Origin: a virus
Lineage: Duplodnaviria; Caudoviricetes
IMG/VR virus record: IMGVR_UViG_3300025018_000009
Location: 1 to 60,226 of that record
Length of the DNA stretch: 60,226 nt
Direction: 5' to 3' (one strand)
The notes beneath the pieces were generated by a model that had not been told where the DNA came from, made no database searches, and worked only from the letters and a program-made list of their open reading frames with translations. Position 1 is the first letter of the stretch; the number at the start of each line of letters is the position of its first letter. A program made the position numbers and the translations under genes. Shown here in pieces: positions 1 to 60,226 of the stretch.

Positions 1-127
1 CGACATCGAAACGCTCATTATTTGGGTAAACCCTCACAACGCAACCATGTCGCGTGTGTACGCCGACGAAACGATCGAGGGAATCCCCGCGATCTTGGAC
101 TGGTTGAACGGTGGTTGATTCGCTATA
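1..127. repeat. Terminal direct repeat identical to 60100-60226 (circular assembly overlap)
   Basis: First 127 nt match the last 127 nt; 127 is a common assembler k-mer length. Confidence 0.95.
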
Positions 128-208
128 CTGACCTGCATTGAACAAATAGCCGATATTGTATTTGTAAGGGGCCGCACACCCCGATTTACCCAAACGAGGA
201 AGATCGAG

Positions 209-841
209 ATGGACGATCCGCAAATGGCAACGCATCACGCAAAATTTGAAGAAGCACGGATCGACAGGATCGAAACCGTTATCGACAAGCTCGCGAATAC
301 GCAAGTCGAAGATCGTTCGCGGTTGTCACGCATCGAATCGATGATCGAAACATTGGGCAGCGCTCACGGCGCGACTCAACGAGAGATTCGTTCCCTCGCT
401 GAAACGGTCAACTCACACGGCAAACTCAACACCGCGACCGTCATGGCGATGGTCGCGGTGGCGGGCTTGCTTATCACGATCGGCAAGTTGTGGACAGACC
501 CAACGAATACGAAACTCGATCAACACCTTGCGTTGCCGGGGCACACTGAGGCGATGACGATTCACGCTGCGAACACTGAGAGGTTCACAACGATCGACAA
601 TCAACTCGCACAATCAGTCAAAACCGAAGAACGATTGCGAGATCGCATCGACGAAAAAGATGACGAAGTTGCGAGTTTGTCGGCGCGAATCACTGCAATC
701 GAATCATCCCGCGTTGATACGAACCGAATCGTGTCGATGGAAAAAGCAATCGCGGAAGCCAAAGCATATCGCGAAATCGAAAAGCACAACGCGATGATGC
801 AAATCCTCACAGAGATTCGCGATAAGGTGACACAACCATGA
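209..841 (+). CDS. Hypothetical membrane-anchored coiled-coil protein
   Basis: One hydrophobic segment (TVMAMVAVAGLLITIG) between coiled-coil-like stretches; GAGG RBS upstream. Confidence 0.5.
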   Translation: MDDPQMATHHAKFEEARIDRIETVIDKLANTQVEDRSRLSRIESMIETLGSAHGATQREIRSLAETVNSHGKLNTATVMAMVAVAGLLITIGKLWTDPTNTKLDQHLALPGHTEAMTIHAANTERFTTIDNQLAQSVKTEERLRDRIDEKDDEVASLSARITAIESSRVDTNRIVSMEKAIAEAKAYREIEKHNAMMQILTEIRDKVTQP

Positions 842-2370
842 GCGCCACAACGACCGCTAAACAACCGACCGCTGCAACCCCGAGTACGCACTACCTCGCG
901 TGCGTCGAAAAGTGGCAAATGATCGACGACTTGTGCGGCGGCACGCGAGCAATGCGCGCAGCGGGCACCCGTTGGCTCCCGATGGAACCGAAGGAAGAAG
1001 TCACCCAATACGACGCACGCAAGGGTCGATCGATCTTGTACGGGGCGTTGAATGAAACGATCGACAACACGGTGTCGAAACCGTTCTCGCAACCGGTCAC
1101 ATTGTCCGAAGCACCGTTGCCTGAAAAACTCGAAAAGATCGAGAACAACACCGATCGAAACGGGCAGAACTTGACCTCGTTCGGCGCTGAAGTATTCAAA
1201 GCGGCGGTCAAGTACGGCCTCACGCACGCGATCGTTGACAACCCCTCGATGATGATGGACGAGGACGGCAACGCGGTGCGCCGATCAGTGCAAGATGAAC
1301 GCGACGAGGACATTCGCCCGTATTTCGTGCATGTACCCCCGACGGCGTTGATCGGGTTCCGCACCGAAACATTGGTCAACGGCGACGAAATCGTCACGAT
1401 GGCGCGTATCAAAAGCGAAGAAATCGTCGCCGACGGCCCGTACGGAGGCAAGAAGATTTACCGTGTCGTCGTGTGGTCAACCGACACCGTTGAAACATGG
1501 GAAGCAGACAAAGACGACGAGGATGAATATCGTTTGATTTCGGATGTTTCGCACACCTTCGGCGAAGTCCCGCTGAAAACATTCTACATCGAACGAACGG
1601 GATCGATGGATGCCGACATCCCGTTCGAGGATTTGGCATGGTTGAACATTGCTCACTGGCAATCGTTCAGCGATCAACGAAACATCCTTCGCGTTGCACG
1701 CGTGCCGATCGTCGTTGCGGCGGGGTTCACCGAACAAGAAGTCGGCAAGAACATGACGATTTCGACCGCACGATTCATTCGTACGAAAAACCCCGACGCG
1801 AAACTGTACCATGTCGAGCATTCAGGTAAGGCGATCGAGGCAGGCGAAAAAGACCTTGAACGACTCGAAGAACGCATGGTCATCCTCGGATTGCAACCGC
1901 TGATCCAAAAATCAGGCAATCAAACCGCAACCGGCAAAGCGATCGATTCGGCACAATCGCACACCGCTATTCAAGCATGGATTCGCGAATGCGAAAACTT
2001 CATTCGCGTTCTGTACGAAGTCGCGGCTGAATGGATCGGCGAAGAACTGCACGACGATTTCAAGGTGTCGATCAACAACGATTTCGGGTTCTCATTGAAC
2101 ACGGTTCAGGATGTGAAAAACCTGATCGATATGCGGAAGCAAAACGAGATCACACCGAAAACCTTCATGCACGAATTGAAGCGTCGCGGCGTGCTGGGCG
2201 AAGGCGTGAACATCGACAAAGAACTCGCAGCGCTCGAAGAACTGACACCGAAACCCGATATGGGCGATTTCCCTGATGACGAGGTTGACCCCGAAGCCGA
2301 CCTCGACAAGAAACCGGAACCGAAGGAACCGAAGGAAGTGAAGGACGATGCCGCCGCGACCAGTGAATGA
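838..2370 (+). CDS. Portal protein (DUF4055-like)
   Basis: 510 aa, first gene of head cluster; GGTRAMRAAG..WLP and LAWLNIAHWQS motifs; acidic C-terminus. Confidence 0.85.
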   Translation: MSATTTAKQPTAATPSTHYLACVEKWQMIDDLCGGTRAMRAAGTRWLPMEPKEEVTQYDARKGRSILYGALNETIDNTVSKPFSQPVTLSEAPLPEKLEKIENNTDRNGQNLTSFGAEVFKAAVKYGLTHAIVDNPSMMMDEDGNAVRRSVQDERDEDIRPYFVHVPPTALIGFRTETLVNGDEIVTMARIKSEEIVADGPYGGKKIYRVVVWSTDTVETWEADKDDEDEYRLISDVSHTFGEVPLKTFYIERTGSMDADIPFEDLAWLNIAHWQSFSDQRNILRVARVPIVVAAGFTEQEVGKNMTISTARFIRTKNPDAKLYHVEHSGKAIEAGEKDLERLEERMVILGLQPLIQKSGNQTATGKAIDSAQSHTAIQAWIRECENFIRVLYEVAAEWIGEELHDDFKVSINNDFGFSLNTVQDVKNLIDMRKQNEITPKTFMHELKRRGVLGEGVNIDKELAALEELTPKPDMGDFPDDEVDPEADLDKKPEPKEPKEVKDDAAATSE

Positions 2371-3418
2371 CATCCTGTTCGATCGCAACATTCGGCACGC
2401 GCATTTTCTCGCGAGGTTGTCGTCAGGTGAAGCGAACAAGATCATTCGTTTTCTTGAGCGCGAAGTGTACCCCGGTTTGTCAGACTTGCTTGAGCGCCGA
2501 CTTGAACGCGCCCGCACAGGTTCGGCGAGAGGATTGCATTCAACGAAACGCCTGCAAGATTTGCAACGCGACATCGATCAACTGATTCGTGAAGGGCATC
2601 AAGCCGCGTACAGTCAGACCGTCGCGATCATGCGAGATTCGGCGATCGTCGAAGCACGGTTCACGCAAAAGATGATGGGCGATGTACTCGGCACATTCGG
2701 GATTTCGCCGACGATGCCGAGTACGCCTTTGCTGCGTGCGATCGTTGCGGACTCCCCGATTCGCGGCGAGTTGTTGAAAGATCACTACGCGGGGATGACC
2801 GCACGCACGCGAAGCGCAGTCAAATCAGCAATCAATATCGGGTTGGCAGAAGGCGAATCAACATCGCAAATCGTCCGACGGCTTCGGGGTTCGTCCGTAA
2901 ACCCCGGAGGCGTCCTTGTTGCCAGTCGAACGGATGCCCGGCGAATCGTTCGCACGGCAGTCAATCACACAACGACACAAGCGCGTGAACTGACCTACGG
3001 GGATAATAGCGAATTGGTCAAGGGCGTGCGCTGGGTCGCGACATTGGATTCGCGAACCTCGCAGATTTGTATCTCTCTCGACGGTCAGGTGTTCAAACTT
3101 GATGAAGGCCCGCGCCCGCCTGCACATCACAACTGCCGATCGACAACAACGCCCGTCATCCGCTCATGGCGTGAACTCGGGCTTGATATCGACGAACTGC
3201 CTCGCGGGACTCGCGCATCGATGAACGGGCAAGTACCCGCCGCGACGACCTACCCGCAATGGTTGAAATCTCAGCCGATCCCGGTGCAAAACGAGGTGTT
3301 GGGTCGGCGATTGGCGACCGAATGGCGGGCGGGCCGGGTCACGGTGGACAAGTTCATCGATTCTCAATACCGCCCGTTGTCCCTAAAAAATATCTTACGG
3401 CTCGAAGGACTTGACTGA
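2348..3418 (+). CDS. Head morphogenesis / minor head protein (SPP1 gp7 / Mu F family)
   Basis: WVATLDSRTSQIC...DG...PPAHHNCRS signature; follows portal. Confidence 0.9.
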   Translation: MPPRPVNDILFDRNIRHAHFLARLSSGEANKIIRFLEREVYPGLSDLLERRLERARTGSARGLHSTKRLQDLQRDIDQLIREGHQAAYSQTVAIMRDSAIVEARFTQKMMGDVLGTFGISPTMPSTPLLRAIVADSPIRGELLKDHYAGMTARTRSAVKSAINIGLAEGESTSQIVRRLRGSSVNPGGVLVASRTDARRIVRTAVNHTTTQARELTYGDNSELVKGVRWVATLDSRTSQICISLDGQVFKLDEGPRPPAHHNCRSTTTPVIRSWRELGLDIDELPRGTRASMNGQVPAATTYPQWLKSQPIPVQNEVLGRRLATEWRAGRVTVDKFIDSQYRPLSLKNILRLEGLD

Positions 3419-3560
3419 TCCTCAACTGTCAAGTATTATCGCCGTATGGTCGATACCATGAATGTCCTCACGCGGCGGCGACTGAGGATCAGCGGGCGAG
3501 ATGCCCCAGAGATTGCGAGATGCAATCAACGCATGGCGAGAAGCCGGAAGGAATTCTGAA

Positions 3561-4391
3561 ATGGCACTGAAAGCACGATTGGCCTCGATTGATGGTTTGC
3601 CCGAAAGTATCGCAGCGGAGTACAAGCAGGTAGACGGCGCGTTCGTCCTCGATGTAGAGGCAGACGGGACGCTCGAACTGGTTGACACCAGCGAACTCAA
3701 AAGCACAATCACCAAAACTCGAAAGGAACGCGACGACGCAACGAAATTGCTCAAACGAATTCCAGAGGGAATCAGCATCGACGATTTGCTCACCGCACAG
3801 AGCAAACTTGCCGACCTCGGCGACCTCGACGAACTCGCGACACTCGACGAAAAACTCGCCGAGCGTGAAAAGCAACTTCAAACAAAGTTCGAGAACGACG
3901 CGAAGCGTATCGAAGAAAAGTTTCAAGGCGACCTCGCTACGGTGAACAAGCACAACGAAACTTTGACTCAGCAACTTCACGGCGAAATCGTTCAAGGCAA
4001 GGCAATGAAAGCGATCACTTCAAACGGTGGTGTGCCCGAACTGCTTCTCCCAGTCGTCACAAATTCAGTCCGCGTTGTCAAAGACGAGGAATCGGGTCAA
4101 ATGGTCGCGAAGGTTTTCGATGCCAAAGGTCAGGTTCGCCTTTCTCCCAAATCAGGATCGTCGGCTGATATGTCGATCGATGAACTGGTCTTGGAGATGC
4201 GCGACGACAAGGTGTACGCCCGCGCGTTCGACGGCGACAACGCAGGCGGTGGAGGAACGAAGTCGCCCGGTCGTGCCGGGGCAGACGGATCGCATCGGAT
4301 CACGGCGGCAGACGCTCGCGATCCGCACAAGTATCAAGCAGTGAAAGCAGCCGCCGAAAAAGCGGGTGCCCAAATGCAAATCGTTGATTGA
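3561..4391 (+). CDS. Capsid scaffolding protein
   Basis: Coiled-coil charged protein between minor head and capsid genes; start re-assigned to MALKA after AAGGA RBS. Confidence 0.75.
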   Translation: MALKARLASIDGLPESIAAEYKQVDGAFVLDVEADGTLELVDTSELKSTITKTRKERDDATKLLKRIPEGISIDDLLTAQSKLADLGDLDELATLDEKLAEREKQLQTKFENDAKRIEEKFQGDLATVNKHNETLTQQLHGEIVQGKAMKAITSNGGVPELLLPVVTNSVRVVKDEESGQMVAKVFDAKGQVRLSPKSGSSADMSIDELVLEMRDDKVYARAFDGDNAGGGGTKSPGRAGADGSHRITAADARDPHKYQAVKAAAEKAGAQMQIVD

Positions 4392-4443
4392 AATCGGTGA
4401 GCCGGGTCGTACCGCTCACTCCACATCCCGAAAGGATTGAGTA

Positions 4444-5598
4444 ATGTCTAACACACTCGGCAACTACAACCCGTTGTTCTATGCGAACGAAGCGTTGATT
4501 CAACTCGAAAAGGCGCTCGGCATGGCCGGTCGCATTCACCGGGGCTATGAAGAAGAGCGCAAGTCGTTCAATCGAGGCGAAACGATCAACATTCGCAAGC
4601 CCTCGACCTTCACCGCTCAGGACGCACCTTCGACGGCGCAAGACCTTGACACCGGAACGACCGCCCTCACGCTGTCGTACTGGAAAGAAGTCAAGTTCAA
4701 GCTCACGGATAAGGAACTCGCGTTCACCGGCCAGAAGATCATTGATGACCACATTCGCCCCGCTGCGTATGCACTCGCCGATGATGTTGACGGTCGCCTC
4801 GCTTCGTTGTACAAGGACATCCCTTGGTATCACACCACGAATGCTACTCCCGGCAGCGATATCGCGGATGTGACCGGCGCTCGACGCGTGTTGTTTGACA
4901 ACAACGTGCCGATGGGCGATGACAACTTGCACTTCATGGTCAACGGCCTGATGGAGCAAGGTCTGATCGGGAACAGCGCCTTCGCTCAATGGCAGGGTGC
5001 AGGACAGGAAGGTGTCAACACCCAGATGCGCGGCACGATGGGTCGTCGCTACGGGTTCGAGTTCTTCGCGAACCAGAATGTGCAGTCGCACACGAAGGGC
5101 ACGATGACCGAGTTGACCCTGTTGACGAACGGTGCAATGTCGAAGGGCGCAACCTCCGGTTCGTTCGACGATACCACCGTGACCGGTACCGTCGTCGCAG
5201 GTGACACTTTCGTCATCGCGGGCAACACCCAGCGATACGCAGTCACCGCGACTTCGACCGCTGCGGCAAACGCTCACGCGTCGATCTCGTTCACGCCTGC
5301 ACTCGTCGCGGATGTTGCCGACGGCGTGGTCGCTACTTTCGTCATGCAATCGACCGATGCCGAGAACCTCGCATTCCACCGGAACGCGTTCGCTCTCGCG
5401 GTCGCCCCGCTGCCCGACATGGCATCGGAACTCGGCGCGAAGGTTGTCACTGTGACCGATCCGATCACTGGTCTTTCGATCCGTGCTCGCATCTACTACG
5501 AAGGCAACTCGTCCGAGGTGCATGTTGCACTCGACATCCTGTACGGGCTGAAAACGCTCGACCCGAACCTCGCGGTTCGCGTGCAGGACAACGCATAA
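4444..5598 (+). CDS. Major capsid protein (P22 coat protein-like)
   Basis: GETINIRKP, IRPAAYALADD, NLAFHRNAFAL, DILYG motifs. Confidence 0.85.
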   Translation: MSNTLGNYNPLFYANEALIQLEKALGMAGRIHRGYEEERKSFNRGETINIRKPSTFTAQDAPSTAQDLDTGTTALTLSYWKEVKFKLTDKELAFTGQKIIDDHIRPAAYALADDVDGRLASLYKDIPWYHTTNATPGSDIADVTGARRVLFDNNVPMGDDNLHFMVNGLMEQGLIGNSAFAQWQGAGQEGVNTQMRGTMGRRYGFEFFANQNVQSHTKGTMTELTLLTNGAMSKGATSGSFDDTTVTGTVVAGDTFVIAGNTQRYAVTATSTAAANAHASISFTPALVADVADGVVATFVMQSTDAENLAFHRNAFALAVAPLPDMASELGAKVVTVTDPITGLSIRARIYYEGNSSEVHVALDILYGLKTLDPNLAVRVQDNA

Positions 5599-5636
5599 TC
5601 AAACTCGGGGTCGCGATGACCTCGATACAAACCGAT

Positions 5637-5669
5637 GGGTCGGGGCTGAAACACGCCCCGCCCCGTTTT
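5637..5669 (+). terminator. Probable rho-independent terminator after capsid gene
   Basis: GC-rich stem-loop followed by T tract. Confidence 0.5.
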
Positions 5670-5705
5670 CGATCTACATCAACCTGAAACCGAAAGGAAT
5701 CCAGC

Positions 5706-6053
5706 ATGGGCCAGAAATCAATCCCAACCGTCGCTATCGGAAAGCCCGTCGAAGGGCAACCCGGAACCTTTGCGAATGAACGAATCGTGAATGAATCCGA
5801 TTTCGAGGGAATCTACAAGGCGAAGGGGTACGAAATCGTCGATCTGCCGGATCGAGCGCCGGGCGTTCGATCTCCGGGTCGAAACGCCGACTCAGGCATC
5901 AAGCCAGCCGCCCCTGCTTCGACCGAGGGAGCCACTGGGTCGGGAAACGCCTTGGGGGATACCTCAACCCCTGAATCCGCTACAGGCGATTCAGGGGACG
6001 AGTTCGACGCACTCAAAGGGGACATCCCCGACCCAGTGCATCCGACGCGTTGA
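5706..6053 (+). CDS. Hypothetical virion-associated protein
   Basis: AAGGA RBS; position between capsid and neck genes; low-complexity C-terminus. Confidence 0.55.
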   Translation: MGQKSIPTVAIGKPVEGQPGTFANERIVNESDFEGIYKAKGYEIVDLPDRAPGVRSPGRNADSGIKPAAPASTEGATGSGNALGDTSTPESATGDSGDEFDALKGDIPDPVHPTR

Positions 6054-6296
6054 GCGATACGCCCCCCAACCCCGAAAATACGCACCCGAACGGGAAAGAC
6101 CCGATCGATCCCCCGATGAAACAACCGTCCAACGACGAAGGCCCGTTGACCGAACCACTCGGCGGGCAATAAACACCTTCACCCCTTGATTCGGTCAAAC
6201 GGATCAAGGGATTTCGATTCGCGTCGATGACGAATGCGCCATGCGGGACGGGCGGGGTCGATGCTGCCTCGCCCGTTCTTGTGTCAGGAGTGAACC

Positions 6297-6812
6297 ATGA
6301 GTTTGGTACATGAAACAGGTTCCGGTTTGGTCAACGCCGAGTCGTATTCATCCGTCGCCGACGCGGACACCTATCACTCGAATTTCGGGAACACCTCATG
6401 GGCAGCCGCAGACGACGCGGACAAAGAAATCGCCCTTCGCAAAGCAACGCGATACATCGACACGAAATTCAACGGCGATTGGTTCGGTCAGCGAACAAAC
6501 TCGGCGCAAGCCCTCGACTGGCCGCGTTCGTATGTGCGTGACAACGACGGGTACTACCTGAACGGGAATGTGCTGCCGAACGATTTGAAAAACGCGTGCG
6601 CCGTCCTCGCCTTGCTTGCTCTCACGGAGGATATCTATGCGAACATCGACGCAGAATCAGGTTCACCTACCGCGAAGAAAATCGTTGTCGGCCCGATCAC
6701 GATCGACAAACGATTCAGCGCCGGCGGTGCTGAGTCGAGCAAAATCTACCGACTCGCTGACGACATGCTCATGCAGTTTGTATCGCCCGGAGGCAGTTTG
6801 GAGCGTGGATAA
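6297..6812 (+). CDS. Head-tail adaptor (family often annotated DnaT-like)
   Basis: NAESYSSVADADTY, ALRKATRYID, QALDWPR motifs. Confidence 0.75.
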   Translation: MSLVHETGSGLVNAESYSSVADADTYHSNFGNTSWAAADDADKEIALRKATRYIDTKFNGDWFGQRTNSAQALDWPRSYVRDNDGYYLNGNVLPNDLKNACAVLALLALTEDIYANIDAESGSPTAKKIVVGPITIDKRFSAGGAESSKIYRLADDMLMQFVSPGGSLERG

Positions 6813-7207
6813 TGACGACTGCCCTCGACATCGAAGTCCTCGCGGAAGTGAAAGAAGTCCTCGCCGAAGTTGGCGCGAGTGCAACATACACGAACAACCC
6901 GACATCGGTATACGACCCAATCGAAGGGGAGATGACAGCCGGGTTGGTCGTGAACACGCCGTTGAAATGTATCCCGCAATACACGCAATCAACAGGGAAC
7001 AAAGTCGCGAAGCAGATGAAAACCGAATCGGTGTTCGCTGCCGAGGATTTGTTGACAGGAATCGCGGGCGATGCGCTGGCCGTCGAGCCGAAGGTCGCCG
7101 ACACGATGACGATCGGAACGAAAAACTACAGCATCACCGGTATCGACCCGATCCGTGCGGGCGATGATGTTGCGTTGTATATTCTGCGAATCGAAGAAAC
7201 GAGGTAG
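6812..7207 (+). CDS. Putative head closure protein
   Basis: Size and synteny in neck module. Confidence 0.55.
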   Translation: MTTALDIEVLAEVKEVLAEVGASATYTNNPTSVYDPIEGEMTAGLVVNTPLKCIPQYTQSTGNKVAKQMKTESVFAAEDLLTGIAGDALAVEPKVADTMTIGTKNYSITGIDPIRAGDDVALYILRIEETR

Positions 7208-7210
7208 TGC

Positions 7211-7603
7211 ATGGGCACGAACGCAGGTCAATTCATCCGACGAATTCAGGTTCGCACTGACCGCGTTTCGCGTGAAATTATCCCGTTGTACATCCGCAAA
7301 GTCGCACTCGATGCGCTTGCACGATTGATCGAAAAAACACCCGTTGATGAAGGTCGCGCACGCGGGAACTGGCAACTCGCGATCGGCACAATCCCACGCG
7401 GGGAAATCCGACCGTTGACTGGCGATGTGTTGATCGACGAGGCAAACAAACGCCTTGCCGAGTACGAACCCGGCGAGATCGTCAACATCACGAACAATGT
7501 GCCGTACATCATCCCGCTCGAAAACGGGCATTCAGGGCAAGCGCCGAACGGCATGGTGAAGGTCACAATCGCAGAACTTCAAGCAGCGGGGATCGCAGCA
7601 TGA
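7211..7603 (+). CDS. HK97 gp10-like neck/tail completion protein
   Basis: TPVDEGRARGNW and NNVPYIIPLENGHSGQAPNGMV motifs. Confidence 0.85.
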   Translation: MGTNAGQFIRRIQVRTDRVSREIIPLYIRKVALDALARLIEKTPVDEGRARGNWQLAIGTIPRGEIRPLTGDVLIDEANKRLAEYEPGEIVNITNNVPYIIPLENGHSGQAPNGMVKVTIAELQAAGIAA

Positions 7604-8043
7604 CCGCATTCCCGTACAAACAAATGAAAAAGGAGATTCGCACTTACATCGAATCTTCGCTCGGCGGCACGAATACACTGCCGATTTACTATGCGAACGC
7701 CCCGGAATTGGCAGCCGACGCAGCCGAAACCGACCCAAAGGGCTACCTCGCGGTGCATCAACTGGACGGAAAGGCATTTCAAGCCGATGTAGGTGCAGGG
7801 AACCGTCGTTGGCGGCGACCCGGAGTGCTTCAAATCAGCGTGTTCGTCGCGATCGGAAAGGGGACAGCCCGGTCAGACGAGATCGTCGATACGATCGTGA
7901 CTATGCTTCGAGGGCACACAATCAACGCCGCAGGCGGCGACATCGTTTTTCACGACACATACCCGAAACCGGGTCAACGGGAAGGCGCATATTGGCGGGT
8001 CGATGTAGACACCGCGTTCTACTCGGACGACTTCGACTCGTAA
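7600..8043 (+). CDS. Tail terminator protein (DUF4128-like)
   Basis: GVLQISVFVAIGKG motif; precedes tail tube. Confidence 0.7.
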   Translation: MTAFPYKQMKKEIRTYIESSLGGTNTLPIYYANAPELAADAAETDPKGYLAVHQLDGKAFQADVGAGNRRWRRPGVLQISVFVAIGKGTARSDEIVDTIVTMLRGHTINAAGGDIVFHDTYPKPGQREGAYWRVDVDTAFYSDDFDS

Positions 8044-8055
8044 GGAGAAATCATC

Positions 8056-9213
8056 ATGGCATCCAGCACCACAAACCGCGTACAAATGTCGTACCTTGCC
8101 GAATCGACTTTCGGTACCACCCCCGCCGGGAACTTGAAAGTTCTTCGCATGACCGGCGAAACATTCAAAGCCGACACGAACACCACGAACAGCGCCGAGA
8201 TTCGCGATGACCGAATGGTCGCGGATGTGCTGCGCACGATGGTCAGTGCATCGGGCGATATTCAGTTTGAACTTTCGTACGGCACCTATGACGATTTTTT
8301 CGCTGCGGCGCTTATGTCGTCCGGGTTCGCGACTTCGGTTGCGATCGAAAACGGGTCTACGCTGATTACATTCGCGGCGAACACGCTCACGACAACCGGC
8401 ACATGGGACAACAACCCTGCCGTCGGCGATTGGATCGAAGTTCGCGGCGCAACCGTTCACCCTGCCGCGAACGGGTACTACAAAGTCACCGCCGCGAGTT
8501 CGACTGTCATTACCGTCGCTCAGACGATCACGGACACCGGAGCCGAAGCAGGCACTGTCACGATTCAAAAAGGGTTCGCGATCACGAACGGGACGACCGA
8601 AACCTCGTTCTCGTTCGAGCGCAAGTACGGCGACCTGTCGAACATCTTCGAAGCGTTCGTCGGCATGGAAATCAACACCTTCAACCTGTCGATCACCGCC
8701 GACGGTTTGGTCACTGGCTCGTTTGGGTTCATGGGCAAACTCGCGTCGTCCGAAACCTCAACAATCGGCGACGGGTACGATGCCGAGAACACGAATCAAA
8801 TCTACAACGCGACCGACAATGTGAATTCGATTCAGGAAGCGTACGCCGACCTTGGCGCTACTGCGTTCTCGCTTTCGTTGACGAACAACCTGCGAGGGCT
8901 GTCAAACATCGGCACCCTCGGGTACGATGAAATCAACGACGGGCAACTCGAACTCACCGGTACGCTGCAAACTTACTTCTCGTCCGCTGCCGAGTTCAAC
9001 AAGTATTTGCAGTTCACCGAGTCGTCGATCAGCGTCATCATGGAAGATTCGTCGGGCAACTGCTACATCATCGATATCCCGAACCTGAACTACACTTCTG
9101 GTACGCGGAACGCAGGGTCAAACAACACCGATATCATCGCCGACCTTGCTTGGAACGCGAAGCGAGATTCGGACGATGACGCGATGATTACGATCGTCAA
9201 ATTTGCCGCTTGA
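8056..9213 (+). CDS. Major tail tube protein
   Basis: ESTFGTTP..LRMTGE..SAEIRDDR..GDIQFELSYG pattern; synteny. Confidence 0.85.
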   Translation: MASSTTNRVQMSYLAESTFGTTPAGNLKVLRMTGETFKADTNTTNSAEIRDDRMVADVLRTMVSASGDIQFELSYGTYDDFFAAALMSSGFATSVAIENGSTLITFAANTLTTTGTWDNNPAVGDWIEVRGATVHPAANGYYKVTAASSTVITVAQTITDTGAEAGTVTIQKGFAITNGTTETSFSFERKYGDLSNIFEAFVGMEINTFNLSITADGLVTGSFGFMGKLASSETSTIGDGYDAENTNQIYNATDNVNSIQEAYADLGATAFSLSLTNNLRGLSNIGTLGYDEINDGQLELTGTLQTYFSSAAEFNKYLQFTESSISVIMEDSSGNCYIIDIPNLNYTSGTRNAGSNNTDIIADLAWNAKRDSDDDAMITIVKFAA

Positions 9214-9242
9214 TTGACTTGACCGACATATCAAAGTACACT
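9214..9242 (+). promoter_or_regulatory. Sigma70-type promoter TTGACT-N17-TACACT with overlapping TGACTTG-N5-CATATCA element
   Basis: Direct sequence match; same element recurs elsewhere. Confidence 0.55.
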
Positions 9243-9243
9243 C

Positions 9244-9272
9244 AGGGGGCAATCATCGTGATTGCCCCCTTT
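9244..9272 (+). terminator. Stem-loop after tail tube gene
   Basis: AGGGGGCAATCA / TGATTGCCCCCT 12-bp inverted repeat. Confidence 0.6.
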
Positions 9273-9290
9273 CCCTGATAGGAGCATCGA

Positions 9291-9755
9291 ATGAGTTTTG
9301 ACATCACAAACATGGCGACCGACCGCAAGGCAGAAAACGAAGGCGTTTGGCATGACTACGACGGCGGGCTGCGCCTCAAAATCGCACGCCTAAACAACGA
9401 TCACCATCAACAGTACATGCTTGAAAAGCGACGCAAGGTTCAGCAAGAACAACGGCTCGGCGCTGGCGTTGAAATCAGTTCGGATCGCCTGCGTGAACTC
9501 ACGATCGATTCAATGGCGAAACACATCCTCGTCGGCTGGGAGTGCATGGTCGAAGCAGGCAAGACGATCCCGTACAACCAAACCGAAGCGGTTCGCCTGC
9601 TCACAAAATACCCTGAGTTCTATCGACTTGTCGAAGATGAGGCAATGGCGATTGAAAACTTCCGATCGAAGAAAGAAGGCGACGACTTGGGAAACTCGCC
9701 GACTTCGGACGGTGGTACGCCCGTTGGGGACACGCCCTCAAGCCCCTCCGAATAG
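9291..9755 (+). CDS. Tail assembly chaperone (gpG-like)
   Basis: Between tube and tape measure; slippery heptamer G GGA AAC at 9689-9695. Confidence 0.8.
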   Translation: MSFDITNMATDRKAENEGVWHDYDGGLRLKIARLNNDHHQQYMLEKRRKVQQEQRLGAGVEISSDRLRELTIDSMAKHILVGWECMVEAGKTIPYNQTEAVRLLTKYPEFYRLVEDEAMAIENFRSKKEGDDLGNSPTSDGGTPVGDTPSSPSE

Positions 9756-10027
9756 TCGCAAAGAAACGGTCGGCGCTCCCGCAGGCATTCGTCGATCGAC
9801 CTGAACTTTCTTTCGATCAGGAATACGCTGTTGATGCGTGGCTAGAATGCTCCCGGTATCGACCTGTGACATCGGCGGGCATGGGCTGGATTCCTGCGAG
9901 TGAAATCGCGTGTTGGTTCGATCTTCACGATATCCCTGAATCGAACCGATTATGGTACTATGCCCGAATCTCTGCGATCGACAGTGCGTACCTGAGCGAA
10001 AAGGAAGAACTCGCGAAAAAGGATTGA
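9689..10027 (+). CDS. Tail assembly chaperone -1 frameshift extension (gpGT-like)
   Basis: Open -1 frame from GGGAAAC to TGA at 10025-10027, ending 3 nt before tape measure start. Confidence 0.8.
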   Translation, partial: GKLADFGRWYARWGHALKPLRIVAKKRSALPQAFVDRPELSFDQEYAVDAWLECSRYRPVTSAGMGWIPASEIACWFDLHDIPESNRLWYYARISAIDSAYLSEKEELAKKD

Positions 10028-10030
10028 TGA

Positions 10031-12907
10031 ATGGCCGTTGAAACACTGACCCTCGCGATCGATGCTGCACGCGTGAAGCGTGGCGGCGATCAGTTCGTTG
10101 ATGCGGGTCGGCGTATCGACGGAGCAACACGCAAGATTGATCGTTCGGTTCTTCGCACGGAACGGAATGTGAAGCGCATGGGAGCGTCAAGCGCGAATGC
10201 TGGCGCTCTCATGGCTCGCGTGTTCACAGGGGTAGCGATCACGGCAGGCGCACGCTCGGCGATCCGCACATACGCGACATACGAACAGTCGATCGCGACC
10301 GTTCGCGGCGTACTCGGTGGGCAGTTGGGCGATCAAGAAAAACTGCATCAATCGATGCTCGGATTGGAATCGACCGCACGCCGACTCGGTGCAACGACTC
10401 GATTCAGTGCGTCCGAAGCCGCAGAAGGTATTTTGTTCCTCACGCGAGCAGGTTTCAGCGCAAACGAATCGATGGATGCGATCGGGGCGACGCTCAACCT
10501 CGCACAGTCGGGCGCTATCGGGTTGGGTGAAGCGGCAGACTACGCATCGAACATCGTGTCGGGGTTCGGACTCGCAGCAGCCGAAACAAATCGCGTCGTT
10601 GATACACTCGTCGCGACCTCGAACCGATCGAACACAGACATTCGGCAACTCGCCGAAGCGATGAAATACGCAGCGCCAATCGCGGGCGCTCTCGGTCGCG
10701 AAGTCGAAGAAGCGTCGGCGGCTGTCGGTGTACTCGGCGACTCCGGCATTCAAGGATCAATGGCGGGCACGAACTTGCGAGGCATTTTCGTGAAACTGTT
10801 GAACCCGTCAGGCGAGGCGAAGAAAGCAATCGAATCGCTCGGTTTGTCTATCGCAGACCTTGACCCGAAAACGAATTCGCTCGCCGACATTTTCGACAAA
10901 CTCACGAAGGCGGGCGCTGGCGCGACTGAGATGACGCAGATTTTCATGTCTCGAAACGCTGCCGCTGCACTTACGCTCGCGAAAAGCACCGACAAACTTC
11001 GTGAACTTGAACAAGCAAACATCAATGCGTCGGGCGAAGCCGCTGAACTCGCCCGCGTCATGGACGACACTCTCACCGGGTCATTCAAATCGATGATCTC
11101 CGCAGCGCAAGAACTTGTTCTGCAACTCGGTGAAGGGCAAAGCGGATTCGGCGGCGTGCTGCGAACTGTTGTCGATACGATGACGGGCGCTCTGCGCATC
11201 CTCGCAGGCATGGAATCGTCCGTCACTGAAAACCGAAAGGCGGCGTTCTTGCTTGCGGCGGCGTTGAAAGGTGTCGGCGTTGCGTTGTCGGTGATTGTCG
11301 GGCTGAAACTGCTCACCTTTATGTCGTCGATGGTGACGATGCTCGTCGGGTTGCCCGCGACGATCGGCGCTATCAGTGCGTCGCTCGTCCCCCTCATGGC
11401 GACCGTGCTTGGGTTGTTCGCAGCGGTCGCGGCGTTTGAACTCGGCAAATACTTCTACGACGAATTCAAGTCGGTTCAAATCGCAGCGGCGGGTGTCGTC
11501 AAATTCTTCGATGAAACATGGTCAAAGGTCAAAATGGGCTGGAAACTGCTCATGGCCGATCTGGTCGATCTGTTCACGACCGACTTTGGATCAAAGGTGT
11601 TTGAAGCGATGACCGACCTCGCACAAGCGGGTGCGGATGTTGTCGATTTGTTGTTCCCCGGATTCTCGCAAGCGTTCGCGGGCGCAACCGCAGGGATCAA
11701 CGCCGTTCTTCAATCAGGGATTGATCTCACAAGCGAACAGCGTCGCGAGGCGATCGCACAAGGCGCAGCGGACATCGAGTTCGCGCAGCAAGTATACAAT
11801 CAAACCCTCGAAAGCATCGAGGACGATTTCGGATCGAAAACCCGACGCGGTACATCGTTCGCCGATTATGTGAAAGGCGACCTTGAAACCGCGAAGCAGG
11901 AAGTTGCTCGATTGATCGATGACCTTGCGGCTATGGCCGAAGCGTCGTTCTCGAAATCGCAAGACGGCGAAGGCATGATGGGGCCGTTCCTGCCTGACGC
12001 GGTACGCGACACACGCAAAGCGCTCGAAGAAGCGATGTTGGCAGTCGAAGCATTGGATCAAGCCGAAACACGAAACGCATCAACGGTCGAAGCCGCATCG
12101 ACGAGTTATGCAGATTGGGTCGAAGAACTCGAAAAAGCACGAACCGCACTCGAACTCGAAGTGTTGTTGCTCGAAGGCACGACCGATGCACAGCGTGCGC
12201 TTGCAGGCGCGAAAGAACGCGGCATCGCGTTGACGCAAACGCAAATCGATCAGATCGTGCAACTCGAAAACGATCTTATCACGCTCGACAAACAGCGCGA
12301 GCGAGCCGAAGAACTCAAAACGCTGTACGAAGATTTGGGCGACACGATCGCGGGCACCTTCGAGGATGTTGTATTGAACTCGAAGTCAGCCGAGGACGCA
12401 CTTGAATCGATGGTGAAATCGGTCACGCAACTGATTTTCAATATGCTCGTCACTCAACAGATCGCGAACCTGATCGCAGGCGCGTTCGGGAATTTGTTCG
12501 GAGGCAACGCAGCCGGGTCGCAGGCAGGGGTTCCCGGTTCGGGGATTTATGGCCCGCCTGCCCCTCCGGGCGCTCTCGGTTTGATGAGCGGTACATCGAT
12601 CACTCCAATGGCAAACGGCGGGATCATCGGCCCGCAACCTACACGAATGACGAACGGTTCGTCGAACTTCCTCACTCGCGAAGCAGGCCCCGAAGCGGTT
12701 GTCCCGTTGGGTCGCGACTCACGCGGGCGACTCGGCATCATCGACGCATCGGGCGGCGGTGGCGGTGGAGGTCGCACAATCAACATCAACATGACTGTCC
12801 AAGCACAAGACGCGGCATCCTTCGGTTCGCGAGAATCGCAACGACAAATTCAGCGCCGACTTCGCGAGACAATCAAGAACGCAAGCGCAGGCACCCCCGG
12901 AGGTTGA
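10031..12907 (+). CDS. Tail tape measure protein (TP901-like core)
   Basis: 958 aa, Ala-rich; LGATTRFSASEAAEG, GIQGSMAGTNLR, EAGPEAVVPL motifs. Confidence 0.92.
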   Translation: MAVETLTLAIDAARVKRGGDQFVDAGRRIDGATRKIDRSVLRTERNVKRMGASSANAGALMARVFTGVAITAGARSAIRTYATYEQSIATVRGVLGGQLGDQEKLHQSMLGLESTARRLGATTRFSASEAAEGILFLTRAGFSANESMDAIGATLNLAQSGAIGLGEAADYASNIVSGFGLAAAETNRVVDTLVATSNRSNTDIRQLAEAMKYAAPIAGALGREVEEASAAVGVLGDSGIQGSMAGTNLRGIFVKLLNPSGEAKKAIESLGLSIADLDPKTNSLADIFDKLTKAGAGATEMTQIFMSRNAAAALTLAKSTDKLRELEQANINASGEAAELARVMDDTLTGSFKSMISAAQELVLQLGEGQSGFGGVLRTVVDTMTGALRILAGMESSVTENRKAAFLLAAALKGVGVALSVIVGLKLLTFMSSMVTMLVGLPATIGAISASLVPLMATVLGLFAAVAAFELGKYFYDEFKSVQIAAAGVVKFFDETWSKVKMGWKLLMADLVDLFTTDFGSKVFEAMTDLAQAGADVVDLLFPGFSQAFAGATAGINAVLQSGIDLTSEQRREAIAQGAADIEFAQQVYNQTLESIEDDFGSKTRRGTSFADYVKGDLETAKQEVARLIDDLAAMAEASFSKSQDGEGMMGPFLPDAVRDTRKALEEAMLAVEALDQAETRNASTVEAASTSYADWVEELEKARTALELEVLLLEGTTDAQRALAGAKERGIALTQTQIDQIVQLENDLITLDKQRERAEELKTLYEDLGDTIAGTFEDVVLNSKSAEDALESMVKSVTQLIFNMLVTQQIANLIAGAFGNLFGGNAAGSQAGVPGSGIYGPPAPPGALGLMSGTSITPMANGGIIGPQPTRMTNGSSNFLTREAGPEAVVPLGRDSRGRLGIIDASGGGGGGGRTININMTVQAQDAASFGSRESQRQIQRRLRETIKNASAGTPGG

Positions 12908-12910
12908 CAA

Positions 12911-13879
12911 ATGGCTTTTCATGCGGTGCAGTTCCCAACCGATATTTCTTGGGGTTCGCGAGGCGGGCCGGGGTACTTCACGAACATCATCGAACTCGAT
13001 TCCGGCATCGAAGAGCGCGTCGCGCGTCGATCGCGTGCGCGCCGGCGCTACGATGCGTCGTACGGGGTGTCTCGCTATTCGCAACTCGCGGCACTTGTCG
13101 CGTTCTACATCGCACGCAAAGGGCCGTACGCAGGGTTCCGCTACAAAGACTGGCAGGATTTCACCTCAGCGGAGAACGGGAAAACAACGTCGGCGTTCAC
13201 CGACCAAACGATCGGCACCGGCGACGGGACGACGAAGGTTTTTCAACTCGTCAAACGATATTCGTCGGGCGGTCAAACCGAAGTGCGAAACATCACGAAG
13301 CCGGTCACGAATTCGGTTCAAGTTTCAGTGAACGGCACGCTGCAAACTTCGGGCTGGACAGTTGACACCGAAACCGGGCTTGTGACATTCACAACAGCGC
13401 CGACTTCTGGGCATGTTATCACCGCAGGTTTTCAGTTTGATGTGCCTGTCCGATTCGGCGCTGAAATCGACGACGGCATTTTCGTTGCACTCGAAAACTT
13501 CTCGACTGGTTCCGTTGATTCGATACCGCTTATCGAAATCATGGACGAAGATCAATACGAAGATGATTTCCCGTACGGCGGGTCGAAAGAACACGGAAAT
13601 GTCAGTGCCGACTTTTCGATCTCGCAACCGAACGGTCGAGTGCATTCGTTTGATCCGCAATCGGGTTCGCTTGTGTTGTACCTCCCGACCAAATCAACAG
13701 TGAAAGACGGCGGGCCTATTTTTTACTTGCACAACCTGAGTTTGTCGAACTCGATAACCATCAAAGAATCAGCCGCCGACGGCAGCGCTACGATTTTGAT
13801 GATGAGTGCGGATTCTTCGGCTACTGTCGATATGTCGATCAACGATCCGGGCACGGTACGAACATGGCATGTTTTCTAG
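12911..13879 (+). CDS. Distal tail protein (DUF2460 / TIGR02217, GTA-like) with C-terminal extension
   Basis: FHAVQFP..S.G..GGP, GFRYKDWQD, FQLVKRY, ITAGFQFDVPVRF motifs. Confidence 0.88.
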   Translation: MAFHAVQFPTDISWGSRGGPGYFTNIIELDSGIEERVARRSRARRRYDASYGVSRYSQLAALVAFYIARKGPYAGFRYKDWQDFTSAENGKTTSAFTDQTIGTGDGTTKVFQLVKRYSSGGQTEVRNITKPVTNSVQVSVNGTLQTSGWTVDTETGLVTFTTAPTSGHVITAGFQFDVPVRFGAEIDDGIFVALENFSTGSVDSIPLIEIMDEDQYEDDFPYGGSKEHGNVSADFSISQPNGRVHSFDPQSGSLVLYLPTKSTVKDGGPIFYLHNLSLSNSITIKESAADGSATILMMSADSSATVDMSINDPGTVRTWHVF

Positions 13880-13891
13880 GAGCGATTCACG

Positions 13892-15499
13892 ATGACGATC
13901 ACAGAAGAAAAATTCAACGGGGGTTCGGTTGAGTTCGATATCTCCGAAGATGTTTTTCTGAACTTCGATCTTGGTCGATTGAAAGTCATCACTCCGACAC
14001 TCAAAGCGCAGCGAGTGTATTTGCAAAATGCACAGTTGCACCCTTGGATCGTCGGCGGGGTTGTTTACGACATCATCAACCTCGGCTCGTACTCTGTGTT
14101 CGTGTTCGATTGGCAAGGCAACTACACCGGGATCGAAATCGGCCCGAACCAACGGGGCGGCATTTCGCTGGGCAACACCGACGAAGAACAGGGCGACGCG
14201 TGGCGATGCAACTGCCGCGATCTTCTTTCGGTCACGACAACCACATCGACCACCTCGACCACCTCGACGACGACGACTCCGACCACGACTTCGACGACCT
14301 CGATTACCACATCGGGGCCGGGGTGGACTATGAGTACCGTCGGGGATCAATTCACCGGCACTTGGGGAGATGTTGGCCCGAATGTGGGGTTGTCCTCCGA
14401 AGATCCTCGCGTCGATCCGAACTACACGAATCTGCCCATTTTCAGCGCCCCCGCAGCACCCTTCGGCACATTGGGGCCTCGCGTGCCTCGTATGCGAGCG
14501 CCTGCCGCCCTCAGCGTCGCCGTAGTCGTCACCACGATCAATGAGGGGTCAGACTTCGAGGCGACGCTTGAATCGCTCCTGACCGCCTCACGCGTCCCTG
14601 AGATGATCGTCGTCGTGGACGATGGATCGGTAGAATCCTTCGAGGTGCGATCGCGTGCGTTTGACGGGCGAGGATCGAACATCGTATTCGTGCGAAACGA
14701 GTATCGAAAAGGGTGTGCCGCGTCGCGAGATGCCGGGTTCCGCGCCGTCGATGCCGACCTGTACATTTTCGTCGATTCGCATATGAACTTCCCGTCGAAC
14801 TGGCTCGACGAAATGGTCGCAGCACACATCATGCACCCGAACGCGATCTTTGCTCCGATCTCGTCCGATATCGATGACGACGGATCAGCGCCGAAACAAG
14901 GCGGGCACTGGGGGACGGGTGCCGATTTGTATGTTCACCCCGAAAAAGGGATCACCGCGAAATGGGCACCTATTTCGGCGCTCCCTGTTTCGACTCTGCG
15001 CACGCCCGCGATGATGGGGGCGTGCTACCTTGCGCCGAAACAACTGCTTCGCGATATCGGCGGTTGGTCGATGGGCCTGCGCGGGTGGGGGTTCGATGAA
15101 GAATTCGTCTGCACGCGTGCGTGGCTCATGGGCTACGAAGTTCGTTTGGTGTCCTCAGTGCATGTATCGCATCGGTACATCCGCGACACGACTCAACTCG
15201 CACGCATCGACGCGACAGGCGAGGACGAACCGGGCTGGGTCATTCGCTACACGCGCCAATATGTGAACTATGTCTTGTTCGGTCGTGTTGACGAAATGCT
15301 TTTCATGGGCGAAGGTGAAGAAACAAAAACCGCCCGCGAACAAATGCAAATCAACTTCGATCGTTGGCGCGCCGATCGTGCGTATGTGCAGAATCGTCGC
15401 GTGTTGTCGGACAAACAGTTGTGGGATTTGTTGAACGAGGTACGAATCGAATCGTCGATCGCCGCAATCGCCGGAGGTCGTCATGCTGTCAATCAATAA
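13892..15499 (+). CDS. GT-A fold glycosyltransferase with N-terminal beta domain and Thr/Ser linker
   Basis: IVVVDDGS, GCAASRDAG, FVDSH, GACY, GWGFDE motifs. Confidence 0.82.
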   Translation: MTITEEKFNGGSVEFDISEDVFLNFDLGRLKVITPTLKAQRVYLQNAQLHPWIVGGVVYDIINLGSYSVFVFDWQGNYTGIEIGPNQRGGISLGNTDEEQGDAWRCNCRDLLSVTTTTSTTSTTSTTTTPTTTSTTSITTSGPGWTMSTVGDQFTGTWGDVGPNVGLSSEDPRVDPNYTNLPIFSAPAAPFGTLGPRVPRMRAPAALSVAVVVTTINEGSDFEATLESLLTASRVPEMIVVVDDGSVESFEVRSRAFDGRGSNIVFVRNEYRKGCAASRDAGFRAVDADLYIFVDSHMNFPSNWLDEMVAAHIMHPNAIFAPISSDIDDDGSAPKQGGHWGTGADLYVHPEKGITAKWAPISALPVSTLRTPAMMGACYLAPKQLLRDIGGWSMGLRGWGFDEEFVCTRAWLMGYEVRLVSSVHVSHRYIRDTTQLARIDATGEDEPGWVIRYTRQYVNYVLFGRVDEMLFMGEGEETKTAREQMQINFDRWRADRAYVQNRRVLSDKQLWDLLNEVRIESSIAAIAGGRHAVNQ

Positions 15500-16382
15500 T
15501 CGAATGGCGAACCTTATCACCTCGAACAAATCGTCGCATCGATTCGCTACTCTATGGACGGTCGTTCTTGAAAACGGGACGACTTATCGACTCACCGATC
15601 ACAATCAAAAACTCGTCGATGATGCAGGCAACACATTCTCCCCGTCGAATGCGTTCAATGCGAGCGCCCGCGAAATGCAAGACGGTTTGCAAATCAACGA
15701 CATCGAAATCGTTGGGTTCCTTGCGAGTTCAGGCGTGACCGCCGACGATTTGCGTGCGGGGTTGTGGCGCAATGCTCAGGTGACAGAGAAGATCGTCGAT
15801 TGGCGGTATCCTTGGATCGGCGACCTCGGCCAACGCAAGTATTCCGTGAGCGATATTTCGTGGTCGGAAAACGAGTGGGTCGCTCAACTCGAAGGGATCG
15901 GGCGAAAACTCCGGCGCAAAGTCGGCGACACGATGGGGCGTGTGTGTCGCTGGGATTTGGGAGACACAAATTGCGGGATCAACATCGCGACATACACCGA
16001 CTCGGGCACCGTGTCGAGCGCAAGCACAGTTTCGGCGCGAAAGCGCATGTTCGCTACCGGGCTTTCTGCCGGGCATCCCGACGGGTACTACGAATACGGG
16101 TTGGTCGTGTTCACCAGCGGAGACAACAACGGCCTGAAAGGTGAGGTTCACAAATGGTTGACAAGCACAGGCGAAATCGTGCTTCGATTGCCGATGCCGT
16201 ATGATATCGATGCCGCCGACACCTTTGATATCTACCCCGGATGCGGGAAACTGACAGGGTTCTGCAAAGGCGTAGACGGCGATCAAAACCGACCTTGGGC
16301 AAACAACATCGCCGAGTTTGGTGGTTTCCCATTCATCCCCGGCATCGACAAGATGATGCAATACCCGGACGCGAAAACATGA
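15483..16382 (+). CDS. Baseplate hub protein (DUF2163 / BR0599-like)
   Basis: LTDHNQKL, CRWDLGDTNC, PGCGK..C...N..EFGGFPFIPG motifs. Confidence 0.88.
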   Translation: MLSINNRMANLITSNKSSHRFATLWTVVLENGTTYRLTDHNQKLVDDAGNTFSPSNAFNASAREMQDGLQINDIEIVGFLASSGVTADDLRAGLWRNAQVTEKIVDWRYPWIGDLGQRKYSVSDISWSENEWVAQLEGIGRKLRRKVGDTMGRVCRWDLGDTNCGINIATYTDSGTVSSASTVSARKRMFATGLSAGHPDGYYEYGLVVFTSGDNNGLKGEVHKWLTSTGEIVLRLPMPYDIDAADTFDIYPGCGKLTGFCKGVDGDQNRPWANNIAEFGGFPFIPGIDKMMQYPDAKT

Positions 16383-16972
16383 TGCTCGAAGGCCCGCAAA
16401 TCCCGAAATGTTTTTCGTGCGACTCGAAAGGAACTTGGGTCGTCGATACATATGTGTGCCCTCAATGCGGCAAAGCGTTGTCGAACGATCCAAGCGGCGG
16501 GCCGATCTTCGATCACGGCATTGTCACGAAACAAATGATCGTCGATTTCGCGATGACCTACATCGGTGTTCCGTATGTGCATCAAGGTCGATCGCGAGCG
16601 AACGGCGTTGACTGCATCGGGTTGCTGCGCGAGGTCGCCGAACATTTCAAGTTGAGCAATCACGATTATTTCAACTACGCACCGACACCCGACGGTCGAA
16701 CACTGATTCGCGAAATGGACAAAGCATTCGGGGTCGATGACGGGTACGACGGCAAACCCAACACCGAACCGTACGAGCCGGGGGATGTGCTGTGTTTCTG
16801 GATTCGCAAACGCTCGAAGCCGAAACACGCAGGCATTTTCACGCGTATGCCCGACGGTCGCCCCGGAATCATTCACACTTATTCGACACTGAAATGCGTC
16901 ACAACGCACGGACTCAACGATTGGTGGCTCGATCGTATTTGCAAGGTCTATCATTGGCCGGGAGTTCTCTAA
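16379..16972 (+). CDS. NlpC/P60 family tail peptidase with N-terminal CxxC...CxxC
   Basis: YIGVPYVHQGR..GVDCIGL, KHAGI, IIH motifs. Confidence 0.85.
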   Translation: MMLEGPQIPKCFSCDSKGTWVVDTYVCPQCGKALSNDPSGGPIFDHGIVTKQMIVDFAMTYIGVPYVHQGRSRANGVDCIGLLREVAEHFKLSNHDYFNYAPTPDGRTLIREMDKAFGVDDGYDGKPNTEPYEPGDVLCFWIRKRSKPKHAGIFTRMPDGRPGIIHTYSTLKCVTTHGLNDWWLDRICKVYHWPGVL

Positions 16973-19618
16973 ATGGCAACGATCGCACTCGCAGTAGTGG
17001 CAAGTCAAATCAACGGTAGCGCGGCGTTCATCGCGTTCACTACTGCTGCGCTTGCAACTGCGGGCGGCATCATTGACAGCGCGTTCGTGTTCCCTGCGAT
17101 CTTCGGTACGCCGAACGCGGGCAACATCGAAGGGCCTCGCCTTTCGTCATTGTCCCCGCAAGACTCGTCGGAAGGTGTCGGGTTGAACCGATGCTTCGGG
17201 TCGCGTGTGCGCGTCGGCGGCAATGTCATTTGGATGCAAGACCTCGAAGAAGTCGCATCAACTTCGGGCGGTGGTGGGGGTGGCAAGGGCGGCGGCGGCG
17301 GTGGGGGTGGCTCGCAAACGACCTACGAATACTACGCGAATGCGATGATCGCGATTTGCGAAGGTGAAATCGAAGGCATCGTCAAAATCTACGCCGACGG
17401 AAAAACATTTTTCAACGAAGCCAGCCCCGGAACATTGAGCAACACAAAAACCGCGACCGTGACTGACTTGATTCAAATGGAAGTCGGGTTGCCGAACAAC
17501 TACTACGGCCCGGTTCAGTTGTACAAAGCAGGTGGCGGGGCGACATTCTTCACCGACCTCGGGTTTGTTGGTTCGGGCGAAGTGACCATCGACGGGTACA
17601 CCGACACCGACAACAATGCGACGGTCGAAGTGAAAAATGTTCGCGAGAAAATCACCGGCGACGAATCGATCACATTGAAAACAACGCCTTCGGGTGCATC
17701 ATCACTCGAAGAATCGGTCACGATCACACAAGAAGTCGTGCGGCACCCCTCAACTGTTGATCGCGTTGCGATTTACCCCGGCGCTACGAATGACACGATC
17801 GATCCGCTTGTCGAAGGTGCTGAACTCACCGCGAATACACCGCGATTCAAAAATGTCGCGAAGATGGTCGTTGAACGACTCGCGCTTGCGGACTACGGCA
17901 ACCGTTTGCCTCAGTTCAACTTTGTCGTGAATATGCAAAACCCGACGACCGTTCGTTCGGCGATCGGTGACATCCTCGAACGCGGCGGGTTGAGCGCGGG
18001 TGATTATGATGTGACTGGAATCGACGCATCGTACGAACTCACAGGGTATTCAATCGCAGGGTCGAAATCGGTCGCCGCTACACTCGAACCGATCATGCTC
18101 GTTTGGAACCTCGCGGTTTATGAGGACAACGGCGTGTTGGTGTTTTACGAACGAGGGAACGAAACAATCCTCAGCGACATTCGCACAGGCGATTGGACAG
18201 CGCATGTACACGGGACGCAACCAGAAAAAACGCTTATCATTAGCGAAAAGCCGACATTCGATTTGCCGTCCGAAGTCACCGTCGGGTACATCGACGAAGG
18301 ATCGCAAGATCAGGTCGGAGAAGCACGCGCACGCCGGATTGATTTCGTTTCGGACATCAACGAAAACATCCGCATCCCGATTGTCATGTCCGCAGGTCTG
18401 GCGCGTGCGGTCGCCGAGACTCGTTTGTGGCGTGCCGCCAACGACAAACGAAAAGCATCGTTCAAACTCCCGCCCCGATTCATGCAAGTCACCGAAGGCG
18501 ATATCGTGCCGACTGAGATCGACGGGGAGACTTACAATGTTCGATTGACACGCGTTTCGCGAGGCAACAACTATTTGATCGATTGCGAAGGCATCGTTCA
18601 AGACAACACCGAGTTCGATTTCACGCAAGACGGAGAAGTCATCGGCGACGACACCGATGACGATGTGAACCTGACGAGCGATCTTTTGTTGCTCGTATGG
18701 AACTCGGCCCCGTTGTCCGATGAACACATTTTGACCGCTGGATACTATTGGGCGTTCTGCCTTATGTCGCCGACCGCTACATTCTCCGGCGGTTCGTTGT
18801 ACCGATCGGACACCGACGCGGGCACCTACTCCGTGCTTGATTCAGCGCCAGAAGCGTCGATCTTCTTTTGCGAAACGCAACTCGCCGACACTCCGAACCC
18901 GAATCTGATCGACAATATCAATACGCTCGATGTGAACATGGTCAACGGCACCCTTTCGAGCGTGAACGAAATCGATTTGCTCAACGGGGCGAACCGTGCC
19001 GTTCTTGAAAACGAGGAAATCATCGGATTTCAAACCGCGACTTCGATCGGTACGAATCGCTATCGTTTGTCTGGGCTTCTTCGAGGTCTGCGGGGCAGCG
19101 AACGATTCACATCTACGCACCCAAGCGAAGGTGAACTCGGCGTTGTGCTTGACTCAAGTACAGTCAAATTTCAATCGCACAACCTCGGCGACATCGGTTC
19201 GACGAAGTACCACAAACCCGTAGCGGTCGGTCAAGTCGTGGACGATATCGACGAACAAGCATTCACGCTCGCAGGTTGCACGATCAAACCTATGTCGGTC
19301 GTCAACATCGAAGCGACCCGCAACGGATCGAACGATGTGACGCTGACTTGGGATCGACGCTCGCGAGCGTTGTACCGTGAACTCACCGCTACGATCCCGC
19401 CTCCGCTTGTCGATGGTGTAGAATCGTACGAAATTGATTTGCTGAACCCCGCAGGGTCAGAAGTCATTCAAACATTCTCAGTCAGCGCCGAAACAGCAAC
19501 AATCACAAACGCAGAGATCGTCGCCGCCGGGTACGGCTCTGGCGACCCGATCAAAGTAGAAGTATTTCAAACCTCCCCGACCGTTGGCCGAGGAATAGTC
19601 AAGGAAGCGACGGTATAA
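16973..19618 (+). CDS. Central tail tip / host specificity protein (GTA megatron-like)
   Basis: EGPRL, GGNVIW, GGKGGG, AICEG, LADYGNRLPQ, LSGLLRGLRGS motifs. Confidence 0.85.
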   Translation: MATIALAVVASQINGSAAFIAFTTAALATAGGIIDSAFVFPAIFGTPNAGNIEGPRLSSLSPQDSSEGVGLNRCFGSRVRVGGNVIWMQDLEEVASTSGGGGGGKGGGGGGGGSQTTYEYYANAMIAICEGEIEGIVKIYADGKTFFNEASPGTLSNTKTATVTDLIQMEVGLPNNYYGPVQLYKAGGGATFFTDLGFVGSGEVTIDGYTDTDNNATVEVKNVREKITGDESITLKTTPSGASSLEESVTITQEVVRHPSTVDRVAIYPGATNDTIDPLVEGAELTANTPRFKNVAKMVVERLALADYGNRLPQFNFVVNMQNPTTVRSAIGDILERGGLSAGDYDVTGIDASYELTGYSIAGSKSVAATLEPIMLVWNLAVYEDNGVLVFYERGNETILSDIRTGDWTAHVHGTQPEKTLIISEKPTFDLPSEVTVGYIDEGSQDQVGEARARRIDFVSDINENIRIPIVMSAGLARAVAETRLWRAANDKRKASFKLPPRFMQVTEGDIVPTEIDGETYNVRLTRVSRGNNYLIDCEGIVQDNTEFDFTQDGEVIGDDTDDDVNLTSDLLLLVWNSAPLSDEHILTAGYYWAFCLMSPTATFSGGSLYRSDTDAGTYSVLDSAPEASIFFCETQLADTPNPNLIDNINTLDVNMVNGTLSSVNEIDLLNGANRAVLENEEIIGFQTATSIGTNRYRLSGLLRGLRGSERFTSTHPSEGELGVVLDSSTVKFQSHNLGDIGSTKYHKPVAVGQVVDDIDEQAFTLAGCTIKPMSVVNIEATRNGSNDVTLTWDRRSRALYRELTATIPPPLVDGVESYEIDLLNPAGSEVIQTFSVSAETATITNAEIVAAGYGSGDPIKVEVFQTSPTVGRGIVKEATV

Positions 19619-19619
19619 A

Positions 19620-20324
19620 ATGGCCGACACACTAACACCAACTCTTTCGTTGACTGATCTTGTGGAAGCGCAAGCGGGCGCTGCTGCACGCATGAACAAA
19701 AACATGCGCATCATGGAGGCGATGATAAATCTTGCGATCATCGACCGCGATTTGTCTACACCTCCCGGATCGCCTGCCGACGGTGCTTGCTATCTCGTCG
19801 CGTCAGGCGGCACAGGCGACTGGTCGGGTCAAGACGGCGACATCGCGATTTACTCGACAACCCTCGGTTGGATGTTTCAAACGCCAGTAGAGGGCGTTGT
19901 AGGGCGTGTGCTGGACGAAAACATTCGGATCGAATACGACGGCAGCGCATGGCAGACGATTTTGACCGGCGCGAGCGCTAAACAGGCAGTCGTTCGACTC
20001 GATTCTCCCGCAAACGGGGATCAAGTGCCGTTGTTGTACACGGTCAAAGCGATCACGATTAGCAGCATCATTTCAGTCGTCGAAGGCGGCACCCCGTCGT
20101 GTACATGGAACATCATGCACAACGCGACACGCAACGCTGCGGGGACTCAAGTATTCACTTCTGACCCGACAACAACTTCGAAAACAACCGGCGAAGTTGA
20201 TACCGGAGGATTCAACGACGAAACGATCCCGGCGGGGCGCTATGTGTGGGCAGAAATCGAATCAGCGCCGACCGATTGCGATGCGATCGAATGGTATGTG
20301 TTTTACTCGGAGGATGAGGACTGA
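19620..20324 (+). CDS. DUF2793-like tail fiber protein
   Basis: DRDLSTPPGSPADGACYLVASGGTGDWSGQDG motif. Confidence 0.85.
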   Translation: MADTLTPTLSLTDLVEAQAGAAARMNKNMRIMEAMINLAIIDRDLSTPPGSPADGACYLVASGGTGDWSGQDGDIAIYSTTLGWMFQTPVEGVVGRVLDENIRIEYDGSAWQTILTGASAKQAVVRLDSPANGDQVPLLYTVKAITISSIISVVEGGTPSCTWNIMHNATRNAAGTQVFTSDPTTTSKTTGEVDTGGFNDETIPAGRYVWAEIESAPTDCDAIEWYVFYSEDED

Positions 20325-20923
20325 TGCCTGTACCGATTACAGCAACCCCAATCAACCCAAGCGAAGATTCATACATTCGTCAGGCGGCACCAACCACGAA
20401 TTACGGCGGTTCAACAACGCTGCGCATCGGGCTGATGACCGGTAAAGCAACGGACGATCGACGGGCGATTTTGGAATTTGATTTGTCGTCGTATTTGTCA
20501 AACAAATCGCACGAACTGATGACGCTCGGAGAACTTGTAGTCTATGGCGGCTCTGTGCCGCTCGGTATGGGTACAGTTTACCTTCGCAAACTGACGCAAG
20601 ACTTTGACCCCGCATCGGTCACTTGGACCGAATACGAAACAGGCAATTCTTGGGCAACAAGCGGCGGCGATCACGACGGATCAACCGATACGATTGTGCC
20701 AACTTCAAGCGGGGAAATCCGATTGAACATCACCGACTATATTCGAGATGCAATGAAAAACGAGGGAGGCATTCTTCGATTGATTATCATGGGCGTAGAC
20801 TCCCCGCTAAGTCAGGATTGGTTCATCTCGTCACTCAATCATGCGACCGTATCGGAACGACCGACGATCGAGATTCAATACCTCGAAGGTGGGCGGCGGC
20901 GAAAGGGGAATTCTCGTGTCTGA
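20324..20923 (+). CDS. DNRLRE-like domain protein (putative carbohydrate-binding, virion-associated)
   Basis: DSYIRQAAPTTNYG..RRAILEFDLS..VTW..GGD..RPTIEI pattern. Confidence 0.7.
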   Translation: MPVPITATPINPSEDSYIRQAAPTTNYGGSTTLRIGLMTGKATDDRRAILEFDLSSYLSNKSHELMTLGELVVYGGSVPLGMGTVYLRKLTQDFDPASVTWTEYETGNSWATSGGDHDGSTDTIVPTSSGEIRLNITDYIRDAMKNEGGILRLIIMGVDSPLSQDWFISSLNHATVSERPTIEIQYLEGGRRRKGNSRV

Positions 20924-21248
20924 GTTCGATTGCAAAACTTGCGGGGCGTGTTGTCAACACTGCGTTGTGCCGCCTTTCTCCCCCGAAGAACTCGACGCTG
21001 TGGATTCAGCGCTCGCTGATCCGATACGAAAGGTTTGGTCGCACGCCGCGAACCCGAAAGTGAATTTTTGGGAACAACTCGGCACCCGCGTTTGTTCGTG
21101 GTTCAACGCAAACACAGGCGAATGCTCGCACTACGATATTCGACCGAAAGAATGTCGCGACTTCGAGAACGGAAGCGACGATTGCGTTTCGCTGCGTCGT
21201 CGAATGAAAATCGATTCACTGGTAGCCCTTACGATCAACGGAGAATGA
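20916..21248 (+). CDS. YkgJ-family cysteine cluster (CxxCxxCC) protein
   Basis: CKTCGACC...CSWF...CSHYDIRPKECRDF; GTG start after AAGGGG. Confidence 0.8.
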   Translation: MSEFDCKTCGACCQHCVVPPFSPEELDAVDSALADPIRKVWSHAANPKVNFWEQLGTRVCSWFNANTGECSHYDIRPKECRDFENGSDDCVSLRRRMKIDSLVALTINGE

Positions 21249-21251
21249 ATC

Positions 21252-21893
21252 ATGTCTGAACTCACACGAAACGCTCCGATTGTATTCGATATGTTGATTC
21301 GTTCCGCGCCGAGTGACGACGACAACTACGCGAACCAAAACACGATTGCGCTGAACAATGTTGCCAAATTCGGCACTGTTTCGCGTGCCGTGCTTCGCTT
21401 TCGCAAACCTTCACGCCTTCGCGCCGGCGCTGCGATCTCTGCGGCGAATCTGACCATCAACACGACCGTCGGGCTTGGGATATCCCCGCCCGATATTCGT
21501 ATCGCCCCGATGAAACATCGTCGAATGACGATCGATGCAACATGGAACAATGCCGACGGCACGAACGCATGGGATTTGGTCGGCGGCGATTACGATTTGG
21601 GTGTGGCGCATCAAGAGGCAGGCCCCAGCACATCGGGCGATAAGACTTACGATATCGCGTCGGTGGTTGAGGCAGCGGTTATGATGAGTCCGAACAGCGA
21701 GTACATCGATTTGATTATTCGAGCGGCAAGCGAAATCGGTTCGTTCTCTTGGACATTCAACGCACTGCACGAAGCAAGCGGGGCCGACGGAGATGAGCCG
21801 TCACTCGAAATCACTTTCGACGACGACCCGCCTTCTGCTGGCGAGGGCGGGTCTGTTTCTCTCGCGCCGAACGCTCTCGGGCTTCGCGTTTGA
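21252..21893 (+). CDS. Second DNRLRE-like domain protein
   Basis: NYA..RAVLRF..ATWNN..W...GGDY..PSLEI; resembles 20324-20923. Confidence 0.65.
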   Translation: MSELTRNAPIVFDMLIRSAPSDDDNYANQNTIALNNVAKFGTVSRAVLRFRKPSRLRAGAAISAANLTINTTVGLGISPPDIRIAPMKHRRMTIDATWNNADGTNAWDLVGGDYDLGVAHQEAGPSTSGDKTYDIASVVEAAVMMSPNSEYIDLIIRAASEIGSFSWTFNALHEASGADGDEPSLEITFDDDPPSAGEGGSVSLAPNALGLRV

Positions 21894-22518
21894 TTCGTCG
21901 TTGTTCTTTGCGTTCTGCCTTCGCGATCAACTCGGCTTCTTCCTCGGCTTTGTCGATCGGTTTGCGATCGATCACGAACTGTTTGATTTGTTCTTTGTGT
22001 CCGTCGTACATGCCCAATCTCCATGCGATCAACCCGATCGCATCGGCGGCATCGAATCCGGGGTCGTTGTCGATCGAGTATTCAGGGCACACGCGAGGTA
22101 GGTACAACGCGCGATGCTTTTTCGACTTGCACACGCCGCCGTCGAGTCGCGACCATGTTGAAACATCGACGAACTCCAACGACGCGTAGTTGCGTTCGTG
22201 CAGCACGCACGCCATAGCGCCGACCGCCATACCCAACGCGATCAAACTGCCTGATCGTTGTTTCGTTTGATTGCCCGGCAGTTCAAGGATTGCGTGTGTC
22301 TCGCTTTTCGGAGCGAACCCCAACATGCGAGTGAGTTCGGATTGAACCGAATCACGCAATTTGAGAATTCTTATTTCGGCGCTATCGCCCGACTTTGCCT
22401 TCACAACGCGGTAGTCAACGAGCTTTCGACGATGAAAGAGGGAAAGCCCGACCGAAATTGATCCGGGGTCGATGCCCACCCAAAAACCCTGTGCGACTTG
22501 ACTTGACAAACATATCAT
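21811..22518 (-). CDS. RuvC-like Holliday junction resolvase
   Basis: VGIDPG, ILE, DAADA acidic motifs; start uncertain. Confidence 0.7.
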   Translation of the reverse strand: MICLSSQVAQGFWVGIDPGSISVGLSLFHRRKLVDYRVVKAKSGDSAEIRILKLRDSVQSELTRMLGFAPKSETHAILELPGNQTKQRSGSLIALGMAVGAMACVLHERNYASLEFVDVSTWSRLDGGVCKSKKHRALYLPRVCPEYSIDNDPGFDAADAIGLIAWRLGMYDGHKEQIKQFVIDRKPIDKAEEEAELIAKAERKEQRRIKREARERSAREKQTRPRQQKAGRRRK

Positions 22519-22531
22519 GGTTTCATATTGT
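22499..22531 (+). promoter_or_regulatory. Promoter TTGACA-N17-TATTGT of replication block with overlapping palindromic element
   Basis: Direct sequence match. Confidence 0.65.
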
Positions 22532-22576
22532 CCCTTCGACGCATCGCGACAACGTAAACCCCGAACGGAGGAATAC

Positions 22577-23059
22577 ATGACAAGCGTATCAAGTGGTCAG
22601 GACGAATTCAAGCAGGCAGCGGTTCATATCGAAAATGCCTTCAACAACATTCGCATCGCCCCGCGAATGGATCACAGCAAAATGAATCAAGGGCAACTCA
22701 TGGCCGAGTTGCGATACGCGATCGATTTGAAAGAAGCGATCGAAGCGAAATCGAAACTCGTCGATAAACAAATCGCGAAGATGAAGGAACGGATCATCGA
22801 CCTTTCACAGATTGAAGGTACGAACAAATTCACAAGCGATCGACTCACGGTTTCAGTGTCCGAACGCGACACCGTGAAGATGACGGGCGATTGGGCAGAA
22901 ATTCAGGCGTACCTTCTCGAACACAATATGGGATATGTTGTGCAGCGCCGGATCACCGAAGGCAAACTCGCCGATGCGTTCTACGACGGATCGCTGCGAT
23001 TGCCTGACGGCCTCGATCTCGATACAATCCGAATCACGCGACAGACCCGCAAGGGCTGA
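22577..23059 (+). CDS. Hypothetical coiled-coil protein of replication module
   Basis: GGAGG RBS; first gene after promoter. Confidence 0.55.
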   Translation: MTSVSSGQDEFKQAAVHIENAFNNIRIAPRMDHSKMNQGQLMAELRYAIDLKEAIEAKSKLVDKQIAKMKERIIDLSQIEGTNKFTSDRLTVSVSERDTVKMTGDWAEIQAYLLEHNMGYVVQRRITEGKLADAFYDGSLRLPDGLDLDTIRITRQTRKG

Positions 23060-23137
23060 ACGAATCACGCCGGTGTGTTCCGGCATGTCGGGGATCAAAC
23101 CCCAAGGTTATTGTTTACTTGAACGGAGAAATAGCAA

Positions 23138-23974
23138 ATGGCAAAGAAAGCAGAATCAACGACAGATATCACGGTCGCACGCGACGCGGGCGCAATGCCT
23201 GCTCACCTTGCGAAACAAGAAGGCGAAGCACGGTTGGGTACAGCCGTCGCGTCGAAGTACCAAACGATCAATCGATTGACGATCGTTCAATCTCAAGCGA
23301 AGAAGGAGAAGCGCGAGAAATTTGAAGTCGGGGCTATGGCCCTGTTCCCCGATGAAGTCGAGGTGTGTGCGCCGAACGAAGAAGTTGTCGTCATCCCGCT
23401 GTTGTTTTACCCGACATGGGAAAAGTGGAGCGACTACAACGACGACGATTCGCCGACCGTCATCGAAACCGAGTACGACGAACACAGCGATATCGCTCGC
23501 CGCTCAAAGACGAAAGAGACTCGCACCGAGCGCTACGGCGACCCTGAAAACAACTGGAAGTATTCGTACATCGAATCACTCAACTGTGCCGTAGTCATCG
23601 ACTCCGGCCCTGCGAAGGGTGAGATTGCTATTCTCTCCCTCAACAAATCGCAGCACTATGTCGGGCGCAAACTCGCACGCATGGTCGCTCGAACCGACGC
23701 GGACATCTTCGGTCGGCGCATCGCGTTGTCGATCACGGATGAAACCGACGGCAAGAACGACTGGCACGGTTTCCGGCTCAACAACCCGTCCGAAAAAATG
23801 GGCGGTGCGTGGACGACAGCCGAGCAATACGAGCAGTTGAAAGCGATGCACCTTGAAACTCAGGCCGCGTACGATGCACGAATGATCGTCATCAACCGCG
23901 ACGACGAGAATGAAAACTCCGGCGCTGGTGCGGGCGCTGGTGGATACGATGAGGGCGACCTTCCTCCCGTCTAA
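23138..23974 (+). CDS. Putative ssDNA-binding protein
   Basis: Position before helicase; Gly-rich linker and acidic tail YDEGDLPPV. Confidence 0.5.
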   Translation: MAKKAESTTDITVARDAGAMPAHLAKQEGEARLGTAVASKYQTINRLTIVQSQAKKEKREKFEVGAMALFPDEVEVCAPNEEVVVIPLLFYPTWEKWSDYNDDDSPTVIETEYDEHSDIARRSKTKETRTERYGDPENNWKYSYIESLNCAVVIDSGPAKGEIAILSLNKSQHYVGRKLARMVARTDADIFGRRIALSITDETDGKNDWHGFRLNNPSEKMGGAWTTAEQYEQLKAMHLETQAAYDARMIVINRDDENENSGAGAGAGGYDEGDLPPV

Positions 23975-24099
23975 AATCGGCGGCGAGCAACAATGCTCGT
24001 CGTGTCATGCTCTCAAGTTTCGTATTGAACTCACCTGATGGTGTATGACTCAATCGCAAGTAGAGCATGACACGACGATCATCGTCGGAGGAATCCCCC

Positions 24100-25512
24100 A
24101 TGCCTGAAATCAAACTGTTCGACCACCAACAACGGGCGGTCGAAACTTCACGCACGCACAATCGATTCGGGTTCTTTTGGAAACCCGGCACAGGCAAAAC
24201 GATCGCGATGCTCGCGATATGCAAAGAACGGCCCAAGCGCACGCTTGTCATTGCAACGAAATCGATCGTTGAAACCGCGTGGATCAAAGACGGTCAGTTG
24301 ATGGGCGTTCCCGTCGTGTCAGGCATGGCGACGAAAATGAAGCGACGAAAGATTTTGCAAAACGAATCAATCGAAGTCGTCGCGATCAACTACGATCAGT
24401 TTCGCATCGAACACAAGTTCATCGCCGAGTGCGGTTTCGAGCGTTTCATTTTCGATGAATCGTCGATGCTCAAAAACAACAAATCGAAAACCTTCGAGGC
24501 CGCCGCATATTGCTCATGGCGCACGCCGAACATCGAATGCTATTTGCTCACCGGAACCCCTGCGCCGAACTCACCTATCGAGGTGTGGTCGCAGTTGTAC
24601 CTTATCAACCGAAAAGCGGCGGGCGGTACATTCTGGAAGTTCGCGCATCACTTTTTCAACCCGATCAAACAAACGATTCGCGTGAAAGGCGGGAAAACGA
24701 AAACCGTCACCAAAGGTTGGGAGTTCAAGCACCCCGGCGCACAATCGGCGTTCGAGGCCCATTTGCGATTGCACTCCGAAGCGTTGTTGAAAAAGGATTG
24801 CGTTGATCTTCCTGAATTTGTCGATGCGTTGATCTATGTTGACCTCGGGAAAAACGAACGCAACGCCTACGAGTCGATGCGGGACGACACGATCTTGTCA
24901 TTCCTCAAAGACCCGAGCGCCCCCGTATCGATGACGAACCTCACGCTTGAGAATGTGAACGCTCAGGGCGCGACGATGAAACTGCGCCAACTCACCGGCG
25001 GGACGGTTCACACGAAAACCGGCGTTCAAGCGGTCGGCACAAGCAAACTCGACGCTCTTTCGGCTTGGCTCGACGAAGTAGGCCCCGATGAGCATGTTCT
25101 GATCTGGGCAGAATTCACAGCAGAAATCAACGCGATCGCGAACATGCTCGCCGCACGCGGGGAGCGATGCGATATAATCGACGGACGCACAAAGGGCGGC
25201 GTTGCACCGATCATTGAACGGTTCCAATCGGGACGAACGAAACGAATCATCGCGCACCCGCAATCAGCGGGGCACGGCACCGACGGGTTGCAACGCGTTT
25301 GCCAGTACGCCGTTTTCTATTCGATGTCATGGTCATCGGAATATCACGAACAGGCCCGCGACCGCTTGCATCGCAATGGGCAGGAAGGATCAGTCACATT
25401 CGTTTACCTCGTCGTGCAAGACACAATCGACGAGTCCGTGTACGCGACGGTCACGGGTAAAATGTCCGGTCAAGAAGCCCTCTTGATGGAACTCAGTCGC
25501 AACAGAAAATGA
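24100..25512 (+). CDS. SNF2-like superfamily 2 helicase
   Basis: PGTGKT, FDESS, LTGTP, AGHGTDGLQ, QARDRLHRNGQ. Confidence 0.92.
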   Translation: MPEIKLFDHQQRAVETSRTHNRFGFFWKPGTGKTIAMLAICKERPKRTLVIATKSIVETAWIKDGQLMGVPVVSGMATKMKRRKILQNESIEVVAINYDQFRIEHKFIAECGFERFIFDESSMLKNNKSKTFEAAAYCSWRTPNIECYLLTGTPAPNSPIEVWSQLYLINRKAAGGTFWKFAHHFFNPIKQTIRVKGGKTKTVTKGWEFKHPGAQSAFEAHLRLHSEALLKKDCVDLPEFVDALIYVDLGKNERNAYESMRDDTILSFLKDPSAPVSMTNLTLENVNAQGATMKLRQLTGGTVHTKTGVQAVGTSKLDALSAWLDEVGPDEHVLIWAEFTAEINAIANMLAARGERCDIIDGRTKGGVAPIIERFQSGRTKRIIAHPQSAGHGTDGLQRVCQYAVFYSMSWSSEYHEQARDRLHRNGQEGSVTFVYLVVQDTIDESVYATVTGKMSGQEALLMELSRNRK

Positions 25513-25552
25513 TTCATGCACAAGACGATAAACCAGCAAGGACGCATTCACG

Positions 25553-28468
25553 ATGCCGGAACAACCATATGATCCAAACCATGATTTGAACTACGAAGAA
25601 ATTGAACGCTTTCTAAAAATCGCGTACGAACCGCACGACTGGATCGAGTTTCGAGCGATCCGGCTCGATCAACAAAAAGGAACGCGATCGTGCTACATCG
25701 ATGTTGCTCGATTCCTGAACAACGATGTGCCCGCGACGATCAAACAATGGCTCGCGACGAATCATTGCGATCGCTACCTCGGCATGTACATCGGCGCGAA
25801 CCCTCGCAAACCTCGCGGGTCGTACGGCCCGAACCGATCATCGAATGTTGATGATGTTTCGACTTTCCGTTGTGCGTTTACTGACCTCGACAACTGCAAC
25901 CCGAACGACGCGGTTGATCTGTACAAATCTGCGGGGCTGCCTGAACCGACGATGATCGTGCATTCGGGTCGTGCAACCGGCACGCATTTGTATTGGCGAT
26001 TCGATGTTGAAATGGACGCTGAAACATGGGAAGGCGTTCAGCGAGCGATTCAGAAACGACTCAACGGCGACGCGATGAAAGACCCGCCTCGCGTCATGCG
26101 CTTGCCCGGCTCGTACAACTTCAAACGCAAGAACAACGCACGCATCCTACGCGAAGGCCCGACCTATTCCGATTTCTCTTTGCTCGGATTGTCTGCCGAC
26201 GAAATGATCCCGCCGACATTCGCTTCGCCCGCCCCCGGAGTTGAAGCGGACGAACGCAACCTCAACTACTCGACGCGCCGATACATGGCCGAGCATGTAC
26301 CCGAAGGCGGCAACGAACATTTCGACGGTCGCAACAACGCGGTGTTCTCCGCTGCGTGCGATTTCATCGCGAACGGGTTCACATTCGAGGACACTTGCGA
26401 TCGATTGATGCCGCTCGCGGTTGATCGTGACGGGTTGCCCGAATACGAAGCGAAACGCGCGATCGCGAACGCGGTCAACCGCAACCCGACCCGCACATTG
26501 TTGATCGGTGTGAACGGCATCGATGAAACATGGTCGAAATACATGGAGCGCCCGCAGTTTGAAAATCGAGGGCCGGTTGATCCTGAAACCGTCCCCGAAG
26601 ATTTCGATTCAATCGGTGATATGCAACGCACGGTTCGACCTGCGACCGATGAAGAAATGACGCAGATCGGAATCATGCGAGGGGATATCGAACTCCCGAC
26701 ATTCGAGAACGAAACAACAGGCGAAGCAATCGAAATCGATGACGACGACGCATCACCTGAAACGATCGCGATGAACGAGTTGTCCAACGAGGAAGCCGAG
26801 CGCCTGCGATACGAACAAGAACTCGCGGACATTGAACAGTTTGAACTCAGTGCCCCGCCGCTTGTGTGCAACTACAAAGACGGTATCGTCGAACCCGAAC
26901 CCGGATCGAAAGGCAAAGCCCAGCGCGTCAAGTTGTACCGATCAGCGCATCAAATCATCGACGACATTCAAGACGGTTTCAGTGGGTGGCCCAAGTACGC
27001 GCCGGGCATGGGATTGTTCGGGTATCGCCCGTTCGGTGAATCCGATGAAATCGTGTACGGGTTGCCTACGCCCGCGTCATTCTTCGCGTTCCTGAAATGT
27101 GTCGGGCAAGTTCGTTGGACAAACGAGCCGACCCTGTTTCAACAACAAACAGTGAATCGCGAGTTGCGTCCGCTCAAAGAGGCCGAATGCTTTGAACTCA
27201 TAAAAGAGCGCTGCCCGAATCGATATCGTGGGTTCTGTCAAACGCCGCATTCGCCGCCGATCGAAGGGTTCTACTACCCGAAATACGAACTGCCGGAACC
27301 GTCGAACGGGTTCGAGTGTTTGAATCGATTCACCAACGCGTTGAACCCGGAAACTGAAACCGACAAACTGTTGCTTCTTTCGGCGCTGCTCACCCCTGCG
27401 TGGGGTGGGCCTCCCGGCGCTCGACCGCTATTTGTGCTTGCATCGGATCACGGTCAGGGTGCAGGCAAAACCGAAACGGTGAAAGCGATCAGTTCGATTT
27501 GGGGCGGGTACTACCCGCTGTCGATGGAAAAGACTTGGGCCGACAACGCGAAAGCGATGATGTCGTCCGATGATTGGTTGACACGCTGCTGTTTGTGGGA
27601 CAATGTGAAAGGTCGATTCAGTTCAGGCGAAATCGAAGGTGCCGTCACCAGTGAAATGATTCAAGGGCACCGGATGTATGTCGGCACAGTGAAGCGATAC
27701 AACGACGCGACCTTCTTCGTGACATTGAACAACCCGGATATGTCTCGCGACCTTGCACAACGCGCCGTCGTCATCAAACTCGGAGCGCCGAAGCCCGGCA
27801 ACTTCACCGATTGGTGGCGTGCGTTCCTCGGGGAGAACCGACGACAGATCATCGCCGACGCGATCGCGATGTTGCAACGCGAAGGTGAATCGTTCGACTT
27901 CTCCAAGTTCCCCGATCGTTGGCGTGCATGGCAACGCGGTGTCCTCGCGAAGATTCCGAACATCGATCTCGACAAGGTTATGAAAACGACTCGCGACCGT
28001 CGCGAGGAAGTCGATTCGGAAACCGACGAGGGCGAACAAATCATTCGTGCAATCGGTTCGTACTTGCGAGCGAAGGGCGACACGCAATGCGCCGAACAGG
28101 TCGTGAGTTTGATCCAGTTGTCCGAAGCCCTCGAAGCGGGCGGGTTGTGGAAGGTCGATTCAAAGATCACCCCCGCACAGGACGCACGCAAACTCGCGTC
28201 ATTCATCACGCGACGATGCGCCGCCCTCGGGGTCATCGCTCGCGACGGGCGAAACTATGTCGGGGTCAACGATCGAGGCGAACCGATCACGCAACGCGCC
28301 GAAGAACAAACGCGACGATCCCCGAAATGGGTTTTTGACTGGCACACCGCCAAGACGAGATTCGGGAACGATTTCGCTCTCGGTGTGTTTACCTCGTCCG
28401 AGGCCCCTTTGACACCTGACGCTATTTCGGCGCAAGATGCCGACGACCTCGGCGACCTCCCTGTTTGA
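25553..28468 (+). CDS. Primase-helicase (RepB-like primase, PriCT-like domain, C-terminal P-loop)
   Basis: DLD, SG...HLYW, RVMRLPGS, GRNN.VF, GQGAGKT, WDN motifs. Confidence 0.8.
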   Translation: MPEQPYDPNHDLNYEEIERFLKIAYEPHDWIEFRAIRLDQQKGTRSCYIDVARFLNNDVPATIKQWLATNHCDRYLGMYIGANPRKPRGSYGPNRSSNVDDVSTFRCAFTDLDNCNPNDAVDLYKSAGLPEPTMIVHSGRATGTHLYWRFDVEMDAETWEGVQRAIQKRLNGDAMKDPPRVMRLPGSYNFKRKNNARILREGPTYSDFSLLGLSADEMIPPTFASPAPGVEADERNLNYSTRRYMAEHVPEGGNEHFDGRNNAVFSAACDFIANGFTFEDTCDRLMPLAVDRDGLPEYEAKRAIANAVNRNPTRTLLIGVNGIDETWSKYMERPQFENRGPVDPETVPEDFDSIGDMQRTVRPATDEEMTQIGIMRGDIELPTFENETTGEAIEIDDDDASPETIAMNELSNEEAERLRYEQELADIEQFELSAPPLVCNYKDGIVEPEPGSKGKAQRVKLYRSAHQIIDDIQDGFSGWPKYAPGMGLFGYRPFGESDEIVYGLPTPASFFAFLKCVGQVRWTNEPTLFQQQTVNRELRPLKEAECFELIKERCPNRYRGFCQTPHSPPIEGFYYPKYELPEPSNGFECLNRFTNALNPETETDKLLLLSALLTPAWGGPPGARPLFVLASDHGQGAGKTETVKAISSIWGGYYPLSMEKTWADNAKAMMSSDDWLTRCCLWDNVKGRFSSGEIEGAVTSEMIQGHRMYVGTVKRYNDATFFVTLNNPDMSRDLAQRAVVIKLGAPKPGNFTDWWRAFLGENRRQIIADAIAMLQREGESFDFSKFPDRWRAWQRGVLAKIPNIDLDKVMKTTRDRREEVDSETDEGEQIIRAIGSYLRAKGDTQCAEQVVSLIQLSEALEAGGLWKVDSKITPAQDARKLASFITRRCAALGVIARDGRNYVGVNDRGEPITQRAEEQTRRSPKWVFDWHTAKTRFGNDFALGVFTSSEAPLTPDAISAQDADDLGDLPV

Positions 28469-28502
28469 ATCGTTGAGCGCTCCTTGTGGCTCGACTTGTG
28501 CG

Positions 28503-28537
28503 ACCCCCCGACCTCGTTGGTCGGGGGGTTTTTCTTT
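28503..28537 (+). terminator. Rho-independent terminator after primase-helicase
   Basis: ACCCCCCGACC / GGTCGGGGGGT stem followed by T tract. Confidence 0.85.
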
Positions 28538-28673
28538 CACGCAAGGGCACGCTCAGGCGAGCGCTCAGGGCGACCGCGACCCTTCAACGCGTCATCACAC
28601 ACCCGCGACCCCCAACGCGGGAGAATCGATTCAGGGCGATTTGACGACAAACACGAACACAACGCAAACATTT

Positions 28674-29016
28674 GGGAACGCCCAAAAGCGCCGGGAACGC
28701 CCACTCGAATCGCCAATTTTCCGAGTGGGCGTTCCCGTAAGTTGTTGCTATTATTCGGTTTACACCTCTACTTTTTAGGGAACATCAAGGAACATCAAGA
28801 AAAGAAAAGTATAAGGGGTGAACGAAAAATGATGCAATAGCGCCAAGGGGCTGGTAGGAGTTCCCTGTCAGGGTGGGGGGTCAAAGGAGTTTGTGCAAGG
28901 TGGGCGTTCCCGGCGTTCCCGGCGTTCCCGTTGTCGTAAGTCGCGAGCGTAGCGATACATACGCCGATTGTGTGTGGGCGTTCCCGGATTATTCGTGGGC
29001 GTTCGTGGGCGTTCCC
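28674..29016. repeat. Iteron-like GGCGTTCCC repeats and 16-bp inverted repeat; candidate replication origin
   Basis: Eight full copies in two orientations around an AT-rich stretch. Confidence 0.65.
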
Positions 29017-29342
29017 GCGCAATCGAATGCAAAAATCGAGTTCGTGCCTTGTTCGTTTGTTCGTTGGCCGCGAAGATTTCAGTTTCGACTTGACCCGTTC
29101 GTCAACTTCTCGTAGTGTGAACCTCACCTCGGAGATTCATCATGTCGCACCCAGCAGATCCGCTTCTCGTCGAGAACGGGAAGTCCAGCGCCGAAACAAG
29201 CATCGAAGTCCTTATGCGTGCCTTATCCGACATTAGCGACCCGTTCGCGGCGTTAGATTTTCTTGCGAATGTGCGAACATGGGTGAACAAAGAGGAAGCA
29301 TCGATTCGTCAACACGAAATCAACCCAAACGAGGAATGAACT

Positions 29343-29819
29343 ATGAAACTTGCCGCACTTGCCGTACTGCTTGCCACCGCAATGCAACCCACTGAACCCG
29401 CACCCGTCGTCGATGATGTTGCGCCGATGACTGTTGAGCGCACCGACCTGTTCACGATCCGCGTCGAAGGTGTCACCTACGCATCGATTACTCCGCGACC
29501 TGAATACGCGACGATCGGCACGCAAATGATGGCTGACTATCTCGCGTTCAACGATACCGGCGTTGTTGAATGGCGCATCAAACCGGATATCGAATATCGT
29601 GTGGTGATGACCAACAACGAAAACGATCCGGCTCGTCGCGAAGTCGCCGTCGTTTCGATGCGCGAAGATCACCTTCTGCAATACGCGTTGTGGGAAATCT
29701 ACGATAAGCGACGGTACATCATCGAAGAACTGCAACCGGATTTTTTCGAGATTCACGACGCGATGAAAGCATTGCGAGACGGCGGGCACATCGATCAAAC
29801 AATGCGGGCGACACCATGA
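29343..29819 (+). CDS. Hypothetical protein with signal peptide
   Basis: MKLAALAVLLATA N-terminus; GAGG RBS. Confidence 0.55.
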   Translation: MKLAALAVLLATAMQPTEPAPVVDDVAPMTVERTDLFTIRVEGVTYASITPRPEYATIGTQMMADYLAFNDTGVVEWRIKPDIEYRVVMTNNENDPARREVAVVSMREDHLLQYALWEIYDKRRYIIEELQPDFFEIHDAMKALRDGGHIDQTMRATP

Positions 29820-30181
29820 GCGAACTTACATCTGAAACACTTCACATCATCAATGCCGGCTTGAAAAAAGGCCTCGATATCAGCGCAGCAAAAGACGAAA
29901 GTGAATCCGAACGCGCATGGATGAAAGCTCGCGAGTTGATGATTCAACACGAATTGAAAGTCGAATGTCTAGTCGGCACCGAAACCGTAAACGATGAAGC
30001 TAATGCGTCGTCATACGAACTCGCAGAAAACAGACGAATGCCGTTCGGCAAATACTCAGGGAAAACGCTTCTTTACATTGCTCAAAATGATTTTCCGTAC
30101 CTCGAATGGTTGGCTGACGAGGCCGACATTCGCGACAACGGACTGTTTACTGACATCATGTTGTTGAGGACGCGAGGATGA
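29816..30181 (+). CDS. Small protein with DUF3820-like C-terminal domain
   Basis: MPFGKYSGK...YLEWL motif. Confidence 0.6.
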   Translation: MSELTSETLHIINAGLKKGLDISAAKDESESERAWMKARELMIQHELKVECLVGTETVNDEANASSYELAENRRMPFGKYSGKTLLYIAQNDFPYLEWLADEADIRDNGLFTDIMLLRTRG

Positions 30182-30466
30182 ACGACCCAATCCCGCAGAT
30201 CGATTGGGACAACGACCCACGAATCGAAGATCGACACGAAATCCCTTGCAAATCATTGCCGCCTCTTGTGTACTTTCGCGCCGTTGTCGGCGACAAAGAC
30301 AACGCAGCGCAATCGGTGCATCGATTGTTGTGCGTGTTTCAAGATCGCGTCAAAGTCGTCGAAACGGTTTGGATGACCGAAACAAAAGACCCCAACGAAA
30401 ATACGGGGCTTGATTCGGCTATTTTCAAACTGCATCAAGCATGGAAAAGGTTTCAAGAAAATCGAT

Positions 30467-30503
30467 TGTCTTGATTGACAAGTCAAGTAGCGTTGAATAT
30501 CAT
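30467..30503 (+). promoter_or_regulatory. Promoter TTGACA-N17-TATCAT with overlapping palindromic element
   Basis: Direct sequence match. Confidence 0.7.
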
Positions 30504-30526
30504 TCACGCAGCAATCGGAGGAACCA

Positions 30527-31768
30527 ATGCACCAAAACGACTACGCACCAACGGAACAAGAACTCGCAGAAATCGAAGCGAGCGCCCCGCCAAAACTCGA
30601 ACTGACCAACGAACAGAAAACCGCCGTCGCCCGAATCCGTGCATGGTTCGGCGAGATAAGCGGCCCCGGCGAAATGAGCATGGGCGGGTTCGCGGGGTCA
30701 GGCAAAACGACCGTGATTTCTGAACTGCCGATGATGCTCGGATTTGAACCCGATGTACTCGCCCCGACAGGGAAAGCGACGCAGGTATTGAATCGCAAAG
30801 GGATCGCTGCCGAAACGGTGCATTCGTATTTGTACGATTTCCGAGGCAAGACGAAGTTCGAGGACAATCGTGGCGATCGTCGAACGGTGATGAACTTCGA
30901 CGCGAAAGAACAGCGTATGGGCGAATCTGATTTGGTCATCATCGATGAATCGTCGATGGTCAATCAACAAATGGCGAACGACATTCGCGATACCGTGATT
31001 CATTCCGGTCGCGCAAAGGTGTTGTGGGTCGGCGATCACGGTCAGTTGGAACCCGTCGGCAAAAACCCCGGCATCATGGATCGACCCGATATCGTACTCA
31101 ACACGATCATGCGCCAAGCGCAAGGGAACCCGATCATCGCATTCGCTCACGCGGTACGAACGCAGGGCGCACACCCATCGAACTATTTGAACCTCGCCGA
31201 CGGGGAGCGATTGAAGATCGGCGGCAAGACCCCGACCCCGCGTTTGTGTGAATACGCAGACGAAAACGGGATCGATCAAATCATCGTCCCGTTTCATCGC
31301 ATTCGACATTCGATCAACAAAGAAATGCGCCGTCGTCGTGGTTTCAGCAAGGTCACGCTCGCGAAGGGCGAAAAAGTTGTCGTGAAGTTGAACAACCGAA
31401 AGCAGCACCTTTGCAACGGGATGCAGTTCGAGATCATCACCGACCCAACACCCGATTTTGGTTTCAATCAACAAATGGGCAAAGAAATGAAGTTCCGCGC
31501 GTCGATCAAATCGCTCGACGACGGGCGTGTGTGGGAGGATATGAACCTGTTCCTACCTGACCCCGACGGGGACGCATACGACGAATGCTTCAAACAAGAT
31601 AATGTCGCGATCGATTACGCGTACGCGATTACATGCCATGTAGCGCAGGGCAGCGAGTGGGACAAAGTTCTCGTCGCGTACGCTCCTTGTCGTGCATGGA
31701 ACGATGAACGGTGGTTGTACACCGCCGCAACCCGAGCCGCCGAACACTTGACCGTTGTTCGTGCATAA
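30527..31768 (+). CDS. Dda/RecD-like superfamily 1 helicase
   Basis: GFAGSGKT, APTGKA, IIDESSM, VGDHGQL, YAITCHVAQGSEW, LYTAATRA. Confidence 0.92.
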   Translation: MHQNDYAPTEQELAEIEASAPPKLELTNEQKTAVARIRAWFGEISGPGEMSMGGFAGSGKTTVISELPMMLGFEPDVLAPTGKATQVLNRKGIAAETVHSYLYDFRGKTKFEDNRGDRRTVMNFDAKEQRMGESDLVIIDESSMVNQQMANDIRDTVIHSGRAKVLWVGDHGQLEPVGKNPGIMDRPDIVLNTIMRQAQGNPIIAFAHAVRTQGAHPSNYLNLADGERLKIGGKTPTPRLCEYADENGIDQIIVPFHRIRHSINKEMRRRRGFSKVTLAKGEKVVVKLNNRKQHLCNGMQFEIITDPTPDFGFNQQMGKEMKFRASIKSLDDGRVWEDMNLFLPDPDGDAYDECFKQDNVAIDYAYAITCHVAQGSEWDKVLVAYAPCRAWNDERWLYTAATRAAEHLTVVRA

Positions 31769-32104
31769 CCCGATTCACGAAAGGAATCAAACACAATGCC
31801 ACTTCCTCGCACATTCAAAATCGACAACGAAATCACGATTCAGCATCGCGTCGATCACACGCACGGTTGGACTGATGTAGCAACCGCCGACGATGTGAAG
31901 TCGGCCCGCGAGTGGATCGAGAACAACCCCGGCAACCCTGACGGCGAATATCGCATGATGAAGGTGTCGTGTTCGGTCAAGATCACTTCGACAATGAAGC
32001 GCGTCGCGATCGTTGACGGTGTTGAAGAAACTTCAGCGCCAACCGAACAATCATGCGAATCAACAGACGACGGATCGGAACCCGATTCGACCGATGATTG
32101 ATAC

Positions 32105-32702
32105 ATGGCTGCCCCACTGAAAACACCACACAACGCACCCCTGCGTGTGAAAATCACGCAGGAGTGGATTGACAAAGCGATCCTGTACGCTGCACGCTTT
32201 GCGCGTGTCAGCAAGCACGACGATCGAGTGTACGATATCGCAATGGAAGCGCTGATTCGATGTTCACAAACCTACAACGAAGATTGGGGGGATTTCATTC
32301 AAAACCCATTTGATTCGCAAAGTGAATCGATTGAGTATCGCCAGCATCGAGAAAAAGAACCGCGACGCGAACAATCGGCAACAGGTGTTGGTGCTTCGTC
32401 AAGCGAATCGAAACAGTCGCAAGATGAACGAGGCGATGATCGGTTGTGAATCACGCGACGAGTACGACATTTTGAAACGGGAAGTCGGTCACAAAGAAAA
32501 ACAAATCATCGAATTATCGATGCGAGGTTGGAAACGAAAAGCAATAGCGGAGGAACTCGGCATGAGCATCGAAGGCGTGAGGGTATACGAAAAACGAATC
32601 GTCAAACGACGGTACGATTGTCACAAAACACCCTGCGATGATCGATCGTTGATCGAGATGCACAAAACAAGAAACAAAACAGCCCGGAAAACATACGCAT
32701 GA
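32105..32702 (+). pseudogene. Sigma70/ECF-like factor split by a one-base frameshift in a G6 run
   Basis: Region-2-like N-part and region-4 HTH (KAIAEELGMSIEGVR) join if one G is removed at 32286-32291. Confidence 0.65.
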
Positions 32703-34606
32703 TTCAATCCGCGATCGATCAATTGGCCCCCGTTCGAGTTGTTCGGTCGTTGGCAGAGTTGCCCGACCCGAAATCAATCGGCCAACTATTCGCGGACGCT
32801 GAAACCATTTCAAACGACAAGAAACGAGGCGGCAACAAACCGTACCTCGGCGATCGTGCCGTCGGTTGGGGCTTGTGTTTCGACGATAATCCGATGGGGT
32901 TCTATGTCCCGTTGCGGCACAAGCCCGTTGCGAACAATCTGTTTGCGGGCGACAACATCAACATCGATATCGATCAGTTCCGGGGGTGGATGAACGCGGC
33001 GATGAAAGCGTGCGATCAGTGGGTGAATCACAATGTAAAGTTCGATGCGCATTTCTGCGAGGTTGACGGCATCGAATCCGCGAATCGAATGATCGACACG
33101 CTCACGCTCGCGAAGGTCGTCGATGGTCAGCGACGAGATCAGGAATACGGCCTGAAATCGATCACGAAACATTGGCTCGGCGAAAACACCGGCGCACGCG
33201 ACGCGGTTGACGACGAGTTGAAGCGAATGAAAACGAAGGATTTCGGGCAAGTCGATACGGGCATCCTCGGCCTGTACGCGGTTGACGATGTTCATCGCAA
33301 TCGCAGGTTGTGGGCAGAGATTCAGCGCCGGCGCTACGAGGGCGACGAAAAGATTTGGGAAATCGAAATCGGTTGCACGCGAGCGCTATTCAACATGGAA
33401 CGCCGACCGATGTATGTTGATCGGGAAATCCTCGGCGATTATCGCACACGCTATTCGATGGAAATCGATCAATGCGAAGATGAAATCATCAAGTTGGGAT
33501 ATTCAACGGATGTTCTCAAAGGCAAGGCGTTGAAAGATTTCGTGTTCAAACATTTGAAACTCCCGATCGTCGCGTACACCGATCGCGGGCAACCGTCAAT
33601 CAACGGCGACGCGATCGAAGTCTATTTGTGCCATGAAAAGGTGATTCACGACGCGAAGTTGGTGAAGTTTTTTCAAGTCCTCGCGGTGCATCGCGAGCGA
33701 AGCCAGTTCATTTCGTTGTACGCGAACGGGTGGGAAAAGTGGATGGACAGCGAAGGGCGTTTGCATCCGTTCTACAATCAGACCGTCGCGACGGGTCGAA
33801 TGAGTTGCAAGCAACCGAACTTCCAACAACTCGACAGCGACGCGAAAATGTGCATCAAACCGCCGCCGGGCAAAGCGTTCATGTCCCGCGATTATTCGCA
33901 GATCGAATATCGTGTCATCGCTTCAATGTGTCGCGACGAACGAATGATCGCGGCGTATCGCGACAACCCCGACACAGATTTTCACCAGTTCGTCGCCGAC
34001 CTTTGCGGCATCGAACGCAAGCCCGCGAAGTCGGTCAACTTCGGCATCGCGTTCTCGATGGGCCTCGGCGGGTTGATTCGTCAGTTGCGTGCGTCGCTCG
34101 GCAATGTCACCGAAGAACAAGCACAGGAAGTTCTCGACGGGTACAACGAACGATTCCCGCGAGTGCAGCGAGTATCAAAGGCGATCGTTCAAGTCGCACG
34201 CAATCGAGCGATGAACAAAGACGGCGAATGGGGGTTCATCAAAACCTTGTACGGTCGTCGTCGATACTTGCAGTTCCGCAAGTTCCGAAAGACAAAGAGC
34301 GAGCGCAAGAAATTTCCCGATCATACTCGGCTTGCGTTCAACTCGTCGGTGCAGGGCACCGCTGCCGACATTATGAAAGAGGCGTTGGTGAAAATGGATC
34401 AAAACGAGTTCCTTGCTGCGAACGATGTTCATTCCGCCGGTGTGATTCACGACGATTTCGTCGGTGTAGGAGACAACGAAGCGACGCAAGACCCACAAGT
34501 CATTGCAGAATATGAACGCGTCATGTGTACGCCGTCGGTCGATCTCGGGTTGCCGTTGATCGCAGCGGGCGGGCAATCGAACAAAAACTTGAAAGAGGCA
34601 GGATGA
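32699..34606 (+). CDS. polA: Family A DNA polymerase with 3'-5' exonuclease
   Basis: DAET, HNVKFD, YAVDD exonuclease motifs; TGRMS, DYSQIE, RKPAKSVNFG, IHDD polymerase motifs. Confidence 0.93.
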   Translation: MIQSAIDQLAPVRVVRSLAELPDPKSIGQLFADAETISNDKKRGGNKPYLGDRAVGWGLCFDDNPMGFYVPLRHKPVANNLFAGDNINIDIDQFRGWMNAAMKACDQWVNHNVKFDAHFCEVDGIESANRMIDTLTLAKVVDGQRRDQEYGLKSITKHWLGENTGARDAVDDELKRMKTKDFGQVDTGILGLYAVDDVHRNRRLWAEIQRRRYEGDEKIWEIEIGCTRALFNMERRPMYVDREILGDYRTRYSMEIDQCEDEIIKLGYSTDVLKGKALKDFVFKHLKLPIVAYTDRGQPSINGDAIEVYLCHEKVIHDAKLVKFFQVLAVHRERSQFISLYANGWEKWMDSEGRLHPFYNQTVATGRMSCKQPNFQQLDSDAKMCIKPPPGKAFMSRDYSQIEYRVIASMCRDERMIAAYRDNPDTDFHQFVADLCGIERKPAKSVNFGIAFSMGLGGLIRQLRASLGNVTEEQAQEVLDGYNERFPRVQRVSKAIVQVARNRAMNKDGEWGFIKTLYGRRRYLQFRKFRKTKSERKKFPDHTRLAFNSSVQGTAADIMKEALVKMDQNEFLAANDVHSAGVIHDDFVGVGDNEATQDPQVIAEYERVMCTPSVDLGLPLIAAGGQSNKNLKEAG

Positions 34607-34720
34607 AACACGATTGGACTCCCGAATCAAAGTGTCGTCGATGTGGCGAACACAAGTCGAAGCGCAACGGAAACGCAAAGTGTTCCCCGAAACGCAAACC
34701 CAAGAAAGGACAACGACAAC

Positions 34721-35767
34721 ATGACAACAACAATCATTGAACGCCGCGATGTTTTAGATTGTGCGTTCGTCGAACTGCTCAATCACGATTTCGATGACAA
34801 CGCAGTACGCGACGCGGCGAGGATATCGCATGATGCGTGCGCGAAGTCTGCGAAGCCGACGCTTATCAAATACCTCGCGAAGAATCATCATTTCACACCT
34901 TTCGGTCATGTTCGATATTTCGGCGACTTCCCGATCATCGACGATGACAAATGGATCGATTGGCTCGCATCAAAGAAACCCGGATGGAATGTTCGGCGCA
35001 TCGACAACGGCAGCGGACAGCGGGTGTATCGCATCGAGGGGAGTTTGTACAACTGGCTCGGTATGCCCTCAGACCTCCCTCCGTTGATCCGTAGGGAACG
35101 CGAAGGCGTTTATGCGTCACTGATCGCAAACGGGTGCGGGGACACGGTACGGTCGTTCCTCGACGACGCTACATACGCGCAGGTCGCATCGACGCAACCG
35201 CTGTATCCGATCGAACGAAGCGAGGACTACATCACCTTTCGGGTGTTTGCGCCGAAATTCGTCCTCGCTCAGATGATGCGGTCGAATCACGAAATCGTGT
35301 ACAACGAAATCAGTCGGCGCTATGTCAAATCGTACCCGAAGTTTCATTCGCCCGATGTGTGGCGAAGCGCCCCCGAAGGCAACATCAAACAAGGCAGCGG
35401 AAGCGACGAGATTCGCACATTTTCAACCGAAGCGATCAACGAATGGATCGAAGAACGCGGGGCGTTCCCGTTCGCGGTCGATATCAAAACGGCATACGCG
35501 GATTGGATTCAAACAGCGGGCGAACTGTATTCGTTGTTGATCGATTCAAATGTCGCCCCTGAGCAAGCGCGGATGGTGTGCCCGTTCTCGTTCTACTCCG
35601 AGGTGTGGATGACGCTTTCGCTCGACGCGTTGCGCCGAATCACTGGATTGCGATCGAATCGCGGCGACAAGAATCACGCACAAAAGGAAATCGAGGCGTT
35701 CAGTCGTGCGATGGAACAAATCATGTTCACTGAGTTCAAGGACGAAGGGATCGGCGATGCAGAATAA
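34721..35767 (+). CDS. thyX: Flavin-dependent thymidylate synthase (divergent)
   Basis: AARIS, HFTPF, NEISRRY, APEQARM, HAQKEI. Confidence 0.82.
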   Translation: MTTTIIERRDVLDCAFVELLNHDFDDNAVRDAARISHDACAKSAKPTLIKYLAKNHHFTPFGHVRYFGDFPIIDDDKWIDWLASKKPGWNVRRIDNGSGQRVYRIEGSLYNWLGMPSDLPPLIRREREGVYASLIANGCGDTVRSFLDDATYAQVASTQPLYPIERSEDYITFRVFAPKFVLAQMMRSNHEIVYNEISRRYVKSYPKFHSPDVWRSAPEGNIKQGSGSDEIRTFSTEAINEWIEERGAFPFAVDIKTAYADWIQTAGELYSLLIDSNVAPEQARMVCPFSFYSEVWMTLSLDALRRITGLRSNRGDKNHAQKEIEAFSRAMEQIMFTEFKDEGIGDAE

Positions 35768-36197
35768 AACTCAAAACATTGTTGGTTCAAGAAAACTCGT
35801 CGAGAGCGAAGTCGCTCGGATCATGCGAGAATACGGCATCACGACAGAGGAGGCCGAAATCGCTGCCGAACGACAGAAGGTGTACGGCGACCCGAAGATC
35901 AATCACGACGGTATCGCTCAGGCGTGGGCAGGTCTGTTGCAACCGTTCGCGTTGCATATCGCCGAAATGAAACCGATCCCGCCTCACCTCGTCGCTTTGA
36001 TGATGGCTGCGCTGAAAATGAATCGAATGCGCATGATATTTCACGACGACAACTTCGACGATTTGAATGTGTACATGGCGTTCGCGCGTGCATGGCAAAA
36101 AACAGACGCGAGCCAAACCGTAGTGATTGGCCCGCGTCCGTCGCCGACTGCTCGACTTGTGATTCGGTGGGAGGAACCCGATTCAATGACTCAATAG
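35757..36197 (+). CDS. DUF6378-like protein
   Basis: RQKVYGDP..IAQAW..VALMMAALKMNR..DNFDD..Y. Confidence 0.7.
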   Translation: MQNKTQNIVGSRKLVESEVARIMREYGITTEEAEIAAERQKVYGDPKINHDGIAQAWAGLLQPFALHIAEMKPIPPHLVALMMAALKMNRMRMIFHDDNFDDLNVYMAFARAWQKTDASQTVVIGPRPSPTARLVIRWEEPDSMTQ

Positions 36198-36386
36198 GTC
36201 GCGGGTATTTGATTCAGCATCGAGTGAACGAACATCATAACGAGCAAGCCGAGGGAAACCCCGATAGCGAACGCTTTCCAGTTTCGTGCGATGTACTTTT
36301 TCATTCCTTGTTCCTTTGTTTCGGCGCTCGCTCGATTCGATCACCTCGATCGCGTCGGCGATGTCGCCCAGTAGGTCGCTTGACAT
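36183..36386 (-). CDS. Small hypothetical protein
   Basis: AAGGA RBS on minus strand; downstream of entericidin-like gene. Confidence 0.4.
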   Translation of the reverse strand: MSSDLLGDIADAIEVIESSERRNKGTRNEKVHRTKLESVRYRGFPRLARYDVRSLDAESNTRDLLSH

Positions 36387-36428
36387 TGTGCAATCCTTTC
36401 ATCGTGGGTTTTATGTGCCGGGCCTGAA

Positions 36429-36587
36429 TCATTCTTGCGTCATTGCATCGCGTATACCTTCGGACGCATCCCCGAGGTCTTTGGCAAACCCAGATACGGT
36501 CGAACACCCCGACACGACGACAAGCAGCGCCCCGAGTGACAGGCCCACAGCGAGGGCGATTGCGTTGCGTTTGATTCGTTGATTCAT
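36429..36587 (-). CDS. Entericidin EcnA/B-like lipoprotein (52 aa)
   Basis: Manual translation MNQRIKRNAIALAVGLSLGALLVVVSGCSTVSGFAKDLGDASEGIRDAMTQE; lipobox VSGC; GAAAGGA RBS. Confidence 0.7.
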   Translation of the reverse strand: MNQRIKRNAIALAVGLSLGALLVVVSGCSTVSGFAKDLGDASEGIRDAMTQE

Positions 36588-36750
36588 TGATTGATCCTTT
36601 CGTTTCGAGTTCGCGACGGGACACCCCCGAGGCGTGCGAACTTGATCGACAGGTCAATATGACGGGTTGAGCGCCGAACAAAATTTCATTGAAAATCGTT
36701 CAGGATTTGCAGGAATCGACGAAAATGAAAAAGGTGTCGTTTTTCTTGAT

Positions 36751-36787
36751 TGACTTGATTGACAAGTCAAGTTGATCGATGTACTAT
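36751..36787 (+). promoter_or_regulatory. Promoter TTGACA-N17-TACTAT with perfect TGACTTG-N5-CAAGTCA palindrome
   Basis: Direct sequence match. Confidence 0.75.
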
Positions 36788-36823
36788 TCATCAACACAAC
36801 GATTCAATCACAAGGAGAATCAA

Positions 36824-37294
36824 ATGACAAACGCAACCGCATCATTCGACGATATGACGACCGTGACCATGAAGAACGGCAACAAAGCATTGGCCGAAGC
36901 AGCACAGGCGAAACAAGAAAAGCTCCCGCACACGACGAACCTCAAAGGTCGCGAGGTCATCGGCAAGCACTGGTCAGGCGATCCGATCTTCAAACCGCAG
37001 GTCGGCGATGCGTGTACGAAATACATCGGCAGCGATCGATACGCAGGCACGATCGTAGCGGTCAGCAAATCAGGCAAGCGCGTGACTTGGCGACAGGACG
37101 AAACGATCCCCGCAGAAGGACACGAAGGCCCGTTCGGCCGTCAACGCTACGACTACCTCCCGGTCGAGAACGGGTACACGATGGAATTCTCACTTCGCAA
37201 ATCGGGATCGTGGCGCGTCGTCGGTGAATCCGATCGCAACGGGTACGGCCTTCGCATGGGCGAGCGCGACACATATCGCGACCCTCATTTCTAA
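36824..37294 (+). CDS. Hypothetical (probably early) protein
   Basis: AAGGAG RBS directly after promoter. Confidence 0.6.
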   Translation: MTNATASFDDMTTVTMKNGNKALAEAAQAKQEKLPHTTNLKGREVIGKHWSGDPIFKPQVGDACTKYIGSDRYAGTIVAVSKSGKRVTWRQDETIPAEGHEGPFGRQRYDYLPVENGYTMEFSLRKSGSWRVVGESDRNGYGLRMGERDTYRDPHF

Positions 37295-38458
37295 TCCCCT
37301 CCACTACGAGTCCCCTTCGTCGAAAGGCGAGCGGGGATCATTTCACAAGTCAGTTCATCAAGGAGACAACAATGTCGAGACACAACAAATCAAACGAGCG
37401 GCCTTGCAATACGATCATCGTCAACGGGGATCGACCCGGATCGAAGAAGTTTTCACAGATCGAAGAAGGTCAAGCGATCATCAAAACGAACCCGTCGAAT
37501 CGCGAGAATCCGTGCGTGTATTTCAAGCACAGTTCAACGCACGCGATTCATCAGCAGGGCAACGGATCAATGCAGCGATTCGACCCCGATTCGTATGTGA
37601 TCCCTGTTCGGGTCGTCGAAACACATATCAAAGTCCCTCGCACATATTGAGATCAACCATGCACACGCACCCGGAACAAACACGCGACGAGATTTTCGTC
37701 GGGAACACCGACAGCCCCGCGATGCCTTCGCATTTGCGATGCTTGACGAAATCGCGATTGGGTCGGATCGCGTACACGCTCGACGGCAAACAGGCAGTTT
37801 TGGGTATGCGCCCGGTGTTGATTCACAAAGAAGATCACGCGAGGTACGATCGAATCATGTGCGGGCGATTCAGTGCAGCATGTCGCGGCACATAGGCGAT
37901 ACAATCGATTGGCGTTTCGTTTGTTCGCGGGGGCACCTCACCTCTCTTTCTGCCCCGAAAGCCGCGAGCAAAACGAAGAACGGGGAAACTCGTACCTGAT
38001 TCGGCGCTATGGAAACGCAGCGCCGAATCATTGAAAGGAACTCAGCATGTACCAAGTTCACAAAGTCCTCAATCCAGACGAAACGCATCAAGTAAAGGTC
38101 GGCGACAAGGTTGAATATCGCGCCGGGCCAGAACGACAAGCGGTGTACGATGACGCAGAAGTCATCGGCATCGAAGCGTTCGTCATCGCAGTCAACGATT
38201 TCATCGAAGTCGATGAAGTGTACGAATACACAAGCGATCAGGATATTTCATTGGTGATTTTCCATGTCAAAACACAACACGGCAATCAACACTGGGGCTA
38301 TTGGGATCAGGTGTGTGTGCCATGATCGAACACATTCTCGCGTTCCTCGATCGGCGTACGGTCGGCGAAACAATCATCATCGCCCTCGGCATCGGGCCGT
38401 GGGTCGCAATCGGGGCAAAACTGTTTGTCGCGATCATCAAAGTCATCTGAGGACAAAC

Positions 38459-39586
38459 ATGCAATTCGACAGCAAACAAGCGTTTGACGCACTCGCAGTA
38501 CCATCGTTGGAACAGGTTCACCCGGAGTTGATCGATTTCATCGATGACAAGTCGGAGCCGTTGGACACGCTCGAAAAGATTCTCGTTCAGTTGAGCGACG
38601 AAGAACTCGCGATTGCGTCAGCGGTCATCGGTTCGTTTGTGCGCTGGGGGTACGGCGACAACCCGTTGATCGAACTGCTTCGCGAAGATCGCGTCGTCGA
38701 TTCAAATACGGGAACAACGGAACCGCTCGGCGAAGCGATGGTCAAGCGCATCGACGCATACATATCGAAAGTGCTGCACCTCGACGCGAAACATCGCACG
38801 GAAGCGAAGTGGTATTTCGTTGTTTCGTCTGGCGCATTGAAGATTGTGTTCCCGCACCGACTCAGCATCAGCGGAATGAATTCGTACCCCGTTGCTTCGG
38901 CTACCGCGACCGACCTGAAAAAAGCACGCGAGATCGCCGCAAGTTCAATCATTCAAAACGGCGTTCCGACGAGTCCCGAACAGCACGAACATATGGCGAA
39001 GAAGATCGCAATCGCGTGCAGCCCGACGATCGTTGGTGGGTGGTTGAACCTCGGCCTGTACATGGTCAGCGGTTGGGAGTTGGCGCGTCGTGATTGCGTT
39101 CGCGAAACGGGTGACGAGAAAGCGATCCCCGAACACAAGCCCGTAGATGATGAATCGATCATCGATTGCTACGGGTTCATTTTTGACCTCGGCCCGTTCT
39201 ACATCGATCGAATCGCGGAAGTGAACTTCCAGTACATCGGGGCAGACCCCGAAGCGCAGAAATCCGATATGCACAAGTTCGTCGTGACAAAGCAGCACGA
39301 AGAAATCGCGTTGAAGTTGAAAACGAAGATCGAACCTCACCTCGCACCGTGCGGTGTGTGCGGCGGCGACTACAAAGATCATTCAAGCGATCGCGTGTTC
39401 GTCATCGGATTGCGCCGGGATGCGACCCCGAAGGAAGCCGAAAAACATCTCGGGCAGTTGCATCACCCAATGGCGAAAGACGGCATCGACGGGTTTGTAT
39501 TCATCGATTCGCCGCAGCATTATCGAATCAAAGAGCCGGAAGGGAGCGAGGATGAAAATACTTCGGCAAATCCCGACCCCGAGTGA
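38459..39586 (+). CDS. Hypothetical protein
   Basis: Long ORF with GAGG RBS. Confidence 0.6.
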   Translation: MQFDSKQAFDALAVPSLEQVHPELIDFIDDKSEPLDTLEKILVQLSDEELAIASAVIGSFVRWGYGDNPLIELLREDRVVDSNTGTTEPLGEAMVKRIDAYISKVLHLDAKHRTEAKWYFVVSSGALKIVFPHRLSISGMNSYPVASATATDLKKAREIAASSIIQNGVPTSPEQHEHMAKKIAIACSPTIVGGWLNLGLYMVSGWELARRDCVRETGDEKAIPEHKPVDDESIIDCYGFIFDLGPFYIDRIAEVNFQYIGADPEAQKSDMHKFVVTKQHEEIALKLKTKIEPHLAPCGVCGGDYKDHSSDRVFVIGLRRDATPKEAEKHLGQLHHPMAKDGIDGFVFIDSPQHYRIKEPEGSEDENTSANPDPE

Positions 39587-41045
39587 TTCGGGCGAACCGC
39601 AATGCGAGTTCAAGTGCGGTTGGTGCAGCGCGACGACTGTTCTTCCCGGCGACGCGATCGACGAGTTTTTCAAAACCGAGATCGTCCCGCAAATGGAATG
39701 TCAGTCGTGTCATCGCGTAGGTGAACCGGAATCAAACAACAGGACAAGCGGCACAATCACCGGGCGCATGGCATCGGGCGGTCGCGTGTCACCGAACATT
39801 CAGTCGTTCCCACACATTCCGGGTCAACGACGCATGAACATGATCGGCACCCCGCAAGGCCGCAATCATTACGAGGAACTGCATCGAGAACTAAACATCG
39901 GACAGTATCGGCGCGAGATCGAAGGTACATGGGTCGGCGACGACGAATCGTTGTTCGTGTTCCCGCAGATTGTTCGCACGCATCGATTGGAAGGCGCGGA
40001 GTTGATCGCGTACGAAGCGGATCGCCCAATCGGGAGATTCGTCGCGTTCGGTATTCTCGAGCGATCGGGCGGTCGAGGCAGCGGACAACCCGATCAGGTT
40101 CTGCACACAACCGATTCGTTCGTAGCGTCCGACGCATTGAGGAATAGGCAGGAAGTCGCCGCAATCATCGAAGGGGACAACGGGGCTTTCTACGCACCGA
40201 TTCATCAAATGGATGTTTCGATAACGAGGGGAAGCCCGAACACATACCCCGAGGTGAAATACGAAATAATTGTTCGATCGATGTCGCGTCTAATGACTAC
40301 GCAAATCGAAGTTCGAGGCCATGCAGTCATGCGACCCGATCGCATCGTGCCGTTGTCTGAAACTCCCCCGCCTGAACCTCCGAGCCATGTGAATTGTCGA
40401 TCAACACGCGTTCCGATCATGGAGCGCAGCGAAGTTCGACTTGGCGGCGAAGGTATCGAAATGACCGACAGCGGCACGATTGAAATCAACGGCGAGCAAC
40501 ATCGAATCGTCCCCGGATCATTGAGAATCGAAACGCACCCGAATCGTGCAGTCGAAACAACGGTTCAGGTCGAACGACCGATCAATAACAGCGCCCCGTA
40601 TGTTTCGTCGCTCGAAGCCGACCGAATGGCGAGGCAGGCAAGATTAGGCGCATCGTTCGGCATGGGATCGCAACGCCTCGCAGCACAGCGGAACGCAGCG
40701 CAACAAGCACGCGAAGCGTCGAAGGAAATCGCAAACGCACTCGGCGGCATGAGAGAAACAGCGACGAACGCAGCGATAGCGAGGCAAGGAGTCGAATCAT
40801 CGATGCGCGATGCAGCATCACACATAGCCGACTCAATGATCGGCAGCATCCTCGGTCGAGCGCTCGGTCAGCATGTCGATCAAATAATCGCGGACGACCT
40901 CGGCGCTCGCACAAACGATCATTCGGCAAATGCACTTCGGTATACGACCGAATCGTTTCGACCGCTCAAATCACATCCCGGATCGACATATTCACCGATT
41001 CGATTCACTGAACCGTCGGCAACAACAAGAATCAGGAAAGCATGA
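39552..41045 (+). CDS. Hypothetical protein with N-terminal Zn ribbon and isolated motifs resembling terminase, PolA and head proteins
   Basis: CGWC..CQSC; see findings. Confidence 0.65.
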   Translation: MKILRQIPTPSDSGEPQCEFKCGWCSATTVLPGDAIDEFFKTEIVPQMECQSCHRVGEPESNNRTSGTITGRMASGGRVSPNIQSFPHIPGQRRMNMIGTPQGRNHYEELHRELNIGQYRREIEGTWVGDDESLFVFPQIVRTHRLEGAELIAYEADRPIGRFVAFGILERSGGRGSGQPDQVLHTTDSFVASDALRNRQEVAAIIEGDNGAFYAPIHQMDVSITRGSPNTYPEVKYEIIVRSMSRLMTTQIEVRGHAVMRPDRIVPLSETPPPEPPSHVNCRSTRVPIMERSEVRLGGEGIEMTDSGTIEINGEQHRIVPGSLRIETHPNRAVETTVQVERPINNSAPYVSSLEADRMARQARLGASFGMGSQRLAAQRNAAQQAREASKEIANALGGMRETATNAAIARQGVESSMRDAASHIADSMIGSILGRALGQHVDQIIADDLGARTNDHSANALRYTTESFRPLKSHPGSTYSPIRFTEPSATTRIRKA

Positions 41046-41785
41046 TGACAACACAAACAATCTCGATCGGCAATGTGTCCGATCTGGTGTACCCGAAGAA
41101 GCACGAAAACGCAGACCTGACATTCTTCGACCCGCCGTACAACATCGGCATCGACTACGGCGACGATGAAATCCTCAACGACAAGCGCCCCGACGATGAA
41201 TACCTCGCGGACTTCTCGAAATGGATTCACACCGCGAAGCATATGACGCGACCCGGCGGGATCGTTGCGTGCCTTATCAGCGACGAATACGCAAGCGATG
41301 TCGATCTGTTGTTTCGTGAGCATTTCGGCAAAGAGAATCGAATCAATCGAATCGTGTGGCGGGAACGATTCGCACAGTACCGCGAAACGAAGTTCGTCAA
41401 CGAGCATCGGCATTTGTTCTTTTATCGAAAACCCGGAGGCGAAGCGTATTGGTACAACGGTGCAGAAATTCGCGTGCCAAGCGCTCGCATGATCCTCGGC
41501 GACAAACGCGCGAAAGGGCCTCGCGTCCCCGGCGATGTTTGGGAGTGCCCGCGATTGCCCGGAAACGCAAAGGCCCGCGTTGATTGGCACCCCTGCCAGT
41601 TGCACCCGGAACCGTTGAAACGAATCGTATATTCGTTCGTGCCGCCAAACGGCAAAGTCAACGAACTGTTCGCGGGTTCGGGATCGCTCGCGATCGTTTG
41701 CAAACAACTCGGATTGAACTATTGGGGCGTGGACGGCAGCCGCAAGTTCGTACGCGAAGCCCTTCAACGATTGGATGAAGCATGA
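41042..41785 (+). CDS. DNA amino-methyltransferase (N6A/N4C, beta-class motif order)
   Basis: DPPY, HPCQ, ELFAGSG. Confidence 0.9.
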   Translation: MMTTQTISIGNVSDLVYPKKHENADLTFFDPPYNIGIDYGDDEILNDKRPDDEYLADFSKWIHTAKHMTRPGGIVACLISDEYASDVDLLFREHFGKENRINRIVWRERFAQYRETKFVNEHRHLFFYRKPGGEAYWYNGAEIRVPSARMILGDKRAKGPRVPGDVWECPRLPGNAKARVDWHPCQLHPEPLKRIVYSFVPPNGKVNELFAGSGSLAIVCKQLGLNYWGVDGSRKFVREALQRLDEA

Positions 41786-42162
41786 GCAAGATAAAACCGC
41801 ATGACCCGACGAAAGATATCGCCGGCGCTGGCCCGTTCGATGTCGTCAAAGTGTACGAGATCGCATCCGGCAGCGGCACGATGACGACACCGATCCCGTT
41901 GTATCGAGGGCACAAACAGCAAATCGACGCGTTCGCAAACGACAAGGTGATGCCGGATCGATTCGTGTACGCGGTGTTGTGCATGAGTCTCGGTTCGGTC
42001 GTTTCGTCAGTCACGACAAAGCGGGAATGGGATGGATTGCTCGGCGCAATCAGGTACGCGATCGAAAATGTCCCTGATTCAAAGTGGGGCACAAACGACA
42101 AAGTTCATCGATGGATCAGGGACGGGGCTTGACCGACCCGAAATACATGATAGGATATTGAC

Positions 42163-42552
42163 ATGGCAGACAAGTCAGCACTAAACAGAGTCAAGATGCC
42201 CGATCAGCGCGCCGGCGATACCCGGAAAGTGCAAGTCGGAGGTTGGGAACTCTATATCATCGTGAACTATTTCGACAATGACCAACCGGGCGAGGTGTTC
42301 GTCACAGTTGGCAAAAACGGAACGACGGTCAGCGGGTTGATGCAGACGATTGCTACGCAGTTCAGTATGTTGTTGCAAGCGGGTGTTCCGTGCGCACGAA
42401 TCTGCGAAAACATGAAGCACCACAAGTTCGAGCCGCGCGATGAGTCGTTTGATTCGCTCGTCGATGCGCTCCAATCTACGGTGCTGCAATCTTGCAGCGA
42501 TCGAGGATCACAAACTGACCTCGACCACTCAACGAAAGAGGTAAAGTGGTGA
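42163..42552 (+). CDS. Stand-alone TSCPD-like domain (class II ribonucleotide reductase C-terminal module)
   Basis: LYIIVN...PGEVFVTVGKNG...SMLLQAGVP....FEP....SLVD. Confidence 0.7.
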   Translation: MADKSALNRVKMPDQRAGDTRKVQVGGWELYIIVNYFDNDQPGEVFVTVGKNGTTVSGLMQTIATQFSMLLQAGVPCARICENMKHHKFEPRDESFDSLVDALQSTVLQSCSDRGSQTDLDHSTKEVKW

Positions 42553-42827
42553 CGACAGCAACCAGAAAAAATAAAAAGCAAATCAAGTTCGCGGTGAAAA
42601 CCGTCGAAACGATTTACGAAATCGACGGCGACAAGTTTCGTCGCGCAATCGAATCGGCGGGTTTGAAACAAGCCGATATCGCCGAAGCGTGCGGGCACAA
42701 AGACGCGACCCGCGTTTGTCATATCGCTCGCAAGGGCAAACAACGAATCAGCGGCGAAAAACTCGCGTGCATGATCGCATGTATGCGTGAAGCCGGAATC
42801 GTCGTGGAGGGATTCGACGATGAGTGA
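42546..42827 (+). CDS. XRE-like helix-turn-helix protein
   Basis: AGLKQADIAEACG pattern. Confidence 0.55.
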   Translation: MVTTATRKNKKQIKFAVKTVETIYEIDGDKFRRAIESAGLKQADIAEACGHKDATRVCHIARKGKQRISGEKLACMIACMREAGIVVEGFDDE

Positions 42828-43422
42828 TTCAACTCCAAACCTCGATCATATTTGCGATGACCTGAAACCGCTCGCGATCCCGATGGACGCGATCGATTTG
42901 ATGGACGGCAACCCTCGCGATCACGATGACAAGTCGATCGAAGCAATCGCGGCGAGTTTGAAGATTTTCAAACAGACAAAGCCGATCGTTCTCAGCGCCG
43001 ACGGGCGAGTCATCATCGCAGGCAACGGCACATATCAAGCCGCGAAGTTGCTCGGGTGGACACACATCGCAGCGAACAAATCGCACCTCGAAGGCGAAGA
43101 AGCCCTTGCGTACGCAATCGCAGACAATCGCACAGCCGAACTATCGCAGTTCGACTACGACATTGTGGGCGCTGCAATGAAGGGCATGAGTGATTCGATG
43201 CAATCGAACCTCGGGTTCAGCGATGACGAGATCAAATCGATTCTCGAAGGGAACGGCCTCGACGGGGGCGCAAACGAAACAGAACTCAAAGGCGAAGAAC
43301 CTGACGCAATGGGCGATGTCGAATATCGCGTGCTCGTCATGCTCGACAACGCGGACGACCAATCCGAGTTGATCGCACGCCTTGAAGATGAGGGGTACAC
43401 ATGCCAACCATTGATGTCGTAG
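42820..43422 (+). CDS. ParB/Srx-like N-terminal domain protein
   Basis: NPRDH..IAASL..F.QTKPI..IIAGNG..AA..LG..IADNRTAE. Confidence 0.85.
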   Translation: MSDSTPNLDHICDDLKPLAIPMDAIDLMDGNPRDHDDKSIEAIAASLKIFKQTKPIVLSADGRVIIAGNGTYQAAKLLGWTHIAANKSHLEGEEALAYAIADNRTAELSQFDYDIVGAAMKGMSDSMQSNLGFSDDEIKSILEGNGLDGGANETELKGEEPDAMGDVEYRVLVMLDNADDQSELIARLEDEGYTCQPLMS

Positions 43423-44507
43423 TTGAATCCGGGATCGATCTTTCAGTCCGTGCGCGTCAAGTGTGCGGGATGTTCGATTGCCCGCCCGAAGAAAAGCAAG
43501 TGCTGAAATGGCAAGCCGAACTCCCGATCGAGGATGATCCTTGGTCGATCGGTTTGATTGTCGGGCCTTCGGGTTGCGGCAAAACCACCGTCGCGAATCA
43601 CCTTTGGCGTGACGAAATGGAACGCAAGCCCGATTGGGACAAACCAACGGTGATTGATTGTTTCAGTTCAGGAGTCGAAGCAACAGCGCAAGCATTGAAC
43701 GCGGTCGGGTTCTCGACTGTGCCTGCGTGGTTGCGACCGTATCAGGTGTTGAGCAACGGCGAGAAGTTTCGCGCCGATATGGCACGACGAATCGTTGAGC
43801 AAGACGGGTTGATCGTCGTCGATGAATTCACATCGGTAGTCGATCGACAGGTTGCAAAGATCGCATCGCACGCGATTCAGAAATACATTCGCAGACAGAA
43901 CAAACAAATGGTCGCGGTGTCGTGCCATGACGACATTATCGATTGGCTACAACCGGATTGGATTTTCCGGCCAGACGAACGAGTGTTCGAGCGGAGGTCG
44001 GTTCGATCCCGGCCAACGGTCGAAATCGAAGTGGCGAGAATCCCCTACGACGCGTGGCAATTATTCGCACCGTATCACTATCTGACTGCTGAACTCAACA
44101 AAGCGGCTCGATGCTTTGGTTTGTGGGTCAACGGGAACCTTGCCGCGTTCGGCGGGGTGCTGCATCGACCGCACCCGAAAACGAAGAACATCAAGGGCCT
44201 GAGTCGGCTTGTGACGCTGCCGGATTATCAAGGGCTTGGCCTCGGGTTCGTGTTGAGTGAAACGCTCGGCGAAGCGTACACGGCCCTCGGGTTCAGGTAT
44301 CGCAACTACCCGGCGCATCCGGGGTTCGTGCGTTCGTATCGCAAAGAGAAATGGTTGATGGTCAAACGCGCCGGGAAGATCGATCAAAAACCATCGACGC
44401 AGAACATCAAGAATTTCGCGAAGTTGCGACCGTGTGCGGTGATGGAATATATCGGCCCGAAAATGGACGCGGACGCAGCGAAGAAACTGATTGAAGGTGT
44501 CAAATGA
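43401..44507 (+). CDS. ABC-type ATPase fused to GNAT-like acetyltransferase
   Basis: GPSGCGKT, LSNGE, VVDEF, SCH; C-terminal HYL and SRLVTLPDYQGLGLG. Confidence 0.85.
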   Translation: MPTIDVVVESGIDLSVRARQVCGMFDCPPEEKQVLKWQAELPIEDDPWSIGLIVGPSGCGKTTVANHLWRDEMERKPDWDKPTVIDCFSSGVEATAQALNAVGFSTVPAWLRPYQVLSNGEKFRADMARRIVEQDGLIVVDEFTSVVDRQVAKIASHAIQKYIRRQNKQMVAVSCHDDIIDWLQPDWIFRPDERVFERRSVRSRPTVEIEVARIPYDAWQLFAPYHYLTAELNKAARCFGLWVNGNLAAFGGVLHRPHPKTKNIKGLSRLVTLPDYQGLGLGFVLSETLGEAYTALGFRYRNYPAHPGFVRSYRKEKWLMVKRAGKIDQKPSTQNIKNFAKLRPCAVMEYIGPKMDADAAKKLIEGVK

Positions 44508-45283
44508 ATCTGAATCACATTGTCGAGGATTTGCACGCGCTTGCGGTTCGTGTCGATTCGTTGCAGTTCATGGACAACAACCCTCGCGTGCATGACGACC
44601 GTTCGTTCGATGCGATTTGTCGAAGCGTGAAAAAGTTCAAGCAAACGAAGCCGATCGTACTCGCGAACGATGGGCGTACGGTGTTGGCGGGGAACGGTAC
44701 GCTTGAGGTGGCGCGTCGCATGGGGTGGGAGTTCATCGCAGCATCGAAATCGGAACTCAGCGCGGGCAGCGCCGAAGCAATGGCGTACGCGATCGCGGAC
44801 AATCGCACGACTGACCTTTCGTATTTCGATCAAACGATCATCGACGACGCGATGAGGGCATTCGACGACACGCTCAGGGACGCGTCAGGGTTCATCGACA
44901 GCATCTTCGAGGTCGAGGGCGGGAACGAGGGTCAAACGCAGCACGGGGCGTCTGAGGGCGTTTCAGCGAACAACAGCGATAGCGTGTCAGAAACGCGGGC
45001 GCAAGGCATCACACAAGAGGCCGACCTCCCTGAAATTGTGCGTAGCGCCGAAACAAGCGAGGTTGGTCACTCGGTAAGCGACGAATCGGGTTCAAGCGCC
45101 GAAACAACAGCACCGGCGGTACGCGTTGCGTCGATTCGATACGATCTGGTTTTCGAGGACGATTCGGATCAGCAAGAGTTTTTCGAGTTCACCCGCTGGC
45201 TTCGCGCCAAGTACCCCGACATTTCAACGGTGGGAGGGCGCATCGTTGAATGGTTGAGAACGGAGGCCCCGGCATGGGGATGA
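44504..45283 (+). CDS. Second ParB/Srx-like domain protein
   Basis: NPRVH..FKQTKPIVL..VLAGNG..YAIADNRT; paralog of 42820-43422. Confidence 0.85.
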   Translation: MNLNHIVEDLHALAVRVDSLQFMDNNPRVHDDRSFDAICRSVKKFKQTKPIVLANDGRTVLAGNGTLEVARRMGWEFIAASKSELSAGSAEAMAYAIADNRTTDLSYFDQTIIDDAMRAFDDTLRDASGFIDSIFEVEGGNEGQTQHGASEGVSANNSDSVSETRAQGITQEADLPEIVRSAETSEVGHSVSDESGSSAETTAPAVRVASIRYDLVFEDDSDQQEFFEFTRWLRAKYPDISTVGGRIVEWLRTEAPAWG

Positions 45284-45645
45284 CACCCGAACAACGCAAA
45301 CAGGCAAACGCGATGCTCGCCGTCCTGGGTCGTCGCGACAAACTCGAATCAGATATCAAACTTTGGATCGAACAACACCCGCAAGATTGGGTCGAGCGAT
45401 TGAACGAAATCCTTCGCACGCATGACGACGAAAAAACTCAACTCGATCAAATGATCGTCAACTCGTTCGTGCTGTTCGGCGCAATGACGATCATCAACGG
45501 GTTTCGCGAGGAAATCGTCGAAGGATGGCGCGAAGGACGCGACCCGACGCGACCTACAGGCGACGGGAACGAAATTTCTGATTGGTGAATCGTGCGGGAT
45601 TCACAGCAATCGATGATTCTACAAAAATGTGCGATATTCCGAACA

Positions 45646-45682
45646 TGACTTGATTGACAAGTCAAGTTTGTCGATGTACCAT
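45646..45682 (+). promoter_or_regulatory. Promoter TTGACA-N17-TACCAT with perfect palindrome
   Basis: Direct sequence match. Confidence 0.75.
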
Positions 45683-45740
45683 GTATCAACGGGTGAACAA
45701 GGCACCCGCGACACAAGGCGACAAACACAAGGAACAAATC

Positions 45741-46874
45741 ATGCCTCGCACATTCAACCTCAACACCGACGGAATCCTCACTCAACGCCCGAACCACATC
45801 CCGCAGGATGTTTGGGTCAAGTACACTCGACACATTGCACAGAAAGATTCGGCGTGCCCGATCGCGATTCGTGCTGAGGATTTGACTTTCGGCGTTGAAA
45901 TCGAAACGCATATCACCAACGACGCGAGCGCACAACCCAGATCGTATCACAGCGGGCACACAACCGGGCACCTCCCCGCATTCAATGACGGCATCGGTTC
46001 GCATCGTTGGGGAGCCGAACGCGATTCGTCGATTCAAACAGGTCGTTCGGGTCGCTACGGGGCTGAATACATTTCACCGATCCTCAAAGGCGAACGCGGA
46101 CTTCGCAACCTGATGGATGTCGTTTCGGTGTTGAAGGCAGGCACAAACGAAACGCTCGAAATCAGTCACACAAACGATCGCGGCGAGGTCATCAACGAAA
46201 CATTCACCGGCCAAGGCGCTCGCGTCAATCGTTCATGCGGGGTTCACATCCATGTCGGGTTCCCAACGAACGACCTCAAAGCGTTGCAGCGATTGGTTGC
46301 CCTCGTCGCGTCGCTCGAAGAAGGCATCTACGCATCCACCGGATCGACTCGCAGGCGCAACGGAACCTACTCGCGTCCGATCAAGAATCGCGACGAACGC
46401 AAAGACGCGCAGAAGATCAAGCAACGCGACGATTTCAATCGCGTTTGGTGCAACGGGTCATACAGCGAACGCTACTTCGGGTTGAACCTTGTGAATCTGA
46501 TTCGAGGTCGTCGCCCTGCGGTTGAGTTCCGGTTCTTCTCCGGGTCATTGAACCCGATCAAGATAGCCGCATGGACGCAAATGTGCCTCGGGCTTGTGCA
46601 ACTCGCATTGAGCGCCCAGCGCTCGGCCCCTTGGGATTCAAAGCCCGCATCAAACTGGTACGGAAAAGACAAGACGCAATCAGAACGCGAAGTGCAACGA
46701 CTCATGCAGAAACTCGGTTGGGTGTACAAACGCGACAACAACACATTCGGCACATTGGGAATCCTCGCCGAAGGCGGGAACGCACCGAAGCGCATGACGA
46801 TGGTTCGGGAAATGCGTCGCCTCGCTCGTCAGTACGACGATCAGATCGAATCGGGTTCGGACGAACTCGGATGA
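45741..46874 (+). CDS. Putative amidoligase (COOH-NH2 ligase family)
   Basis: TFGVEIE, DSSI, EYISPIL, SCGVHIHVG, RY..LN, VEFRFF. Confidence 0.88.
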   Translation: MPRTFNLNTDGILTQRPNHIPQDVWVKYTRHIAQKDSACPIAIRAEDLTFGVEIETHITNDASAQPRSYHSGHTTGHLPAFNDGIGSHRWGAERDSSIQTGRSGRYGAEYISPILKGERGLRNLMDVVSVLKAGTNETLEISHTNDRGEVINETFTGQGARVNRSCGVHIHVGFPTNDLKALQRLVALVASLEEGIYASTGSTRRRNGTYSRPIKNRDERKDAQKIKQRDDFNRVWCNGSYSERYFGLNLVNLIRGRRPAVEFRFFSGSLNPIKIAAWTQMCLGLVQLALSAQRSAPWDSKPASNWYGKDKTQSEREVQRLMQKLGWVYKRDNNTFGTLGILAEGGNAPKRMTMVREMRRLARQYDDQIESGSDELG

Positions 46875-47000
46875 ACCTTGTGTGGGCGGGTCGAGTCGGG
46901 AACGGCTCTCCGTCCCTTCCTTGTGTGCTTGGCGGCGTGAAATCGATTCGCCGTCAAGCCATTCAAATCAATCATCAACGCATCACACAAGGAGACGACG

Positions 47001-47669
47001 ATGCAAGATCAAACATGGAACCAACAACAGCGATCGCACGAAGAATGTGAATGCGTGTTCGTGTACGGGACGCTTCGCGAAGGTCAGGGCAACAACTACC
47101 GAATCACAGGCGACCCCGGATGCAAGAAAATCGGCACAGGCGAAACGGTTCGCGACGATCGATTCAAGATGTACGGTGCATCGGCGTGCTTCCCGTATGT
47201 GACTGTTGGTGCTGACGACGAAACAGGAACGATCGTCGGCGATGTTTACGAAGTCACACTCGGCGCGTTCGCATCATGCGATCGACTCGAAGGGTACCCG
47301 CATCACTACACCCGCGAGATCGTCGAGGTTCGTATCGGTGAAGGTCGCATCGTCAAAGCATGGATGTATGTCGTGCATGATACCGAACTGCTCAGAACCG
47401 TTCGGATGGATCATGTACCCTCGGGCGATTGGGTCGAAGCACGAACCGAATACATCGAACAAGAACAACAGGCGATGCAAGAAATGGTTCAACCGATCGC
47501 GTTCGAGGACGACGAAGAAGAAGAATACGAAATCGCGGACGACGAGTTCGACGACGATGATTTCGACGACGACGATGATTTCGAGTTGGACGATGACGGT
47601 CGCGGCGATTGGGACGACTCAGCGAACGAGTTCAACTACGAATCGCTGAACAAGAAAGGCGGCGAATGA
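47001..47669 (+). CDS. Gamma-glutamylcyclotransferase (AIG2-like) with acidic tail
   Basis: FVYGTLREG..N, GDVY, DRLEGYP..Y.R, AWMY, SGDW. Confidence 0.88.
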   Translation: MQDQTWNQQQRSHEECECVFVYGTLREGQGNNYRITGDPGCKKIGTGETVRDDRFKMYGASACFPYVTVGADDETGTIVGDVYEVTLGAFASCDRLEGYPHHYTREIVEVRIGEGRIVKAWMYVVHDTELLRTVRMDHVPSGDWVEARTEYIEQEQQAMQEMVQPIAFEDDEEEEYEIADDEFDDDDFDDDDDFELDDDGRGDWDDSANEFNYESLNKKGGE

Positions 47670-47670
47670 T

Positions 47671-48576
47671 ATGTGTGGAATCGCAGGCGCATTCAAAATG
47701 AGTTCGGGTCGAATCACGATCAGTTCATTGCAGAAAATCGCAATCGGAATCGAAAAACGAGGCCCGCACGCATGGGGCATGAGTTGGATCGACGGCATCG
47801 GTCGCATTCATTCGTACAAAGCACCGGGACGCATCACCGAAGGATTGTTTTTGATTCAGCAGTTGAAGGATTTCAACCCGATCGGTGTCATCATGCACAC
47901 CCGATTCAAGACGCACGGCAGCGCCGAGCATAACGCGAACAATCACCCGCACCCAAGCGACGGCGGCTGGTTCGTTCACAACGGGCAAATCCCGAACTGG
48001 CAGGACTTGATCGAAGAACACGAACTCATGCCGTTGACCGATTGCGATTCGGAAGTGCTGGGCTTGATTGCACAGTACAAAGAGGGGTCATTGATTCGGC
48101 GATGGAAATACGCGATCAATCAGACCGATCGCACGCGACCGCTTTGCATGGCGGGGCTTTGGTCGCGTCCGGGTCGTGCCGTACTCGCGAAACGAGGCAA
48201 CCCATTGATGATGAGCGAAGGGCGCTCGGGCAATGTGTACTTTTCGTCGTTGAAAGAGGGGTTGCCGGGGAAACCGAAACGCGCACCTGAATCGACGATC
48301 GCGTGTTTCGATCTCAATCAACGCACGGTATCGCATGAACTTTTGCGTGATTTCATCGACACAAGAATCAAGATCGCAGGAAGCGGCGCTGGCACGCACA
48401 CAGCGATGTCCGCACGCATCGACGCAGGATTCAACACGCGAGGCATCACTGACCGGTACGCGACGACTACGACCGTCCTCGATAACGCGGGCGATCGATT
48501 GAAGTACGAACCGCGTGAAACGAAATCACAACGCAAACGCGCCCGCAAGTTGCATCGCACAAACGATTGGGATTGA
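47671..48576 (+). CDS. Class II glutamine amidotransferase domain protein
   Basis: N-terminal MCGIAG, RG..AWG, HTR..THG, NNHP, HNG, DSE. Confidence 0.88.
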   Translation: MCGIAGAFKMSSGRITISSLQKIAIGIEKRGPHAWGMSWIDGIGRIHSYKAPGRITEGLFLIQQLKDFNPIGVIMHTRFKTHGSAEHNANNHPHPSDGGWFVHNGQIPNWQDLIEEHELMPLTDCDSEVLGLIAQYKEGSLIRRWKYAINQTDRTRPLCMAGLWSRPGRAVLAKRGNPLMMSEGRSGNVYFSSLKEGLPGKPKRAPESTIACFDLNQRTVSHELLRDFIDTRIKIAGSGAGTHTAMSARIDAGFNTRGITDRYATTTTVLDNAGDRLKYEPRETKSQRKRARKLHRTNDWD

Positions 48577-48677
48577 CACCCCTCCCCCCTGCCCCGTAGG
48601 GGATTGTGCGAACTCACCCGACGAAACAACGAGGATTCAAAGGAATCGACGATTCGGAAAATATCTCTAATGAATCG

Positions 48678-48705
48678 TTGACTTGACGAACAAGTCATGT
48701 ACTAT
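48678..48705 (+). promoter_or_regulatory. Promoter TTGACT-N16-TACTAT with palindrome TGACTTG-ACGAA-CAAGTCA
   Basis: Direct sequence match. Confidence 0.65.
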
Positions 48706-49695
48706 TTGAAAACACGAGGAATCAATCATGCAAGTATTTTTCAGCAAAGCCGAACGCGACAACGACAACGGGCAACCTACGAGCGTCATCACCGTCAACG
48801 ACGAAACAGGCGACGAAATCGGAACGATCGAAGCGCAATATCAACAAGGCGTACACGGGCCGATGGATCGATCATGGCACTGCATCGGGTACAATTTCGA
48901 GTGCTGGATTTGCGATGTCCCGAACATGCACGAAGTCCGAGACAAAGACGACAACTCGGCGCATTCGGCGCTTGCTCGACTGAAGCGCCGAATCAGGGAA
49001 GCAATCAAACACGCAAACGATAAACAGGAAGGCGGCGAATGATGCGAATGGTTGATCCAAGGGGCGTATATCTTTCGTACTGCGATTCGTGTCATCACAG
49101 CGAGCAAACAAACTTCACGATTTGCCCAAACTGCAATCACGACAACGGCGATCAACTTCGGCAAGTCGAATGCGCGGACATTCATCACAACGGCGACTAC
49201 GGCAAGCAATGTCAGAACGATCAATGTTGGAAATCAGAGAAAGGCGGCGAATGATGCACGGAAACATCGACAACATCCGCGACGATATGATGTATTCGTT
49301 GTGTCAGTACATGATGCTCGGATACCCCGTCGGCGGGTTCCTCGAAGCGGTACTCAGCAACAACCTTGTGAACGTCGCGACGCTCGCGGACAGCGACAAT
49401 CAAAGGTGCCTGTTCGAGTACGCGAAGTTCATGTATGCCGTCATGCCGATGGAATCACGCAACAGCAAAGAGAACATCGAAAAATGGCAGGAGGCACGAC
49501 GAACGAACCCGATCGAACCTTCGCAGTTCAGATTCATCTCGGACAACTCGCGACGAATCGCGAATCAGGTCTGGGATGCGCATATCAATCGCGACAAACG
49601 AGCGGAAACTTTGCACGAATCACATTATTGTCACCCTTCGCACGACGGCGAAGATTGAATCAATCGCACACACTCAACAAGGAAAGAAAATCAGC

Positions 49696-50310
49696 ATGGC
49701 ACAGACACGACTCACAAACTCGATCCGAAATGACATTCGCAATCATTTGATCGATGCGAAGTTCAAACCGATTCAGGATCAGTTGAAGCAGGACAAAATC
49801 GAACTCGCTCAGAAAATGTACAACCAACTCGTCCCCGATGATTTGCAGAAAATGATCGGCAAGTTCCCGTTCGGGTGGTTCAAACAAGCGTCGCATTTCA
49901 AAGTCGCGATCGACGGGAGAACTTTCGATTTGCGGATGGACGCACAACAACCCGTACCGAGTTCGCACACAACCTATTCGGTTGACGACAAACTCAGTTT
50001 CAACAGCCGAAACGATCGAGGCGAACGCAAACAGTTGGGCAAGCAACTCGCAGCGATCATGGATCGATCAGAACAGCACAAAAAAGATCACGCGAAAGCG
50101 ATGATCGATATTGATGCGGTGCTGAACTCGGTCAACACGCGCAAGCGCTTGCTCGAAGTGTGGCCCGAACTCGAACCGACGCTCGATCGTGTGTGGCCCG
50201 AAGATCAACCGATGAAAGTCGCGCCGGTACTCGCCGTGAAAATGGACGAGTTGAACAAGTCGCTTGAACTGCCTGAGCATAAACGATGCAGAAAGGGGGC
50301 GAAGAAATGA
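49696..50310 (+). CDS. Nmad5-like (nucleotide-modification-associated) protein
   Basis: RLTNSIRNDI N-terminus and LNSVNTRKRLLEVWPE C-terminal motif. Confidence 0.65.
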   Translation: MAQTRLTNSIRNDIRNHLIDAKFKPIQDQLKQDKIELAQKMYNQLVPDDLQKMIGKFPFGWFKQASHFKVAIDGRTFDLRMDAQQPVPSSHTTYSVDDKLSFNSRNDRGERKQLGKQLAAIMDRSEQHKKDHAKAMIDIDAVLNSVNTRKRLLEVWPELEPTLDRVWPEDQPMKVAPVLAVKMDELNKSLELPEHKRCRKGAKK

Positions 50311-51344
50311 ACCCGACACGCCGACAACGATTCGCTGCATGGTGGGGCAACAAAACGCTGATGCGTTTCAGTCACCCCGAATACAATCGTTCGAGCGATA
50401 TGTATGTGTCGTTCGCAGATCAAACGCAACTCGCGAAGTGGTCACACGATCGCGGGCACAATTTCACCGAGGATACGCTTTGGTTCGGTGAGCCGGTCGG
50501 CATTCGTGCGAACACGAAACAACACACGATCGAACACATTCATTCGGTCGCAAAGCACTACGGCATCATCCCGGTCATCGACCCGGAGGAAGTCGCGCCG
50601 AGTGTTCGCGAACTCAAACCGGGGGCGTCAGAATGAAACGATTGCAAGGATGGGAATGCCCGAGGTGTCATGCGGTGCTTGCTCCGTTCATGCCGGCTCG
50701 CTGCATTGCTTGTTTGCTGTGATCGACCCGACACGGACAAGGTTCGCAAATACATCGAAGGGTTCAACTAATGGCAACGGACAAAAGTGATTCGGAATTG
50801 TATGTCGATAATGATTCAAGTGAAGATTGCGATTCTTGCTTTCGATCGCTCGTAGGACTCAAACACATAAGCGGAATAAATAGTTGTTGCGGGGGTGGGT
50901 GCTATCGTCGCTTGTGTTTTGATTGCGTTCGACTCGCAGTTCAATTGATCGAAGAACAGGAAGATAAAAAATGAGTCAATCAGAAATAGACGCAATGAAC
51001 AAACCTCTGCCGATCATCGGCGGGTACTTGCACGGCGAGTACGCATCGTTCGACGGTCACATCATGGTCAAAGAAACCCCGAACGACGAACTGTTGTTGA
51101 TCGGTGACGAGGTTCGATTGCGGGACAAGCACAATCGGGCGTGCGTTGTGAACCCAAGCGAAGGCGAATGGATCAGAACGCGATACACGAAACAGGAAGT
51201 GCATATAAACCTCGGCGCGTTGACAATCGGCGGTTGGTGTTGGTTGCACGAATCATTGGCAAGCAACAAAGCGTACAGCGACCCCGAAACGCAGTCGAAG
51301 ATTTGTCGTTTGATGATGAGCATGTTGTTTGCGGGGTGCATGAA

Positions 51345-51875
51345 ATGAGAATCGCAGTCGTCATCGATATGCAGCCCGGATTCAGTGCAGCGCATGACAA
51401 AATGCTGCGAAAACGAATCGCGAATCGCATTCGTCGGCACAACGAATGCGGCGATCGCGTCATCGTCGTCGAATACAAAGATCACGGCAACACCTACACC
51501 GGCATTATGAACGCGGCATTGGAGAATCGTCATTTCATCGACGACGAAACAGGTCAAGGGTGTGTTGTTGAAAAGAGCGACGACGCGGGCGGGCTTGAAG
51601 TGTTGAAAGCGGCGTACCGCATGAACATCGTTGAACCGTTCCGATTCGTGTTGATGGGCGTGAATACGAACTGTTGTGTGCTTGATACTGCACGCGACAT
51701 CTTGCGCATCGATCCGAACGCATCGGTTGTACTCCCGGTCGGGTGCATGAAATGTCCGCACGACGATCATGTACCGGAACCGCACGCCCCGCCGACGGCA
51801 GCGATGGTCGAAATCTTCTGCAAGGATTTCGAGGGGCGAGCAACCCGCATTTGGGACGAGGATGAAATCGGATAA
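51345..51875 (+). CDS. Isochorismatase-family cysteine hydrolase
   Basis: VVIDMQPGF, conserved K, GVNTNCCVLDTA. Confidence 0.8.
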   Translation: MRIAVVIDMQPGFSAAHDKMLRKRIANRIRRHNECGDRVIVVEYKDHGNTYTGIMNAALENRHFIDDETGQGCVVEKSDDAGGLEVLKAAYRMNIVEPFRFVLMGVNTNCCVLDTARDILRIDPNASVVLPVGCMKCPHDDHVPEPHAPPTAAMVEIFCKDFEGRATRIWDEDEIG

Positions 51876-52158
51876 CACGAAAGGCAATCAATGGAACCAA
51901 TACCATTCAAAGATCAGAACGGAACCCTCGGTCGAGGGGACAACCACGAATCAGTTTCAGAACTCCCGATCTATCGCGGCAAGATGCTGATCGACGAACA
52001 CGGAACAACTGCGGATTGCATCATTTCGTGCTGGTCATTGACGACACCTGAAATCGAAGAAATCACACGCACCGGGCGCATGTATGTCGGGGTCATGGGG
52101 GTATCGCAACCTCCGATCTTCGCGGCGGCATACTCCCCATTCCCGAGGGCGATCCCCG

Positions 52159-52563
52159 ATGCCGATCAAACGAAAGATTGAAACACGCACACGGGTATTC
52201 GTCAACGGCGAAGAGCACGAAGCAATCATCGACGGGGACACCGCGATCATCGACCCAGCGCCGGCGAGGGGCGATACGATCGTGATTCGACAGCAGGGCG
52301 TTCAGGAATCGCCCGAGATCGATTTGCTGGATCGCATCGTGTCGTGTGTCGTCCCGATCGAGGAACCCGCTACAAACGATTCAGGGGCGTTCCTGATCGA
52401 ACATATGCGTTCCTGTCGTTTCCCGCATGTTTCTTGGGGGCGGGCATCCGGGAAAACGCGATTGATGCGCCAGATCATCGAAAAACGAACAAGGGACGCA
52501 CTGATTCGAGCATACGCAGGCAGCGCCGAAACAATCGGGACGATCATCGACCTCGACGCATGA
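52159..52563 (+). CDS. Hypothetical protein with isolated terminase-like Walker A and tail-like motifs
   Basis: VFVNG..APARGDTI; SWGRASGKT. Confidence 0.5.
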   Translation: MPIKRKIETRTRVFVNGEEHEAIIDGDTAIIDPAPARGDTIVIRQQGVQESPEIDLLDRIVSCVVPIEEPATNDSGAFLIEHMRSCRFPHVSWGRASGKTRLMRQIIEKRTRDALIRAYAGSAETIGTIIDLDA

Positions 52564-52849
52564 AGCGCCGAAACAAACACGGAGGGTATACGAAAATGGA
52601 CTACGACAGAATCATCGACCCACAGCCGGAAGCGAATTGGGAACCTCACAATCGAGTTGTTTCGGCGCACAATCGCGGGTCATCGCTCGATTGTTCCGTT
52701 GATGCGATTTGTGACACAAAGGGGTTTCGAGGGATCGCCTTGCATCATCCGATCGGGTCAATGATCGAAACGAAAGGTCGCGTACTCGACGCGAGAGCAA
52801 TCAAGCACGGCACACTTTGGTATTTCAGGTACAGATTGGAACAGACAAC

Positions 52850-53266
52850 ATGAAAGATGGCAAATCAAGAATCGGCGCATCGATGATGATACGGGACGGC
52901 GATCGTGTCCTGTTGTGTCAGCGGGCGCATCACAAATCGTACCCGTATCACTGGTGCGTTCCCGGCGGTCGCATCGAGCAGGGCGAAAACTTTGTTCAGT
53001 GTGCGATCCGCGAACTGCGGGAAGAAACCGGGATCGACCTCACCGATCGGGACGCACTCGAATCGGCGATTGAATACTTCGGCACAGTCGAAGCGTTCGG
53101 GGGAGGTCATTTTCAGTTTTACCAAACGAAACTGCCCAGCGACACAACGATCAAACTCAACAACGAATCGTGCGGGTACGGGTGGTTCACACTCGAAGAA
53201 GCGATTCGCATGAGCAACATCGTTCCTCGCGAAGTGTTTGCGTCGAAAGGGGTGACGATCATATGA
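52850..53266 (+). CDS. NUDIX hydrolase
   Basis: GGRIEQGENFVQCAIRELREETG Nudix box. Confidence 0.92.
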   Translation: MKDGKSRIGASMMIRDGDRVLLCQRAHHKSYPYHWCVPGGRIEQGENFVQCAIRELREETGIDLTDRDALESAIEYFGTVEAFGGGHFQFYQTKLPSDTTIKLNNESCGYGWFTLEEAIRMSNIVPREVFASKGVTII

Positions 53267-53840
53267 AGGCGAAACGACTCAGAGAAAAATCGAACTGCAC
53301 CTCGCAGTCGTGTTTGAACCGGGGATACCCGAAGGCGATCACCGCTGAGGCGATGCAGCACCCCGAACGGTTCGCGTTCGTGCAAGGGGATTCGTACAAA
53401 CTCATTCGGTACGAAAACGAAAACGGGGAGTTGTCGAAACCGATCGAGATCGTGCCGATGAAACGAACCTACACGCGGCGGTTGACTGACGATTGGGTGA
53501 TTCATGTTTGGATCGTCATCAACGAACGCGGGGCAGGCGAGTTGCACATTCATGTCCCGATCGAATACAGCGATTTGCATCAACCGTTCGCGGGGCTTGA
53601 GTTGCATCGGAACTCGAAACCGGAGAACTGGGATCGTGCCCCGACGCGAGAGCATTGCGAAATCATCGGCGGGCCATGCTGGGCCGACGGTACGACGATG
53701 GGCGCTGATGATATACTCAGGCAGCATATGGGCAGGCACGATCCGCTTGCCGAACTCGAAGGGTCAAGCGTTCACGAAATGTATTGGTGGGAGGTCATCG
53801 ATTTCATGCAAACGAATGGGTTGATTGACGAGGACGACGA

Positions 53841-54062
53841 TTGAACTGCCCGAAGTGCAATCACGAACGAATCGGTGTCATCGATTCCCGACCTATGGCG
53901 AAAGAGGCGGCGATTCGTAGGCGAAGGGTGTGCGCCAAGTGTTAATATCGGTTCACGACCTACGAAACGATGATGCACCCGAACGAGCAAAGGCGGGCGA
54001 AGTTGATCCGGTACAAACTGCGGAAGTTCCTCGCGAGGATGCAGACCGAACTTGAAAGTTGA
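53841..54062 (+). pseudogene. NrdR-like Zn-ribbon gene with in-frame TAA at 53943-53945
   Basis: [28 protein letters not shown]. Confidence 0.75.
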
Positions 54063-54470
54063 AAGGGCGAATGAAATGAACGCATTAGACCAGAGGCATG
54101 TAGTCGGGCGAAAGAATCACGAATGCGCATTGTGCGGCGAAACAATCGTGAAAGGTGAACGGCATCGAGTGTTCGTTGGCTCATTCGACGGTGAGATTCA
54201 ACGAACGAGGTATCACGAAGAATGCGATCGCGTCACCGAGATCGACGGTTGGCAATGGCACGATTGGGAGGATTTGAGCGATCAAACTGAGTTCCGCATT
54301 CGTCGCGACGAGATCCGCGTAGCCGCCGAGCATATGAACCCGAACAGTGAACCCTGAATGCAAACTTCGCCGCCTCTTTTGACTTGGTGGACAACTCAAC
54401 CGCGAAAAGGGGTTCCCAAACGCCGATTTGCCGATATACTGTTGACGCACACACTCGCAACGGAAACAGT

Positions 54471-55196
54471 ATGGATCAGCCCGAAACGCCCAACCCGAAC
54501 CACGACCCCGAGCGCCAAGCCGAAGAAGCGCGCCGACTCGCGGCGAATGATCCCGAGTTCGCGGACACCGACGCGACTGAACACGACCCGTACGCGCACC
54601 TTCGCCCTCACCAGTTCAAACCGGGACAATCAGGCAACCCGGCGGGTCGTCCTCCGGGGATTCGTTCGCTCGCGAAGCGGATGCGCCAAGCCGGTACATT
54701 GCGCCCTGCTGACATTGATGCGTTCAAGGCCCTCGCAAGCAAACTCGGCATCGACGAACCGACATTGAAGGGGATGGACATCATCGATCTGTTGTCGGTG
54801 TCTACTTTCCTGCACGCGATCAGCGGCAAATCGGCAGCGCTCGCCCAAGTCACGCGAACGCTCACCGGGTCGGTGCTGTACACCCCGAACGACTCGAAGG
54901 ATAAAAAGCCCGACGATTATCGAAACGACGCGATTCAGTTCTACGAAGCGGTGATTGCATCGCCCGACATCGACATCAAGGACAAGATCATCGCACGCGG
55001 GAAACTCGACGCGATTCAAGGGTTGCTCAACGACACCTCGACGATGGGCGCTGAACAAATGGCCGACGAGATTCGCGACTTCCTTGAAATGGCCGAATCA
55101 AGCGTACCCAAATCGCCGAACGATGACGAAGAACAAACTTCGCCGCCTCTTTCGGTACAGGACAACGAATCGCCAACGCAGGTTGATACGCTATGA
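54471..55196 (+). CDS. terS: Terminase small subunit (DUF5681-like motif)
   Basis: FKPGQSGNPAGRP; directly upstream of large subunit. Confidence 0.7.
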   Translation: MDQPETPNPNHDPERQAEEARRLAANDPEFADTDATEHDPYAHLRPHQFKPGQSGNPAGRPPGIRSLAKRMRQAGTLRPADIDAFKALASKLGIDEPTLKGMDIIDLLSVSTFLHAISGKSAALAQVTRTLTGSVLYTPNDSKDKKPDDYRNDAIQFYEAVIASPDIDIKDKIIARGKLDAIQGLLNDTSTMGAEQMADEIRDFLEMAESSVPKSPNDDEEQTSPPLSVQDNESPTQVDTL

Positions 55197-56533
55197 GCAA
55201 ACTTGCACGCTGGTACGATCTTGAATATCACAAACAACAGTCGGGGTACTTTGAATCGAGAACCCGATTCAATGTCACCTACGCGGGCCGTCGATCAGGC
55301 AAGACCGAAATCGCGAAGCGCCGACTTATCAAGCGAGCGCTCGCGTTTCGTGCGTTCCCTGACGGGTATTTTTTCTTTGCAGCGCCAACACTCGGGCAAT
55401 GTCGCGATATCTATTGGAACGATCTCAAACGCATGGTGCCGCCGAACCTGATACGCGGCAAGCCGTACGAAACCGACCTCACGATTCGATTGAAAACCGG
55501 GACAGAGATTCGTTGCATCGGCCTCGATGTGCCCGAACGCGCCGAAGGTCGCCCCGTTGATGGTTGCGTGCTTGACGAGTACGCGAACATGAAACCGATC
55601 GTATGGACGCATCACCTTCGCCCGGCGGTTGACACAAAGAATCGGTTGGGCTGGGTGGATTTCATCGGGGTGCCCGAAGGTCGCAATCACTACTACGATT
55701 TGGTGAAGGACGCAGAAGCAGACGCAACAGGTCAATGGCGAAACTGGCATTGGAAGTCGAGCGACATCCTCGACCCGATGGTCATCGAGGCAGCACGCAA
55801 AGACCTCGACGAGTTGGTGTTCGCACAGGAATACGAGGGTTCGTTCGTGTCGTTCCTCGGGCGTGCGTACTACGGGTTCGAGACTCAGTATTCGACCTAT
55901 CGCGGGCTGCCGTACGATGAGAATCGACCGTTGATTCTTTGCTTTGACTTCAACACCGCGCCGGGCGTGTGCGTGATTTGCCAAGAGCAATATATCCTCC
56001 CGCCGAACATGCCGGGGTTGATTGCACCGTTCACCGCCGTCATCGGCGAGGTGTACATCCCGCAAAACTCAAACACTGAACTCGTAGCGCAGCGCGTGCT
56101 GAACGATTGGAAAGATCACAAAGGCGAGGTTCGTTTGTACGGGGACGCGACCGGCGCGATCAAGAAAACGCAATCGTTGAGCGGGTCAGATTGGGATATC
56201 GTCGAACGAACGCTTTATCCTGTGTTCGGGTCGCGGATGCTGCCGATGTACGGGATGAGCAACCCACGCGAGCGTGCGCGTGTGAACGCGATGAACACAC
56301 GCTGTCGATCAGGCATCAACGGGCAATACGCTCGTCGATTGATCGTTGACCCGACGAAGGCCCCGAACACGGTCAAAGATTTCGAGGGCGTTCGGATGGT
56401 CGAAGGCGGTTCAGGCGAAATCGACAAGAAACACGACAAAAAGTTGACTCACCTCACTGATGCGCTCGGGTACTACATCACCGAGGAATTCCCGGTTCAA
56501 GGCCCCGGACACACGCAAATGGTCGCCATTTGA
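55193..56533 (+). CDS. terL: Terminase large subunit
   Basis: AGRRSGKT, VLDE, G.PEG.NHYY, QEY.GSF, FDFN, HLTDALGY. Confidence 0.92.
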   Translation: MSKLARWYDLEYHKQQSGYFESRTRFNVTYAGRRSGKTEIAKRRLIKRALAFRAFPDGYFFFAAPTLGQCRDIYWNDLKRMVPPNLIRGKPYETDLTIRLKTGTEIRCIGLDVPERAEGRPVDGCVLDEYANMKPIVWTHHLRPAVDTKNRLGWVDFIGVPEGRNHYYDLVKDAEADATGQWRNWHWKSSDILDPMVIEAARKDLDELVFAQEYEGSFVSFLGRAYYGFETQYSTYRGLPYDENRPLILCFDFNTAPGVCVICQEQYILPPNMPGLIAPFTAVIGEVYIPQNSNTELVAQRVLNDWKDHKGEVRLYGDATGAIKKTQSLSGSDWDIVERTLYPVFGSRMLPMYGMSNPRERARVNAMNTRCRSGINGQYARRLIVDPTKAPNTVKDFEGVRMVEGGSGEIDKKHDKKLTHLTDALGYYITEEFPVQGPGHTQMVAI

Positions 56534-56608
56534 CCTTGTGGTCAAGTTTTGGTATCATTATGCCGACGAGGGATGTACCTCGATTCACCCAAACACGGAG
56601 ATTCAGAC

Positions 56609-56800
56609 ATGGCAAACAACAACGCAAAGGGCAGCACGAAAGCGAAGATCACCGCGATTCTTCTGTTGATCGGCGCTGCTGTCACCGCTGCCGCATTCTA
56701 CCTTGACGGCGACGACACTACGCAACCCGATATTGGTGCAGTCGTTGACAGCGCGCAGGATGTGAAAGATCAATTCGGGGACGACGCGATCGAACCTTGA
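56609..56800 (+). CDS. Small single-TM protein (holin candidate)
   Basis: ITAILLLIGAAVTAAAFYL; GGAG RBS. Confidence 0.4.
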   Translation: MANNNAKGSTKAKITAILLLIGAAVTAAAFYLDGDDTTQPDIGAVVDSAQDVKDQFGDDAIEP

Positions 56801-56997
56801 TGGAACCCGCTCATGTCCAACACGCCGAAAGTCCCTGAGAAGGAATATCGACTTCGGGAGTCTTACGCGGCGACCATGTTGGAGATGCACGAAACTTGCG
56901 AGCGGTTGGGGTTGAATTTCATGGTTGAACTGCAATCGCTCGCTGTTTCGTTCAACAAAAAGCACAAACGAAAATCGAAAGCGAAGGGGAAATCAAA

Positions 56998-57267
56998 ATG
57001 AACAAAGCAATTCGAGCGATCGCGATATTCCTCGGCGTGTTGCTGAAAGAACTTCTCCCGACGCTGATTGCTGAATGGAAGAAGCCCCGCAAGACGAAAT
57101 ACCTCGGCGACGATGACGAGGTACGCGATTCGATGAGCGATCAAATCGAGCAAGATGCGATCGATTTTTCAAACAAGAACCCGGACTTCGGAAAGGTCAA
57201 CGATGAACACGAAAATCGAGCAGATGAGATTTTGGGCAGCGACAAAAATGATTCAACGCCGAACTGA
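56998..57267 (+). CDS. N-terminally anchored membrane protein (i-spanin candidate)
   Basis: N-terminal hydrophobic helix; overlaps a lipoprotein gene. Confidence 0.35.
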   Translation: MNKAIRAIAIFLGVLLKELLPTLIAEWKKPRKTKYLGDDDEVRDSMSDQIEQDAIDFSNKNPDFGKVNDEHENRADEILGSDKNDSTPN

Positions 57268-57562
57268 GTTGCATTGCGCCGGCGCTCTCGCTTTCTGGTT
57301 GATTGCCGGGGCGCTGGTGTTGTCGATGACCGGGTGTATCGGCGGCATTCGCCAAGATTCGATCGTCAAAGCGCCCGATGCGCCGATGTTGATTCGCAAG
57401 GTTGACGGTCGCGTGTTCCGCGTGTCGATGTACGATGCAGAAACAAACACGATGGTCGAATACCCCGAGGCGATTCATGTCACCGGGCAACTCGAAGGGT
57501 GGTCGTTGATGAAGTACGATTGGGACGAACTGATTCAACGAAAGGCGAACAGTGGAGAATGA
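57248..57562 (+). CDS. Lipoprotein (o-spanin candidate)
   Basis: Signal ALAFWLIAGALVLSMTG-C. Confidence 0.45.
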   Translation: MIQRRTELHCAGALAFWLIAGALVLSMTGCIGGIRQDSIVKAPDAPMLIRKVDGRVFRVSMYDAETNTMVEYPEAIHVTGQLEGWSLMKYDWDELIQRKANSGE

Positions 57563-57991
57563 ACGCAAATGGGAACCGGGTTGGATCGATCAAATCTCCG
57601 AATGCGGTCGTTGGACTGACATTCTCCCGGTTGACACATTTCACATTCGCGGCGACCTCGATTGCTGGTGCAAGCCCGGAATCGAGATCATTGCACGACC
57701 TGACAACGCCGAACCGATCATCATGGTGAAACACAACCTCCCTCCGCACAGTTGGGTCGGCGGGGCGCTCAAAGACGAGGCCGTCGATTTCAGTTGCGGC
57801 ACGATGGGGGTTCTTGAAGATTTGGACTTTGAAACCGTTGACCCTGCGTACATCGATGACGACACGATGATTTGCGAGGTCTGCGGGTGTATTGAAGATG
57901 ACGACACGCGAAACGCGGGCTGTGTCGGCCCGATCTATTTCGCGTTGGATTTCACCGAGGCCCCTGATCTCGGAGAAAGCGAGAACGAACG

Positions 57992-60217
57992 ATGACCCGT
58001 ACCCTTATGCTTGCCCTGCTCGCAACTGCTTCGATTCTGGCGCTCCCTGCGTGCGAATCGACACAGGACAGCGCCAACACCTCGACGATCGGCATCCCGC
58101 CCCTGAACGACGCTGATGAATCGATGCGTATCGCGATGCTGCTCGACGAAAGCGCCGAAACTGTGCCGGGTGAATCCGTCGCTGCATTCGTTTCGGGGGC
58201 AAGCGCCGAAACTGCGAATACTGCGAATCTGCAACCGCTTCGCAAGGCGACCGACAAAATCCCGACCTCGAAGAAATCGAAGGGCAAGCAACCCGACCCG
58301 AAGCCCCTCGGGAAACCTGACCCCGCGAAAACCAAACCGAAGATCGAACCCGTCATTGATGACCCGATGCCGCGACCGTTCCCGGATGACCCGCTTATCG
58401 ATCCGATTCGCGCCCGATGGTATCATTCGGTTTCGCGCGAACCGATGTGGCTTATCACCGCAGGCAACGGCACGCGAAGCGCTGACGACCCGAACGGACT
58501 CGCGTCATGGTGGCACGACGACAACCCCGACGCGGTGCAGAACTTCCTTGAACAAGTGCGAAACGGGTACGCTCGCGGCGCTCGCAGTTTTTTCGTGAAT
58601 CGACCGATGGGCACGAACGGTCGAACGCATGTACCTGCGTCGTCATGGCTCACGATCCCCGCAGGCAAACGCTCAGCGCTTGTCGATGCGTTGATTGATT
58701 TGAACCTGTCAACGGACGAGGAATTTCGTTTCTACTGGTTCATCGGTTCAGACCTCAAAGACCCGCGATCAATAGAAGGTTGGAGCAGTTCGACACCTGA
58801 CGCAGACACTTTCCTGCTCGGTGAAACCGACACATGGGAACACCTCATTGCGTCGCGAAACATCATCGGCGGGTGGATGTCCACTGGCGCTGCTGGGCTT
58901 TTCATTGACCATTCTTCGCCCGCAGACGAACGCGAACACTTCAAATTCATGTCTCGGCAACTGCTGCAATCGCCGTTCGAGATGATCGTCGGCGGCGAGG
59001 CATTCCCGTACGCATTCGACGACAACGGCAGCACGATCCGCGACCCCAACAACAACTCACCGCTGCTCGACATGGAAGCGGTCGAATATATGTCATGGGT
59101 CGGCACCTATTCGTACATTCAGCATTCGTCCCGTTGGCCGACAGGCACGACGAACGCGACATGGCCCCCGAACCCAGAGAACACCCGCATGTTCTGTTGG
59201 TTCAACGGCACGAAAGACCTCGGCACCGACGCGGACAAACGCGGCATCATTGAACAAACGATTCGCGACGGGTTGATCCCGATCACAGGCGACGCGGGCA
59301 TGTTCACGCACGCGATGGAAATCTATCGGTTGATGAACGAGGATCAGACGAAGGCCCCGACATCGGATCGCAAGATTTATATTTGTATGCCGGGTGAGGA
59401 AGAATGGAACCGCGACTATTTGCAGCGCATCGGCGATGCCGGGTTCCCGCTCGATCGAACTGATTACATGCTGCAAATCGGCTCGCGAATCAGCAACTTG
59501 TTCCCTGACGAGGACATCCTCGGATCATTGAACGGACAAACGATTCACGAATATGTCAAGGACACCGCACAGATTCGACTCGATCGATCGTGGGCACCCG
59601 AACCGTTCAGTGCGTGGTTCTACGACTACGAACCGCGACACCGGGACGACGACGGCAATGTCATTTCGAGTTGGCTTTGGCCCCGCGCCAAAGTCGGCGG
59701 TACGGGTTTCAGCAAACGCGACACGCAGTTCTTGAAAGAGGCGTACGCTGCGTGTCAAGAAGTCATGGGCGACCTGCCCGGATCAGTGTACGGCATCCCT
59801 CGCACGCTCGGCGCTCGATCACCCGAAGCCGAATCGATCAAACACATGATGGCGTTTCGTGACAACACGAACGCGTACGGGTACGCTCAGTTGAACTTGT
59901 ACCCACCGAACGGGACGGCTGACAAGCGCGAAATCAATGACGACAACCGGCAAGATCACATCGATCGAATCGTCGGGGGAAATCAGGCAATGAAACAACT
60001 CGTCGTTGACGGGGTGCCGATCTGGGCGATGATGTGGCCGCGATGGTTGACCGACAATGAAATGTGGTTCGATTTGTACCTCGACACATTGGAGCAAACC
60101 GACATCGAAACGCTCATTATTTGGGTAAACCCTCACAACGCAACCATGTCGCGTGTGTACGCCGACGAAACGATCGAGGGAATCCCCGCGATCTTGGACT
60201 GGTTGAACGGTGGTTGA
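57992..60217 (+). CDS. Large predicted lipoprotein of unknown function
   Basis: MTRTLMLALLATASILALPA-C lipobox, Pro/Lys linker, Trp/Asp-rich globular region. Confidence 0.6.
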   Translation: MTRTLMLALLATASILALPACESTQDSANTSTIGIPPLNDADESMRIAMLLDESAETVPGESVAAFVSGASAETANTANLQPLRKATDKIPTSKKSKGKQPDPKPLGKPDPAKTKPKIEPVIDDPMPRPFPDDPLIDPIRARWYHSVSREPMWLITAGNGTRSADDPNGLASWWHDDNPDAVQNFLEQVRNGYARGARSFFVNRPMGTNGRTHVPASSWLTIPAGKRSALVDALIDLNLSTDEEFRFYWFIGSDLKDPRSIEGWSSSTPDADTFLLGETDTWEHLIASRNIIGGWMSTGAAGLFIDHSSPADEREHFKFMSRQLLQSPFEMIVGGEAFPYAFDDNGSTIRDPNNNSPLLDMEAVEYMSWVGTYSYIQHSSRWPTGTTNATWPPNPENTRMFCWFNGTKDLGTDADKRGIIEQTIRDGLIPITGDAGMFTHAMEIYRLMNEDQTKAPTSDRKIYICMPGEEEWNRDYLQRIGDAGFPLDRTDYMLQIGSRISNLFPDEDILGSLNGQTIHEYVKDTAQIRLDRSWAPEPFSAWFYDYEPRHRDDDGNVISSWLWPRAKVGGTGFSKRDTQFLKEAYAACQEVMGDLPGSVYGIPRTLGARSPEAESIKHMMAFRDNTNAYGYAQLNLYPPNGTADKREINDDNRQDHIDRIVGGNQAMKQLVVDGVPIWAMMWPRWLTDNEMWFDLYLDTLEQTDIETLIIWVNPHNATMSRVYADETIEGIPAILDWLNGG

Positions 60218-60226
60218 TTCGCTATA
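60100..60226. repeat. Terminal direct repeat of 1-127
   Basis: Exact match. Confidence 0.95.

Follow-up and report, generated by a model that had tools for sequence, protein, structure and literature searches.

We wanted to understand what kind of protein is encoded by P0001, an orphan gene in a complete phage genome of 60 kb, and whether the motifs of unrelated core proteins noticed in it are real. The analysis covered the window, by which we mean the whole stretch of 60,226 nucleotides. A sequence-only reading had described P0001 as a collage of seven isolated motifs of the large terminase (TerL), family A DNA polymerase (PolA) and head proteins, possibly serving as a decoy. We tested the seven motifs against family profiles, shuffled sequences and the other 73 proteins of the window. 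The coordinates and identity counts proposed earlier were exact. Two motifs were clear (MuF and TerL IGxPxGRNHY), two were suggestive (both PolA) and three were unsupported.

The gene and its surroundings

36759..36787, + strand: promoter-like TTGACA-17-TACTAT within a repeated element (families D3 and D4), probable operon head upstream of P0001
39541..39546, + strand: Shine-Dalgarno-like AGGGAG, 5 nt 5' of the ATG at 39552 (direct sequence reading)
39552..41045 including the stop codon, + strand: ORF of the 497-aa orphan protein P0001 (ORF list with translation)
39603..39713, + strand: N-terminal Zn-ribbon-like Cys cluster, aa 18-54 (C18, C22, C25, C50, C53)
40608..40910, + strand: predicted long C-terminal helix, aa 353-453 (AF2, low confidence)

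P0001 is a real gene, with a good ribosome binding site, a relative that aligns without gaps and indels that compensate each other. This relative, P0002, was the sole one detected among approximately 15 billion proteins, and it is 89% identical over 480 aligned amino acids. Its contigs span positions 38025-42200, with 284 substitutions and six 1-nt indels, which are paired so as to compensate. In one RNA data set no contig covered the stretch, which speaks neither for nor against expression of the gene. Relatives were sought by a word-indexed search and a full HMMER search (1.84 billion representatives), and no further ones were detected in the phage collection (tblastn), IMG/VR or the JGI metagenomes. 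Comparison of the whole gene with 50,697 phage records by blastn returned 31 records, every one with E of at least 2. No family of Pfam, PDB, PADLOC or NCBIfam matched P0001.

The gene is flanked by an orphan ORF and an orphan DNA methylase, with PolA and ThyX upstream, and its position is that of a non-structural, replication-module operon. The next copy of the promoter-like element is located at 45654-45682. No related viral contigs were found with the upstream ORF, the methylase, the portal or PolA as query. Another 18 loci, which carry an ATPase-GNAT gene, were uninformative on the P0001 locus, because only this gene and a ParB-like neighbour are common to them. The closest named phage record, MW202621.1 (TerL 52.5%), encodes a 588-aa 'Zn-ribbon protein', which is unrelated to P0001.

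At the N-terminal Zn ribbon that had been read from the sequence, the small phage Zn-ribbon family phrog_14808, annotated as of unknown function, matched aa 17-55 (E 4.4e-5); the cysteines are invariant in P0002. An AF2 model built on the two-sequence alignment had a mean pLDDT of 33.1 and a pTM of 0.18, and the C-terminal helix was the sole part with pLDDT 50-64. The ESM Atlas model (pLDDT 0.43) had structural neighbours with TM of at most 0.22 and gave no usable feature match.

Motif-sized patches and the chance level

2348..3418, + strand: resident MuF head-morphogenesis gene (PF04233, E 1.5e-15), reference for the MuF patch
32699..34606, + strand: resident family A DNA polymerase gene (PF00476, E 4.2e-53), reference for the PolA patches
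39747..39815, + strand: PolA-like patch 1, aa 66-88, TGRMAS followed by PNIQSFP, with 3 residues inserted between them relative to PolA
39834..39890, + strand: TerL-like patch with IGTPQGRNHY core, aa 95-113, corresponding to TerL aa 155-173
39888..39983, + strand: weak, unsupported TerL-like stretch (REIEGTWV region), aa 113-144 (phrog_2 E 0.24, otherwise at chance)
40371..40421, + strand: MuF-like patch PEPPSHVNCRSTRVPIM, aa 274-290, corresponding to the C-terminal signature of the MuF domain
40629..40688, + strand: PolA motif-B-like stretch, aa 360-379, overlapping a sub-threshold LPD22 match (aa 352-404)
55193..56533, + strand: resident large terminase gene (phrog_2, E 1.4e-27), reference for the TerL patch

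The strongest match of P0001 was the MuF patch, in which PPSHVNCRSTRVPI had been paired at 9/14 residues with PPAHHNCRSTTTPV of the resident MuF protein. The coordinates of this pair were right, and the likeness was above chance by both HMM and shuffles: the MuF motif HMM gave 21.8 bits and the full MuF HMM 15.0 bits over an alignment of 17 residues, with 0/2000 shuffles as high in either case. The ungapped score was 66 (equalled by the best shuffle match in 2/1000), hhalign gave a probability of 85% (E 6.2e-6), and eight MuF-type PHROGs matched the patch. The signature common to MuF proteins (SPP1 gp7; PF04233, phrog_241) and P0001, PPxHxNCR[SC], is present at aa 276-285 as PPSHVNCRST. We observed the identical 10-mer in 27 of 32 IMG/VR contigs found by pattern, each time within a full MuF domain. 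PF04233 had no match in P0001, whole or in segments, at E<=10, and detected only the resident gene when the genome was searched. A 61-aa MuF-like fragment retrieved 0 records from the phage collection.

P0001 could be thought of as a degenerate MuF-anchored effector of the polyvalent type, in which the MuF domain before aa 290 has diverged past recognition, the C-terminal part is LPD22-like and helical, and the resemblances to TerL and PolA are coincidence. In addition to the strength of the MuF patch, this is favoured by a few BLASTP alignments to MuF homologues, which extend beyond the motif on its upstream side by 60-107 residues, with identities of 28-33%, and by the LPD22 match (PF18834; 14.0 bits for the whole protein, 18.0 bits for a 61-aa segment) directly downstream, a further likeness to polyvalent proteins. 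Homologues of the resident MuF have ADP-ribosyltransferase domains, and some show weak, sub-threshold peptidase-like matches. In its available part, the survey of Iyer et al. (2017, PMC5512222) describes MuF as a hub domain fused to effectors, and fusions that combine several families including MuF, as P0001 does. However, the proteins described there consist of whole domains and are packaged in the virion, whereas P0001 has motif-sized pieces and a non-structural context. Its gene lies outside the head module, in the replication operon and not beside the portal, and a complete MuF gene is present elsewhere in the phage genome, where it comes after the portal (838-3418). The MuF domain has approximately 110 residues, and the remainder of it is absent or unrecognisable in P0001, where PF04233 finds nothing and the upstream flank scored at chance (617/2000 shuffles). 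Elsewhere the motif comes with its complete domain (30/30 untruncated frames among 32 other motif-bearing IMG/VR frames). The LPD22 scores are under the cut-off of 28.6 bits, there was no LPD22 match at E<=0.1 in P0002, and the TerL patch is significant by itself. We find this reading quite unlikely.

The TerL-like patch, for which 8/10 identity had been claimed (IGTPQGRNHY and IGVPEGRNHY, at the right coordinates), was likewise above chance by HMM and shuffles. The TerL motif HMM gave 16.5 bits (0/2000 shuffles as high) and the full TerL HMM 9.1 bits (1/2000). The ungapped score of 58 was reached by the second-best shuffle match in 0/1000, and hhalign gave a probability of 58% (E 9.7e-5). P0001 carries the conserved IGxPxGxN stretch of large terminases (PF03237 / phrog_2), in the form IGxPxGRNHY found in the clade of this Terminase_6-type enzyme. 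In terminase this stretch follows Walker B and belongs to the coupling (C) motif region of the ATPase domain. The Walker A/B region and the nuclease domain of terminase are missing from P0001: we found no Walker A/B core, the flank compared with TerL columns 85-154 scored at chance (1028/2000 shuffles), and no ATPase family matched the whole protein or its segments. PF03237 did not match P0001 at E<=10 and found only the resident gene in the genome. The JGI metagenome collection had no record with the exact variant IGTPQGRNHY. The resident TerL matched 812 phage records by tblastn. An 81-aa TerL-like fragment of P0001 returned 15 records of the phage collection, all with E of at least 0.2 and none of them a large terminase.

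The two PolA claims can be called suggestive only. For the TGR..PNxQ motif the motif HMM gave 6.2 bits (2/2000 shuffles as high), and hhalign aligned 18 columns with E 0.0036 and a probability of 9%. For motif B the motif HMM gave 6.7 bits at aa 366-379 (0/2000). The full PolA HMM gave 5.8 bits (0/2000) and aligned only aa 64-106 and 360-394. Thus two collinear stretches resemble TGRxS..PNxQxxP and motif B of family A polymerases (PF00476) with marginal scores, but the motifs are separated by approximately 80 residues in PolA and approximately 290 in P0001, and the first one is split by an insertion. PF00476 had no match in P0001 at E<=10, and no stretch matched the catalytic motifs A and C. 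Other non-members obtained comparable scores with a control-family (capsid) HMM, 7.0 and 5.1 bits. The PolA resemblance may be chance.

Three further resemblances did not hold. For the TerL QEYEG motif the HMM reported nothing in P0001, and 150/2000 shuffles equalled the score of the relative. The TerL nuclease motif (TerL 408-436) scored -1.3 bits, with 253/2000 shuffles as high. The capsid HMM placed P0001 at rank 17 of the 46 proteins reported, at -1.6 bits.

Chance is a further explanation: P0001 would be an orphan whose resemblance to several motifs is accidental, selected by a reader who set a large number of proteins against a large number of motifs. Of the seven claims three fail, the PolA scores of 5.8-6.7 bits fall inside the range of control-family non-members, and curated Pfam profiles show nothing in P0001. 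Against this, single-comparison HMMER E-values were 6e-7 for MuF and 2.5e-5 for TerL, and block shuffles equalled the observed score in 0/2000 for both. Two matches as strong did not occur together in one shuffle (0/1000). When all 74 window proteins were compared with each other, the two compact top matches outside the ParB paralogue pair both involved P0001. It was the top non-member for all four motif HMMs and for the full HMMs of TerL (9.1 vs 0.3 bits), MuF (15.0 vs 2.3 bits) and PolA (5.8 vs 0.6 bits), and two control-family HMMs found nothing in it. By these comparisons chance is disfavoured for the MuF and TerL patches, and as an account of the protein we give it hardly any credence.

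Isolation, divergence and constraint of the patches

The matched stretches of P0001 are limited to 15-26 residues. The earlier claim that the motifs stand without their surrounding domains agrees with this, since the hhalign matches cover 17-26 columns and four flank tests were at chance (142, 1028, 1319 and 617 per 2000 shuffles). As judged by its profile matches, P0001 belongs to none of the TerL, MuF and PolA families.

The DNA of the patches had been called diverged from the phage's own genes, and we observed 27/51 and 33/57 identical nucleotides (53-58%). Codons of identical residues were common to patch and resident gene in 3/10 and 4/9 cases. Ranked by likeness to the patches, the resident proteins took places 36/120 (TerL) and 55/120 (MuF). 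On this evidence the patches were not copied recently from the resident genes, and what they fit is the consensus of each family, not the resident proteins. Among 32 IMG/VR contigs there was no donor with similar DNA, the best having 37/51 identical nucleotides. We dropped the idea that P0001 is a recoded template for the repair of essential genes after cutting, as the longest visible identical run was about 8 nt. Nor did we keep the idea of a collapsed genome copy: the patches for PolA, TerL and MuF follow one another as in the genome, but the second PolA patch interrupts this order. The succession of the patches corresponds to neither a simple nested nor a collinear fragment history.

Fragments of several core genes could also be the relic of a mobile element, namely a former intein or homing endonuclease that moved among terminase, MuF and polymerase genes with flanking bits and decayed to the present ORF. 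According to the accessible part of 10.1101/2025.01.02.630785, actinophage inteins occur in genes for the terminase large subunit, minor capsid protein (SPP1 gp7 family) and DNA polymerase, and inteins jump between genes; elements of this type are located in conserved motifs (available part of PMC2814812). However, the motifs of P0001 are unbroken and not divided at a junction, and their order is not nested. Hint, LAGLIDADG, HNH, GIY-YIG and other endonuclease families gave 0 Pfam or PHROG matches at E<=10 in the whole protein, six segments and 19 sliding windows, a search in which HMMER filters may hide very weak matches. We consider such a relic very unlikely.

We then compared P0001 with P0002 at the matched positions. 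None of the 24 family-invariant matched residues differed, while 9 of 46 other motif positions did (one-sided Fisher p = 0.017, from one sequence pair; p = 0.056 when constraint was measured against the whole-protein rate). Therefore the motif residues seem to matter to P0001. If P0001 functioned by mimicry, purifying selection on these invariant residues would be expected just as much.

Under that alternative, P0001 is a linear-motif mimic, which shows consensus-like copies of invariant core-protein motifs and so engages a factor that recognises them. Candidate targets are an immune sensor of the host, an enzyme that cleaves or modifies proteins, and an inhibitor from a rival phage or satellite, and P0001 would act as a decoy, competitor or dominant-negative. 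The patches are closer to the family consensus than to the resident proteins, are separated from their domains and have the same invariant residues in both homologues, and the gene adjoins an orphan methylase in a non-structural operon. Against mimicry, the motifs in question are elements of catalytic cores, not protein-protein interfaces. The available text of PMC13581612 lists terminase and family A polymerase among the known Avs triggers, but MuF is not listed there. Avs sensors recognise folded core domains, and their activation needs the polymerase core or the ATPase domain of terminase as a whole (PMC13581612 and PMC13601566, in the parts available), and therefore a peptide of 15-25 residues in a foreign scaffold would be a poor Avs decoy. 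The accessible part of the EVADES preprint, which covers 268 anti-defence proteins, includes two proteins that act against Avs, of which one is a ligase and the other binds nucleotides, but neither a decoy nor a mimic made of trigger peptides. It does include Ocr, a DNA mimic; P0001 would likewise imitate a conserved molecular pattern, although known mimics such as Ocr copy the shape and charge of DNA. Our narrow literature search found no report on isolated-signature-motif proteins or trigger-peptide decoys, which does not imply absence. We think mimicry unlikely. Less likely again is its strongest form, a new kind of phage protein in which a scaffold displays bare consensus peptides of catalytic-core motifs of terminase, MuF and polymerase A, kept by purifying selection. 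Such a protein would sequester or divert whatever recognises these motifs, be it a sensor of the host, an enzyme that cleaves or modifies proteins, or an interference protein that a rival phage or satellite makes.

A possible origin and role of P0001

As the best explanation we tentatively propose that P0001 is a patchwork accessory protein, in which pieces of core genes, each the size of a motif, are retained as working loops; we hold this to be possible rather than probable. It would be a selected protein that is found in very few phages and is expressed as part of the replication-module operon. Its own scaffold would consist of the N-terminal Zn ribbon, a strand-rich middle and the long C-terminal helix. 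On this scaffold would sit in-frame patches of 15-25 residues, with the invariant residues of a terminase ATPase motif and of the signature at the C-terminal end of MuF, and, less certainly, of two polymerase A motifs.

The pieces may have come from packaging and replication genes of phages of the same clades and been joined by illegitimate short-patch recombination. They would persist as loops rich in Gly, Pro, Arg, Asn, His and Cys that perform a local job in P0001. In the donor enzymes such loops sit at nucleotide, metal or DNA-backbone sites, and therefore P0001 would be a nucleotide- or nucleic-acid-binding factor. It would act in early or middle infection, and would be neither an enzyme of a donor family nor primarily a decoy. 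The sequence-only reading had also offered a locus that accumulates fragments. A gene holding fragments comes near to the patchwork explanation, but a decaying locus does not, as P0001 is one selected ORF.

Phage mosaicism is known to have whole genes and domains as its units. In P0001 the unit appears to be a single signature motif. The motifs belong to no fewer than two, perhaps three, unrelated core families, and selection appears to hold the residues that define them. Profile tests at the level of motifs, with shuffled and within-genome controls, separated the real matches from the imagined ones (two clear, two borderline, three false). If P0001 is not a single case, some 'orphan' phage proteins would consist of parts that have the size of a motif and can still be recognised, so that their origin could be approached through these parts, and conserved motifs would be reusable outside their folds. 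If mimicry were true, phages would own a peptide-level means of interference with the readers of their most conserved features.

Locus and distribution of the P0001 gene

The window spans the whole of a complete virus record (60,226 bases) and carries direct repeats at its termini (1-127 = 60100-60226); all of its long ORFs lie on the + strand. The genome is that of a tailed phage whose products include an SPP1-type portal, a P22-type coat protein and ThyX. Its terminase was at most 52.5% identical to any phage record (50,697 records compared). The features referred to in this analysis were as follows.

2348-3418, + strand, MuF head-morphogenesis gene
32699-34606, + strand, family A DNA polymerase (PolA) gene
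39552-41045, + strand, P0001 ORF, 497 aa
42787-43422 and 44504-45283, + strand, ParB-like paralogues (ungapped score 269 over 95 aa)
43401-44507, + strand, P-loop ATPase fused to GNAT acetyltransferase, flanked by the two ParB-like genes
55193-56533, + strand, large terminase (TerL) gene

The ORF of the orphan protein P0001 has a ribosome-binding site, AGGGAG, 5 nt upstream, and is neighboured by an orphan ORF on one side and an N6/N4 DNA methylase on the other. A repeated promoter-like element, with copies at 36759 and 45654, brackets the stretch holding P0001, and this stretch may be an early or middle operon. The element (core CTTGATTGACAAGTCAAGT) was located at 30444-30511, 36728-36795 and 45623-45690, and also at 9209, 22493 and 54374; sigma-70-like promoter hexamers lie inside the copies at 36759 and 45654. 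It probably represents the phage's own promoter family, splitting the genome into transcription units.

Pfam gave nothing above noise for P0001, and there was no match in PDB, PADLOC or NCBIfam. A search of 5.8 billion clusters and a filter-free HMMER search of 1.84 billion representatives returned a single relative, P0002, whose gap-free alignment to P0001 over 480 residues shows 89% identity. The 50-61-kb contigs of this relative phage, obtained in two runs from different studies, span 38025-42200 and differ from the window there at 284 substituted positions and by six single-base indels, which form three compensating pairs. A more distant relative (53,991-base contig) showed 80% likeness to the same stretch, confined to the methylase; protein searches gave no P0001 homologue from it, though its TerL (73% identity) and MuF (68% identity) came up. 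Therefore the P0001 gene is intact and maintained, and its distribution is very narrow. The MuF of the closer relative was likewise 89% identical to the resident MuF, so at the protein level P0001 has a rate of change no higher than that of a structural gene. Structure models of P0001 were of low confidence (mean pLDDT 33.1; Atlas model pLDDT 0.43), and the only part at pLDDT 50-64 was a predicted long helix, aa 353-453.

Several features were observed around this locus. The upstream orphan ORF (38264-39586), for which no family was found in Pfam, PHROGs, PADLOC or NCBIfam, probably starts later, near the Met at 38459. Compared with the relative phage it has four differences before 38400 (codon positions 2, 3, 2, 2); of the 26 from 38507 onwards, 22 are at third codon positions, which indicates strong purifying selection. 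The 32 bases at 39595-39626 have a second copy in the relative's contig, on the opposite strand and about 26 kb away; in the window the repeat search, at the settings used, gave no such inverted copy. A free-standing 129-aa TSCPD-domain protein (42163-42552) resembles B12-dependent ribonucleotide reductases in their C-terminal part (NCBIfam E 3.8e-26), and the scanned neighbouring ORFs contained no reductase catalytic domain. Further, ParB and ATPase-GNAT genes occur as a pair in the majority of 18 IMG/VR loci having no other gene of the region in common, and therefore look like a mobile two-gene module; the ATPase gave weak PADLOC matches to mad3 and mad8.

Core-gene motifs in P0001

The sequence-only reading had placed seven isolated motifs of terminase, PolA, MuF and capsid in P0001, with coordinates and identity counts that proved correct. 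We compared P0001 without gaps with 73 other ORF products of the window (+ strand, at least 60 aa, greedy choice with two manual corrections). There were two outliers, the MuF motif (score 66) and the terminase motif (58), over a background of about 42. When P0001 was shuffled 1000 times, the best match reached 66 twice, and the second-best never reached 58 (0/1000). When all 74 proteins were compared with each other, the ParB pair came top and a diffuse 44-residue alignment scored 62; apart from these, both compact top matches involved the P0001 ORF. The diffuse ungapped alignment joins aa 202-245 of the major capsid protein (4444-5598) to an 83-aa ORF (56549-56800) directly after the terminase gene.

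Profiles were built from 120 of 3610 TerL homologues and 120 of 770 MuF homologues, in both cases among the matches listed. The PolA profile comprised the window's PolA and 10 phage sequences hand-picked from 40 listed of 258 records. Block shuffles keep local composition.

Scores of P0001 with profile HMMs (columns: profile; score; shuffles reaching it; best other non-member of 74; block shuffles reaching it)
MuF, full length; 15.0 bits; 0/2000; 2.3 bits; 0/2000
TerL, full length; 9.1 bits; 1/2000; 0.3 bits; 0/2000
PolA, full length; 5.8 bits; 0/2000; 0.6 bits; 1/2000
MuF signature, motif window; 21.8 bits; 0/2000
TerL IGxPxGRNHY, motif window; 16.5 bits; 0/2000
PolA TGR..PNxQ, motif window; 6.2 bits; 2/2000
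PolA motif B, motif window; 6.7 bits; 0/2000
TerL QEYEG, motif window; no match; relative's score reached by 150/2000
TerL nuclease motif, motif window; -1.3 bits; 253/2000

The MuF signature and TerL IGxPxGRNHY are clearly real, and chance resemblance is disfavoured for both. The two PolA motifs are borderline: few or no shuffles reached their motif-window scores, but the PolA scores (5.8-6.7 bits) lie within the range of control non-members. With the control capsid HMM two other non-members scored 7.0 and 5.1 bits, so the 5.8 bits of PolA are only suggestive. The QEYEG and nuclease motifs of TerL found no support, and neither did the claimed capsid resemblance, as P0001 ranked 17th of 46 reported (-1.6 bits) with the capsid HMM. 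With the control ATPase-GNAT HMM it was 38th of 49 reported. Even at E<=10 the ORF drew no match from Pfam's curated profiles of PolA, MuF or terminase. We rejected P0001 as a member of the TerL, MuF or PolA family, whose defining domain-level features it lacks.

Extent and origin of the patches

The motifs had been described as lacking their surrounding domains, and the matches were indeed limited to motif cores. Hhalign aligned 17 columns for MuF (probability 85%), 26 for TerL (58%), and 18 and 20 for PolA (9% and 0.7%). Flanks alone, compared with the adjoining family columns, were at chance in all four tests (142, 1028, 1319 and 617 of 2000 shuffles). What our data show for P0001 is limited to the patches, the isolation of these patches and a gene that is maintained; its origin, role and timing we infer.

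We also confirmed that the DNA is diverged from the phage's own genes. For the two strong patches, nucleotide identity with the resident genes was 53% and 58%, and 3/10 and 4/9 codons of identical residues were shared. No phage record had a DNA match to the P0001 gene better than E = 2. The likeness of the patches was to the clade consensus and not to the resident proteins (likeness rank of the resident protein 36/120 for TerL and 55/120 for MuF, among the 120 listed homologues of each), and PNIQSFP of P0001 is more like PNLQNIP, the canonical form in other phages, than like the resident PNFQQLD. The resident PolA itself (aa 362-462; 33782-34090) carries two conserved motifs in unusual versions. 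Its PNFQQLD stands where the ten other phage polymerases compared have PNLQ[NQ][IV]P-like forms, and its motif B reads AFSMG, whereas in most of the others a Tyr precedes the Gly.

A pattern search of IMG/VR with the peptide PP[x]HVNCR[x]T gave 32 contigs, and in 27 of them the 10-mer was identical to that of P0001. Their DNA matched the MuF patch at 20-37 of 51 nt. The reading frame contained a full MuF domain (44-218 bits) in 30/32; the other two frames were just 17 and 31 residues. Therefore the MuF motif is widespread, yet outside P0001 always within its domain. Many PPSHVNCRST-bearing frames (loci L060-L087) have 740-1150 residues with the MuF domain at the extreme C-terminus, and are probably fusions of portal and MuF. 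No record of the JGI metagenome collection contained IGTPQGRNHY, the exact TerL-like variant of P0001.

MuF is known as an anchor for injected effectors. Several homologues of this phage's MuF (P0140, P0174, P0224, P0235, P0159, P0209) have ADP-ribosyltransferase domains at the C-terminus or weak metallopeptidase-like matches, which fits this role; the resident MuF (356 aa) has neither. If P0001 were a degenerate MuF-effector protein, its strongest patch would be accounted for, as would a sub-threshold match to LPD22, a polyvalent-protein domain. However, the upstream flank is at chance, LPD22 was not seen in P0002, and the TerL patch stays unexplained. A relic of an intein or homing element is suggested by a single hint, namely that these very gene families are invaded by inteins in actinophages (10.1101/2025.01.02.630785, available part), but P0001 has no splicing or endonuclease signature.

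Constraint on the motif residues and possible role

At 24 positions of the aligned patches the donor family is conserved to 80% or more and P0001 has the matching residue. Between P0001 and P0002 none of these differed (0/24), compared with 9/46 other patch positions (one-sided Fisher p = 0.017); against the whole-protein rate (53/481 positions differing) p was 0.056. This modest evidence from one sequence pair points to family-invariant residues mattering in P0001 too.

One candidate function is that of a decoy for a pattern-recognition sensor. For the bacterial Avs sensors, activation takes the whole polymerase core or the whole terminase ATPase domain, according to the available parts of PMC13581612 and PMC13601566. 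A bare-peptide decoy is therefore disfavoured for Avs; the argument does not extend to other factors that read short peptides. We consider it unlikely that P0001 is a linear-motif mimic.

The explanation we prefer, tentatively, is that P0001 is a patchwork accessory protein with motif-sized core-gene fragments doing local work. Such fragments would have come from phages of the same clades and been joined into a new ORF. They may have been kept because their invariant loop residues work locally in P0001, probably contacting a ligand or nucleic acid.

Phages are already known for mosaic genes and multi-domain polyvalent proteins (PMC5512222, available part). In a narrow literature search we found no description of a protein keeping only signature motifs of unrelated core families. 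P0001 keeps only such motifs, and the unrelated core families represented in it number at least two and perhaps three.
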